Source: Azolla caroliniana (lineage: Eukaryota; Plantae; Polypodiophyta). From it: 64,000 nt of DNA. Positions 1 to 64,000 of this stretch are shown piece after piece. The DNA lies in the NCBI GenBank assembly GCA_043228905.1, contig JBHGNT010000014.1, positions 4,030,001-4,094,000 on the forward strand, in the 5' to 3' direction. Below the pieces are notes generated by a model, which saw nothing but the letters and a program-made list of their open reading frames with translations, did not search any database and was not told the origin of the DNA. How positions within the stretch are numbered: position 1 is the first letter of the stretch; every line of letters starts with the position of its first letter. The position numbers and the translations under genes were made by a program.

Positions 1-259
1 GCCACATCTCATAGGCGTTCGTATCGTTCGCCACATGTTGCAGAACACTTACATCGACATATTGCCGGATCGTCGCTACGGCTTTCCGGTTCAGGAGCTT
101 CCACTCCGACTCTATTACCCCCTTGGGTATCTCGGCATTGTCGATCGGTTCGTACAGGTCTCGGACGATGAGAAGGTCTTCCATCTTTATCTTCCAGTCG
201 GCGTAGTTCTGTGAGTTCAACACCATCATGCCCGGAGGCCCACTACCGCCGCCTTCCAT
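1..259 (-). CDS. gag: Copia Gag N-terminus (partial)
   Basis: ATG at 259; open reading frame to the window edge; matches the element F Gag. Confidence 0.85.
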   Translation of the reverse strand, partial: MEGGGSGPPGMMVLNSQNYADWKIKMEDLLIVRDLYEPIDNAEIPKGVIESEWKLLNRKAVATIRQYVDVSVLQHVANDTNAYEMW

Positions 260-275
260 TTTCTGTGTTACCGTC

Positions 276-287
276 GCTCTGATACCA
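276..287 (-). promoter_or_regulatory. Primer-binding site, tRNA-iMet
   Basis: TGGTATCAGAGC 3 nt after the LTR end. Confidence 0.92.
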
Positions 288-290
288 CTT

Positions 291-899
291 TGTTGCAAAC
301 CCGCGCTCGGCCACAACCGAGGAATAGGATCTACTCACAGAAAACAGGAAATACAGAATGCACGAAGACAATAGAGAGAAAGGTACACTGGATGTTTTAC
401 GTGGAAAACCCTAAATGGGAAAAACCACGGGAGTCCTCAACCTCCAACTATCACTATGAACAGGGATGTACAATGGTGAAGCTACAAGGCAACAACCTTG
501 AGCTCACTGTCTTCGCCACAGGCGGCGGCAGTACATAGAGGCAACGACCTCTTCGTCTCTCTCTCTCTCTCTCTCTCTCGGCTGCTCACTTTTCTCTCTC
601 TCAGCTGAAAACATAAAAATGAGCAACAACATAAACTGTTTGCCCTAAGTCATATTTATACACATATGACTTTCGGGCTATTTACAAATATAGCCTCAAG
701 GGCTCTTGGCAAACATATTCACAAATATGTCCCTGCATCCGGATCTCTCTCCGGGTACATTCGTCATCCGGCTCCGTAACCGGGGTCTTCAGCATCCGGC
801 TCCGTAGCCGGGGTCTTCATCATCCGGCTCCGTAACCGCAACCGGGCTTGCCGTCATTTATCTCCGGACATCCCATCCGGAGGGACCGAAATCCCAACA
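291..899 (-). repeat. Copia 5' LTR (609 bp)
   Basis: TG...CA ends; homologous to 24856-25459 and 62978-63573; internal ~24-bp tandem CATCCGGCTCCGTA-CCGGGGTCTT. Confidence 0.9.
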
Positions 900-1328
900 A
901 TACACTGTTGGTGCTAATGTGTATGAATGTATTTACAATAGTATGCCATGGAATTTGTAGCTACAAGTAGCAGTTACCATGTTCTCTTGTAAACAAACAT
1001 GTATTTCGCGAAAACAGTTAAATAAATTCGTTTGGAATCAATTTCTTGTATACAGTCTGCTTTCTGTGCTTCTTTCTCAATAAAATCATGTCTTTTTTGT
1101 TAAGTTTTAAGTTATAAGTTATAGCGAAATAGTCATCAGTAGCTAATTAGTTGTACAAATGCAGCTAATTAGCTGTACAAATGCAGCTAATTAGCTGTCA
1201 ATAGCTAAATAGTCATCAATAGAATGAAATCAACAATCTGCAACATATTCCTCAAATTACACAGTAGATAAGTACAGTGGGAACAAGTAATTAAATTCTT
1301 CATTGAATAATGTCATCTCTTTACATAT

Positions 1329-2344
1329 TTATAAATTACCATTGGAAATGTCTACAAATCTCCTATAAATAGCTAAGCTCTTGCTAGTCAGTGGAACGAG
1401 TCTACATATATTATCCGCATATTGAGCTCGGTATGGAGTCCACAACCATGCACCTAGTTGGCAGCTCACTATTTGCACCAGGTACTGTTCAGGCATTTCC
1501 TCGGGTAGAATGAGACAGCATCTCCGAATATTGAAGTAGTGTCGGAAATGTTCTGTATCCAAAATCAATGTATTGTCGGCATTATATTCAGGCCAAGTAG
1601 CCCAAAAATCAGAAAGTCTCTTGAATCTTGCAGCTTCCATTTGCTCACAATTTTCTCGTGCCCATTGACCTTTAAAACGACTTCGCCATTTTGGGAAGAA
1701 TCTTGCCAAACACTTCCACACATCTGATTTTGGTTTTTCACTCCAAATAAACAAATCAAAGTATTCCACAACCCACTCTAGAAACTGATTTGCGTCCCTC
1801 CTTGGCTGCATATATCTCACACTCATCAAGACTTTATCAAGCTCCAAGATCAAGGCTCTTCTTTCGACTTCTAGTGGTTTAGGTTTCCATTCCTGAAACT
1901 GAGCCGCTGTTACACCATTTTCTGGTAGGATACGATCAATCTCAATCAGCTCAGGTTCGGCTGACACAACTGGTGTCCTTTTCCTCTTTAAACCCCTAGT
2001 CGACTGTGTTGGGCCTAACTTCACATTCTGGTGCTCTTGTTTTGTCGACTTAGTTATCAATCCTTGGATTACCTCAGTGCATGTAGCTACTGTTCTGCTC
2101 GATATCAGTCCACTGGTATCACATGCTGCATCTACCTGCAACACCAAGTCATCCGTGCTACATGCTGCATCTACCTGCAACACCAAGTCATCCGTGCTAC
2201 ATGCTTGATCAACTTGTGTGACCAGATCACTTGTGTCAGTTGCTACATCTACTTTCAAGATGGGGCCCTTTAAACATGCCGCAACATCAACAGTATCCAC
2301 ACTGCCATTGGCCTTACGAGCAATAGAATCAAACCCTTTAGACT
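1329..2344 (-). CDS. Exon encoding an FCP1/SCP (NIF, HAD-like) domain with a degenerate catalytic motif
   Basis: ALILELDKVL (cf. DLDET), RRDANQFLEWVVEYFDLFIWS, KRLSDFW...YNADNTLILD match the FCP1-homology pattern; acceptor GTTGCAG at 2345; 13-aa repeats STDDLVLQVDAAC upstream of the domain. Confidence 0.65.
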
Positions 2345-3151
2345 CTGCAACATCAGAAAACACCAACATATTCACACTCACAAAGTAACTAATAGTCTCA
2401 CAAAACAATATCCTGAACATCAAAGAGTTTCAGTCATAGAACAACACTCTTCAAATTATCTTGGAAAAACATCATAGAGTTCCATTACATAATGTGGATC
2501 AAGCAACAACCAATCTGAGGTTTTACTTGTCCAACAGGATAGTAAAACTTCATAAAACCCGAGCAAAATCCCTAAGCTAACAATCATATCCAACTAAACA
2601 GTATTTCGCTCCACTACGTCTGGGCCCCTTGACCGAGTAACTGGTCTTGTTCCCGATCGTGGCCCCTTCTTCAGCCTTTTTCTGGTTGGTTCCCCATTTA
2701 GCCTTGCTTCTAGGACCCAATGCGCAAGTGTGTCCTCCTCCGACAACCTTCCCATCGCCTCAGCAGCTAATTGCACATCAGCCGTTTCTTGAACTAGCTT
2801 TTCAAGTACAGAGGGATCTGTTTGGACATTTTCAGTAGTTGGGCTCGGTGGGGTGGAATCAAGGTCTTGAGACTCGAAGAAATGTTGCATCAAGTGTTCA
2901 TAAACACTGTTGTTGTGAACCTCAGTTTTACATGTTGTTTCCACTATTTCATGGCATTTCACATCGTTGCCTAATTCAGTACACTGTTCCAAAAGAATAG
3001 GGTGCAGCTGATCTGAAGGAGATGTGATAGCAGGACTCTTACTTTCAGCCACATTGGCAGTAGTATCCTCATCTGTTGCAGCATCATCAGCACCAGACAC
3101 ATCATGTGCCGTCCTTAATCCACAAGATTCTACAATAACATGACAGTTATT

Positions 3152-4862
3152 TAGGATAGCTAATTAGCTACTTTACTACACAATGGTAGAAGCTAGGATA
3201 GCTAATTAGCTAGTACGATAGCTAATTAGCTAGTATGATAGCTAATTAGGTACTTTACTCAACTATGGTAGTAGCTAGGATAGCTAATTAGCTACTTTAC
3301 TAACTATGGTAGTAGCTAGGATAGCTAATTAGCTACAATGAAAGCTAATTAGCTACTTTCTGAACTATGTAGTAGCTAGGATAGCTTATTAGCTACTAGG
3401 ACAGCTAATTAGCTGCCAGTAGCTAATTAGCTACTAGGATAGCTAATTAGCTGCCAGTAGCTAATTAGCTACTAGGATAGCTTATTAGCTACTTTACACA
3501 ACTATGGCAGTAGCTACTAGGATAGCTAATTCGCTAGGATAGCTAATTCGCTAGTAGGATAGCTAATTAGTTGCCAGCAGCTAATTAGCTAGTAGGATAG
3601 CTAATTAGCTACTAGGATAGCTAATTAGTTGCCAGTAGCTAATTAGCTAGTAGGATATCTAATTAGGTACTTTACTCAACTATGGTAGTAGCTAATTAGC
3701 TAGTAGGATAGCTAATTAGCTACTAGGATAGCTAATTAGCTGCTAGTAGCTAATTAGCTACTAGGATAGCTTATTAGCTACTTTACACAACTATGGCAGT
3801 AGCTAATTAGTTACTAGGATAGCTAATTAGTTGCCAGTGGCTAATTAGCTAGTAGGATACCTAATTAGCTTTTTTACACAACTATAGTACTAGCTAATTA
3901 GCTAGTACCATAGCTAATTACCTACTAGGATAGCTAATTAGCTAGTAGGATAGCTTATTAGCTACTTTACACAACTATAGTAGTAGCTAGGATAGCTAAT
4001 TAGCTACTATGGTAGCTAATTAGCTACTTTACTCAACTATGGTAGTAGCTAGGATAGCTAATTAGCTACTTTACTCAACTATGGTAGTAGCTAGGATAGC
4101 TAATTAGCTACTTTACTAACTATGGTAGTAGCTAGGATAGCTAATTAGCTACTTTACTAACTATGGTGGTAGCTAGGATAGCTAATTAGCTACAATGAAA
4201 GCTAATTAGCTACTTTCTCAACTATGTAGTAGCTAGGATAGCTTATTAGCTACTAGGACAGCTAATTAGCTGCCAGTAGCTAATTAGCTACTAGGATAGC
4301 TAATTAGCTGCCAGTAGCTAATTAGCTACTAGGATAGCTTATTAGCTACTTTACACAACTATGTCAGTAGCTAATTAGCTACTATGATAGCTAATTAGCT
4401 AGTAGGATAGCTAATTAGCTAGTAGGATAGCTAATTAGTTGCCAGTAGCTAATTAGCTACTAGGATAGCTAATTCGCTAGTAGGATAGCTAATTAGTTGC
4501 CAGTAGCTAATTAGCTAGTAGGATAGCTAATTAGTTGCCAGTAGCTAATTAGCTAGTAGGATAGCTAATTAGCTTTTTTACACAACTATGGTACTAGCTA
4601 ATTAGCTAGTACCATAGCTAACTAGCTACTAGGATAGCTTATTAGCTACTTTACACAACTATGGCAGTAGCTAATTAGTTACTAGGATAGCTAATTAGTT
4701 GCCAGTGGCTAATTAGCTAGTAGGATAGCTATTTAGCTTTTTTACACAACTATAGTACTAGCTAATTAGCTAGTACCATAGCTAATTAGCTACTAGGATA
4801 GCTAATTAGCTAGTAGCTCATTAGCTGCCAGTAGCTAATTAGCTAGTAGGATAGCTAATTAG
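3152..4862. repeat. Palindromic satellite built on TAGCTAATTAGCTA
   Basis: Dozens of copies of the 14-bp palindrome joined by CTAGGA, CCAG or CTTTACACAACTATGG linkers; lies in an intron. Confidence 0.95.
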
Positions 4863-4897
4863 AAAAGACTAAGCTTATTAGCTACAGTATGGTATAC

Positions 4898-5231
4898 CTG
4901 TTAGTTTTCTCCACTCATTTGGTAGAGTTGTACTACAATCTCCCAAACAGAATGCAGCAATTCGACAGGCATGTTGAAAACAAAGCAGATGGTATGTGTG
5001 GTTGCATGGTTGTAGGTGAACCAACAAAGACGCAGTTTTGTCCTCCACACCTAACCCGCAAGCGATGCAACGTGCTTGAACTGTCAATAAATCATTTTCT
5101 GGTTCTACTTCATTTGGTAAGGGAGCAAGAATGTTCAGGTCCAAATCCTGTCTGGTCCTTACCATTCCCTCCACAAAATGTAGCTTCTTCTTAAGGCAAC
5201 TAACTACCTGTTCTTGATGAATGTATTGTTC
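4898..5231 (-). CDS. Exon with a RING-type zinc finger
   Basis: CIAC...PCNHTYHLLC...CLGDC, a RING-H2-like C/H spacing. Confidence 0.65.
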
Positions 5232-6319
5232 CTTCAACGCAACAGAGAAATTTACCGATTAATTATTCTTGTTGTTGAAAGATACACCAACTTTGCTCAG
5301 GAATCGTTAACTTACTTGAAGCTTATCCAAATTGTAATCTGCAACAGTATTTACACCTAGAAGGTCCAGGTTCATTGAAAGAACCTGGATCTCTATTTGC
5401 AGTTCTATTTTACGCTGGGAATCCAGTGGCCCCTCTAATTCAAGCTCCTATTGCGCAACCTATTCCAGATAATGCTTGATTAGCACATTTTACCCGTTAT
5501 TTATAACACAATCACATACCAGCAAAACAATAGTTACCTGAATCTTATTTCTAATTGTTGTAACAACAGAAGTAACTTTGCTCTCCATTGCAGAAGCCAT
5601 TGTGGCTTTCTCTAAATCAGTCTTAAAAAATGCCAATGTCTCACAGGCTTCATGGACATTTTTTAGCATATAGCTAACCAATGTCTCACCTGTATCATCG
5701 ACATTGGCTTTCCTTGGGTGTCGGTGTGGTGTATGCCCCCGGTCTTGCTGGGAGTCGGCAGTTGCATCAACAGCTGCCATGCTCCAAAATCTGTCTATTT
5801 TTTGTGCCAAGGTCCCCATCTTTCGGCATCTTTTTACCGATCCTCACCATAGACTGCCCAAGCTACCCTATACATTTCAGGGTCTCTAGATTCCTTCGCT
5901 GTTTTGCAGTACTCATATGCAAATGCTCTAGCAAATGAAACTGACAACTCATTGTTGACTGGGATCTCCTGATGAACTTTCTGGTGCAGTCTCATGCAGT
6001 CATCGTACAAGTCGGCTCGTACATGCTTCAGCTTGACCTTGCCTTTGACTCTAGGCACTGTATATACTGTCATCCAGTCTATATCACTGATCAATTTATC
6101 ACTTAGGACAGCAGGGTCAACACCCTCGAGTGACAGACCATAGGTGTTGTGGAAGTCCTCCTTTGTCTCGCAAAATTTTGCGAAGTTTAGCACTCTCGTA
6201 TACGGAGGAACGAGCCATCTGAAATATCATTTCCGAAATCAGAAATAGTGCAAAATCAGAATATGTGAGAATCAAAAACCCCAATCAACAACAACAAAAA
6301 TGGTGCAAAATCTTTAACT

Positions 6320-6812
6320 TAGCAAATCAGAAACCCTAATCATAATTTGTATTCAGAAATTTGAAATCAGAAACCCTAATCAAAATCTGTAATCAGAAGT
6401 TTGAAATTAGAAACCCTAATCAAAATCTGTAATCAGAAGTTTGTAACCAGAAACCTTATTCAGAAATTCTAATCAGAAATTTATAATAAAAAACCCTAAT
6501 CAGAAATTTCAATCAGAAACCCTAATAAAAAATTTCAATCACAAACCCTAATCAGAAATCCTAAGCAGAAATTTATAAACAAAAACCCTATTCAGAAATT
6601 CTAATTTGTAATCAAAATTTGTAACCAGAAACCCTATTCAGAAATTTATAATCAAAAACCCTAATCAGAAATTTCAATCACAAACCCTAATCAGAAATTT
6701 CAATCACAAACCCTAATCAGAAATTTCAATCACAAACCCTAATCAGAAATTCTAATAAGAAATTTATAAACAAAAACCCTAATCAGAAATTTCAATCAGA
6801 AACCCCAATCAT
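6320..6812 (+). repeat. Telo-box-containing minisatellite (AAACCCTAATCAGAAATTTCAATCA-like)
   Basis: Repeated AAACCCTAA within ~26-40 bp units, inside intron 2 of the minus-strand gene. Confidence 0.85.
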
Positions 6813-7028
6813 CACTAAAGACAGGATTAAACACAAAAAAAGTAATATAAACACACCTGTTGCTACTCCCCGATTTGCGAGACATCCTTGTATGGGACTC
6901 CAAGGACTTCGCCCTATTCGATTTTGGGGAAATATGAATCGGCACCAAAGTTCAGACAGTAGTCAAAAAGAAAAAACAAATGTTTGGGGTTTCTTTAACT
7001 AAAACATACCTGGACGATGATCGAGCGG

Positions 7029-7756
7029 TGTCGTAGTGTATTTTGTACACTACGTGAAAAACGTATATAGTATTAGATTCAATAAAAAATGAAGAAATAG
7101 AAGAAAATAGCAAAATAAATGGAACATGCATAGGGCAAGATTCGAACCTTGCACCTCCATGTTAATAATGTAATGTCTTACCATTACACTAGCATTTCAT
7201 TACTATTAAAGCATAGATGTCCCACATAGAAAGGTAAATTCACGCTAGGATAAACATTAGAAAAACGCATAACAAAAGAAAAAGCTACACATACACATCT
7301 AGCGTGCATGATAAAAAACGCACAAGTTAGAAAAAAGCATGATCACTTTAGATAAAGCATATAGTCTATCTATAGGAAAAGCATGGGGTCTATAGTTAGA
7401 GAAAAAGCATGGATTACTAAGACTTCCTCATCACTACATAAGGATGGGGAGCACAATGTAATTGTGTGTGAAAAATATTTGGAAACTGGATATGTTTCTA
7501 AAAAACACCAATTAATAAACTATACTCGTGGGATTCACGAGAATTCTATATCATTCTCTTTCAACCGAAGTTTATATTCTTATATTCATATTGATTAATC
7601 TAATACAATACACTCGTGGGATTCACGAGTTTGCTATAACTCTTTCTTACAACATATTTATATTCTTATTAGCCTTAAAACTCTCCTCTTCCTAGTCCAA
7701 AACCCCGGTGGTTCCCACCCGACTCACGCAACGATCCGGAGCCGAAAGGCACGACA
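7029..7756 (+). repeat. 5' LTR (728 bp)
   Basis: Direct repeat of 9821-10547 with 6-bp inverted termini. Confidence 0.95.
7123..7200 (-). promoter_or_regulatory. tRNA-like A-box/B-box module in the LTR (copy at ~9914-9991)
   Basis: Minus strand TAGTGTAATGGTA ... GCAAGGTTCGAATCTTGC; the boxes start 43 nt apart, as in tRNA genes. Confidence 0.55.
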
Positions 7757-7760
7757 CAGT

Positions 7761-7778
7761 TGGTGAACCCGACGTGAA
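7761..7778 (+). promoter_or_regulatory. PBS complementary to tRNA-Trp
   Basis: TGGTGAACCCGACGTGAA is the reverse complement of the plant tRNA-Trp 3' end TTCACGTCGGGTTCACCA (recalled). Confidence 0.85.
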
Positions 7779-7794
7779 GACGGGTGGCAAGGAG

Positions 7795-9819
7795 ATGGAG
7801 AATCAACAAGAGGCGATGAGCATAACGATGATGATGATGTTCGAGCGGATGCTACAAGAACAACGAGTGATGTCGGAGATCACGGGGGCAGTAAAGCGGC
7901 TCGTACAACGAAACGGACAATTCAACGGAAACGATGTGTCACGCTATCTACGTGACTACAAGGCGGAGATGATACGATGTGGGATACCGGAAGGATTGCA
8001 AGTGACATCCTTCAGTCGGGTAGCCACGGATGAGTTACAAGAGAGAATCCACAAGATACGGCAACAAAACTCGACATGGGGGTCATTCGAAGAAGCTTTA
8101 CGAGAGGCATATGATTACAAGAGATCGAAGGGAAAAGATCGGCGAGAATTCGACGAATGGGTGGCATCGGAGAAGACCCACCGAAGTGCAACACAAGCAT
8201 TCCTAGAGTTCGAGCATCGTCTTGCTCAACTCTCGGAGCGGGAACGAAGATTGGTGGGAGAAGATAAAGTCTTAATGTTCGTAAGATCGATCGATCGGAA
8301 AGAAAGGATGGACATTGGGATCGAACTCGAAGATGATGACGATGCGAACGGCCTTACCGAGGATTGGGCCAAAGTCGAAAGGGTATGCCGAAGACATGAT
8401 GAAAGGAAGCTGAGAATCTCGTCAACAACGACATGGCCCATGAAGGATGGTCGATTGAGGAAAAACGATGAAGCCAATATGAAGGCCGAAATACAACATG
8501 ATGGTACCACGGGAGAAAGAGTGGAACAAGACACCCACTCGTCTTGTGAAAGAACGATGGCGAAGGATAAGGCCGATAATTCAAGTGTAGAAGGAAATTT
8601 CGGGATACAAGTGCCCGAGACATCGGGTCAAAAAGGGGTAAGCATAATAGATGTTTGCATAATTGATGCAGATAAAGAGTGTGAAGCGGATGTGATTAAG
8701 GAGGTAGCCACAAAAGACGAAATCGAATCGGAGGTGGCTATGGACGAATCAATGGCGGATTGCCATATCGAGACTTCCCCACCACTGATTCCAGAGACTC
8801 CGGCGGTTGCGATCGAAAGGCAACGTGAGACCGAAGAGACGGAAGGTGGCGGAGAGAAAACGAATGTCGAAGCCGACGAATACGATGAAGAGATAGCCGA
8901 GAAGAATGCTAAGGGTGAAACTACGAAAGAAGGTAATACCGAGGATTCATGCCAACAATATCTAGAGACTTCGGCGGTTGTGTCCGAGAACCAACGTGAG
9001 ACCGGAGAGACGGGAGATGGCGGCGAGGAAGGTAAAGTCGGAAGTCGGTTCGGATGGAAAATGATCCATCCGAAATTCCAATCTAAAAGAAAGTGCGACA
9101 ATGCGGAGGTCGGGTCTACGACGGGAGAAGCGCGTAATACAGAGCACGCTCTACGGCGAATAAAGAAACGCGTGTTATGGCGAATAAAGAAGCACGCGCT
9201 ACGGCGAGAAAAGAAGCATGCATTACAACCACACGAGGACCGAACAACGAGCACATATCGGAGGACCTACGTAGCGAACAACGGAAAGAAGTGCCGAAAG
9301 TCGAACCGGACAAGGCAGGTGAAAACGAAGAAAAGAAAGCAAATCCGGACGAAAAGAAAAGAAAAGAAACCGACCCGAAAGAGCACTGAATCGGTAAAAA
9401 CCGATCAACCGAGTCCGGATCGACCGAATACAAATCGGAAAGGAAGCCGAACTAAACGAAAGACGATCCGACGAGACCGAATCGGAAGTAAGCTAATCCG
9501 ACTAAACCGAAAATCCGAAAAGAAGTCGAGATTGATGAAGAAAAGAAAGAGGGCAAGAAAAGATACTACCGCGGATGACAAGGATCAAGCGGACCATGCA
9601 AAAAGCGAACGAAGACTATGGTGGATCGGATGTCGACAATGGTTCGGGTGGAAAGAATGGATGTGCTCCAAATGGAGAGACAAAGTCAACATAACAAGAG
9701 AAGTCGAGGGTACTACGAGCCGGCAACGAAACCAATCGGGTAGAGACCGGACGGAGGAGACTAACAAACACCAACAACTTCGGCACATACCGGAGGATGT
9801 GCGGGTTTGGAGGGGGTGA
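7795..9819 (+). CDS. Gag-like protein with acidic middle and Lys/Arg-rich C-terminus (~674 aa)
   Basis: N-terminal GQFNGNDVSRYLRDY...WGSFEEAL capsid-like motifs; stop codon overlaps the PPT. Confidence 0.7.
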   Translation: MENQQEAMSITMMMMFERMLQEQRVMSEITGAVKRLVQRNGQFNGNDVSRYLRDYKAEMIRCGIPEGLQVTSFSRVATDELQERIHKIRQQNSTWGSFEEALREAYDYKRSKGKDRREFDEWVASEKTHRSATQAFLEFEHRLAQLSERERRLVGEDKVLMFVRSIDRKERMDIGIELEDDDDANGLTEDWAKVERVCRRHDERKLRISSTTTWPMKDGRLRKNDEANMKAEIQHDGTTGERVEQDTHSSCERTMAKDKADNSSVEGNFGIQVPETSGQKGVSIIDVCIIDADKECEADVIKEVATKDEIESEVAMDESMADCHIETSPPLIPETPAVAIERQRETEETEGGGEKTNVEADEYDEEIAEKNAKGETTKEGNTEDSCQQYLETSAVVSENQRETGETGDGGEEGKVGSRFGWKMIHPKFQSKRKCDNAEVGSTTGEARNTEHALRRIKKRVLWRIKKHALRREKKHALQPHEDRTTSTYRRTYVANNGKKCRKSNRTRQVKTKKRKQIRTKRKEKKPTRKSTESVKTDQPSPDRPNTNRKGSRTKRKTIRRDRIGSKLIRLNRKSEKKSRLMKKRKRARKDTTADDKDQADHAKSERRLWWIGCRQWFGWKEWMCSKWRDKVNITREVEGTTSRQRNQSGRDRTEETNKHQQLRHIPEDVRVWRG

Positions 9820-9820
9820 G

Positions 9821-10547
9821 TGTCGTAGTGTATTTTGTACACTACGTGAAAAACGTATATAGTATTAGATTCAATAAAAAATGAGAAATAGAAGAAAATA
9901 GCAAAATAAATGGAACATGCATAGGGCAAGATTCGAACCTTGCACCTCCATGTTAATAATGTAATGTCTTACCATTACACTAGCATTTCATTACTGTTAA
10001 AGCATAGATGTCCCACATAGAAAGGTAAATTCACGCTAGGATAAACATTAGAAAAACGCATAACAAAAGAAAAAGCTACACATACACATCTAGCGTGCAT
10101 GATAAAAAACGCACAAGTTAGAAAAAAGCATGATCACTTTAGATAAAGCATATAGTCTATCTATAGGAAAAGCATGGGGTCTATAGTTAGAGAAAAAGCA
10201 TGGATTACTAAGACTTCCTCATCACTACATAAGGATGGGGAGCACAATGTAATTGTGTGTGAAAAATATTTGGAAACTGGATATGTTTCTAAAAAACACC
10301 AATTAATAAACTATACTCGTGGGATTCACGAGAATTCTATATCATTCTCTTTCAACCGAAGTTTATATTCTTATATTCATATTGATTAATCTAATACAAT
10401 ACACTCGTGGGATTCACGAGTTTGCTATAACTCTTTCTTACAACATATTTATATTCTTATTAGCCTTAAAACTCTCCTCTTCCTAGTCCAAAACCCCGGT
10501 GGTTCCCACCCGACTCACGCAACGATCCGGAGCCGAAAGGCACGACA
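9821..10547 (+). repeat. 3' LTR (727 bp)
   Basis: Direct repeat of 7029-7756. Confidence 0.95.
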
Positions 10548-11179
10548 GCGGGTTCTGTGTTGTAGCTCTCAATCTGCAATGTCGATTTTTTGCTGTTGCG
10601 GGAGCTACGTCTGCGTTCGTGCTCTGAGTACTCCATCTACGTTCAAAATCAGACTTAGGCTAAACAGGAAATTGATGACATTGAAGTCGACCTTAGATGA
10701 TGGTGATATTCCCCAAGTTCCACTACGTCTGAAACAGAAGTTCAAATATTTGAGTTTTTTCATAAATTAGTTTTTCAAATATTTGATTTTCCCACAAAAA
10801 AGACTAGCTAAACAAATAGCTAATTAGCTATGGCCATTTTAGTAGCTAATTAGCTATAATAGTGTTTCCACTCGCATGCTTTTACCCATAAAATAGTATC
10901 TTAACTATTATTGTTTTATGTTGTGTGTGAAGAACCACACTCAATTTTGTACATTCCTCGACAACGTGTAAGCCCTATTTCCTTCCCGTCCATAACCCCC
11001 GCGGTTCCACCTCACGATTCGCACATAGTGACAGATTTTCACAACAACGTTGCACTATGTTGAGATTGATTCTGAACATTTTTCACTCATGGTGCAAAAA
11101 TGACTATTTATCACTAGTAGCTTTCTGCATAGCTAATTAGGTATGTCAAGGACATAGCTAATTGTTTCCACTGGCATGC

Positions 11180-11563
11180 TTTGCATCCTACAAAGCTAGA
11201 GATCACAGCTATGTGAGGATGGGGAATGAAGGTGCATGCCGAATTGTCAACATAGGAGATGTGTGGCTAATGACGTCAACGGGGTGCAAGTTGCTGTTGA
11301 GAGACGTTCGACACGTTCTAAAGGTTCGGTTGAACCTAATCTTAGCCGTTAGCTGGATGATGAAGGCTACATGGGTAGCATCCAGAACAGAGTCATGAAG
11401 TTCAGCAAAGGGAGCCTGATCGTGGCCCAAGCCCGGAAGATCAACACATTGTACCTGATGCATGCCTAGATTTACCGAGAGGAAGTAAATGTGGCAACGG
11501 ACATTGCCAGTGAGCTGTGGCACAAGAGGTTGTGCCACATGAGCCAAAAAGGGATGCGTAAAC
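11180..11563 (+). mobile_element. Copia pol fragment (protease end to GAG-pre-integrase)
   Basis: VRMGNEGAC...DVRHV...LWHKRLCHMS, with a frameshift and a stop. Confidence 0.8.
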
Positions 11564-14543
11564 TGTTGGGAATTCGATCCCTCTAGATGAGATTCAGATG
11601 AGAACCGGATGAGCCGGATCAAATGAGACGAAGGAAGGAACCGGATGGTATCTGGAAGAAATCTGGCCGAATCCGGTATGAACCAGCAAATAGGATCATA
11701 TTAGTAAATATGTTCAGATGTGATCCTTGAGGTCCTATTTGTAAATATCCCTAAATTTATATAAGTATAAATATAACTAGGGAAACAATGTTCATTATAA
11801 GAGTTGTTATCATTATTGTTGTACAGAGTGCAGAGAGGCAAAGAGGTAGAGAGACAGAGAGACAGAGAGACAGAGAGAGATACAGAAAGTTTTTTTGTTG
11901 TAACCACCGGTACGCGAAGATAGAGCTTGAGGCCGTTGCCTCTGAGTCTCCCATTGTACCCTTCCTCTGATATTGATAGTTAGAGTCTGTGGGCTCCCAT
12001 GGTTTTTCCTTATTAGGGTTTTCCACGTAAATATTCGGTGTCATCTCTGTTGTCTGTAGAAGTGCATTACTTCTTTCTGTCTATTTCTTCCATTGTGAAT
12101 TTGAGACTCGGTTGTGGCCAAATGTTATTCCGTTCAATTTGCTATCAAATCATGGAAGATCCATTCGGCAACGTGTTCAAGCTCACCAGCTCCAACTACC
12201 CAATGTGGAAGTCGAAGATGAGGGACATGTTGGTGGTCAAAGATCTCTGGTTGTTGGTACATCGTGAGACAAAAGACCAGATAAAATAGATGCCACAAAC
12301 TGGGAGGTGATGAACATGAAGACAACGGCATACACGTGATGCTTCATCAACATGAGCTTGTACAACAGCTTTAATGAAGAAACTAAGGCTCATGTGCTCT
12401 AGGAGAAAATAAAGACCATGCTGGAGAGCAAAAATGTTGTGAATCGGGTCTCAATATTTTGGAAGTTAGTGAGGCTTTGATACCAAGACGGATCCAGTAT
12501 GGCAGAGAACATGAATGCCTTCCAGGGGCTGATAAACCAAAAAACTTCGTTGGAAGTATGTCTAGCCGACGAGGTACTCGCGTTGCTCCTGCTCGGTTCC
12601 CTCCCGGATAGTTAGGAGACGTTAGTTGTCACTTTGGGAAACTTAAGGCCGGAAGGTAAACACCTTTCCCTAGCAAGGGTAAAATCAAGCTCGCCGGACG
12701 AAGAAGCTCGCCGGAAAGAACGGGAGTTTGGAACCTATCAGAATGCCTTGGTTACGGAAGAAGACCATAACCAGGGAAGACGCCGGAATCAGAGTTTCTA
12801 GAACCGGGACAAATCGGGGATGACGTCGAAGTCAAGGGGGAGGCCCACCCACTTTTATTGCGGAAATCCAGGCCACTACTAGAAGAATTGCCGACCCTTC
12901 TGGAAGGAGAAAGGAACCGACAATGCCGACTCAAAGAAGGTTCTGGACCGAAGATGTTCGGATCGAAAAGGAACGACGCCAATCACGACAAGCGAGGAAG
13001 AACTACTGCTCATGAATGAGGAGAGCGAGCTACATCTGGTCAGTGATGAGACGACATGGTTAGTCGACTCCGGAGCATCGTTCCATCTTACCCTCGATTG
13101 AAAGTACTTCGCATCATACAGAGCTAGAGATCAGGCTATGTGAGGATGGGAAATGAAGGTGCATGCTAGATTGTTGGCATAGGAGACGTGTTGTTGATGA
13201 CATCGACCGGGTGCAAGATTCTACTAAAAGATGTCGACATGTGGTTGGTAAAGACGTTTCTTACCGGCATCTAAAGGTGTTTGACTATCTCGCCTACGTG
13301 CATGTTGCAAAGGACAAGAGAGTGAAATTGGATCTGAAGTCCCAGCCATGCATATTCCATGGGTATGGCGATGATGAGTTCGGCTACCGAGTGTGGGACT
13401 TGGTCGACAAGAAGGTCTTCAGGAGTCGAGACATAGACTTCATGGAAGACAAGACTATTGCCGACTTAGAATCGGAGAAGTAGATAGAGGACTCTGGATC
13501 GACCGACAGAGATTGGTTGGAAGATGCAAGGACACATTCAATCGGAAGCCTGATGTCAGCTGAAGACCATGACGAACCGGCCGGATTCAGACAAAGAACC
13601 AAACCGACCGAAGAAGAATCAGAAATCGGAACTAGACAAGACCCCAAATTGGATTCGGATGAAGAACAAACAGAGGAGCTAGTGGTCAAGAACCAAGGAA
13701 GAAGATATCCTCTTAAGGAGAGAAGAGCCCCCCAAAGATTTCCGAATGTAGAGCATGTGCTGTTGACCGATGAGGGGGAGCCGAAAAGTTTTGAAGAAGC
13801 AAAGAAAGACACCCACAACCGCAAGTGGTTAAGTGCCATGCATGATGAGATGGATTCCCTGCATGAGAACTACACATATGAGCTGACAAAACTGCCAAAA
13901 AGAAAGAGAGCGCTCTGGAACAAGTGGGTGTATAAGCTGAAATTGGGAGACTTCGGAAATCCACCGAGGTATAAAGCCTGCATTGTGGTGAAGGGTTTCC
14001 AACACAAAAATGAGTGGATTTCGACAAGATCTTTGCCCCAGTAGTCAAGATGACTTCCATCTGGACGGAGCTAAGAATAGGAGCAAGCATGGACCTCGAG
14101 CTTGAACAAGTCAATGTTAAGACAACTTTCCTTCACGGGGACCTCGAGGAGGAGATTTACATGCAGAACCAAAGGGATTTGTCAAGAAAGGGAAGGAGCA
14201 CCTGATTTTCCTATTGAAGAAGAGCTTCTACAAACTGAAGCAAGCTCCCTGCCAATGGTACCGGAAGTTTGACTCCTTCATGACGGACCAAGGATACCAC
14301 AAGATGTAAGCCAACCACTGTGTATTTGTGAAGAAGTTCGACAAAGTAGACTTCCTGATACTAGTGTTGTACGTGGACGATATGTTGATCATCGGACGGG
14401 ACCGTATCAAAACCGGGAATCTAAAGAAGGCTTTGAACCGGGCCTTCTCAATGAAAGATCTAGGTTTGACGAAACATATTTTGGGGATGCATATAATCTA
14501 GGACTGGTCGAAGAAACAGTTCTTGCTGTCACAAGAGTACATT
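11564..14543 (+). mobile_element. Degenerate Copia A, 5' part (LTR 11564-12136, decayed PBS, gag from 12152, internally deleted pol)
   Basis: TGTTGGGA...CA LTR, TGCTATCAAATC PBS remnant, FKLTSSNYPMWKSKM, RT YVDD; many stops; most of integrase deleted near 13240. Confidence 0.85.
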
Positions 14544-15108
14544 TGTCGCAGATATCGAGGACGGGACCACGGGGACCTTGGACCAAGGAGCTAGTGGGAG
14601 TAGGAAGATCGTCCCGATATCTTTGCTAGATCGGTGTCCAGCCATGTATCTGGTCCGGATTGGTTCCTGTTGCCTCTTAGGAACACGGCCCGTGGTCAGT
14701 CCTTCAACCTAGACCCCAAGGTGGGTGTGGAACAACGAACAGAGCTTAAGCGTACTGCGTAAGGAGAGAACCTCTGTGATTCCTCCGTGTGTACGGGGAG
14801 ACGGCTACAACCGACTCCCTATCACAGGTTGCACTTACGTACTACTACGCTTACGTATCCGAGACACAAACATTGAATTAGTTGCAGCTATACACAAAAA
14901 CTCAGAGAAGATAGTATTTTATTATCAGGCGTTCTTTTACATTTCCCAAAAATTACACGCACCTCCTTAAGAGGTTTTCTGCCCTTTATATCTGCAGGGT
15001 CTAATTAGCCGTTCACGCTTCCCGCGTGAACCGTTACATATGTTACGCTTATATAGTTTCTTATTCCTACGCTTTTGGCCGTCGGTTACTATTCCGGCGG
15101 ACAAGACC

Positions 15109-15149
15109 TGGCACGCCTGTGGGACAGTGCCTTTGCACGTCGGACCCAT
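15109..15149 (-). other. tRNA-like 3' module at the PPT position of B
   Basis: ATGGG TCCG AC GTGC AAAG GCAC TG T CCCAC AGGCGTG CCA, then 2 nt, then the LTR. Confidence 0.8.
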
Positions 15150-15875
15150 CCCATTAATCTTCTTCCAAAATGGCCCGGATGTTCGGCTCTGTTGTGGTGT
15201 CCTTGTCCGGAGTTGATGTAGGGCCTGTAGGTGCATTGTGGTGCGGCTCCTCTGCTTGGTCGGCCTGGTTTCTCCCGAAGTCGCCTTCGCCGTGTGCGGG
15301 TGGTCCGGGTACGGTGGGCTCTTCTTGAGTTAGTGGGTTGGGCTCCGCCGGTAGCGTGCTTGCAGTCGGCTGCAGCTCAGCTGCTATTGTTACGTCCTCC
15401 GCGGTGTTGGCCGTTTTTGTGTGTCCCTGGGCGTGTTGGCCGGTCAGAAGAGCAAGGACAAGTGGGAAGGCGGAGTTGGATCGGATAATAGGAAGTAAAT
15501 AATAGTAGAATTATTATTCGGAGGGACGGATCCGGTACAGTTGTACCGATCCGGATCCGGACCGATTCAGATGTCGGTTGCCTAAGCGCACCGATTGTAA
15601 CCTTGCCGGATGCCTATAAAAGGATCCGATGATTTGTAAAGGGTTTGACGGAAGTAATACAATAGTAATTATTGTGTGTTTATCTGTATCTTCGTATTGT
15701 TTACCGTCTGTGCTTAATTGTAATCATCTTACGCGTGTAACCTAGCATCTAATCCTTACCACCCCTTCGGAGAAGTGTCGGATAGACACCTGTGTTGAGG
15801 CTAGTCCGGCCAGGCAGACAACACTATTTTGGTGACCACGATTCCTGCAAAGTGCAGAGGACAACCGGGGGATGG

Positions 15876-18800
15876 ATGTCTAGACCAAACGACGACCACA
15901 TCACCGAACGAGGGAGACGATACACCGAACGCGAGCAACGACGGGAAGCCCTGCAGCAAGCCGTCGACGAGATCCGGCGGGATCGGTCATTCTCCAAAAC
16001 TCCTCGGAGAGTCGCAGAAGAAGCACTGCAGTTCCGGGTCCTGCAAATCCCCGACGAAGGCAGTAGCATAACAAGCCTGCAAGAGGCGGAAACGATACTA
16101 CAGACGCTCGCCGGGGGCGACGGGGACTCGGAAGCATTCGGAACACTTGAGGCGGAGTCGGAAAGCGACGGAAGCGTTGCGTCCCGGTATAAAAGCAGCC
16201 ACGACACACCAAACGACCGGGAGGAAGAGGGGTCGGAAGACTCAGTAACACCAGAGCCAGAGGAAGAAATAACCCTGGAATTCGGTGACCGGCAATCGCC
16301 GAGGGAGGCTGACCGGATACCGACAACAACCGCAAAGGAACCGAAGGAGCGGATACCGACAACACCCGCGAAGGAACCGAAGGAGCGGATACCGACAACA
16401 CCCGCGGAGGAACTAAAGGTTCTCACACTAACGCCAACAACGGACAGAGAGCAGAGGAAGCAGGAGAGTCAGTTGGACGACACGATGTCATACCCATACC
16501 CAAAGTACCGGGATGAGGCCGACGCGGAGGCACACGTGTACGCATTCCTCCAAACATGGGAAGCCAACCATGTCTCCCAAAGACTGACGGAGCCCGAAGC
16601 CGAACGATCCAAAGTCGCCGAATTCGGCATAACCTTAGAAGGACCGGCGGCCCGATTGCACGCAAAGCACTTACCGGGCAACTTTGCCACATTTGATGCC
16701 TTGAAGGCCAGATTCCTCAGGCTTTTTCACAGACAATTTGAGCAAAGGGAATTGGTCGGGCAGTTCTACACCACCCGACAGGAAGAGAACGAGACCGTGC
16801 CACAATTCATCATTCGGTTTCAGACCCTGCAAAGCCAACTGACAAGAGCACCACCCGAAGACGAAGCCAAAGCAGTCTTTTTGGCCACGCTGAAAGAGCC
16901 ACTTCGAACAATGTGCGGAGTCCTTGATTTCCAAACCAGCACAATGGACCAAGTTATTGATCGGGTTTTAGAAATGGACAAGACTAGCCCCTTCTTGTTG
17001 ATGGGGATGTTACACCGGGCACTCCCGAAGGAGGAAGACCTGAGGTTCCGACAGGCCTTACAATGTACAACATGCCTAAATTCGGGGCACTCAACAGTAG
17101 ACTGCACCCTGCGGACACAATGTATGATCTGCAACTCTCGAGCCCATACAAAGGACCGATGCGAATATAACCTGTTAAATCGGCAGGCAGCACCGGTTCG
17201 ACATAAGAACCACGCAATCAGAACCCGGACGAGGATCGATTCCGGAGAGACGACCGCTACCAATGCGAACGTGGTAACAGATACGCTGATAGAAGACGCG
17301 ATAACTATGACCGAGAGGAGAGACGCAGAGATAGCTACCCCCGGGACCGGTACGACCGAGACGAATCCCCGGAATACGAACGACGCAGAGAAGAGAGGCG
17401 ACAAGGGAACCGAAATTTCCGACGGAATCAGAAGCGTGGATTTTTCCGAAGAGAGGAACGTCGGGAGGCAGCGAGGAATGACAACCCGGTATCGATACCG
17501 GATAACCGAAAAACCGAAGACGACCGCCGAAGCATACCCACCCTCCAAACTGGGGACAAAGGAGAAACGAGCAACAGTCACAAGGTGTACTATTATTACT
17601 GCCGTAAGGAAGGCCACTATAGTAACCAATGCCCAAGCAAAACCAATGACAAGCAGCCGGACGTCAACATGGCTACAGCCGAAATAACAGAAGTACAGTA
17701 GGTCACAACCCGGTCAAAGGGAAAGACCGCCGAGTGGGAAGCCAAGGAGGCAATCAGAAAACAAGCGGCACAATGGATCAAGGAGGCCAATGAACAGAAT
17801 GCGGCAGAAGTAAGAGACCAAAATATGCCAAAAGACGAAGAAATCATACAGCCAGGAGAAAACCCGACATGGCAAGCGCTACAGGACTGTCAAATCGTGC
17901 TGCCGTTAGCACGACTACTACAGTTGGTGCCACAGTTTACGGCAAACTTACAGGCATCCGTGAGCAAACCGAAGCCGACGCCAGCACCGGTATTCTTCTC
18001 CAACCCGGAGGAAGGACCAGCGGTGGTCGATACAAGTAGCCCAGCGATCACGGCAATCGTGAAAGGAAAGGAAATTGCTGAAACAATTATTGACGGAGGC
18101 TCCGGGGTAAATGTCATCAGCCGACAGACATGCAACAACCTGGGCATCCGGGAATGGGAACCATGCCCCTTCTGGTTACGCATGGCGGATACCAGCTCAG
18201 TCCGACCGACCGGGCTTATCCGGGAATTGGAAGTAACGATCGGAGGCCACGTATTCCGGATATCGGCCGTGGTGCTGCAGCTGAATGTACAAGGCGCGTA
18301 CCCCCTACTGCTAGGACGACCATGGCTGCGAACGACGCATATCAAGCAGAGCTGGCAAAAGAACATGATCACATTCCGGCGAGGGAAAGCAAAGGTACGA
18401 GTAACGACGCAACCACGGGTGATCACCAGTAAGGAAGCAACTCCATTGTATGCGGAAAGCATTAACATGTTGGAGGGATTACCGGACGAGGAAGTCGAGC
18501 GGTACCTCGAGGAACACCCACGAATCGTCCCACTGTTTGAGGTGGATATCACGGCGGCAATAGAACCGTACATTACGACGCCGGATGAACCGGACCAAGC
18601 GGCGATCCGGGAACTGCGACAAGCGCAGGAATCCCTAGAGAGGGAAATGACGATATCCCAGAGAGTAAAAGCATCCCAACTAGAGGAGGTGGACCTCGGC
18701 ACAGCAGACAAGCCCCGACCGGTAAATGTTGCAAAGGAATTTCCGAAGGAAGAAAAGAAGGCAATGGTAGCATTATTAACAGACTTCAAGGATGTGTTCG

Positions 18801-21640
18801 CGTGGTCGTACGAAGACATGCCAGGGCTGGACCCCCAGCTCTATCAGCACCAAATTCACCTAAGTACGGACATGAAGCCGATCGCTCAACGCAGGTACCG
18901 GATGAATCCAAATTATGCGGCGAAGGTGAAGGAGGAAATTGATAAGCTCCTCCGGGTCGGATTTATCCGACCGGTCAAGCAAGCAACCTGGCTAAGTCCA
19001 ATAGTGGTGGTCCCGAAAAAGAACGGCAAAATCCGGGTATGCGTGGACTACCGAAAACTAAATGCCGCAATAGTGACCGATGCGTTTCCACTACCATTTA
19101 CGGACGGGGTGTTAGATGCGGTAGCCGGCCACGAAGTTTACAGCTTCCTGGATGGATTTAGCGGCTACAACCAAATACGAATGAACCCGGCCAACCAGGA
19201 GAAGACAGCGTTCGTGACGGAATGGGGAGTGTTCGTCGCGGTCGTGATGATGTTCGGACTAAAGACGGCTCCATCGACCTTTCAAAGGATAATAATGGAA
19301 ATTTTCGGGGAATATATCCCCGGTTTTATGCAGGTCTTCCTTGACGATTTCGCGGTCTACAGCCGGCACGGAGAGCATCTCGATCACCTCCGGCTGTGCT
19401 TGGAGAAGTGCCGCGAGTACCGATTGAGCCTGAACCCGGCCAACTGCGTCTTTGGAGTGGCAAGCGGCAACTTACTAGGGCACGTGGTGAGTAAGGAAGG
19501 AATCGCGGTAGATCCGGATAAAGTCAAGGCGATTCTCGAGGCACCAACACCAAATAACGCAAAGGCTTTAAGCCGGTTCCTGGGCCAAATAAGGTGGCAT
19601 AGCCGGATGATACGGCACCTTGCAGACTTCGCTACACCATTACATACCGCCGTACACAGAGTACCCTTCCTATGGGCGGAGACGGAGGAGGAAGCCTACC
19701 AAGCGTTGAAGGTTATGCTGTCGCAAGCTCCGGTGGTGCAACCACCGGATTGGAGTAAAAGCTTTCACGTCTTTGTCGACGCGTCGGACGTAGCAATCGG
19801 CAGCGTTCTGATGCAACTCACGGAGCCGAAATGGTACCGACCGGTGTACTACGCAAGCCGGAAACTCTCAAAAGCCGAACGGAATTACTCTACGACGGAA
19901 CACGAGGCATTGGGAATGGTGTATAGTGTCACAAAGTACGAGCACTATCTTCTCGGAAGGAAGTTTTCCTTCCATGTCGACCATTCGGCACTACTCTACC
20001 TGGTCTCGAAGGCATCCCTGACGGGAAAAATTGCACGATGGACACTGCTGTTACAGGAATTTGAATTCGACATTTTCCACCGACCCGGGGCGCAGCATGC
20101 GGTAGCAGACTACCTAAGCAGACTCGAATCCGGAGAAGCAGGGGACGGCGTCCAGGATGAGTTCCCCGACGCCGAGTTGTTCCGGATCACGACGAAACCG
20201 GCAACGGATGCAACGGTAGCTGATGAAGACACGTGGCTAACTGAGATGCATCAGTTCCTGAGCACCGGAGTTCCCCCGGAGAACATGGACCGCGATGAAA
20301 GGAAAAGGGTAGCAGTAAGAAGCAGACATTTCTGCTTGGTTGGAGACACCCTCTATCACAAGGGGGCAGATGGCATCTGGAGACGAGCAGTGCGGAGCGA
20401 TGAGAAGGATTTAATCCTCAGGGAAGCCCACTGTGGAATTGCCGGCGGGCATTATGCCGGCGATGCAACCGCTCGGAAAATATGGCAGAGCGGACTGTGG
20501 TGGCCCACCACCCTAAAAGATGCCGTGAAGTATAGCAGAGAATGCGATTTGTGTCAACGACTGGGCCAACCCACGGAGCAGGCCCGGATGCCACACCACC
20601 CGGTCTTGCCTTTGGAACCATTTCAAAAGTGGGGGTTGGACTTTGTCGGTCCCTTCAAACCACCAGCAATGCGAACCGGAAATCGGTATGTCATAGTGGC
20701 GACCGACTATTGCACCAAATGGGTAGAAGCAAAGGCCTTACGGGATAACACAGCCGCGTCCACGGCAAAGTTTCTGTACGAGTGCATATGGTGCCGGTAT
20801 GGATGCCCGATCGAGCTTATAAGTGACCAAGGAGGACATTTTCTCGGGCAGGTAGTAGAAAGCCTGACGTCATTTTACGCGGTGGTACATAAAAAGAGTA
20901 CTCCCTACTACCCCCAAGCCAATGGACTAGCGGAATCAACGAACAAAACTCTGCAGAACATCCTACGAAAAATCGTCAACGAGAACCAGACCGACTGGGA
21001 TACGAAATTGCAAAGCGCGCTATGGGCGTACCGAACTACGTACAAAACCAGCATCCAGACAACCCCGTTTCGGCTAGCATTCGGTTTAGAAGCGGTCATG
21101 CCGGTAGAGTTCCAGATCCCCAGCTTACGGATTCAGGTGAAGGAGCGCTTAAGTGAGAACGAGTCCGAACGAATCCGGCTGGCGACGTTGTTGGAATTAG
21201 AAGAAAACCGAATAGCCAGTTTACTACAACTCGAACTGGAGCAAAGGAGGAGAAAAGCTTTCGTGGACCGACACCGGCGTGGCAACGAAAAGGAGTTCGA
21301 AGTCGGGAAACCGGTGCTACTATTCTAGACACGGATGGGGAACATGCCGGGAAAGTTGCGGTTTCGGTGGACCGGACCGTTCTGGATCACCAAGGAGTAC
21401 AATGGGTCGTATCAGCTCGGCACGTTGTCTGAAGATGTCATCGGCAAGTGGGCAAATGGGTTTCGGCTAAAGCCGTATAAGGGAAATATGCCAGCCAACC
21501 CGTTCAAGCAAAACTCGGAAATCCGACAAGATGAGGAACCGACACTGATAGACCATGCTGAAGATATTCGGACCGAGGAAGAACCGACACCGATATCCAC
21601 ACAAACCGACCCGAACAAATCGGGGGGGACCAGCAAATGA
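15876..21640 (+). pseudogene. gag-pol of C (Gag with CCHC knuckles, PR, RT, RNase H, IN)
   Basis: IIDGGSGVN, QVFLDDF, FVDASD, HHCC and D-D-E motifs; frameshift near 17205; stops at 17698 and 21326. Confidence 0.93.
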
Positions 21641-23003
21641 CGTGGTCCAAACAAAGAAAAAAAAAAAAAAAAAAGAAGAAGAAAGAAGAAGAAGACGTGG
21701 GCAAAATCGACGCGAATCATAGTAATGATGGGGAGATCACAAGAGGTGGGAGCGCCACCATGACAGCGAAGAGGCGCCATGCATTAAAGAAGGACGTGCG
21801 CGTACTTGCTATTTAAAGCATGGAACGTGGGCACTGACACGCGGCAAACAAGAAAGGACATACTAATTATGGCGGGAGAGGAACATGCGCGGGAAACGAA
21901 CATGGGCGGCTCGAGGCAAAAGCCACTATATAAGACACAGGCCTGCGAAGGACTCACTTTTTACGAATTTTCCTACATACAGGCGCAGAAGCATAGAAGA
22001 GCGATCTGACGCACAGCCCGATCCCGAACAACAGGCAGCAGAAGAAGAATTCGAAACAATGGTACTGTCGGAGGAGGCACGCCAATGGATGAGGGAGAAC
22101 GGGTTAAAAGGATTGCTGCGGATCGCCGACGCTCCACCACATGCAGAACCAGAGCAGGCGGCAGCATCGATCGATTTATTAGAAGTCACGGAAGGAGCGG
22201 TGCAGGCGCTCACGGGGATAAAAGCAGGAGGGCTTCAAACAATCGAAACCCCTTCAAGCGAAATCCTGTTCGAATATTTCGGTGAGTACTCTATCAGCAG
22301 TAAGGCGTACCGAACACAGAGCGGAGAGAACCTGTTGTTCGGAGAAGTGGCCCGCGCCATGATGGAATAAGGATTCGTGAATCCTCGTCCCCCGGCCATA
22401 GCCAAGTACCGGGCAACATTCTTAATAGCAGCATACGAAGGATTACAAGTAGATTGGCTCCATTTCATAACCGAAGGATTGAAGGAGGCCATCAAGAATC
22501 TTGGGGAAGGAAAAAAGCCATGGGCCGGGATAGCACAATGGCTAACGGTGTTTGTTAATCGGCTAATTACTAACTACTACCGATACAGAAGAGTGAACGT
22601 CGCTACTCAACGTTCTAACAAGGAATTGTGTTTTACGAATGGAATTATACTATATTTATCGGTAATTACCGTGATCGTTACTTAGTTATAAATTAGGAAG
22701 CTTGCACTTAACAACATAGACAATAGAAAGAACACAGAATCCGTACAGGATATTCCTAACTTAAACTTGTATTACTAAATAAAACGACCTTTCTTACAAT
22801 GCCTTCGGTTCCCTTTTATAGGTATACCGAAGGTCTTTTCTCATCAAGAACTATTCCTACTTACTATCAAGAATTACAAAATTATCTAACTAACTTAGTT
22901 CTCTTCGTTTACTGCTGAGTCATTGATCCGAACAGTCGATCCTCCGTTTTCGACGCTTTCCCACTTGTTCGGTAAAACTGACTGTCCGGGTCCGGGTAAC
23001 ACT

Positions 23004-23043
23004 TGGCACGTCCGTGGGCCAGGACCTTGTCCAGCGAACCCAC
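23004..23043 (-). other. tRNA-like 3' module at the PPT position of D
   Basis: GTGGG TTCG CT GGAC AAG GTCC TG G CCCAC GGACGTG CCA, then 2 nt, then the LTR. Confidence 0.8.
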
Positions 23044-24855
23044 GCCTATTCCTGTAGCTCTTCATCCGAATCGTTCAGAATATCAAAAATCGAAGGCTCT
23101 TCTGGCCTTGGATGTATTCCCTCTATATCTTCCTCTTCTTCTGTGTCACAGTCGTCATTCGGAACAGGTTTTGAATGTTGTGATTCAGTTGGCTGCTCTG
23201 GTTCACTTCTTCCAGGAGTTTGAAGACCAGAAGTCTTGCTGGTTCTTTCAGCTTCAATTTTATCCAACTGAACGGAAGTGCCTATATCATGTTTGTCGAA
23301 TTCTTGCATAATACGTTGAATTTCTTCTCTGTAAAATGCCGCAATTTCGTCCATATCTTTCATGATATCCTCTTGGATATTGTCAATATCCTTTTGTGCT
23401 ATTTTAAAAAAACCTGCACCTTGGACCTGACGGTTATTTTTGTCGGCACGCAATAACTGTAATTCCGCCGCTTGTGCCGTCCATAACTTCCATCCTTGCG
23501 CAAGGGATTCATTGATCATTTCCTTTGCTAGGTTTCGATGTTTCCCTATGATGCGCTGCACTTTGTCCCTAGTGATGCTTGCGACGAATTGAGCGGCTTG
23601 CAACTCTTTCCGTAAATCCGTAATAGTGGCTCGGTTTTCACTTTCAGCCCGCATTAATTTGGATTCGACTACATATATGTCCAGCCGCCTTTGTTCCGAT
23701 ATCTTCCGAATTTCGTTTAGTTGTTGTTCGAATGTCGATTTCTCTTTGTTCCATTCCTCCTGGTGTTCCGTAATTCATCTGTTGACTTCTTCAAGACTCC
23801 GCTCTTTTTCTGTCAATTGACTTTCCTGTGACACTATATACCTTTCGAATTCTTCAATTTGTTCGGTATATGTATGATTGGCCGTCTTAGCTTCTTCCAG
23901 ATTTTTCTGTAATTCGTTTATTAATTGATTTTTTTCTTCGAGAACTTTGTATTGGCCATTCTAAATGGTTTCTATTTGTTTTTCTAATTCTATAGTTCGA
24001 AATACAGCATTGTTGGCCCTTGTTGTTTCTGCTTGTCGTGCTTTCTCAGCATCCTCCAATTTCTGCTGCCATTCTGACTCCGACGCCATAAGCCGTGCCT
24101 GCGTTTCCCATTTGTTTAGACTTTCTTTTAGTTCTTTATTTTCTGCCTGTATGTTACAAAACTGATGTTTCAGCACCTCCGCCGATGCTGATACACTTTT
24201 GTATCTTTCAGCCATATCACTGGCTGCTTTGCGTACCGTTTCATATTCTTTATGAATTTCGACCAGTGCTTCATGTAATGGTGGCATTTCAATAGCCTCC
24301 CCTCTATTCTGTGCACTTCTTTTCCGGCCGATTTTCTCTATCTCTGCTTTTTCTTGAGGTTCCAACACTCCTCGTAAGGCTTTCTGTATCATTATTCGGT
24401 CATTATGTTCTTGAGCCAACCGTTCTGATACTTCTGTCAATCTTTTAGCCAACCATTCAACCAGTTCGTATGAAGTTCCGAACTGTAAAATGGCAGCTAA
24501 TTCATGTGTTGCTGGTGGAATATCCGAGTACCCATGTGCTTCCCGAATTGCTACTTTTGAAGATTGGCCTTGTTGAGGTTGTGTCGAAACGCTCTCATTC
24601 CCTGGTTTTATTACTTCTGCTACTACAGGCGTATTCGAATTTTCCTTTGTGCGTTGCCTTTTCGGTGCTGACCCATCACTGTTTTCTGGTTGGAATTGCC
24701 TATTAGCCTTTTGTTTAACCCTTGTCCTTTGTCGCATCTTCTCTGGTTGTTGTCGATTTTCTGTCGGCTGCTGCTTGTTTATCAAATGGTCCACTGTTTC
24801 TTGTTCGGCTGCTGGTTGCCTGTTTTCGGAATTCTCTGGTCTTGGTGGTTCCGAC

Positions 24856-27800
24856 TGTTGGGATTACGGTCCCTCCGGATGGGATGGTCGGATGTCCGGA
24901 GATGAATGACGACAAGCTCGGTTGCGGTTTCGGAACCGGATGATGAAGACCCCGGCTTCGGAGCCGGATGACGAATGTACCCGGAGAGAGATCCGGATGT
25001 GGGGACATATCTGTGAATATGTTTTCCAAGGGCCCTTGAGGCTATAGTTGTAAATAGCCCTAAAGTCATATGTGTATAAATATGACTTAGGGCAAACAGT
25101 TTTTATGTTGCTACTCATTTTTCTGTTTTTCCACTCAAGAGGAGTGAAGAGAGAGCAGCCGTGAGAGAGATAGAGCGTGAGAGAGGAAGAGGTCGACGCC
25201 TCTGTGTAATTCCGCCGCCTGTGGCGAGGACAGCGAGCTCGAGGTCGTCGCCTTGCAGCTCGCCATTGTATATTTCTCTGTGCATAGTTTTGGTTCGGAG
25301 TCTTATACTCCCGTGGTTTTTCCCGTACAGGGTTTTCCACGTTAAATCGTGTGTCCACTTATTTACTTTTGCATTTCCCATTTTCTGCAACAACGATTCG
25401 TGTGTTTCCTTGGTTGTGGCCGAGAGGTGAAGTTTGGAAAGTGTCGATTATTTCCATCAATTTGGTATCAGAGCAGGCTGCTGCAGAAAATGGAAGGCGG
25501 CGGCAGCGGGCAGCCGGGGATGATGGTGCTGAATGCGCAGAATTACGCCGACTGGAAGATCAAGATGGAGGATCTTCTGATTGTTCGGGACCTGTACGAA
25601 CCGATTGACAGGTCGGAAATACCGAAGGGGGTACTTGAGTCGGAATGGAGGCTTCTGAACCGGAAAGCCGTTGCAACCATTCGGCAATACGTCAACGTGA
25701 GCGTTCTACAACATGTGGCGAACGACATCAACGCATATGAGATGTGGCGGAAGCTGTCGGGCCTCTATGAGAGGAAGAATGCGTTGAACCGGACCTCCCT
25801 GATGAGGAAGATAGTGAACCTCAAGTACCGGGACGGCGAGAGTATGGTGGAACACGTAAGCACGTTCATGGGATTCGTGAACCAGCTTGCGGCGATCAAG
25901 TTCCCGCTGGAGGATGCAATGCAAGCCATCATTCTGATGTGTACATTGCCGGAAAGCTGGGAGAACTTGGTGGTGACTCTCAGCACCTCCTGCACGGAAG
26001 ATAACTTGTCCCTACAAACGGTAAAGACAAGTATTTTGAAGAAGAAGCGCGTCGGAGAGATAAAGAACCGGCCTCCGACTCGAAGGCGCTGCTTACCGAA
26101 TCGGAACGGGGAAGACAATGGAACCGGAGTCCGCAAAGACGGGAGAAGTCGGGGACCCGGTCGCAGTCAAGAGGAAGACCCACATGCTTCCACTGTGGGA
26201 AGCCGGGGCACTTCCGGAAGAATTGTCGGCATTACCGAAAGGACAACGGAGCCGACGACACCGATTCGAAGAAGTCACCGGAGAGAAACGGTGCATACCG
26301 GGGAGCCACGGACCGGAGAGGTCCGGATCGGCGAGGGCAGGACCGGAAAGGAACGACGGCACTCGCGGCAAGTGAGGAAGAAATCATGCTCATCACCGAA
26401 GAAGGTGAACTAAACATTGCCGGCGATGAGACGACCTGGGTGGTCGATTCTGGAGCATCGTTCCACCTGACCCCGGAGAGAAGATACTTCTCATCCTACA
26501 CAGTCGGTGAGCATGGCTGTGTTCGGATGGGAAATGAAGGTACGTGCCGGATTGCCGGCATAGGAGACGTGTGGTTGACAACCTCGACCGGATGCAAAAT
26601 GCTGCTGAAGGATGTCCGACACGTTCCGGAGGTTCGATTGAACCTGATTTCGGCCGGGAGGCTAGACGATGAAGGCTACACAGGTAGCATCCGGAACGGC
26701 GTAATGAAGTTCAGCAAGGGGAGCCTGATAGTGGCTCGGGCCCGGAAAGTCAACACACTGTACCTTATGAATGCCTGGTTGTGTCCGGAAGAGTTGAACG
26801 TGGCAGCCGACACTGCCGGTGAGCTGTGGCACAAGAGACTGTGCCACATGAGTGAGAAGGGGATGAAGAGGCTTGCAGAAGACAACCTCATTCCAGTGAA
26901 GCATGTGCACCTGGAGAAGTGCACCGATTGCCTGGCCGGTAAGCAGAACCGAACCTCCTTCCACTCAAGGCCACCGACGAGACGTAGCGCACCATTGGAG
27001 TTGGTGCACACTGATGTGTGTCAGGTAGAAACGAAGTCACATGGCGGAGCCCAGTACTTCGTAACATTCATTGATGATCACAGCCGGAAGCTGTGGACGG
27101 CACCGTTGAAGACAAAGGACCAAGTGTTGTGCGTCTTCAAAGAACTCCACGCGAGAGTGGAAAGGGAATCCGGCAAGAAGCTGAAAGCGATACGAGCGGA
27201 TAACGGAGGGGAATACCGGGGGCAGTTCGCGGAGTACTGTCGCTCGAAGGGAATCCGGCTCGAGTTTACTGTGCCGAAGACGCCGGAACTGAACGGGCTG
27301 GCCGAGAGGATGAACCGGACCATAATGGAGAGGGTCCGGAGTATGCTGGCGCATGCGGAATTACCCAAGGGGTTTTGGGCTGAGGCGATGTCAACGGCGA
27401 CATACGTGATAAACAGATCACCCTCAATACCTTTGGACGGAGACACGCCGCAGAGAGTGTGGACCGGTAGGGAAGTATCCTACCGGCATCTGAAGGTGTT
27501 CGGGTGTCTCGCATACGTGCATGTGGCAAAGGACCGGAGAGGAAAGCTAGATCCAAAGACCCGGCCATGCATATTCCTCGGTTACGGCGATGACGAGTTC
27601 GGCTACCGAGTATGGGACCCGGTCGACAAGAAGATATTCCGGAGTCGTGATATCATCTTCATGGAGAACAAGACACTCGCCGACTGGGAGTCGGAGAAGA
27701 AGATGAAGAGCTCCAAGTCGACCGGTGAGGATAAACTCTATGAGGAGCAGTCCCGACCGGCAAGGGACCGGTTAACACTCGAAGATCCGGCCGAAGACGG

Positions 27801-30176
27801 TGAAGAAACAGAACCGGCCGAAGAAGATGAAAATGATACCGGAACCGGCCCCGATCCCGAAATGGATTCGGATGAAGAAGAATCGGAAGAACCGGTTACC
27901 GAAGCTCCGGAACGGAGATATCCTCTAAGAGAGAGAAGGGCTCCCCGGAGATTTCCGGAACCAGAGCACGTGCTGCTAACCGACGAGGGGGAGCCGGAGA
28001 GCTTTGAAGAAGCGAAGCATGACACCCATAGCCGCAGGTGGTTAAGTGCCATGCAGGAGGAGATGGATTCCCTGCATGAGAACCACACATATGAACTTGT
28101 GGAGTTGCCGAAAGGAAAACGGGCACTCCGTAACAAGTGGGTGTTCAAGCTGAAACCGGGAGATGCCGGAAACCCCCCGAGATACAAAGCCAGGATCGTG
28201 GTGAAGGGGTTTCAGCAGAAGAAGGGCGTCGACTTCGACGAGATATTTGCCCTGGTAGTGAAGATGACCTCCATCCGGACGGTGCTGAGCATAGCGGCAA
28301 GCATGGACCTCGAGATAGAACAGATGGACGTGAAGACGGCATTCCTTCACGGTGACCTCGAAGAAGAGATCTACATGCAGAAACTGGAAGGATTCGAGAA
28401 GAAAGGGAAGGAGCACCTGGTATGCCGGTTGAAGAAGAGCCTTTACGGTCTGAAGCAGGCTCCCCGGCAATGGTACCGGAAGTTCGACTCCTTCATGACA
28501 GATGAAGGGTACCACAAAACGCAGTCCGATCACTGCGTGTTTGTGAAGAAGTTCGAAGGAGGAGACTTTCTAATACTCCTCCTGTACGTGGACGACGTGT
28601 TGATCGTCGGACGAGACCAGGTCAAGATACGGATGCTGAAGAAGGCTCTTCACCGAACCTTCTCAATGAAGGACCTGGGTCCGGCGAGGCAAATACTAGG
28701 GATGCACATCATCCGGGACCGGAAGAAGAAGCAGTTGTGGCTGTCACAGGAGAAGTACGTGACAAAGGTGCTTCACCGGTTCAACATGTCGGAAGCAAGA
28801 CCGGTCGGGTCAACACTCCCGGCAAACTGCAAGCTGTCCAGCAAGCAGAGCCCCAAGACAAAGGCTGAGAAGGAGGACATGATGAAAGTACCATATGCCT
28901 CTGCCGTCGGGAGCTTGATGTACGCAATGGTGTGTACCCGACCGGACATAGGATATGCAGTCGGAGTGGTGAGCCGGTACATGAGCAATCCCGGCAAAGA
29001 GCATTGGAACGCGGCCAAGTGGATACTCCGATACCTGAAGGGCACGGCAAACGTGTGCCTCCGATTCGGCTCCGGTAAGCCCGAACTCGACGGCTTCACC
29101 GATTCGGATATGTCGGCTGATGCAGATACCAGCCGGTCCACATCAGGGTATGTGATGACGTATGCAGGGGGAGCTGTTTCATGGCAGTCGAGGCTGCAGA
29201 AGACGGTTGCGTTGTCAACCACGGAGGCGGAGTACATGGCGGCTGTTGAAGCCGGCAAGGAAATAATATGGATGAAGGACTTCATTAGAGAGCTCGGTAT
29301 CCGGCAGGAGGAGTACCGACTCTACTGCGACAGTCAGAGTGCAATCCACCTTGCGAAGAACGCGGCCTATCACTCCCGGACGAAGCACATCCAGCGAAGA
29401 TATCACTGGATCCGGGAAAGGATAGAAGACAAGGAGTTCGTGCTGACGAAGATCCACACGGACGAGAACGGGTCGGATATGCTGACCAAGGTGCTCACAC
29501 CCGACAAGTTGGAAGCATGCCGGAAGAGGATCGGATTGGAGAGACATCCCATGCCGAAGTGAAGGGGGAGTTTGTTGGGATTACGGTCCCTCCGGATGGG
29601 ATGGTCGGATGTCCGGAGATGAATGACGACAAGCCCGGTTGCGGTTTCGGAACCGGATGATGAAGACCCCGGCTTCGGAGCCGGATGATGAATGTACCCG
29701 GAGAGAGATCCGGATGCGGGGACATATCTGTGAATATGTTTTCCAAGGGCCCTTGAGGCTATAGTTGTAAATAGCCCTAAAGTCATATGTGTATAAATAT
29801 GACTTAGGGCAAACAGTTTTTATGTTGCTACTCATTTTTCTGTTTTTCCACTCAAGAGGAGTGAAGAGAGAGCAGCCGTGAGAGAGATAGAGCGTGAGAG
29901 AGGAAGAGGTCGACGCCTCTGTGTAATTCCGCCGCCTGTGGCGAGGACAGCGAGCTCAAGGTCGTCGCCTTGCAGCTCGCCATTGTATATTTCTCTGTGC
30001 ATAGTTTTGGTTCGGAGTCTTGTACTCCCGTGGTTTTTCCCGTAGAGGGTTTTCCACGTTAAATCGTGTGTCCACTTATTTACTTTTGCATTTCCCATTT
30101 TCTGCAACAACGATTCGTGTGTTTCCTTGGTTGTGGCCGAGAGGTGAAGTTTGGAAAGTGTCGATTATTTCCATCA
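24856..30176 (+). mobile_element. Copia F, full length (Tork/Tnt1-Tto1-like)
   Basis: 604-bp LTRs 24856-25459 and 29573-30176 (6 substitutions); TSD CCGAC; PBS TGGTATCAGAGC at 25463; PPT GAAGGGGGAG at 29561. Confidence 0.97.
25490..29562 (+). CDS. Copia gag-pol polyprotein with one frameshift near 26040
   Basis: VDSGAS, LWHKRLCH, integrase D-D-E, YVDD, RNase H; a 1-bp loss breaks ILNEEARR. Confidence 0.93.
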
Positions 30177-31231
30177 CCGACTGAGGCGTATCCGTTTGTA
30201 TATTATCGGCATGTGCCGATTGTTCCTCTATCCATTCTTCATGTACTACCTGTCGGTGTCTTCGCGGTGCTTGTACTATCGGTGGTCTTCTTGATTGAAC
30301 AGGAATTTCCGATTCTTGAATCGGAAACAATACCGATAGCCAACGACCAAAAATTTGCTTCATTGGTTTTCCTGTTTTCACCCCTTGTAGCTGCTCTCTC
30401 AGAGCTTCCCCCGACAATAGTGGCCAGTTGAAATCCTCCTTTTCGTATGCGGCTATGATAAACCCAACCCTTTTTTTCGGCATACAATAAAAACGGGGAC
30501 TGACAAATCCCACCTCTAGTAAAAATCTAGCCACTTCATGGAAAAACTCATCCCGACCTCCATAAGTCTGATATGCTTTTGCCGAGGGTGAGTATTCCCC
30601 GAAATACGATTGGAGTGCTTCTGATGAAGGTTTTTTAACTGCCTCAAAGCCTCCTCTTGGCATCTGTAATGCATTTCGTATTTTCTTTGTGGTGACCTTG
30701 ATGATGTCTAACTGTTGTACCAATTCTTCCGCCTGCGGATGAGGTTCCGCTTCTGCTACTTTGATGAAACCTTGTAAGTTTCTCTCATGAAGCCATAGTC
30801 GCAGTTCTTCAGACACAGGAATCGGCATGACTTCTGTGTCTGCTTGTTCTGAATCACTTGTCGATGACGGTTGGAGATCTGCACAGCTTCTGTAGCGATG
30901 AAAATCAGAAAAACAGAGTTTGGGCGAACTAGGGCACGAAGGCTCAGACTGTTTCGATATCTGCACTCGTTTCTGTTGTTTTGGCGACACGGACGATACA
31001 GAAATATGCTTTAAAGATATTAACTTATGCATTATGACTAAAGAATAGTAATTGCTATTAATGTAGGAATTAATTAGTATTAACTCTACGTGTAGTGGTT
31101 GTACTACTTACTAATAATCATGCAATTCCTCTTTCTATTTATAGTTGATTCAGACTGTTATGGCAAGATTGTATTTCTGCATTTGACAAGAACTAGTGAG
31201 TTAGTTAGTTTTTTTTTTTTTTTTTTTTTTT

Positions 31232-34200
31232 TTACTCTTCCGTTTGAATAAACGGATTTACCGGCATATCTCCCAAATACGGTTTAAGCCGGAATCCATT
31301 TACCCATTTCGGTAAAACCTCTCCGGTTAATGATCCCAGCTGATACGTACCACTTTTACTATTAATTATCCATACTGGACCTGTCCATCTATACCGGAGT
31401 TTCCCAAGCATAAGTCCCATTCTCGTCTGGAATACCAATACCGGTTTCCCAATTTCGAATTGCTCTTCCGATTTCCTTCGATGTCGATTTACGAATGCCT
31501 TGATTTGTCTCTGCTTGTGTTCTAGTGCTGACATTGATTGAATCCGTTCTTCTTCTAATACTAATAAAGCCTCTTTGCGTATCTGCTCTGATTCTATTTC
31601 ATTTAACTTATTCGTCACTTGGAGACAAAGTGTCGGAATTTGAAATTCGATCAGCATAACGGCTTCAAGTCCGAATGCCATTCGGAAAGGTGTTGATTTA
31701 ATGGATGTTTTGTACGAAGTACGATATGCCCATAATGCACTATTTAACTTTTGATCCCAATCAGTACGATTTTCATTCACTATCTTCTTTAAAATTGTTT
31801 GAATTGTTTTATTTGTCGATTCTGCCAATCCATTAGCTTGGGGATAGTAAGGCGTACTTTTCTTATGAACTACGGCATAGTAATTGGTTAATTCGTTAAT
31901 TAACTTGTTAATAAAATGAGTGCCTTGATCGCTTACCAATTCTATTGGGCAACCGAATCGACACCATATATTTTCATACAGGAATTTTGTTGTGGATGCT
32001 GCTGTATTGTCCCTGAGAGCTTTTGCTTCAACCCATTTTGTGCAATAGTCAGTCGCGATTATGATATATCGATTACCGGTTCTTGCAGCTGCTGGTTTGA
32101 ATGGGCCAACAAAATCTAAGCCCCATTTCTGAAATGGCTCAAGAGGTAAAACCGGTTGAAAAGGCATTCGATCCTTTTCGGTCAGTTGCCCCATTCTTTG
32201 ACACAAATCGCATTTCTTACAGTATTCGTTAGCATCTTTCATCACCGTTGGCCACCATAACCCGCTATTCCATATTTTTCTGGCTGTTGCTTCTCCTGCG
32301 TAATGACCGCCAGCAATTCCACAATGTGACTCTGTTAATATGGCTGATTTTTCAAATTTCCGTACTGCCCTTCGCCATATTCCATCCGCTCCTTTATGAT
32401 ACAACATGTCATTAAATAAACAAAAATTTCGACTTCGTACTGCAATTCTTTTTCTTACATCTGTCGACATGTGTTCGGCCGGAATTCCTGTTGATAGAAA
32501 TATCGTCATTTCGGAAATCCATTCATCCTCTTTTTCCTCATTCACTTCTTGTGCTTTTACTGCCTCAACCCGAAATAATTGAGTATCTGGAAAATCATCT
32601 TTAACCCCAACCGCTTCTTCTCCAGACTCAAGCCGACTGAGATAGTCAGCAATCGCGTGCTGTGCTCCTGGTCGATGTATAATGTCGAATTCAAACTCTT
32701 GAAGCAATAACGTCCATCTGGCTAACTTGCCTGTCAATTCTTGTTTGGAAACTAGATACAATAGAGCCGAATGATCCACATGAAATGTAAATTTCTTACC
32801 CAAAAGGTAATGTCGAAATTTGTTCACACTATATATCATTCCCAAAGCTTCTCTTTCGGTTGTTGAATAGTTTCTTTCAGCCGACGAAAGTTTCCTACTG
32901 GCATAGTATACCGGCCTATACCAGTTTGGTTCGGATAATTGCATTAAAGCACTGCCTATGGCAATGTCCGACGCATCGACGAAAACATGAAATGGTTTGT
33001 TCCAGTCCGGTGGTTGAACTACCGGAACCTTTGTCAGCATCTTCTTGAGACATTCGTATGCATCTTGTTCTATACTTGTCCATATAAAAGGAACTTTGTG
33101 TACTGCTGTGTGTAACGGAATAGCAATGTCTGCTAGATATCTCATCATTCTACTGTGCCACCGAATTTGACCCAAAAATCTACTTAGAGCTTTAGCATTT
33201 GTTGGTGGTGTTGCCTCAATAATTGCTTTAACTTTGTCTGGGTCCACTACAATCCCTTCTTGACTGACAATATGCCCAAGTAACGTACCACTCATTACTC
33301 CGAATGCGCATTTGGCTGGATTTAAGCTAAGACGCCCTTTTCGACATTTTTCTAAACATAGCCGTAAATGCTCAAAATGATCAGCTTTCCGACTATATAC
33401 CGCAAAATCATCTAAAAACACCTGCATGAAAGCTGGAATATATTCCCCGAATATTTCTTGTATTACCCGCTGAAATGTAGCTGGAGTTGTTTTTAAACCG
33501 AACATCATTACTACTGCCACAAAGACACCCCATTCTGTGACGAAAGCTGTCTTTTCCTGATCTTCCGGATTCATCCGTACTTGGTTGTACCCACTGAACC
33601 CATCCAAGAAACTATAAATTTCATGTCCCGCTACTGCATCTAATATCCCATCTGTGAATGGCAACGGAAACGCATCCGTAATTGTCGCTGCATTCAATTT
33701 TCTGTAATCCACACATACGCGAATTTTCCCATTCTTTTTCGGGACTACTACTATCGGACTCAGCCATGTTGATTTTTTGACGGGTCGAATAAATCCTACT
33801 TTTAAGAGTTTATCGATTTCTTCTTTTACTTTGATAGCATAATTCGGATTCAACCTGTACCTGCGTTGTTGTACTGGCTTTGCATCTTTATGCAAATTGA
33901 TTTGATGTTGACAAAAAGCGGGATCCAAACCTTTCATATCGTCAAACGACCATGCAAAAACATCTTTATATTGTAATAGTAATGTTGTTAATGTCCGTTT
34001 GTCATTTTCCGCCAAATCTCTAGCAATCAAGACTGTTTTTCTTTCAGCATCCTCTACTCCTGCCAAATCGATCTCCTCCAATGCTGAGGCTTGCACTCTC
34101 TGAGATACCTTCATTTCCTTATCTGTAGCTTCTTGTTGCATTCGTATTTCTTTCATTGTTTGCTCATCTATTGGCACTTCTTCGTGTGAGTCTACATATG

Positions 34201-36727
34201 GTGTTAATGCTTGCAAAATATCTACCTCAAACAGAGGGATGATTTTCTGATTATCATTGAAATACTGACTTTCTTCTTCCTCGTCCAACCCTTCCATCAT
34301 ATTAACTGCTTCTGCATGTATAGGTAAACTCTGTTTGCTTGTTGTCACTTTGTTGTGCGTCGAAATCCTGACCTTAGTTTTTCCTTTCCTAAATGTTAGC
34401 ACATTTTTTTGTTTCCAATTTTGTTTAATATTAGCTGTCTTTAACCATGGTCTCCCCAATAACAAGGGGTATGCTCCCTGTGTTTCTAACTGCAAAATTA
34501 CTGCCGAAATCTGAAAACTGTGTCCCCCGATTATTACATCCAGTTGTCGAAGCAAACCAATCGGGCGTACCGTACTTGTATCTGCCATTCGTAACCAAAA
34601 CGGACATGCTTCCCATTCCGTGATTCCCAGTCTTTCACATGTAGCTTTGTTAATCACATTAACTCCCGAGCCTCCATCTATAATCACATTTCCGATTTCT
34701 TGCCCGTAAAGTATTACCTTAATCGACGAATTCTGTTCATCCATGATCGAAGGGTTATTACTTGGCTGATTGTAGTGTACTGCTATTTGTTCGGAACCTT
34801 TATATGCAATTAATGCTGCCACTTTTTCTGTAAACCTTGGTACTAACTTAAGTAAGCCCGTAAGTGGCAATGACACTTGGCAATCAGCCAACAGTTTCCA
34901 AGTTTCTTCCTGTTCCTTATTCCCCAATGACTGTTGTACAGCGATGTTCTGGTCAATGTTATTGTCTTGTAACATTCGATTCACATTACTTTGATTTGCT
35001 TCGTCAACCCATTCTTTTGCCGCCTTCCGAACTTCTTCCTGAATTTCCCACTCTGATTGTTTGCTTTTGCTGCGTGTCGTTACTTGCTGAACTTCCGGTA
35101 TTACCATATTAACTGCTGGACCCTTTCCTTTAACCGGACATTGATTAGCATAATGGCCTAGTTGTCGACAAATATAACAAGTGGGTACAAATGTTGCACT
35201 GGTCTCTCCATGTGCAAATTGGCCGTTATTAAATTGCTGCTCTTCATTACCACTCGGGTTTTGTTGGTATTGACGTGTAGCTTTTGGTTTGTAAAATCTC
35301 TTGTTTTTATACCGATTCTGCCTAAATTGTTCAGTATTATCATTTGGTTGTGCTACATTTTGTGTTATCCCGAACTCCTGATTTGGCGGAAAATTATTCT
35401 GTTGAAACATTTGATTATTTTGTGGAACGGTTTGAGTATTATGTTGAAAGGTCATATTACTCGGTTGAAATGCCGGATTTGGTTGAAATGTAGAATTCAG
35501 TTGCACATTCGGACAGTTCTGTTGAAACCCTTGAAATGGTGGGTTACCTTGTTGGAAACTTTGATTATTTTGTTGAAAATATTGATTCGGATTCTGTACG
35601 AATGGTGGGTTGGATTGAGCAAAACCTGGTTGAAATGCTTGAGTCACTTGAGTGGGTTGCATATTTTGTTGTGAAAAGATCTGATTCGGCTGTAGAACCG
35701 GATTTTGTTGTACATTTTGCTGATTTTGTGAAAAATTATTATTTTGATAACCATTGAACAGATTAGTGTTATTTTGGTAACCATTGTCAGTAAAAATTTG
35801 TCGTACTGACGCCGTAGTCTTATTAAGCAGATTATATTCACATTGTTCTACTGAATGTAATTTTGAATGACATATTGTACAATGTGTTCTTAACGTACAT
35901 TCAATTGCCGAATGCCCCGTATTTAAACAAGTGGTGCATTGAACTGCTTGTCGAAATTGTAACTCCTCTATTGTTGGTAATGTACGGTGAAATGCCGACA
36001 TGTCCATACTCTGAACATTGACCGGTGGTCGACCCATTTCTATTGCTTTATCAATTACTTGTTCGATAGTCTGATTTCGAAAATCGAACACTTTCAATGT
36101 CGTCCTTAATGGTTCTTTTACAGCTTCCAGAAAGACTTCTTTTAATTCATTATCCGGAATCGGCCTTGAAATCTGAAGCTGTAAGTTCTGAAATCGTATC
36201 ACAAACTGAGATACTGTTTCATTTTTTTCTTGATATAACGCATAAAATTGCGCAATCAAATCCTTCTGCGGAATTTGTTGATGAAATAATTGTAAAAATT
36301 TACTAGTTAACACTTCAAAGGATGGAAATCCTTGAAGACCGTTCTGCGCAAACCAATTGGCAGCATATCCGTCTAATGATAAGACGAACTCAACGATTTT
36401 TGACTTATCTTCGGCATCTGCCGACAATTGTTGAGCTCCATTGTTAATCTCCCATGTCGTTAAGAAATCCCTAACATGTGCTTCCGCATCTGTTCCTTCC
36501 CGGAACTTAGAATAAGTATAAGGCATATCGTCCCAAATGTCGTAAAACGATACCTCTTTCGTCTGTTTTTCGTCTGAAGGTAATTGATCGGATAAGTCAG
36601 GAAGTTTCGACCACTTTGTGCTTGATTCCGGCTGTTCTTGCGAAATGAACGCTTCCTGCACTGCCTTCGTAACTGACCTTGTACGAGGGCGCTTACAACT
36701 GACCGGTGTCTCCTCTTTATACGACAT
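31232..36727 (-). CDS. Intact single gag-pol ORF of D, 1831 aa
   Basis: Gag with three CCHC knuckles and a Q/N-rich tract, IIDGGSGVN, QVFLDDF, RNase H followed directly by DDFPD..LF and integrase; no archaeal-type RNase H, no chromodomain. Confidence 0.96.
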   Translation of the reverse strand: MSYKEETPVSCKRPRTRSVTKAVQEAFISQEQPESSTKWSKLPDLSDQLPSDEKQTKEVSFYDIWDDMPYTYSKFREGTDAEAHVRDFLTTWEINNGAQQLSADAEDKSKIVEFVLSLDGYAANWFAQNGLQGFPSFEVLTSKFLQLFHQQIPQKDLIAQFYALYQEKNETVSQFVIRFQNLQLQISRPIPDNELKEVFLEAVKEPLRTTLKVFDFRNQTIEQVIDKAIEMGRPPVNVQSMDMSAFHRTLPTIEELQFRQAVQCTTCLNTGHSAIECTLRTHCTICHSKLHSVEQCEYNLLNKTTASVRQIFTDNGYQNNTNLFNGYQNNNFSQNQQNVQQNPVLQPNQIFSQQNMQPTQVTQAFQPGFAQSNPPFVQNPNQYFQQNNQSFQQGNPPFQGFQQNCPNVQLNSTFQPNPAFQPSNMTFQHNTQTVPQNNQMFQQNNFPPNQEFGITQNVAQPNDNTEQFRQNRYKNKRFYKPKATRQYQQNPSGNEEQQFNNGQFAHGETSATFVPTCYICRQLGHYANQCPVKGKGPAVNMVIPEVQQVTTRSKSKQSEWEIQEEVRKAAKEWVDEANQSNVNRMLQDNNIDQNIAVQQSLGNKEQEETWKLLADCQVSLPLTGLLKLVPRFTEKVAALIAYKGSEQIAVHYNQPSNNPSIMDEQNSSIKVILYGQEIGNVIIDGGSGVNVINKATCERLGITEWEACPFWLRMADTSTVRPIGLLRQLDVIIGGHSFQISAVILQLETQGAYPLLLGRPWLKTANIKQNWKQKNVLTFRKGKTKVRISTHNKVTTSKQSLPIHAEAVNMMEGLDEEEESQYFNDNQKIIPLFEVDILQALTPYVDSHEEVPIDEQTMKEIRMQQEATDKEMKVSQRVQASALEEIDLAGVEDAERKTVLIARDLAENDKRTLTTLLLQYKDVFAWSFDDMKGLDPAFCQHQINLHKDAKPVQQRRYRLNPNYAIKVKEEIDKLLKVGFIRPVKKSTWLSPIVVVPKKNGKIRVCVDYRKLNAATITDAFPLPFTDGILDAVAGHEIYSFLDGFSGYNQVRMNPEDQEKTAFVTEWGVFVAVVMMFGLKTTPATFQRVIQEIFGEYIPAFMQVFLDDFAVYSRKADHFEHLRLCLEKCRKGRLSLNPAKCAFGVMSGTLLGHIVSQEGIVVDPDKVKAIIEATPPTNAKALSRFLGQIRWHSRMMRYLADIAIPLHTAVHKVPFIWTSIEQDAYECLKKMLTKVPVVQPPDWNKPFHVFVDASDIAIGSALMQLSEPNWYRPVYYASRKLSSAERNYSTTEREALGMIYSVNKFRHYLLGKKFTFHVDHSALLYLVSKQELTGKLARWTLLLQEFEFDIIHRPGAQHAIADYLSRLESGEEAVGVKDDFPDTQLFRVEAVKAQEVNEEKEDEWISEMTIFLSTGIPAEHMSTDVRKRIAVRSRNFCLFNDMLYHKGADGIWRRAVRKFEKSAILTESHCGIAGGHYAGEATARKIWNSGLWWPTVMKDANEYCKKCDLCQRMGQLTEKDRMPFQPVLPLEPFQKWGLDFVGPFKPAAARTGNRYIIIATDYCTKWVEAKALRDNTAASTTKFLYENIWCRFGCPIELVSDQGTHFINKLINELTNYYAVVHKKSTPYYPQANGLAESTNKTIQTILKKIVNENRTDWDQKLNSALWAYRTSYKTSIKSTPFRMAFGLEAVMLIEFQIPTLCLQVTNKLNEIESEQIRKEALLVLEEERIQSMSALEHKQRQIKAFVNRHRRKSEEQFEIGKPVLVFQTRMGLMLGKLRYRWTGPVWIINSKSGTYQLGSLTGEVLPKWVNGFRLKPYLGDMPVNPFIQTEE

Positions 36728-39663
36728 CCATTCGATTTGTTCTCTGCTTAATTGCAGATGTAACCGGGCGTGCCAAAATTCTTCTGTGTTAATCGGCTAA
36801 TTACTAACTACTACCGATACAGAAGAGTGAACGTCGCTACTCAACGTTCTAACAAGGAATTGTGTTTTACGAACGGAATTATACTATATTTATCGGTAAT
36901 TACCGTGATCGTTACTTAGTTATAAATTAGGAAGCTTGCACTTAACAACATAGACAATAGAAAGAACACAGAATCCGTACAGGATATTCCTAACTTAAAC
37001 TTATATTACTAAATAAAACGACCTTTCTTACAATGCCTTCGGTTCCCTTTTATAGGTATACCGAAGGTCTTTTCTCATCAAGAACTATTCCTACTTACTA
37101 TCAAGAATTACAAAATTATCTAACTAACTTAGTTCTCTTCGTTTACTGCTGAGTCATTGATCCGAACAGTCGATCCGAACCGACTCCGTTTTCGACGCTT
37201 TCCCACTTGTTCGGTAAAACTGACTGTCCGGGTCCGGGTAACAGTGTTAGTCCCACCAGTGCTCCCCATCACACAAAAGAAAAGAGGTCGGCAGGAGACG
37301 ACGCCGAAAAAGGTCACAAAGCACCGACAGATCCTGGAGAAACACACCCCTGGATGGACCCAACAAGAAGCAGAACAGCGGGGGGAAGGACCATCCCGAC
37401 AGCAACAGGAACCGGCAACAAAGGCAAAACCGGCAGGTAAAGGCAAAGGGAAATCAGCCGAGAAGGAACCGGTAGCGCGCAAACTAATCCATATAACGCT
37501 GCGATGGCCGGAACCGGAACCAGAGGTCTTTATACAAAAGGTCCGTCTGGTAACCGCACCGGAGGAGGAAGCTGAAACAGAAGACTCATCCGAACCATTG
37601 GTAAGACTCCCAGCAAGACAAGGTCGGGAGAGAAGGGCGAAAGGACCGGCTCCACCAGTTGACATAACTCAGCAGAGGGCGCAAGGACCACCTCCAGTAG
37701 CCGAGGCGGAAGCAGTACCGGAACTCGTACCAAGGGAAGCAGCACCAACACCGGTGGTGCCGGACTTCAGAGAACCGGTCATCCCAGAGAAGAAGAATGA
37801 ACAAGCGCCGGAGCCAGAGAAAAGGCCGGAAAAACAGCCTGAGTTAAGTGAGCAAGGCCACCCCGACACAGGAAGAAAAAAGCCACAATGGCTGAGATGG
37901 CTTTCGGAGCAGTTATCGGGAGTAGCGGACCAGTTAGAGAAAGAAGAAACGTGTAGGCAACAGCTGACGCATACAACTACTCAGGAGTTGGTCGCGCTCC
38001 AAACACAGATCGAGGAAATGCAAGGGGAGTTGTTGCAGGCAAGGGAAGGAATTCAACAAGCACAAGTTGTCACCGAGCCGGTCGGGACAACAAGGAAGCA
38101 ACCAGAACCGGAACCGGTAGCCTTGCAAACCGGCCCTGAGACCGAAAAAATAATAGAAACCTTACGAGAGGAGTTAAAAGCTCAGGAGGCATTAAGGGAA
38201 AGAGAAAGGGAGCAGCGGAAAGCGGTGGAGGACGACAGACGAAAAATGGAAGAAGGCCTTCGGAAAGGTCGAGCCGCTAATGACCGACTGCAAGAAGAAA
38301 AAGAGAAGCTGCAAAAGGAGAAGGACCGACTGCGTCGACATGCCGAGCAGGAGATAGAACGACTGCAGGAAGAACTCCGACAATAGAAGGACCGGGACGA
38401 TCGGTTAAGAGCTCAGGCAAACCGACGCCTAAAGCAGAAGACAGAGGACTTCGACCGTCTCTACCGAGATCACAAGCAGGCCGAGTCGGACAACAAGAAA
38501 CGGGCAGCAGACTACGACCGGCAAATAGAGAAGCTGAAAGAACAGCTCAAAGAGACCCGATTAGACCTGGCTAAGGCAATAGATGAGGTCAGTGCCAACA
38601 AGGAAGCATTGTCGGCGGAAATAGCCCAAGCGACGGAGAGAAGGAAGGAATTAGAGGCGCTAAGGCGGGAAAAGCTGGACCTAACCAAGATCAGGAATGA
38701 AGAAAAGGAAAAATCGACCTTCACGATCAGCAAACTGCAAATTACCTATGAAAAGCAGAAAGCGGATTACGAGGCCCAGGCTCAGATAATGGCCGACATT
38801 ATAAAACGGGCAAGGAAAGAAAAGCAAGAAGCTTATGCGCATGCTAAGGCGGGGGTTGACCGGATCAAGCTCATCATGTCAGGATGGAGTACCCGAGCTC
38901 AGGCAAGCATCAACGAAAGTACGGAAAAGCTATGGAAGGAGTGGTCACAACAGGCAACCGAGCTGCAGACACTCCGAGCGGATGCCGAGAATCGGAGGAA
39001 GACTGGTGACAAGTTCTACAAGATGGATGAAGAAAGTATCGTCGCCATTCGGGAAGAATTGTCGGAGGATTTCTACACTTTAGCGGAAGAACATCTCAAG
39101 GAAATCTGAGGGTTGGTAGAGAGGTTGGATGACGGGCAGCTCGCAACTCAGTTGGAGTTGGAGAGATACGAGCAGGACCGGTTACGACAGGAAGCTAAGG
39201 GAAGAACGACGCCAATCACTATAAGTGAGGGAGAGCGACCGGCTGAAGTTGAACCAACCGACACCGAACAACCCCGACGAGGAATACTCGAAGAAGAACT
39301 TCCGTTCGAAGGAGAAGAAGAAGAGCCGGAGCAGACCGATGCCGGAGAAGAAGAAGAGCTTAGACCGGAAGACACCAGAGCAGAGGAAGGAGGCATATCG
39401 AGCCAACCAGTCGAGACCGGAGAAAGCGACACTGGTAACAGAACAGAGCCAGGAATGGAGGGAGAACAGGAAGAACCCGGACGAAGCGGTGAGGAAGCAC
39501 CGGCACCACAGAATCAAGCAGAGCCGGAGCAGCAAATTTTTACGGAACAACCAACCCAACCGGAGGTCGGAGACCAGGCAGGCAAGGAACAGGAGGAAGA
39601 AGCACCACTTGACACCATCGAGCAGAGTGTGCTCGATATTTTGGAGGAAGAATAAGGCCGGGA

Positions 39664-39703
39664 GTGGATTCGAAGTGCAAGGCACTTTCCCACGGGCGTG
39701 CCA
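39664..39703 (+). other. tRNA-like 3' module at the PPT position of C
   Basis: GTGGA TTCG AA GTGC AAG GCAC TT T CCCAC GGGCGTG CCA, then TG, then the LTR. Confidence 0.82.
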
Positions 39704-42700
39704 TGTGTTGGCCGGTCAGAAGAGCAAGGACAAGTGGGAAGGCGGAGTCGGATCGGATAATAGGAAGTAAATAATAGTAGAATTATTATTCGGAGGGACG
39801 GATCCGGTACAGTTGTACCGATCCGGATCCGGTACAGTTGTACCGATCCGGATCCGGACCGATTCGGATGTCGGTTGCCTAAGCGCACCGATTGTAACCT
39901 TGCCGGATGCCTATAAAAGGATCCGATGATTTGTAAAGGGTTTGACGGAAGTAATACAATAGTAATTATTGCGTGTTTATCTGTATCTTCGTATTGTTTA
40001 CCGTCTGTGCTTAATTGTAATCATCTTACGCGTGTAACCTAGCATCTAATCCTTCCCACCCCTTTGGAGAAGTGTCGGATAGACACCTGTGTTGAGGCTA
40101 GTCCGGCCAGGCAGACAACAGGGCGTGGGGCGAGGATTCCGCCTGGTCTGCACTATTTTCCGCGTTTTCTGAAGATGGTGTGGGTTGAACCTCTTGTTGG
40201 TTAATGGTTTCGCTGTCTGGTCCTGTGGGGAACTCCGCTCATTCGTCTCCGCTATTCTCCCCCGTTGTCCTCCCTAGTGATCGGGCCTGAGGTTCCTCTT
40301 CTTCGACTGTGACTGGAATTGGTGTCCCGTTGGGTTCCTCGTTCATGTGCGTGTTGCCGGTTTGTGGGATCTGGTGAAATAGCTCCTCCTGACTTTCACC
40401 AAAATCTTCTAGGAGTTGTGCGAGTTCTTCGAAGTGTTGGTCTGCTAACGCGCGATAGTCTTGCGCTAGGTCCTCCCGTACGGTCGCAATGCTCTCCTCG
40501 TTTAGCTTATAAAACCCTCGGCCGTCTTTCCGCCGGTTCTCCCAGTCCGCACGATACGCGTGCAATTCCGCTGCTTGGGTTGCCCACGCCATCCATCCTT
40601 TCTCCAACGCCATTTTCAATTGCACTGTGAACCTTTCCCAGTTGGTCTGGAGAAGGATGCGCACGTTATCCATGATGGCCTGGCAACGGTTGCGTGCGTC
40701 TTCCATCGACTTCTGGAGATTCGCGATTTCCTGTTGTTTAACGGTTGCCGCTTCCTCGTACGTGGCTTTCAGGCCCACCCACAGTTGGGATTCCTTTTCA
40801 TGTTGTTCTTCTAATTTCCCCATTTCATTGTTTAGGCGGATTTCGAGTTGATGCCTTCTGTCTTGTTCGACTACCAACTGCTCATCGAACCATACCTTCT
40901 TTTTTTCTAATAAGGCCCGAAGTCCCGCTATTGCCGCCTCTGATTTCTTCGCGTCCTCTCATAAGTGGGCGTTGTCGTCTTTTGGCCGGATGTGTTGGGC
41001 TACCTCCGTAGCTAGTTTCTCTTCAAGCATTTTTACGGCCTTTCGTCCGCTAGCCCGTATCTCCTTTTCTCTGTCGGAAGATTGGCGTAGTTCTGCTCGA
41101 AGACGGTCAATTTCGGATTCCGCTAACTGCACGGCCCTTTTTGCTTTTGAGGCGATGGCGGTCTGAGCCTCGATTTCTTCTTTGAGAGCGTTGATAACGT
41201 GGTTCGGTGGCGGAGTTTCGTGTTGCGCTGTGGTTGTGTGAGCTTCCAACTCCGCGATGCGTGCGTTGGCCTTTTGTACTTCGGCTTCCGTCAGTTTCAC
41301 CTTCTTCCAGACATTCTTATTTTTTATGGCCATCTCCTTGGCGCCCGTGCTGACCTTTGCCAGTTCCCGATGGACTTCGACTAGGGTCGTGTTTAAGGGT
41401 GGTATCTCCATCCCTACTAGCCGTACCCCGGCGTTCCTCTGTCTGCCGACCCTGGCTAGCCGGTCCTCATCGTCGCTCTCCGTTGTTTGCGTTAGGGTGC
41501 GCTCTATCATCTGACGTTCCGCATGCTCCTCGGCCATTCGTTGGGCGGATTTGACCTGTTGTGTTGCTAGGAACTCCATGAGCTCGAAAGAGGTACCGAA
41601 CTGCAAGAGGGCGCTGAATTCGTGGGCCGTATCCGGAATATCCGGATATGCCAAAACCTCGCTTTCCGCCATCAATACGGCTTTCCCTCGTTGGGACTGA
41701 GTCGTAATAATCGGTTGCGGCTCCCGGATGATTTCGAAGGTGGTATTCGGCTCTGCTGTTGCAGGGCCTTCGCCTGCGGTCGGTGCCTCCGGATCCGTGG
41801 GGGCGTTTTTCACCAACCCCCGCCCATATTTTTTGTCCAATCAGCGCTGTTTTGGTCTAGGGCTTTCCCGTCGTGCTTCAGTGTCTGGTTCTGGGGCTGC
41901 TTCCATGGGGTGTCTCGGCTGTTCCTCCTGCGTCGCCCGTGTGTCCGGTTGGTCGATAGGAGGTGTTGTCCTTGGGCCTGGTTGGGCCGGTTGGGGTTCC
42001 TCCTCCCACTCTGGGGCCGCTAACTCTGCTAACCTGCGTTTCGCAGAGCGGGGTGGGGTCGTGGGTTAGCTGGGCTGTGGTGCTGGCAGGCCTCGGGGTG
42101 GAAATAGTACCGTAAGGTATTGTTGGATGATTGGCCTGAGCTTTTTGCCTGCTTGGTACGCATGCAAGCCTTCCCTTAACGTCGGCCTTGTGATGACCCC
42201 CCAATCGACTGTACGCCCTTCAAAGGTGTCGATAATGATGCATGCCTTCTGTTTAGGCATCCCGTAAGCGTTGACATGGACACAGCCGACTTCTAGTAGG
42301 AACTTGGCAACTTCACGGAAGAAGGGATCCAGAATCTGTTTTGTTCTATAGGCCTTGGCGGAGGATGAATATGGGCCAAAATACCGCTGTAGCGCCTCTA
42401 TAGGAGGTATTTCGAAATGTCTTTCGCCTAGTGAGGATAGGTCTAACTTCTTCCGAATGGAAGAGTTGGTGACCGTGTCGATGTTAAGCCGCTTGGCGAT
42501 GTCCATGGCGTCTGGGTGCGGAGGTGATTCTGCGACCCGAATGTAACCATCCAGGCGCTTCTCCACGAGCCATCGGCGTAGGGCAGTAGAGATGAAGATC
42601 GACATCGCCAGAGTAGGTTCGTGGAGAGGAGACGGGTAGCAGTGGTGAGTTGGAGCTCTGAGATATGATGGGGAAGAAGGTGAGGAGGAGTGATGGGAGC

Positions 42701-42894
42701 GTTGATAGCTAGACGATGTGTTTCTGCTTTGTGCAGAAAATCTTCTGCTTCCTTCTTTTTGTGGCTTAGGGTTCATTGGGCGGTGAGCCATCGTGGTGCC
42801 GCGTGTTCTTGAACTAGGAGTTTGTGCATGCCTTTAGTCGTTTTAATAGTTGCTATCTTCTCTCTTTTTCTTTTTCGTAACGGTTATTTACACC

Positions 42895-45800
42895 CTATTT
42901 TAACATTATAGTACAAATGGGATTGTCCCTTTTACGTTGCTGGTTCTCCGGCTTTGTCCCATTCGGCGGTGAATGGGTTAGGTGGCGTGGGCCCAGGTAA
43001 GGTTTGAGCCGAAACCCATTCACTTTTTGCCGTACTATTTCTCCAGCCAGCGTTCCTAGTTGGAACGTGCCCTGTTCCGCTTCGATTATCGAGTATGGGC
43101 CGGTCCAGCGGAAACGTAGCTTCCCCGACATCTGGCCCATGCGCGTTTGAAAAACTAGGACCGCTCAGCCCACGGCGAACTCCTTTTCCCTTGCGCTCCG
43201 ATGTCGATCGACAAACGCTTTACGCCGTCTCTATTCCTCTTCCAACACAACCATGTTGTGGACGCGTTTTTCCCCTAGTTCGAGGAGTTGGTAGAGCCGT
43301 TCCTCCTCTGACTTGGCTTTTGATAATCGGTTCCGTACCTGAATGCGCAAACTAGGTACCCGAAATTCGACCAACATCACAGCTTCTAGTCCAAACGCTA
43401 GCTGGAACAGTGTTGACTGTATGCTTGTTTTGTAATTAGTTCTGTACGCCCATAACGCACTCTGGAGTTTGGTATCCCAGTCCGTTCTATTTTCATTGAC
43501 GGTTTTCTTCAAAATGGTCTGTAAAGTTTTGTTCGTGGATTCCGCTAATCCATTCGCCTGCGGGTAGTATGGCGTGCTCTTCTTGTGGACTACTGCGTAA
43601 TGCTGTGTTAGTTCCCGAACCACCGTATTGAGAAAGTGGCTCCCCTGGTCACTGATGAGCTCAATCGGGTAGCCGAACAGGCACCAGATGTGCTCGTATA
43701 GAAATTTGGCTGTGACGGCCGCCGTATTTTCCCGTAGTGCCTTTGCTTCTACCCATTTGGTATAGTAATCCATGGCTACCAATATGTATTTGTTGCCCGT
43801 ACGGGCTGCTGTTTGTGTGAAGGGCCCTACAAAATCCAATCCCCACTTTTGGAAGGGGTCCAACGGTAATACGGGCTGGTGTGGCATCCTTGCGTCCTCC
43901 ACGGGCTGACCCATCCGTTGGCACAAATCACACTTTCTACAATACTCGGACGCGTCCATCTGCGTTGTTGGCCACCATAAGCCCGCCTGCCATACTTTGC
44001 GGGCTGTCACGTTGCCCGCGTAATGCCCGCTAGCCGTGCCGCAGTGTGCCTCCCGTAAAATTGCTTCTTTTTCATCCTGACGGACTCCACGTCGCCAAAT
44101 GCCGTCACTCCCTTTGTGATATAAATTCCCTTCGACCAGGCAGAAGTGACGGCTTCGGACGGCTAGTCGTTTCTTCTCATCTGTGCGTAATTGTGGTGGA
44201 GGTAGTCCTGTAGTTAAAAAGTACGTCATTTCCATAAGCCATCGATCCGGAAAGGTGGATTCCGTTTTTTCTGCAAATGTCACTTCTCGCCAGATGTCGG
44301 CGTCCGAAAAATCGTCGTCGTCTTTCTGTACTGTTTCTCCATTCTCAAGTCTACTCAAAAAATCCGCCACTGCGTGTTGCGTCCCTGGCCGGTGCTTAAT
44401 TACGAACTCGAATTCCTGGAGCAGCAGCATCCACCGCGCCAATTTCCCTGTCAGGGCTTGTTTCTCCACCAAATACAATAATGCCGAATGATCCATGTGG
44501 AACGTGAATTTCCGTCCTAGTAAATAATGTCGGAATTTATTGATGCTATAGATCATCCCTAGCGCCTCCCGCTCTGTTGTGGAATAGTTACACTCTGCTG
44601 CTGACAATTTCCGACTTGCGTAGTATACTAGCCTGTACCAGTTTGGTTCGGTGAGTTGCATTAGCGCGCTTCCTATTGCTATGTCCGAGGCGTCGACGAA
44701 CACGTGGAATGGCTTCGCCCAAACTGGAGGTTGTACGATGGGGGCCTGTGTGAGCATTATCTTCAGTGCCTCATAGGCCTTATCCTCCTTTGCAGTCCAT
44801 TGGAAAGGAGTCTGATGTACGGCAGCGTGTCGTGGCGTGGCGAAGTCCGCCAAATACCGTATCATCCGACTATGCCACCGTATTTGGCCCAGAAACCGGC
44901 TAAGTGATTTGGCATTTGTCGGAGTTTTAGCTTGCGTAATAGCGGAGATTTTGTTTGGGTCGACCGCTATTCCTTCCTTACTGACAATGTGGCCTAGGAG
45001 AGTCCCGTTGGTCACGCCGAAGGCACATTTCGCGGGATTCAGGCTTAAGCGTGCGGTGCGGCAACGTTCCAGGCACAGACGTAAGTGCAAGAAATGGTCT
45101 TTTGTTCGCCCATATACCGCAAAATCGTCTAGAAAGACTTGCATGAACGCCGGAATGTATTCCCCAAAGATCTCCGTAATCGTTCGTTGGAATGTTTCCG
45201 GCGCTGTCTTTAGCTCGAACATCATGACGACCGCCACATATACTCCCCAGTCCGTGACAAATGCCGTCTTCTCCTGATCCTCGGGGTGCATGCGTACTTG
45301 GTTATAGCCACTGAAGCCATCTAAGAAATTGTACATCTAATGGCCTGCGACGGCGTCTAGCACGGTATCGGTGAAGGGTAAGGGAAATGCGTCCGTAATG
45401 GTTACGGCATTTAATTTCCGGTAATCCACGCATACCCGTATTTTGCTGTTTTTCTTTGGGACAACCACTATCGGGCTAAGCCATGTTGCTTGTTTCACTG
45501 GCCGTATGAACCCCACCCTCAGCAGGTTGTCAATTTCTTCTTTCACGTGGGTCGCGTAATTGGGGTTCATGCGGTAGCGGCGCTGCTGGACAGGTTTCAT
45601 GTCTGTTGCTAAATTGATCTTATGCTGATAGAACTTGGGATCTAACCCCTTCATGTCCTCGTGAGCCCACGCGAACACATCTTTATAGTCCGTGAGTAGT
45701 GCGATCATTGTGGTTCTCTGGTCCGGCCTCAATTCCTTTGCTATGGAGAGGAACCGGGGTTCCGATCCCGTACCCACATTCACTTCGTCGAGAGCGGAAG

Positions 45801-48288
45801 CAGTGACTCATCGTGAAATCTCCATTTCCCTTTCGAAGGCCGCCTGTGCTTTGCTGAGTTCCAATATGGACTCTGGGTTTGGTTCGTACGGCTCTCCGTT
45901 CGGAACAATGGTCGTAGTATATTCTGTCGTAGTTGCGATGACATCTATCTCAAACAGCGGAATAATCCGAGGATGTTCGTCAAGGTACGCTTACAATTCG
46001 GCATCCTCCACCCCAGCCAGCATATTGATGTCTTCCGCATACAACGGTGTTATCCCCTTAGGTTGTGGCGTGTTGCCTTCCGTAGGTACACGAACCTTGG
46101 TGCGTCCATGCCAGAAATTGATACACTCATGTTGCCAGCTCTGCTTGATATTTGCTGTCCGAAGCCATGGTCTGCCCAGAAGCACTAGGTACGCTCCTGG
46201 GGCGTCCAAAGCGAGGACGACCGTCGATATGTCGAAGCGGTGTCCACCCACGATGATGCCTATTTTGAGAATTAGCCCCAACGGTCGCACTGATCGGGTA
46301 TCTGCCATGCGAAGCCAAAATGGACACGCCTCCCATTCGGAAATGCCCAACTGCTCGCAAGTTTTCACGCTAATCACATTGACGCCTGAGCCGCCGTCGA
46401 TTACACATCCAGGAACTTCTTGTCCGTGCAATATTACTGTAATGGCCGGGTTGTGCTGATCCACCACTAGTGGTCCCTCGCTGACGTCTGTTAGGTTTGT
46501 GGCAACGCTCGCCCCGGTCATGCCCGCCACCTGTGCTTCCATGGTCTGGCGGAAACGTGGAGCTAGCTGTAGCAGTTTTTCCATAGTTAGCGTGATTTCA
46601 CAACCCGCTAACACCTGCCAAATGGGGTCCGGCCCCGGTTTTTCGTTCTCTGTTCGCTTCATTGTGTTCGCGGACTCCTACCTCATACGTTCCGTATTGG
46701 TCGTGTTTGCTTTTTCCACCCAGGCTTGGGCTTGTCGTCGTACCTCGTCCTACGCAACCCAATCCGCCGTTTTCGTTTGTTGGCGTGTTGTGACTTGTTG
46801 CACCTCCACCGTAATCGTGTTGACGGCGGGCCCATTTCCCTTGCGTGCTAGGCATTGCGTGGCATAGTGTCCGGGTTGCTGACAAATAAAACAATGGATG
46901 CTTGATTGTCCCTTCTCAGCCCCAGGTGGAGTATGCCGTTCTCCGGGCGCTACTTGCTCTTCACGGTCCGGCCTCGTTTGTCGGGACGTACGTGGTGGCT
47001 GTTGTTGGTCCTGTCGTTGTTCCTGGTGCTGCTCATCCCCCGAGCTTTCGTCGTAACGCCGGTGATCCCTATATTGTCGAGGCTTACCCCGATAGCCATT
47101 GAAGCCGCCCCGTTTGTTTGTCGGGCGTTGATGTTCGTATCGCCGACCCCCTTTGGTGTAACTCGGATGTCCACAATAATCCTCGTCCTCCGGGTCCTCC
47201 TCCTCAGACTCGTTGTGATTCCGGCGATTCCGGTTGTACCTGTCCTCCCGCGGGTTGCGATCCTTATACCGGGGTCGGTCTTCTTGCCTCCTTTGTTCTG
47301 CCCGGTGCAGTTGCCACTGTGTGTCCATGCTGCGGACCGCGGGAGTGGCTCTGTTTAACATATTGTACTCGCATTGGTCGACTGTGTGAACCTTCGAGTG
47401 GCAGATTGGGCAGTGGATTCACATATTGCACTCCACCACGGAATGCCCCGAGTTCAAGCAAATCGTGCACTGGATTGCTTGACGAAATTGGCGTTCCTCA
47501 TCCTGAGGTAACGCTTGTCGTAAGGATGACATCGAAAACCTCTCCTCCTCGTCATCCAACTCGAGCTATAACGCTCGTTCAATCACCATATCGGCTGTTT
47601 CCCCTTTCACACTATTTCTGTTGAGCGTTGCCCGGATGGGCCGGCGTAACACTGCCAGAAATGTCTCCTGAGCCTCCTCCTCTGCAGGGCTTCGATCTAG
47701 TTTCCATCGTAAATTTTGGAAACGTAAGCTGAAGTCTGCTATCATCTCGGTCGGTAGTTGCTTAATTGTATAAAATTGCCCGAGAATCTCGCGTTGTGGA
47801 ACCCTCCGGTGGAAGAATCGCAAGAAGGCGGACTGCAGCTGATCGAAGGTTGTTATGGTTGGTAAATCCATCTGTGAATGCCAGAACGCCACACGCCCAT
47901 CTAATGTTAATCCGAACTCCGTCATTTTCGACTGTTGTGCCACCGTCTCGGAAAGGTTCTGTGCCATGTGGTTCGCATTCCAAATGTTCAAGAACATGCG
48001 AATATGAGTTGCGGCGTCGATTTCGCCGTTAAAGCGGGGGTAAGCAAAGGCCATCGTGGGAGCTACGGCGGATCAGAAAAGGTCACCGGGTGGCTGCGGT
48101 AAGCGTGGTCCCCTCGCCTGGTCGAGGTATTTGGGGAGCAAGGAATCCCCTTTGCACTCCTGGCAGGTATTACTAAGGTCGCCGATGCGCGGCTTTTGCC
48201 GGGCACGTTCTCCTGCCTGGCGTGTGACGGACCTTGTTATTGGCCGGTCTTGTCTTGTTGGTTCTCTGGGTCGTCTGCGGCTAAACAT
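42895..48288 (-). pseudogene. gag-pol of B, with multiple stops and frameshifts
   Basis: Colinear fragments of Gag, VIDGGSGVN, QVFLDDF, RNase H, IN and RLKPY. Confidence 0.9.
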
Positions 48289-49465
48289 CCATTCGTTGTT
48301 GCTCGTCTATGAGGAAACACAGATCACCAAGCGTGCTAAAAGTGTTGCCTCTTAGGAACACGGTTCATGGTTAGTCCTTCGACCTAGACCCCAAGATGGG
48401 TGTGGAACAACGAACAAAGCTTAAGCGTACTGCATAAGGAGAGAACCTCTATGATTCCTCCGTGTGTACGGGGAGACGGCTACAACCGACTCCTTATCAC
48501 AGGTTGCACTTACGTACTACTACGCTTACGTATCCGAGACACAGACACTGAATTAGTCGCAGCTATACACAAAAACTCAGAGAAGATAGTATTTTATTAT
48601 CAGGTGTTCTTTTACATTTCCCAAAAATTACACGCACCTCGTTAAGAGGTTTTTTGCCCTTTATATCTGCAGGGTCTAATTAACCATTCACGCTTCCCGC
48701 GTGAACCGTTACATACGTTACGCTTATATAGTTTCTTATTCCTACGCTTTTGGCCGTTGGTTACTATTCCGGTGGACAACAGTTCCCGGATGCCGGACAG
48801 CTAGCGCACAATTCTTGCTCGGCCGTTGGTTAACAAGCAGCGAGCACAGGGGCTCAGGATGGAGATGCATACGGAGACAAGATGGAGATGCATACTCAAC
48901 ACAGAGAGAACAATCGGATACAATGAAAATGAAATAGATTAAACAAGAGAGGAATACAACCGGACTCGGCCAGTGTCAGAGCTACGTGCTCTCGAGACAC
49001 GCGCGCGCGCAGGAACACAGAATGATGAAACTCTGGTTGAGAGCTCACGGGATTCCTATGCGAGTAGAGGCTTCACCTTCTTCCTCTAATGAGTACAACA
49101 CATGAGACAGAGAGAGGGAGAGAGCTTGGCACTGAAACCGACAACACTTTGTCCTCCAAAACGTGGATCCCTCAAACAGGCTCAAGCCTCCCCTTTTATA
49201 GCACAAGGGGAGGTCGTTACATCGTGATCAGTGTCAACCTTTCTTAGAAAGATTTTCCCTGATTTCCTCACATCAAATTCTCGTATTCCTCTCTATCTGT
49301 GCGGGACTTGACGTTCCCATTAAATCCTACCCCCTACTACTTTCTAGTTCTAAGTTATTTACATATGTTTGTACATAAAGACTTAACTTTTGTGTGAATC
49401 CATGCACACACTCGTTCATGTGCATTCGGCTCCGTTTCTCTCTATGGTCGGAATCCTTTACGACA

Positions 49466-49951
49466 ATGTCACAAAGGTGCTTGAAAGGTTCAATATGTTG
49501 GACGCAAAGCCGGTCGGATCGACACTTTCAGCAAATTGCAAGTTGTCCGGAAAATAGAGGCCGAAGACAAAGACAGAGAAGTCGTGATGAGGATATTGTA
49601 TGTCTATGCAGTCGGTAGCCTCATGTACGCGATGGTGTGCACACAACCAAACATCGGATATGCAGTCGGAGTGGTGAACCGGTTCATGAGCAATCTAGGA
49701 AAGGACCATTGGGCAGCCATTAAGTGGATACTCCGGTGCTTGAAAGGCACTTCGAATATGTGCCTCAGATTTAGCTCAGCCAAGCCCCAATTGGAAGGTT
49801 TCACTGATTCAGACATGTCGGCTAATGCAGATACCGACTAGTCTACATTCGGATACGTCATGACATATGTAGGAGGAGTTGTATCGTGGCAGTCAAGGCT
49901 ATAGAAGTCCGTTGCACTATCGACAATGGAAGCGGAGTACATGGCAGCCAT
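49466..49951 (+). mobile_element. Degenerate Copia A, 3' part (RT end to RNase H), truncated by the next LTR
   Basis: VGSLMYAMVCT...EGFTDSD...EAEYMA continues the sequence broken at 14543. Confidence 0.85.
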
Positions 49952-52900
49952 TGTCGTGAAGTACGAAACCTTCACATTAAAGTCTACAATAAGATAAATA
50001 TGTGACTAAAATAAAATAAATCTTGATAATATTTTATACATAAAGATAATATTAACAACACACTATGATAATATTATACATTATATTTAGAGGCAAATAA
50101 AAATATATATATGTTATATTACATGGACGAAAGAGCATTTGAGCCAATAACCCCTACCTTAAGACACTCAAACCTTACCATTTAGCTTATATTGATAATT
50201 TACAAAAAATCATATGCGTTGTTTATTTGAAGGAGTATTTTATAGTCTAAACCATGTAATATACTACATGCACATTGTAAAGAATCTAACTCTAGTAGAG
50301 TTTAGTATTCAGAAGCGTAGTGTGTGTGTGTGAGAGAGAGAGAGTGAGTGAGTGTATCAGCAAGAGAATGACCAGAAAAATAAGAAAACACGTAGTAGGG
50401 GGATGACAACTTATGCACTTAAGAGAGCTATATTAATTATCTAAAGATCATCAACAAAACAAAATGGCCAAAGGGGGTTTTATATACAAGTCCTCAAGAG
50501 ACTTCCATATTAAATGTGTTGGTGGAATCTAACCAAGATATCCACTTGAGTACGATTTTTCCTAAGAATATCAAATATTCTTTGACCACATTAACACTCG
50601 ACAACTACACCGATTACAATAAAGTGTGCTCACACACACACTCGACAACTACACGGAGTACAATAAAGTGTGCTCACACTCTTTTTCACACATCGTCCAT
50701 TTCTTCATAAGCACATGTTCACACAAGTTGAGCTTGATTCTCAACACGTCCCCTCAAGGTCAATTGTGTGTCCTCTTAAGCTTGGTTGTCTTGGTGTAGT
50801 TGAAGACCCAACTGTAGTTGGTCGGACTACTAGACCGTGGTTTTCCTATTGTTCCTATGTACTTGATCTTGATCTAGCAATGTTGATCTTGCCGATCCAA
50901 AATTTCAAGCTTTGTAAAGTCTTCCTCTAACTTGTTGGGTCAAGTCGGATTAGATGTGTCGGCCTTACTTTTGTCGATGCCATTCTCACTTTTCCTCTTG
51001 TATGGTGCTGAATCTCCATGTTTTCCTTCATCTTTGTACTTGTACTCTCCCCCAAGCTCAGCATATCGAATGGTCTAAGGCCTAGATCCACGGAGAATTG
51101 TCGTAGCTTGTCAAGACCTAGCATCTTAGTGAAAATATCAGCCACTTGCATGTTGGTGCCAATGTATTGGAGGTCAATGTCGTCGGCCAATATGCGCTCA
51201 CGGATGTAATGATAGTGCACCTCAATGTGCTTAGTCTAGGAGTGAAACACCGGTTCTTTGCAAGCTGGATGCTGTTGAGATTATCGCAGTGGATCAGTAT
51301 TGGCTTGTTCACCAATTCGTTGAAGTGTTTCAACAGTCTTTTAAGCCATACAGCTTCGCAAGCAGCTACAACTGTGGCCCTATACTCCGCTTCAGTGCTC
51401 GATAGAGCGACTGTTGGTTGTTTCTTGCTGCTCTAAGAGATTGCTCCACTACTGAGTGAAAACATAAATCCTGAAGTGGATCTCCTATCAGATGTATTGC
51501 CCGCCCAATCAGCATTCGTGAAGCCTTCAAGTTGAAGTGGTACTCCACGCTTATGGAAGATACCATAATCAAGTGTTCCACTAACATAACGTAACACTTG
51601 CTTAGCACAATCTATGTGAGTGTTGTGGGGGTTTTGCATGAACTAGCTAAGAAGCCCGACTGGATAACTGAGGTCTGGTCAGGTAATAGTTAGGTAGATA
51701 AGACTTCCGATTATTTGGCGATATTGTGTCGACTCGCAGAATTTGCCAGAATCTGCAGTTAGCTTCATATTTTGATCAAGGGGTGTCGAGATGGACTTAC
51801 ACTCGGTCATTCCGAACTTGTAGAGCAAGTTCAACACATAGTGTCATTGTGAGAGTAGGAAACCCTTCTGGAGTTTGAATGACCTCGATGCCAACAAATT
51901 AATGCAAGTTAGTCAGATCCTTCATCTCAAACTTATTTAAAAGCAACTTTTTAATCTTTTGTGTCTCGGTGAGGCTTTCTCCACCGATGACAAAGTCATC
52001 GACATACAAGATTAAGAAGATGGGGCTTTTGGGATTGTTCCAAACATAGAAGGAGTTATCAGATTTTGACATCCAGAAGCCAATGTCGTGAAGATATGAT
52101 GTGATCTTTGAATGCCATGCCCTTGGGGCTTGCTTCAGTCCATAGAGTAGCTTCTTCAATCGGCAAACTGCATGTGGATGTTTGTTTGATTCGAAGCCAG
52201 GTGGTTGCATCATGTAAACTTCCTCCTCGAGCTCAGCTTGGAGGAATGCGTTCTTCACATCCATTTGATACAAGTTCCACCCTTTCGCTGCAGTGAGTGT
52301 AATTACCGTCCTCATGGTGGTCATTTTTGCCACCGGGGCAAATGTTTCCTCATAGTCTATGCCATGGGTTTGAGCATACCCTTTGGCGACTAGCCGAGCC
52401 TTGAACCGATTGATCGTGCCATCCATATTATGCTTTATATTGAACACCTAGCGGCAACCAATTGGCTTTTTGTAGATTTCAGAGGATGGGACTAAATCTC
52501 AAGTATCGTTGTCAAACAACACACGCATCTCCTTCCTCATTGCCTCAATCCACCGGGGATCTTGGGCAGCTTCTTTGTAAGTCTCGGGTTCTTGGTCTAC
52601 TACGACCTTCATCATGAATGCATAGTGGTGGGCCATGTACTCAGTGTACCCAAACCTAACTATCGGGCTCTTTTGTCGGTTCGATTGATGGAGTTTTCCT
52701 TTAGTCACTTCCGAAGCCTTCTTCATTTCATACTTGTTGTCGACTGATCGTGGTGAATGATCTGAGTCTTCACTAGATGTCATGTCCTTGGCCTCTTGCT
52801 CACGCATCTTGCCCCTTTTTTTTCTTTCTACGGGTGTAGCACCAAGGTGACAGCACATCAGAGGTTTCTTCATGTTGTGCAAGACTCTGATGGCTGGATG

Positions 52901-53971
52901 ACACCTCAGGTCTAGTCAGCTGGAGTGTGGGCAGGCTCTTTGCTGGTTCTCTACCCATAATGGTCGTTAACATCTCTTCTTCTTCACTCTAAGAATCTGC
53001 TCTAGATTTGCTTGTTTCGAGTACGGTGGGGGTCACTGATGTTGGGCCATACCATGATGTCACTTCATCAAATACCACATCTCGGCTTACTCGTGACTAT
53101 CGAGTGATGGGGTTAAAACACTTATAGCCCTTTTGCTCAAGTGAGTAACCGATGAGGATCATCTTCTCCGATTTTGGGTCAAGCTTTCTCCGCTTCTCAT
53201 CGGGGACATGCACAAATGCAATGCTACCAAAAACCTTCAAGTGTGAAAGTTCTAGCTTTGTCCCAAAATACTTCTCGTGAGGGGTGATGTCATGGACACC
53301 CTCGGTCGTGCACCTATTGATGAGATACACAACCGTAACATATGCTTCTGCCCAATAGAACTTGGGCATTTTCTTCTTGTGCAACATGGCACGGGCCATC
53401 TCAAGAATTGTGCGATTCTTCCACTCAGCAACGCCGTTTTGCTGTGGTGTGTACCGGCAAGTGAATTCCCGGTGAATTCCCTTCTCTTCTAGAAAGACCT
53501 TGAACTCAATTGAAAAGTATTCTTGGCCACCATCAGACCGTAAGCATTGAATGTTGCAATTTGTCTCATTTTCCATGCAATTCTTTAACTTGAGAAAGTG
53601 GGAGAAGACCTCACTTTTCGACATTATCAAACATATCCAAGTATGCCGCAAATAGTCTTCAATGAAGGTAATGAAGTACCTACACCCACTGATTGTCGTT
53701 GTTTGAGCTGGGCCCCATACATCTGAGTCGATGGCATCCAACAAGCCATTACTCACATTTCTTTTGTTTAGGAATGGATGCCTATGTTGCTTGCCTAGTT
53801 GGCACGCCTCACATACATTATCAGGATGTTTCAAAGTAAGACGTGGCAATCCATGCACAACCCCTTTTGTTTGCATTGATCAGAGGTTACCGAGGTTTAC
53901 ATGGCCAACCCTTTTGTGCCACAACTCAATATCAGACTCAGCCTTGAGTCCCTTTGCATACATTGTTGTGT
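49952..53971 (-). mobile_element. Degenerate Copia of a different family: 3' LTR 49952-50746, PPT, pol; 5'-truncated
   Basis: TG...CA LTR preceded by GAGGGGA; LWHKRVGH, integrase, KARLVAKGY, YVDD, RNase H with stops. Confidence 0.85.
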
Positions 53972-54400
53972 TCACCTATATCCTGATCGGTTCTCCACTT
54001 TGGCTAACCATCGAGTGAAGAACTCGAGCGCTTTGTCTTTCGACCTAATCGAGTAGGCCCAAACATTCCATGTACAATCATCTACGAATGTGATGAAGAA
54101 TCAGGAGCCTCCCAGAGATCTCTCAGGCATCGGCCCACAGATGTTTGTGTGCACAAGCTCTAGCGGCTATCGTACCATCTCGTAGTGGAGAGAGTGCAGA
54201 CTTAAGGTATGTTTCTCGTAACGACAATGTTTGCAGAAGTTCGTCTTTGTCTAGAGCTTCGGGACGTAGCCAATTGCCATCAACTAGTCTAGTCTGGCTT
54301 GAGATATATGGCCTAGTCGGCCATGCCATAGGTTTGAGTCCCACGATTCGACTAAGTTCACAGCCCCTTCTGGATTGATTGCCATCAACAGATGTCGGTT
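53972..54400 (-). mobile_element. Short Copia GAG-pre-integrase/integrase fragment
   Basis: LWHGRLGHISQA and FITFVDDCT...WAYSIRSKD on the minus strand. Confidence 0.65.
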
Positions 54401-54564
54401 ATTGTACTTGTATCCACCTCCTCCGATTTTCATATTCCATTGGCTTAGTCGTTCCGTACATATATACGTGAGAAGAGGAGAGGAGCCCCACCATTGCGCA
54501 ATTCTTTCTTCTTTCTTTACAAGTTAATCCAAAGGCACACACAGACAGACACACAGACAGAGAG

Positions 54565-56556
54565 ATGCCTGAGGAGAGTAAGATCTCTTCTTCTTCTTCT
54601 TCTAATTCTTCCTCTTCCACTTCTGGTAGCAGCAAGAAGAGAGAGGAGGTTGTTGCAGATGTGGGCGCATGGGCCATGAACATCACCAGCTCTGTGGGCA
54701 TCATCATGGCCAACAAGCAAGTCATGTCCCCCAAAGGCTACGATTTCCGATTCGGTATGTATATATATATCTATATCATCCCTTGTTTGCTTCCATTTGA
54801 TTCAAAAAACTCAGCAAGTCTCTGTTTTGTGGCCGGCTTTATGTCCGAGATCTGCAGCTACTACCCTCACAGCCTTCCATTTCACGGTCACAGCTCTGGT
54901 TGGTTATGTTTCTTCATCAATCACGGGAGAAGTCTCAAAGCAGACTGTTCCTTTCAATGACCTCCTATGGTTTTCTGTAGTCGCAAATACCTCCATCGTT
55001 TGCATGAACCTAAGCCTAATGCTCAATTCAGTAGGGTTTTATCAGGTATTTTCTCCCTTCATATACTACACACCGATGCATCGAATCTGATGGCTCCTCA
55101 TCTTTACCAATTACATATCCTGTCTATGTTTCCGTTTGCTGCGATTCCGGCATTGAGATTGACTTGCATTTTCCCACATTCAATTCTCTGGATTGGAATC
55201 GAATCTTATGATTCTCTTTTCTCATCATGTCTTCATCAGATCTCGAAATTAAGCATGGTGCCGGTCGTATGTGTGCTTGAATGGATCCTCCATAGCAAAA
55301 CATACACTAAAGAAGTGAAGGCGGCGGTGGTAGTGGTGGTGGTTGGTGTTGCCGTATGCACAGTCACAGATGTGCATATCAATCTTGGAGGCTTTGTGTC
55401 AGCTCTCATTGCTGTGCTTTCCTCATCCTTGCAACAGATTGTAAGCCTTCGCTTCTGTCAATCAATCACTAGAGTTTCACATGTATGCACCACGTTCACA
55501 TATCAAAGCATAGGATATATGTATGTATCCATGTATGTATTTGTATCTATATGTATCTATTTATGTATTTGTATCTATGTATCTATGTATATGTATTTGT
55601 ATCCATATGTATCTATGCATCTATGTATATGTATTTGTATCTATATGTATCTATGTATCTATGTATATGTATTTGTATCCATATGTATCTATGCATCTAT
55701 GTATCTATGCATTTGTATCCATATTTATCTATGCATCTATGTATCTATGTATCTATGTATTTGTATCTATATGTATCTATGTATCTATGTATCTATGTAA
55801 CAAGAGAGGGAGAGGGGGAACTTCTATATATAGTAGATATAACACGGCGTAACCTCACAACATGGCACCACTTTAACAGAATCTTGCTGGTTTTTTCTTG
55901 TTCCATTTCACAGTATATTGGATCTTTTCAGAAGAAGTATTCCATTGGCTCTTTCGAATTGCTAAAGAAGACAGCTCCATTTCAAGCTATGTCACTGTTA
56001 TTTCTAGGACCTTTTGTTGACTACATTTTGAATGGCAAGAATATCTTGGCATATCCTTTCTCCCCAGGCTCCATTGTAAGTAGTAAAAGACAAATATTTC
56101 ATGTCCCAATATCCCTGGAATTTGAAAGAAAGATGCCATCATTCGATGGATAGATATGATTCCAAAGTTTCTCATGTTCTTTTTTGTGATCAGTTTTTTA
56201 TAGCACTATCATGTGCACTGGCAGTATTTTGCAACATTAGCCAATACCTTTGCATCGGCAGGTTTTCGGCAGTGACTTTTCAAGTGTTGGGCCACATGAA
56301 GACGGTTTGTGTGCTTGTTCTTGGTTGGGCCTTATTCGATTCATCGTTGACAGCAAAGAACATGGTGGGTATGTTGATGGCTATCCTTGGAATGGTGATC
56401 TACAGTTGGGCGGTTGAGAAGGCGAAGAGGGTGGACGTGTCTCCATCTGCTCTTTTCAAAGAGAGTAGCCTCACTGAAGAAGATGTAGCCTTGCTCGTGA
56501 CAAGTAGTGGTGCCGAGAAGACTGGGATCGAACTTGGCCATGGAAGCTTGAGATGA
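54565..56556 (+). CDS. URGT: UDP-rhamnose/UDP-galactose transporter (nucleotide-sugar transporter, TPT fold), 367 aa, 5 exons
   Basis: Exons 54565-54754, 54858-55045, 55240-55440, 55914-56075, 56194-56556 are all GT-AG and in frame; DVGAWAMN..SSVGIIMANKQ, LMLNSVGFYQISKL, FQVLGHMKT. Confidence 0.92.
55515..55798 (+). repeat. (ATCTATGT)n-type microsatellite in intron 3
   Basis: Low-complexity TATG/TATC array. Confidence 0.9.
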
Positions 56557-56694
56557 AATAATGATTTCATTCTGGAATCATGGAAGCTTGAAATGAAAAA
56601 TTAAATTCATTTTGGCATGATTCTGATTGGTGAGTTTCTATTGGGGAGTTTCTGTTACAATAACTGCATACTGAGTCTTTACTGATACTTGGCT

Positions 56695-56984
56695 TCTAGA
56701 GTTGAAGAAAACACAAAAAAAAGGCGTTTCAATGCTACTACCATATCATCCCCTCGGTGAGAGATTCTTGTTTTATCCTTTTTCTTTCAAATTGTATGCT
56801 AGATATATACATGGAGAGACCATGAGAGATTGGCATCTGGAGTTGAAGAAAACGCAAAAAAGAAAGCGTTTCAATTCTACTACCATGATCATCCCCTCGA
56901 CGAGAGAGATGCTTGTTTTATCGTTTTATCTTTTCTTACATCATTTTCAAATTGTATGCTAGATATGTACATGGAGAGACCATA
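56695..56984 (+). repeat. ~140-bp tandem duplication downstream of URGT
   Basis: GAGTTGAAGAAAAC...ACATGGAGAGACCAT occurs twice. Confidence 0.8.
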
Positions 56985-57059
56985 ACATGTACCAAGGAAT
57001 TTCTTCTCCAATATGACTAAATACTAGTTGATTCAACATTCTTTGAAGTTGGAGTCGCT

Positions 57060-57845
57060 GATGTTTGTCACTACTATCTTTTTAGAATGATTAAATTTGT
57101 TTGAAAAGATTGAATACTAGCAAGGTAATGTACAATTTCATGTCATTTTGGATTCTCAAAGCACTTTTTAAGTAACATGGGCGTCAAACAAGGATGTCCA
57201 CTATGACCCACACTTTTTGGCTTATGTATTAATAAATTAGAAGTGATGAATAGGGTTGCAAGAGAAGAAGGATTGAATGCCCCCAAATTGATGTAACATG
57301 TTATCTTATTGTTTCTATATGCAGATGATGTGGTACTTTTCTCATATGATGTTGATAGTATGTAACATTTACGTGGGGTATTAGAAGAATTTTACCATAA
57401 TAGTGGACTAGCAGTGAATGTGGAGAAAACAAAAATGATGGTAGTGCAAACCATCTAACCTCATCATTACCCTATGCTCACATATGGAGGTGAACATATA
57501 TAATTTGTTCGAAGCTTTAAATATCTTGGTATTAATATACTTGGCACAAATAAATAGTGCATGCTTTTATTCTAGGCTCAAAGCCAGTTGGAAATCGTAT
57601 TGCTTTTTGGAGAACCAATGCAACCAAAGTGATACTTGTAGATGGGAAGTAAAACTAATGTTGTTCAATGCGACAATAACTCAAGTATTGCTTTATGGAG
57701 TAGAAGTATGGGGTGACACCATCTCTCTTAATGCATGGAATGAGATTGAGAAAATTCAAAAGATGTTTTTAAGGAGGCATTTAGGAATTAAATGCACTAC
57801 CACTTACTAGGTTATGCTCTTGTAAACAGGTGTTTGACCCATTCA
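57060..57845 (+). mobile_element. Degenerate non-LTR (LINE) reverse-transcriptase fragment
   Basis: GVKQGCPL, LYADD, GLAVNVEKTK, FKYLG, LLYGVEVW, with stops. Confidence 0.85.
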
Positions 57846-57849
57846 ACAA

Positions 57850-58368
57850 AGCTCTTCACCTTCAAGAAATAGGAGAAGACTTCATTCATTTTCTCGATCA
57901 AGCACGCCTAAGTGTGTCAAGTGTAGTTATCGATGAAGGTTACAAAGTAGCGATTTCCTTTGATGCTCACGTTCTGTGCTGGTTCCCTCACATTCGAATG
58001 GATTAAATTGACCTTATTTCAGCTCTGATTTTGCTCATTGGGGAATGGAAGTTGGTGATACTTCCTTAATTGACAAGCGTCAAATAATTGGCCTTCTGGT
58101 TATTGAACTTACGCAAACTAAAAACTATTTGTTTCGACTGTCTCTCCAAAAGCTTTGGGAAGTTGACATGGCCGGGCCGCTTGTGCCACAGGTCAATGTA
58201 CGAGTCAACCTTTTGTCATTTGGCAAACATATCGATGCCTATGTCGTTTGTCTTGAGGATAAACATCCTCCTTTCTCGACGTCCTTGTGTGATTATTTTG
58301 CCTTCTTCGATGAAGCACCCTTGGTAAGTGAACCAAACTTGCATGCCTTGGTCGACGATTTGACCGAC
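57850..58368 (-). mobile_element. Copia pol fragment (protease end to integrase start)
   Basis: VGQIVDQG, LWHKRPGHVN, RYFVTFID. Confidence 0.75.
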
Positions 58369-61300
58369 CGACACTAGGAAGCGAATGGACAGACACGGAA
58401 TCAGTATGCCGATCCGGATCCAAACTAGTTCGTTGCCAGTTGCTAGTTGGCACCGGTTTGTACCTAAAGCCGGAGACCTATAAAAAGGGTCGACTAGATT
58501 GTAATCATTAGTGGATAATTAATAGAGTGATGTTGTTCTACATCTTAATCATTGTTAATTACTGTTCTGTGCTAAGTGTAATTTATCCTACGCATGTATT
58601 GTGACTAATGATATTGCTGCTAGTAACCCATTAGGGTTCCATTAACCGTCGGTCTAACTCTATCTCACTGCAACACCCCTTTGGTGAATTGTCTCAGAGG
58701 GACACCCTGTGTTAGGCCATTGTCCGGCCGTTCGATAACATAGTTTTTGGCGACCACGATTCCTGCACATACGCAACGAACAACGTCGGGCATGGATGAC
58801 GAGACCAACAAACAACTTGGTTACAGAGCGAGCAAGAAGACTTGCCGAAGGATTGCGGAAGCAAGAGGCTTTCCAACATGCTGTAGAAGAGATCCGTGCG
58901 GATCGCTCATTTTCCAAAGTAATTTAGCGAGTGGCTGCCGAGTCACTCCGCCGATCGTAGAATTCCCAACCGGACGAAGGAAGCAGCGTGAGCAGTCTCC
59001 GGGACGCGGAATCCATCCTGTAGGCACTAGCAACAAGGGGAGGCGATTAAGAACCATTCTAGGCCTTCAAATCGGATTCAGATGACAAATGTAGCACCCA
59101 TTCGAATTATCATAGTATCCACGACACCCCAGACGGACCGGAGGACGAGCAGTCGGATACCTTGCTGACACAAGAACCGGAGTTAACGGAACTGGAAGCC
59201 CCAAATCAGCAGGTGGCGGATCAACTCTCGACACTGCCACGAGAGACACTGAAAGAAGAGGCAAGACCTTCGTCACCAAAAGAAGGAGGCAAGACCGCCG
59301 ACACCGAAAGAAGAAGAGGAAAGGCCTCTGTCACCGAAAGAAGAGGAGGGGAGACCTCCGACACCGGACGACGACATGCTGTTCCAATATCCCAAGTATC
59401 GGGATGATCCGGATGCAGAAGCTCATGTCTATGCATTTCTGCAAACATGGGAAGCCAACCATGTGTCGCAACGCTTGACAGCCGCTGAAGCGGAACGCTC
59501 GAAGATTGCAGAGTTCAACATGACCTTGGAAGGACTAGCCGCACGATGGCGCTTGACGCACACACCTGGCACCATCACGACGTTTGAGGACTTAAAAACC
59601 AGATTTTTACAATTCTTCAACAAAGAGGTGGATCAACGGGAGATGATCAACCTATTCTACACCATACGACAGGAACCTACGGAAACCATTCAAGAATTCA
59701 TAATCCGGTTCCAGTGAATGCACAGTCACCTCAATCGGGCACCATCGGAGGAGGAGGTGAAATCAATATTCCTAGCCGCACTTAGGGAACCCCTGCGTAT
59801 GGTGTGCATAGTGATTGATTTCCGCACCAGCACGATCAACCAAGTCATAGAAAGGGTAAGGGAGATGGAGAAAACAACCTCTTGGCTAACAATAGGGGCA
59901 CTCCAACGTACATTACCAACAGAAGATGACCTACGGTTTCGACAAGCTATACAATGTACGACTTGTCTCAATGTTGGGCACTTGGCAATAAAATGTACCA
60001 TGTGGACACAGTGCATGTTATGCCACTCCAGAACGCACACAATGGACCGATGCGAATATAACTTGCTGAGCCGACAAGCAGCACCGGTATGGCAAATTGA
60101 ACCCCGGAGCAACCAGGAGGAGGAAGAAGAACACTGGTGGCGAGAGGAGCGTTACCGGTTGGCACAAGATATCCGAAACAACGATAGAAAGGACGCTCAC
60201 GACCGAGACCGACAGGATAGCTATTGGGATTACAACGGTGATAGATATGAGCGATACAATCGGGATCACTCCCCCGGTTACAAGCAGCAGAGGGAGGATC
60301 AAGGCCACTATGAAAACTGGCCCCGATAGGGTTATCGGAACAAAAAACGCTTCAACAAAACATGGAACGCTAGGAAGGAGGACCGCTAGTGGCAACCAAA
60401 CAAGGGCACGCCAAGTACCCAACCAGACCAAGCACCTAACCGACCACCAATGGGACCTCAATCGGGAACCGGAGCGAACGCTGAATCCAGCAACACCCGG
60501 AAAGTGTACTGCTACTATTGCCGGCAAGAAGGACATTATAGCAATCAATGTCCGGTTAAAAGCTACGAGAAAAGACCAGCCGTAAATATGGTGGTAGTAG
60601 AAGTTGCCAACATACAACAAGTCACCACCAGAGCAAAAGGCAAAACAACGGAGTGAGAAACACAGGAGGCAATCCAAAAGCAAGCCACCGAGTGGGTGAA
60701 GAAGGCAAATGAGCAAAATGTGGTGGAGCTTGAACAACAAAAGGAGAAACCGGAAGGGGCCACCGACACAATTCAGCCGGAAAACCCAACATGGCAAGCG
60801 TTACAAGAATGTCAGATTATGCTGCCATTGGGACGATTATTACAGCTAGTGTCCCGGTTTACGGAAGGGCTGACATTAGGAATGACCACATCAATTTCGT
60901 TGCCGGATCCTGCATTCTTCTCAAATCCGGAAGAAGGGCCAGCAGTGGTAGACACGAACAGTCCGGCAATCACCGCCATCGTCAAAGGTCGAGAACTACC
61001 AGGGACGATTGTGGACGGAGGATCAGGCGTGAATGTGATCAGTTTACGGACTTGTAACACCCTAGGAATCCAGGAATGGGAGCCTTGCCCATTTTGGCTC
61101 GAAATGGCAGATACAAGTTTGGTAAGACCTACTGGTTTGATATGGGATCTAGATGTAACTATCGGAGGTCACGCATTCCGCATTTCGGCAGTGGTTCTCC
61201 AACTCAATGCGCAAGGGGCTTACCTGTTGTTTACATGCTGTTGCTGGGCCGCCCATGGCTAAAAACGGCGCATATCAAACAAAACTGGCGGAAAAATATG

Positions 61301-64000
61301 ATTACCTTCCAACGTGGGAAGACAAAAATAAGTCCCATAGTCGTCGTGCCGAAAAAGAATAGGAAAATTCGGGTGTGTGTTGATTACCGGAAACTCAACG
61401 CGGCAACAATTACCAACGCCTTTTCACTGCCATTTACGGATGGAGTGCTGGACGCGGTAACCGATCATGAAGTGTATAGCTTCCTAAACGGTTTCAGCAG
61501 CTACAATCAAATAAGGATGCACCCCGACGACCAAGACAAGACAACATTTGTCACTGAATGGGAGTCTTTGTCGCAATGGTAATGATGTTCGGGCTCAAGA
61601 CCGCGCCGACAACCTTTCAATGAATAATCATGGAAATATTTGGCGAGTTCATTCCGATATTCATGCAGGTTTTCCTAGATGACTTCGCCATGTATAGCCG
61701 AGAAGGAGAACATCTCCAACACCTCTGGCTATGTCTTGAGAAATGTAGAAGTTATCGGCTAAGCCTGAATCCAACAAAATGTGTGTTCGGAGTAACAAGC
61801 GGTGCATTGTTGGGCCATTTGGTTAGCAAGGACGGGATTGCGGTAAACCTCGATAAGGTGAAAGCAATCTTAGAAGCACCGACACCATCAACGGCGAAAG
61901 TAAATCCAGTGGCATAGCCGGATGCTTCGGTATTTGGCCGATCTTGCTACACCATTGCATGTTGCGGTTCACCGGACACCGTTCCAATGGACGAATACAG
62001 AGGATGAGGCTTACCGGGCATTGAAAGTACTGTTATCACAAGCACCGGTGGTGCAACCACCAAACTGGTCGAAAGAATTCCACGTGTTTGAGGATGCGTC
62101 CGACATAGCAATCGACAACGCACTAATGCAACTGATGGAACCGAAATGGTACCGACCGGTCTATTATGCTAGCCGGAAGCTATCCCAGGCAGAACGGAAT
62201 TATTCAACAATGGAAAGAGAAGCCTTAGGGATGATTTACAGTGTTACCAAGTTCAGGCACTATTTATTGGGAAGGAATCTTTCTTTCCATGTCGACCACT
62301 CAGCGCTATTATATTTGGTCTCAAAGGCATCACTCACCAGCAAGTTGGCCCGATGGACATTGTTGCTTCAAGAGTTCGAGTTCCAAATATATCACCGGCT
62401 GGGGATACAGCATGCGGTTGCCGATTATCTGAGCCGGTTAGACTCCAGTGAGACTGGTGACGGAGTCCCGAATGAGTTTCCGGATGCTGAGTTGTTTAAA
62501 GTAACGGCCGAAACGGCAACTATTGGCATGGTAGTCGACGAAGACAAGTGGATAACCAACATGCATCAATTCCTAAGCATGAGACTTCCACCGGAGGAGA
62601 TGAACCGGGATGAGCGGAAGCGGTTAGCGGTGCAAAGTCGACATTTTTGTCTACTACAAGACACTCTGTACCACAAAGGTGCGGATGGCATATGTTGGCG
62701 AGCAGTACGAAGCGACGAAAAGGACATGATATTACGAGAAGCGCACTGTGGCGTGGTCGGACGACAAGGAAGATATGGCACAGCAGGCTATGGTGGCCGA
62801 TGACACTGAAGGTCTCGGTTCGGTACGCGAAGATCTGTGATTTATGTCAACGGATGGGCCAACCAATAGAACATGCAAGGATGCCTCACCAGCCGGTGCT
62901 ACCCTTAGAACCATTTCAGAAATGGGGGTTGTATTTCGTTGGGCCATTTAAACCTCCGGCAATAGATATGTCATAGTTGACAGGAACTGCACGCTCCCTA
63001 TACGCAACGCTCGGTCACAACCGAGTTTAGAAGCATACACAGAAAAACGGGAAAGAAAGCACGACGCGAAGAAGAGAAGAGTACACAGGATGTTTATGTG
63101 GAAAACCCAAACTAAGGGACAAAACCACGGTAGCCCACAGGCTGCAAACTATCACTATGTTAGAATGTACAACAGTGAGTTCACAGAGGCAACGACCTCG
63201 TGCTCACGATCCTTGCCATAGGCGGTGGTTACAACAAAGGCAACGACCTCTTTCTCTCTCTCTCTCTCATTGTACACAGTTACGCGCTCTCTCTTTTCTT
63301 GCACCAACAAGAATGACAACAACATCAGTCTAAAAGTTTGCCCTAAGTCATATTTATACTAATATGACTTTTCGGCTATTTACAAATATAGCCTCAATGG
63401 ACTCTCAGAAACATATTTACGAATATGTCTCTTTATCCGGTGAGCATTCCTCACCGGGTCTGCACCATCCGGCTCTCCGTAGCCGGGTACTCCTCAGCCT
63501 ATCGGCCTCGGCCGAGTTTGTTCATCAGCACTGTTCTTCTCCCTTCCCATCCGGAGGGACCTATCTCCCAACAATAGTCGCCACTGATTATTGCACCAAG
63601 TGGGTAGAAGCCAAGGCGTTGTGGGACAACACTGTGGTTTCAACGGCAATGTTCTTATATGAGTACATTTGGTGCTGGTATGGATGCCCGATCGAGTTAA
63701 TTAGCGACCAAGGCGGACATTTTCTCGGTCAAGTAGTGGAGAGCTTAACAACATTTTATGCAGTCATACACAATCGCAATACCCCGTATTATCCACAGGA
63801 CAATGGACTGGCCGAATCCACAAACAAAACGCTCCAAAACATCCTCCGAAAGATCGTCAATGAAAACCGGACCGATTGGGACACCAAACTGTATAGTGCA
63901 CTATGGGCATACCGGATAACATACAAAACAAGTATCCGGTTAACACCATTCCGGTTAGCATTTGGGCTTGAAGCAGTAATGTTGATCGAATTTCAGGTTC
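58369..64000 (+). mobile_element. Gypsy E, close relative of C, degenerate, runs off the window
   Basis: LTR remnant ending at 58740 (5' boundary uncertain), PBS TGGCGACCAC at 58748, gag from 58796, deletion near 61330, RT/RNase H/IN fragments. Confidence 0.88.
62978..63573 (-). repeat. Copia solo LTR (596 bp) inserted in the integrase of E
   Basis: TG...CA ends, TSD ATAGT on both sides, homologous to the LTRs of F. Confidence 0.92.

Follow-up and report, generated by a model that had tools for sequence, protein, structure and literature searches.

Retroviruses and LTR retrotransposons are all taken to prime their plus strand from a polypurine tract (PPT), and the tract serves annotation tools as a criterion. 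How is the plus strand started in elements that carry a piece of tRNA sequence where the PPT is expected? The question is raised by a 64,000-nucleotide stretch of DNA from Azolla caroliniana (the window), in which a first-pass annotation had claimed three such elements.

We located three nested Ty3/gypsy elements in the window (B, C, and D), each with a 5-bp target duplication and with LTRs that end in TG...CA and are 95.0–99.6% identical within a pair. Their Pfam domains follow in the order gag, RT, RNase H, and integrase (Retrotrans_gag, RVT_1, RT_RNaseH, Integrase_H2C2, and rve), and neither a chromodomain nor a second RNase H is present in the Pfam domain lists. Element C lies on the plus strand (5′ LTR, 15434..15823; 3′ LTR, 39706..40120, reading TGTTGG...ACAACA with a TATA-like box in sense; 98.7% pair identity; target duplication GGGCG) and has a pol ORF with RT, RNase H, and integrase at 17825..21328. 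D and B lie on the minus strand. In D, the 3′ LTR (22553..23001) and its 5′ partner (36787..37243) share 99.6% identity, the target duplication is GTGTT, and a gag-pol polyprotein ORF of 1831 amino acids spans 31232..36727. The LTRs of B (3′, 14668..15106; 5′, 48343..48781) are 95.0% identical, with target duplication GTTCC and a pol ORF fragment (RT, RNase H, and integrase) at 43231..45336. The B 3′ LTR starts with TCTTGTCC, a point mutation of the TGTTGTCC found in the B 5′ LTR and in the elements L021 and L033. Because the target duplications are perfect and the LTRs 95–99.6% identical, we conclude that the elements have been mobile; they are plant (bryophyte-type), non-chromovirus Ty3/gypsy elements of recent mobility.

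The internal regions of B, C, and D end in a module that reads GTGGG-TTCGA, a covarying hairpin, CCCAC, and RGRCGTGCCA, with 2 nt between it and the TG that opens the 3′ LTR. The three sites reported earlier are real, and their full extent is longer than had been given, 42–43 nt. The C module occupies 39662..39703 on the plus strand (GTGGA-TTCGAA, hairpin GTGC-AAG-GCAC, CCCAC, tail GGGCGTGCCA at 39694-39703; 64.9 bits). On the minus strand, the D module is found at 23004..23045 (GTGGG-TTCG, hairpin GGAC-AAG-GTCC, CCCAC, tail GGACGTGCCA at 23004-23013; 60.3 bits) and the B module at 15109..15151 (ATGGG-TCCGAC, hairpin GTGC-AAAG-GCAC, CCCAC, tail AGGCGTGCCA; 58.9 bits). A window search for CCCACRGRCGTGCCA returns exactly these sites (39689-39703, +; 23004-23018, −; 15109-15123, −), 3 compared with 0.21 expected, and none of 100 shuffles reaches 3. 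The motif runs in the gag-pol sense in all three, as the strands of the Pfam domains show (gag, RT, RNase H, and integrase on plus in C and on minus in D and B), and with the LTR borders determined, the CCA lies exactly 2 nt before the 3′ LTR, the spacers being TG in C (39704..39705, +), AG in D (23002-23003, −), and GG in B (15107-15108, −). This gap before TG mirrors the CA-N-TGG layout on the side of the primer binding site (PBS). The module immediately follows the stop codon and belongs to the 3′ untranslated part.

The claimed absence of a PPT is borne out. The last 15 nt before the 3′ LTR of B, C, and D contain 8–9 purines with a longest run of 3, compared with 12–15 purines of 15 and runs of 10–17 in the controls (one copia element of the window and four gypsy relatives). 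The longest run in the last 20 nt is likewise 3 in all 10 modules scored, the last 20 nt of the element L039 are alike, and no purine tract occurs within ∼45 nt of the U3 border in module elements.

In content, the module is a sense copy of a tRNA 3′ part: a stem resembling a T arm, whose loop is interrupted by a hairpin, then the 3′ acceptor strand, a discriminator G, and CCA. A 5′ acceptor strand is absent. ARAGORN detected no tRNA gene in the window or in 99 loci, and Rfam returned no tRNA match at the modules even at E values up to 10. The term “tRNA-like module” used in the first-pass annotation thus overstates the likeness, the module being a tRNA 3′ half; its description of a sense, tRNA-type 3′ end with CCA at the plus-strand primer position, whose complement mirrors a PBS, agrees with our analysis. 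The 3′ end of the host tRNA-Arg(UCU) is the presumed model of the module, and the tail is probably the end of a tRNA of this type, judging from the plant tRNA sequence assumed here, the PBS of D and L021, and the human T arm. GTGGGTTCGA...CCCAC agrees with the T arm that PMC13267816 and bioRxiv 2023.05.16.540835 give for human tRNA-Arg-TCT. Complementarity to the presumed tRNA extends over 7–11 uninterrupted nt; the crown group has lost 1 nt, and basal members have a T (GGGTGTG) where the crown has C (GGGCGTG). That the CCA is encoded implies that the module was copied from a mature tRNA. A target preference for tRNA genes was rejected as a source of the module, which is internal to the element and has no counterpart upstream of the 5′ LTRs.

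Eight further modules were found in related elements of other samples (n = 11 in total), down to ∼52% integrase identity. Ten modules end in an identical GTGCCA, with L039, a decayed copy, reading GTGCTA; the CCA-to-TG gap is 1 nt in L005 and 2 nt in the other 10 of the 11 modules. The hairpin sequence has been swapped several times with compensatory changes (2 pairs, 6 cells altered on both sides; 1 of 500 shuffles reaches this level), and L039, L003, L005, and L104 contribute additional stem sequences. Because single-sequence fold energies of the modules, as RNA and as minus-strand DNA, are no better than those of shuffles (z is −2.3 to +1.1), it is covariation only that supports the hairpin. 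A covariance model built from the crown modules recovered one new member, L039; it missed L003, L005, and L104, basal modules whose hairpins are longer, and gave a weak internal match in L022 (E is 0.18), which we left uncounted. A pattern scan of viral contigs for the module returned only 14 unrelated matches in apparently non-retroelement contigs. In contigs from four sequencing runs, whose labels name three organisms and a leaf metagenome, the module words form the deepest part of the stretch, and the same GTGCCA is followed by other LTR families.

In an integrase tree, all tested module elements form one clade (SH-aLRT is 98), and the nearest outgroups, including an element of the liverwort Riccia, keep a normal PPT, as does the L102 group. 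As all module elements fall into this clade and the PPT-keeping groups lie outside it, the module has one origin; the collected family members, a clade of mobile elements, uphold the view that it is conserved in relatives.

The putative PBSs of the window elements are TGG-initial 12-mers located 4–11 nt past the LTR. That of D (TGGCACGCCCGG, 36764..36775, −) begins 11 nt from the LTR and is complementary to the tRNA-type tail, and the same 12-nt PBS is found in L021; one change separates the tail complement from the PBS in B and L033, the B site (TAGCACGCTTGG, 48327..48338, −) being a decayed form of TGGCACGCCTGG in its relative L033. The PBS of C (TGGTGACCACGA, 15830..15841, +; family consensus TGGCGACCACGA), assigned on the basis of L004, L039, and a loose end at 40120, is not complementary to the module. 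It belongs, as do those of the basal members, to the TGGCGAC-type common to the outgroups, and the module-matching PBS is the derived state on the tree. The module is present with a PBS of another type in C, L004, L039, L003, and L005, which sets its role apart from minus-strand priming. Folding back of the minus-strand 3′ end (the PBS complement) on the module complement as a primer was discarded, as it yields a wrong junction and is unworkable in C and L005.

These features are best explained by replacement of the PPT, in one non-chromovirus Ty3/gypsy clade, by a sense copy of a tRNA 3′ part. From the established logic of LTR-element replication, we infer that the module position marks the plus-strand start, with the primer end at the U3 boundary. 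As to the primer itself, we tentatively propose from the sequences, at a confidence that falls somewhat short of probable, that host tRNAs start both strands, the plus strand from the CCA end of tRNA-Arg(UCU) on a mirror-image PBS of the minus-strand DNA, which would make dispensable the RNase H-resistant PPT that LTR elements and retroviruses otherwise universally have. Minus-strand synthesis and RNase H digestion would place the tail complement, which reads 5′-TGGCACGYCC-3′ as a mirror-image PBS, on the minus-strand DNA 2 nt from U3. A co-packaged host tRNA of the tRNA-Arg(UCU) type would anneal there via its 3′ 7–12 nt, and its natural CCA-3′OH would be extended through U3-R-U5. This primer would be removed by RNase H, as the minus-strand primer is, and the 2 extra nt would be trimmed by integrase.

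Several findings argue for a host tRNA as the plus-strand primer. The CCA 2 nt before TG mirrors the PBS side, the elements are mobile though they have no PPT, and the terminal GTGCCA is invariant while hairpin changes are compensatory. The tail complement equals the PBS of D and L021, and the T arm matches human tRNA-Arg-TCT. The module elements are a single clade, they retain the module beside a PBS of another type, and the module words are deepest in the run contigs, with other LTR families after the same GTGCCA. Against it stand the short complementarity, the 1-nt deletion in the crown, and the basal T for C; simple tRNA annealing needs neither the conserved stem nor the hairpin, and the fold energies are no better than those of shuffles. 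The switch of the D and B subgroups to a PBS for the same tRNA fits priming by RNase H-cut genomic RNA equally well. We know of no precedent for a tRNA priming the plus strand on a DNA template.

A smaller departure, the smallest from known mechanism, would be that the element's own RNA serves as the primer, which we regard as possible though rather unlikely. The tail ...GGGCGUGCCA would then act as a non-purine “PPT,” the RNase H of the element RT cutting the genomic RNA right after CCA in the way that it cuts where tRNA joins DNA, and the RNA left over would be the primer. RT may be halted or held in place for this cut by the hairpin upstream. Specialized RNase H cuts at the PPT/U3 and tRNA-DNA junctions are established for Ty3, and ∼13 bp separate the polymerase site of Ty3 RT from its RNase H site (both from a review). 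The distance from the CCCAC stem base to U3, 12 nt in the eight crown modules and in L005, is close to this value, but it is 13 nt in L003 and 14 nt in L104. A hairpin 18–21 nt upstream of the LTR also occurs in the PPT-bearing relatives L102, L091, and L001 and may thus have long belonged to the signal for plus-strand priming. Priming by the element's own RNA leaves unexplained, however, why a tRNA end including CCA was copied and why the copied tRNA differs from the ancestral minus-strand primer (that of the TGGCGAC-type PBS), and a fresh tRNA copy would have needed to function immediately as an RNase H-resistant primer.

The module could instead act mainly at the RNA level, as a tRNA mimic that binds RT or nucleocapsid, or in packaging, stability, transport, or help with strand transfer, with a true plus-strand primer of another, unrecognized kind. 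Conservation of the stem and hairpin with covariation and the 3′ untranslated position directly next to the stop codon are in line with such a role, which we nevertheless consider improbable: some primer must end at the U3 border, where the nearest ∼45 nt offer no purine tract, a primer end would be expected to show the strict 2-nt spacing and the unvarying 3′ terminal bases observed, and there is no cloverleaf. Still less probable is pairing of the tail with the element's own PBS, by which the genomic RNA would be closed 5′ to 3′ or a cleaved module would self-prime the minus strand, as in Tf1. In L021, B, and D, the tail can pair with the PBS at 10–11 of 12 nt; yet L033 has two mismatches, the five elements with another PBS type carry the module all the same, the matching PBS is derived, and plus-strand priming would be left unexplained. 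That the module is a functionless relic of a tRNA copy or a chance likeness, for which the weak fold energies speak and nothing else, is scarcely credible given 11 instances at the same place down to ∼52% integrase identity, invariant terminal bases, compensatory hairpin changes, and the excess over expectation in the window.

The module elements share with canonical Ty3/gypsy elements (Metaviridae; yeast Ty3) the TG/CA LTR ends, 5-bp duplications, gene order gag, RT, RNase H, integrase, a tRNA-complementary PBS (putative here) after the 5′ LTR, and a primer site abutting U3. They differ in having a sense tRNA 3′ end with CCA in place of the purine tract and, in the window, a PBS 4–11 nt from the LTR. 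Ty3 itself has tRNA-related sequence near the 3′ LTR, as part of a bipartite 5′-3′ PBS in which the T arm of tRNAiMet pairs with U3; that 3′ segment is complementary to the tRNA, serves minus-strand initiation, and coexists with a PPT, whereas the module is tRNA-sense and stands in place of the PPT. Self-priming in Tf1/Sushi and half-tRNA priming in copia also depart from the standard primer, but for the minus strand, and we know of no such departure in LTR elements that affects the primer of the plus strand. Sequences derived from small RNAs are carried by the LTR elements Helenus/TRIMp3 and Cassandra (PMC10886601). There, too, tRNA-derived sequence lies in an LTR retrotransposon, but as a whole tRNA-like Pol III unit inside the LTR of non-autonomous elements that keep the PPT, and not in the internal region of autonomous elements without one. 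tRNA-like 3′ ends with CCA are in use as polymerase start sites by the RT of the Mauriceville retroplasmid and in plant RNA viruses; these are true 3′ ends of template RNA, whereas the CCA here is internal, 2 nt before U3, and without a cloverleaf. In the literature searched (PBS/tRNA strings, second PBS, missing PPTs), we found nothing relevant on a tRNA end in the PPT position, in keeping with the novelty suggested by the first-pass annotation, and the supplements of a plant LTR survey contained no PBS string.

An abundant, recently mobile clade with a tRNA 3′ end in this position indicates that the plus-strand primer signal is exchangeable, and it offers a natural system for two questions, the needs of RT/RNase H at the U3 border and host tRNA priming on DNA. 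Where a PPT is mandatory, LTR annotation pipelines will score the module families wrongly, and the module itself is a sharp sequence marker of the clade.

Direct repeats, ungapped extension and global alignment resolve four nested LTR retrotransposons in the window. The Ty3/gypsy element B lies on the minus strand; its LTRs, at 14668-15106 and 48343-48781, share 95.0% identity and are bordered by the target duplication GTTCC. B contains C (plus strand), with a GGGCG duplication around LTRs at 15434-15823 and 39706-40120 (98.7% identity), and C in turn contains D (minus strand), whose LTRs at 22553-23001 and 36787-37243 match at 99.6% between GTGTT duplications. D itself is interrupted by a copia element (24856-30176, flanking repeat CCGAC), which has a normal polypurine tract (PPT, GAAGTGAAGGGGGAG) and was used as an internal control. 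B, C and D are genuine transposed copies (two of the three are very young) and, apart from the PPT, are ordinary Ty3/gypsy members in the features tested, with a putative primer-binding site. By Pfam, the gag, reverse transcriptase, RNase H and integrase domains of C are encoded on the plus strand and those of D and B on the minus strand; the sites reported in the first-pass annotation therefore adjoin the 3′ LTR, at the 3′ end of the internal regions, as claimed there.

In each of these three elements the stop codon closing the last ORF is followed immediately by a module of 42-43 nt composed of a stem, a hairpin and a tail with CCA. The module reads GAGTGGATTCGAAGTGCAAGGCACTTTCCCACGGGCGTGCCA in C (followed by TG and an LTR beginning TGTTGG), GCGTGGGTTCGCTGGACAAGGTCCTGGCCCACGGACGTGCCA in D (followed by AG and TGTTAC) and GGATGGGTCCGACGTGCAAAGGCACTGTCCCACAGGCGTGCCA in B (followed by GG and TCTTGT, versus TGTTGT in the B 5′ LTR and in the related loci L021 and L033). 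A 15-mer module pattern occurs 3 times in the window versus 0.21 expected by chance. The first-pass annotation had described CCA exactly 2 nt ahead of the 3′ LTR and no PPT; both descriptions hold (spacers GG, TG and AG in B, C and D), and the PPT is truly absent. We find 8-9 purines in the 15 nt preceding the LTR and no purine run longer than 3 in the last 20 nt, compared with 12-15 purines and runs of 10-17 in the window copia and the related gypsy elements L001, L101, L102 and L091. Ahead of the module lies a long post-integrase coding region with no Pfam match (37157-39655 in C, 23049-23774 in D, 15157-15510 in B), whose acidic end (...ILEEE) immediately precedes it; in L005 this region is fused to a polyprotein of 2764 aa (after about 5800).

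A search with the D polyprotein returned the liverworts Riccia and Marchantia as closest named relatives (45-49% identity); closer ones were present in assemblies from ENA, Logan and JGI. Fetched contigs and an integrase-profile scan of metagenome contigs yielded eight further modules at the same location, in L004, L021, L033, L092, L039 and the more distant L003, L005 and L104. In all of them a GTGG(G) strand and a TTCGA-like stretch precede a hairpin, which is followed by (C)CCAC, a tail of 10-12 nt, 1-2 nt and TGTT; the tail ends in GTGCCA (GTGCTA in the decayed copy L039). Hairpin stems vary by element (GTGC/GCAC, GGAC/GTCC, GCGC/GCGC, GGGC/GCCC, GTAC/GTAC, CATTTGTC/GACAAATG and AGATTTT/AAAATCT). 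On seven aligned crown-group sequences the structure gives 92% paired cells (slid controls, at most 51%), with double-sided changes at two pairs and six cells, a value equalled in 1 of 500 shuffles. Single-sequence fold energies of the modules are not exceptional; support for the structure comes from covariation rather than stability. Trained on the seven sequences, a covariance model regained all of them and one new member, L039 (52 bits). A weak match in L022 (2271-2307; hairpin and CCCACGAGCATGCCA, E 0.18), with no LTR adjoining, probably represents a copy that has decayed or been rearranged.

We also mapped Logan contigs from four runs (labelled as three coded organisms and one leaf metagenome) over 39200-40130. 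In all four, summed depth peaks far above the rest in the bin 39680-39711, none of the variants listed falls within 39669-39743, and loose contig ends show other LTR sequences after the same GTGCCA. The depth pattern fits a module common to many families, contig depth not being copy number. The observation is real and reproducible outside the window.

On a quick IQ-TREE integrase tree of 35 rows (L039 and L104 are not on it), all module elements placed fall in one clade of 19 rows (SH-aLRT 98). An ordinary PPT of type AAAAAGGGGGATAA stands just ahead of TGTT in all the nearest outgroups (Riccia L001, the L102/L091 group and L101), and the module is therefore a derived replacement of the PPT with a single origin. 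The PPT-keeping relatives L102 (9797-9848), L091 (about 14975-15020) and L001 (about 20870-20906) also have a hairpin 18-21 nt 5′ of the LTR (such as AGTTCTG-AGGA-CAGAACT and GGAC-A-GTCC); in this gypsy group, a hairpin beside the plus-strand primer site may thus predate the module and have belonged to the priming region from early on.

By its sequence the module tail appears to be a primer-tRNA end. Its complement equals the primer-binding site (PBS) found in D and L021 (TGGCACGCCCGG); the PBS of B and L033 (TGGCACGCCTGG) differs from it by one change. We take the 3′ end of plant tRNA-Arg(UCU) to be CCCACCGGGCGTGCCA. The module stretch GTGGGTTCGA...CCCAC is identical to the T arm of human tRNA-Arg-TCT, GTGGGTTCGAGTCCCAC (PMC13267816; bioRxiv 2023.05.16.540835), the comparison being with the printed human sequence. 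The module has no 5′ acceptor strand, D arm or anticodon arm, and neither ARAGORN nor Rfam calls a tRNA at the modules. The encoded CCA argues for an origin of the module as a copy of a mature tRNA.

The PBS of C, L004 and L039 is TGGCGACCACGA (mutated to TGGTGACC in C; the C-family consensus is confirmed by a loose contig end), that of L003 is TGGCGACTCCGC and that of L005 TGGCGATCCTGC; among the outgroups with a PPT, L102 and L001 show a TGGCGACCATGC-type PBS. On this distribution the TGGCGA type is ancestral. The module arose in elements with a TGGCGA-type primer, and a PBS matching the tRNA copied in the module was adopted only later, by the D and B/L021 subgroups. As the module predates this switch, its role is not bound to minus-strand priming, and neither tail-PBS pairing nor self-priming can be its general function. 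The gap between PBS and 5′ LTR is unusually long in D (11 nt, 36776-36786), C (6 nt, 15824-15829) and B (4 nt, 48339-48342), so their integrase may have to trim long ends. Small hairpins lie 3-6 nt past the PBS in C (15845-15857), D (36744-36757, minus strand), L021 (about 5535-5550) and L033 (about 4222-4237), with differing stems (CTGCA/TGCAG, CTGC/GCAG, GCTGTGA/TCACAGC and CTGTG/CACAG); hairpins thus border the two LTR-proximal primer sites on the inner side.

In LTR elements, as established for retroviruses and Ty3, the plus-strand primer sets the 5′ edge of U3 by its 3′ end, and integrase trims two extra bases beyond TG/CA. Because B, C and D have no purine tract, their plus-strand primer must end at or beside the CCA. 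We tentatively favor, at somewhat less than an even chance, an Arg(UCU)-type host tRNA, which would anneal to the tail complement on minus-strand DNA and then be extended. Such priming would account for a signal that is a tRNA end with CCA, for CCA lying exactly 2 nt from TG in mirror image of the PBS side, and for a new copy of a co-packaged tRNA working at once. It is possible, if rather doubtful, that the element's own RNA primes after an RNase H cut 3′ of CCA. This would depart less from the known mechanism and give the hairpin a role, the stem base lying 12 nt from U3 in nine modules, near the ∼13-bp spacing of the polymerase and RNase H sites in Ty3 reverse transcriptase, but it leaves the tRNA-copy nature of the signal unexplained. 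The later PBS switch fits both host-tRNA and own-RNA priming. Another RNA-level role for the module, with something else as plus-strand primer, is unlikely. Pairing of the tail with the PBS is more improbable still, given modules in elements with another PBS type, and a module without function is scarcely credible.

The module is not explained by any described system found in the literature searched. The bipartite PBS of Ty3 has a 3′ segment antisense to the tRNA, and its PPT is kept; Tf1 self-priming and copia half-tRNA priming are minus-strand matters; Helenus and Cassandra carry a tRNA or 5S unit within their LTRs and keep the PPT. We found no description of a PPT replaced by a tRNA-end sequence, but most subscription journals lay outside the search and an earlier report is possible.

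Elsewhere in the window, a short element (7085-10547; LTR-like repeats 7085-7756 and 9876-10547) encodes an ORF of 703 aa without Pfam match. Both terminal repeats contain an antisense, TGG-initial, tRNA-like sequence (GGTTCGAATC on the opposite strand; tRNA-like stretch about 7120-7200), which receives no ARAGORN call; the element may be Helenus/TRIMp3-like. Direct repeats of ∼200-256 nt, tandem or dispersed, occupy 3261-4816 (repeat families D1 and D2). The LTRs of C, D, L004 and L092 are dissimilar apart from a common motif, CAAGTGGGAA(A/G)G, about 25-45 nt into U3 (15459-15468, 39731-39740, 22958-22967 and 37200-37209 in the window).
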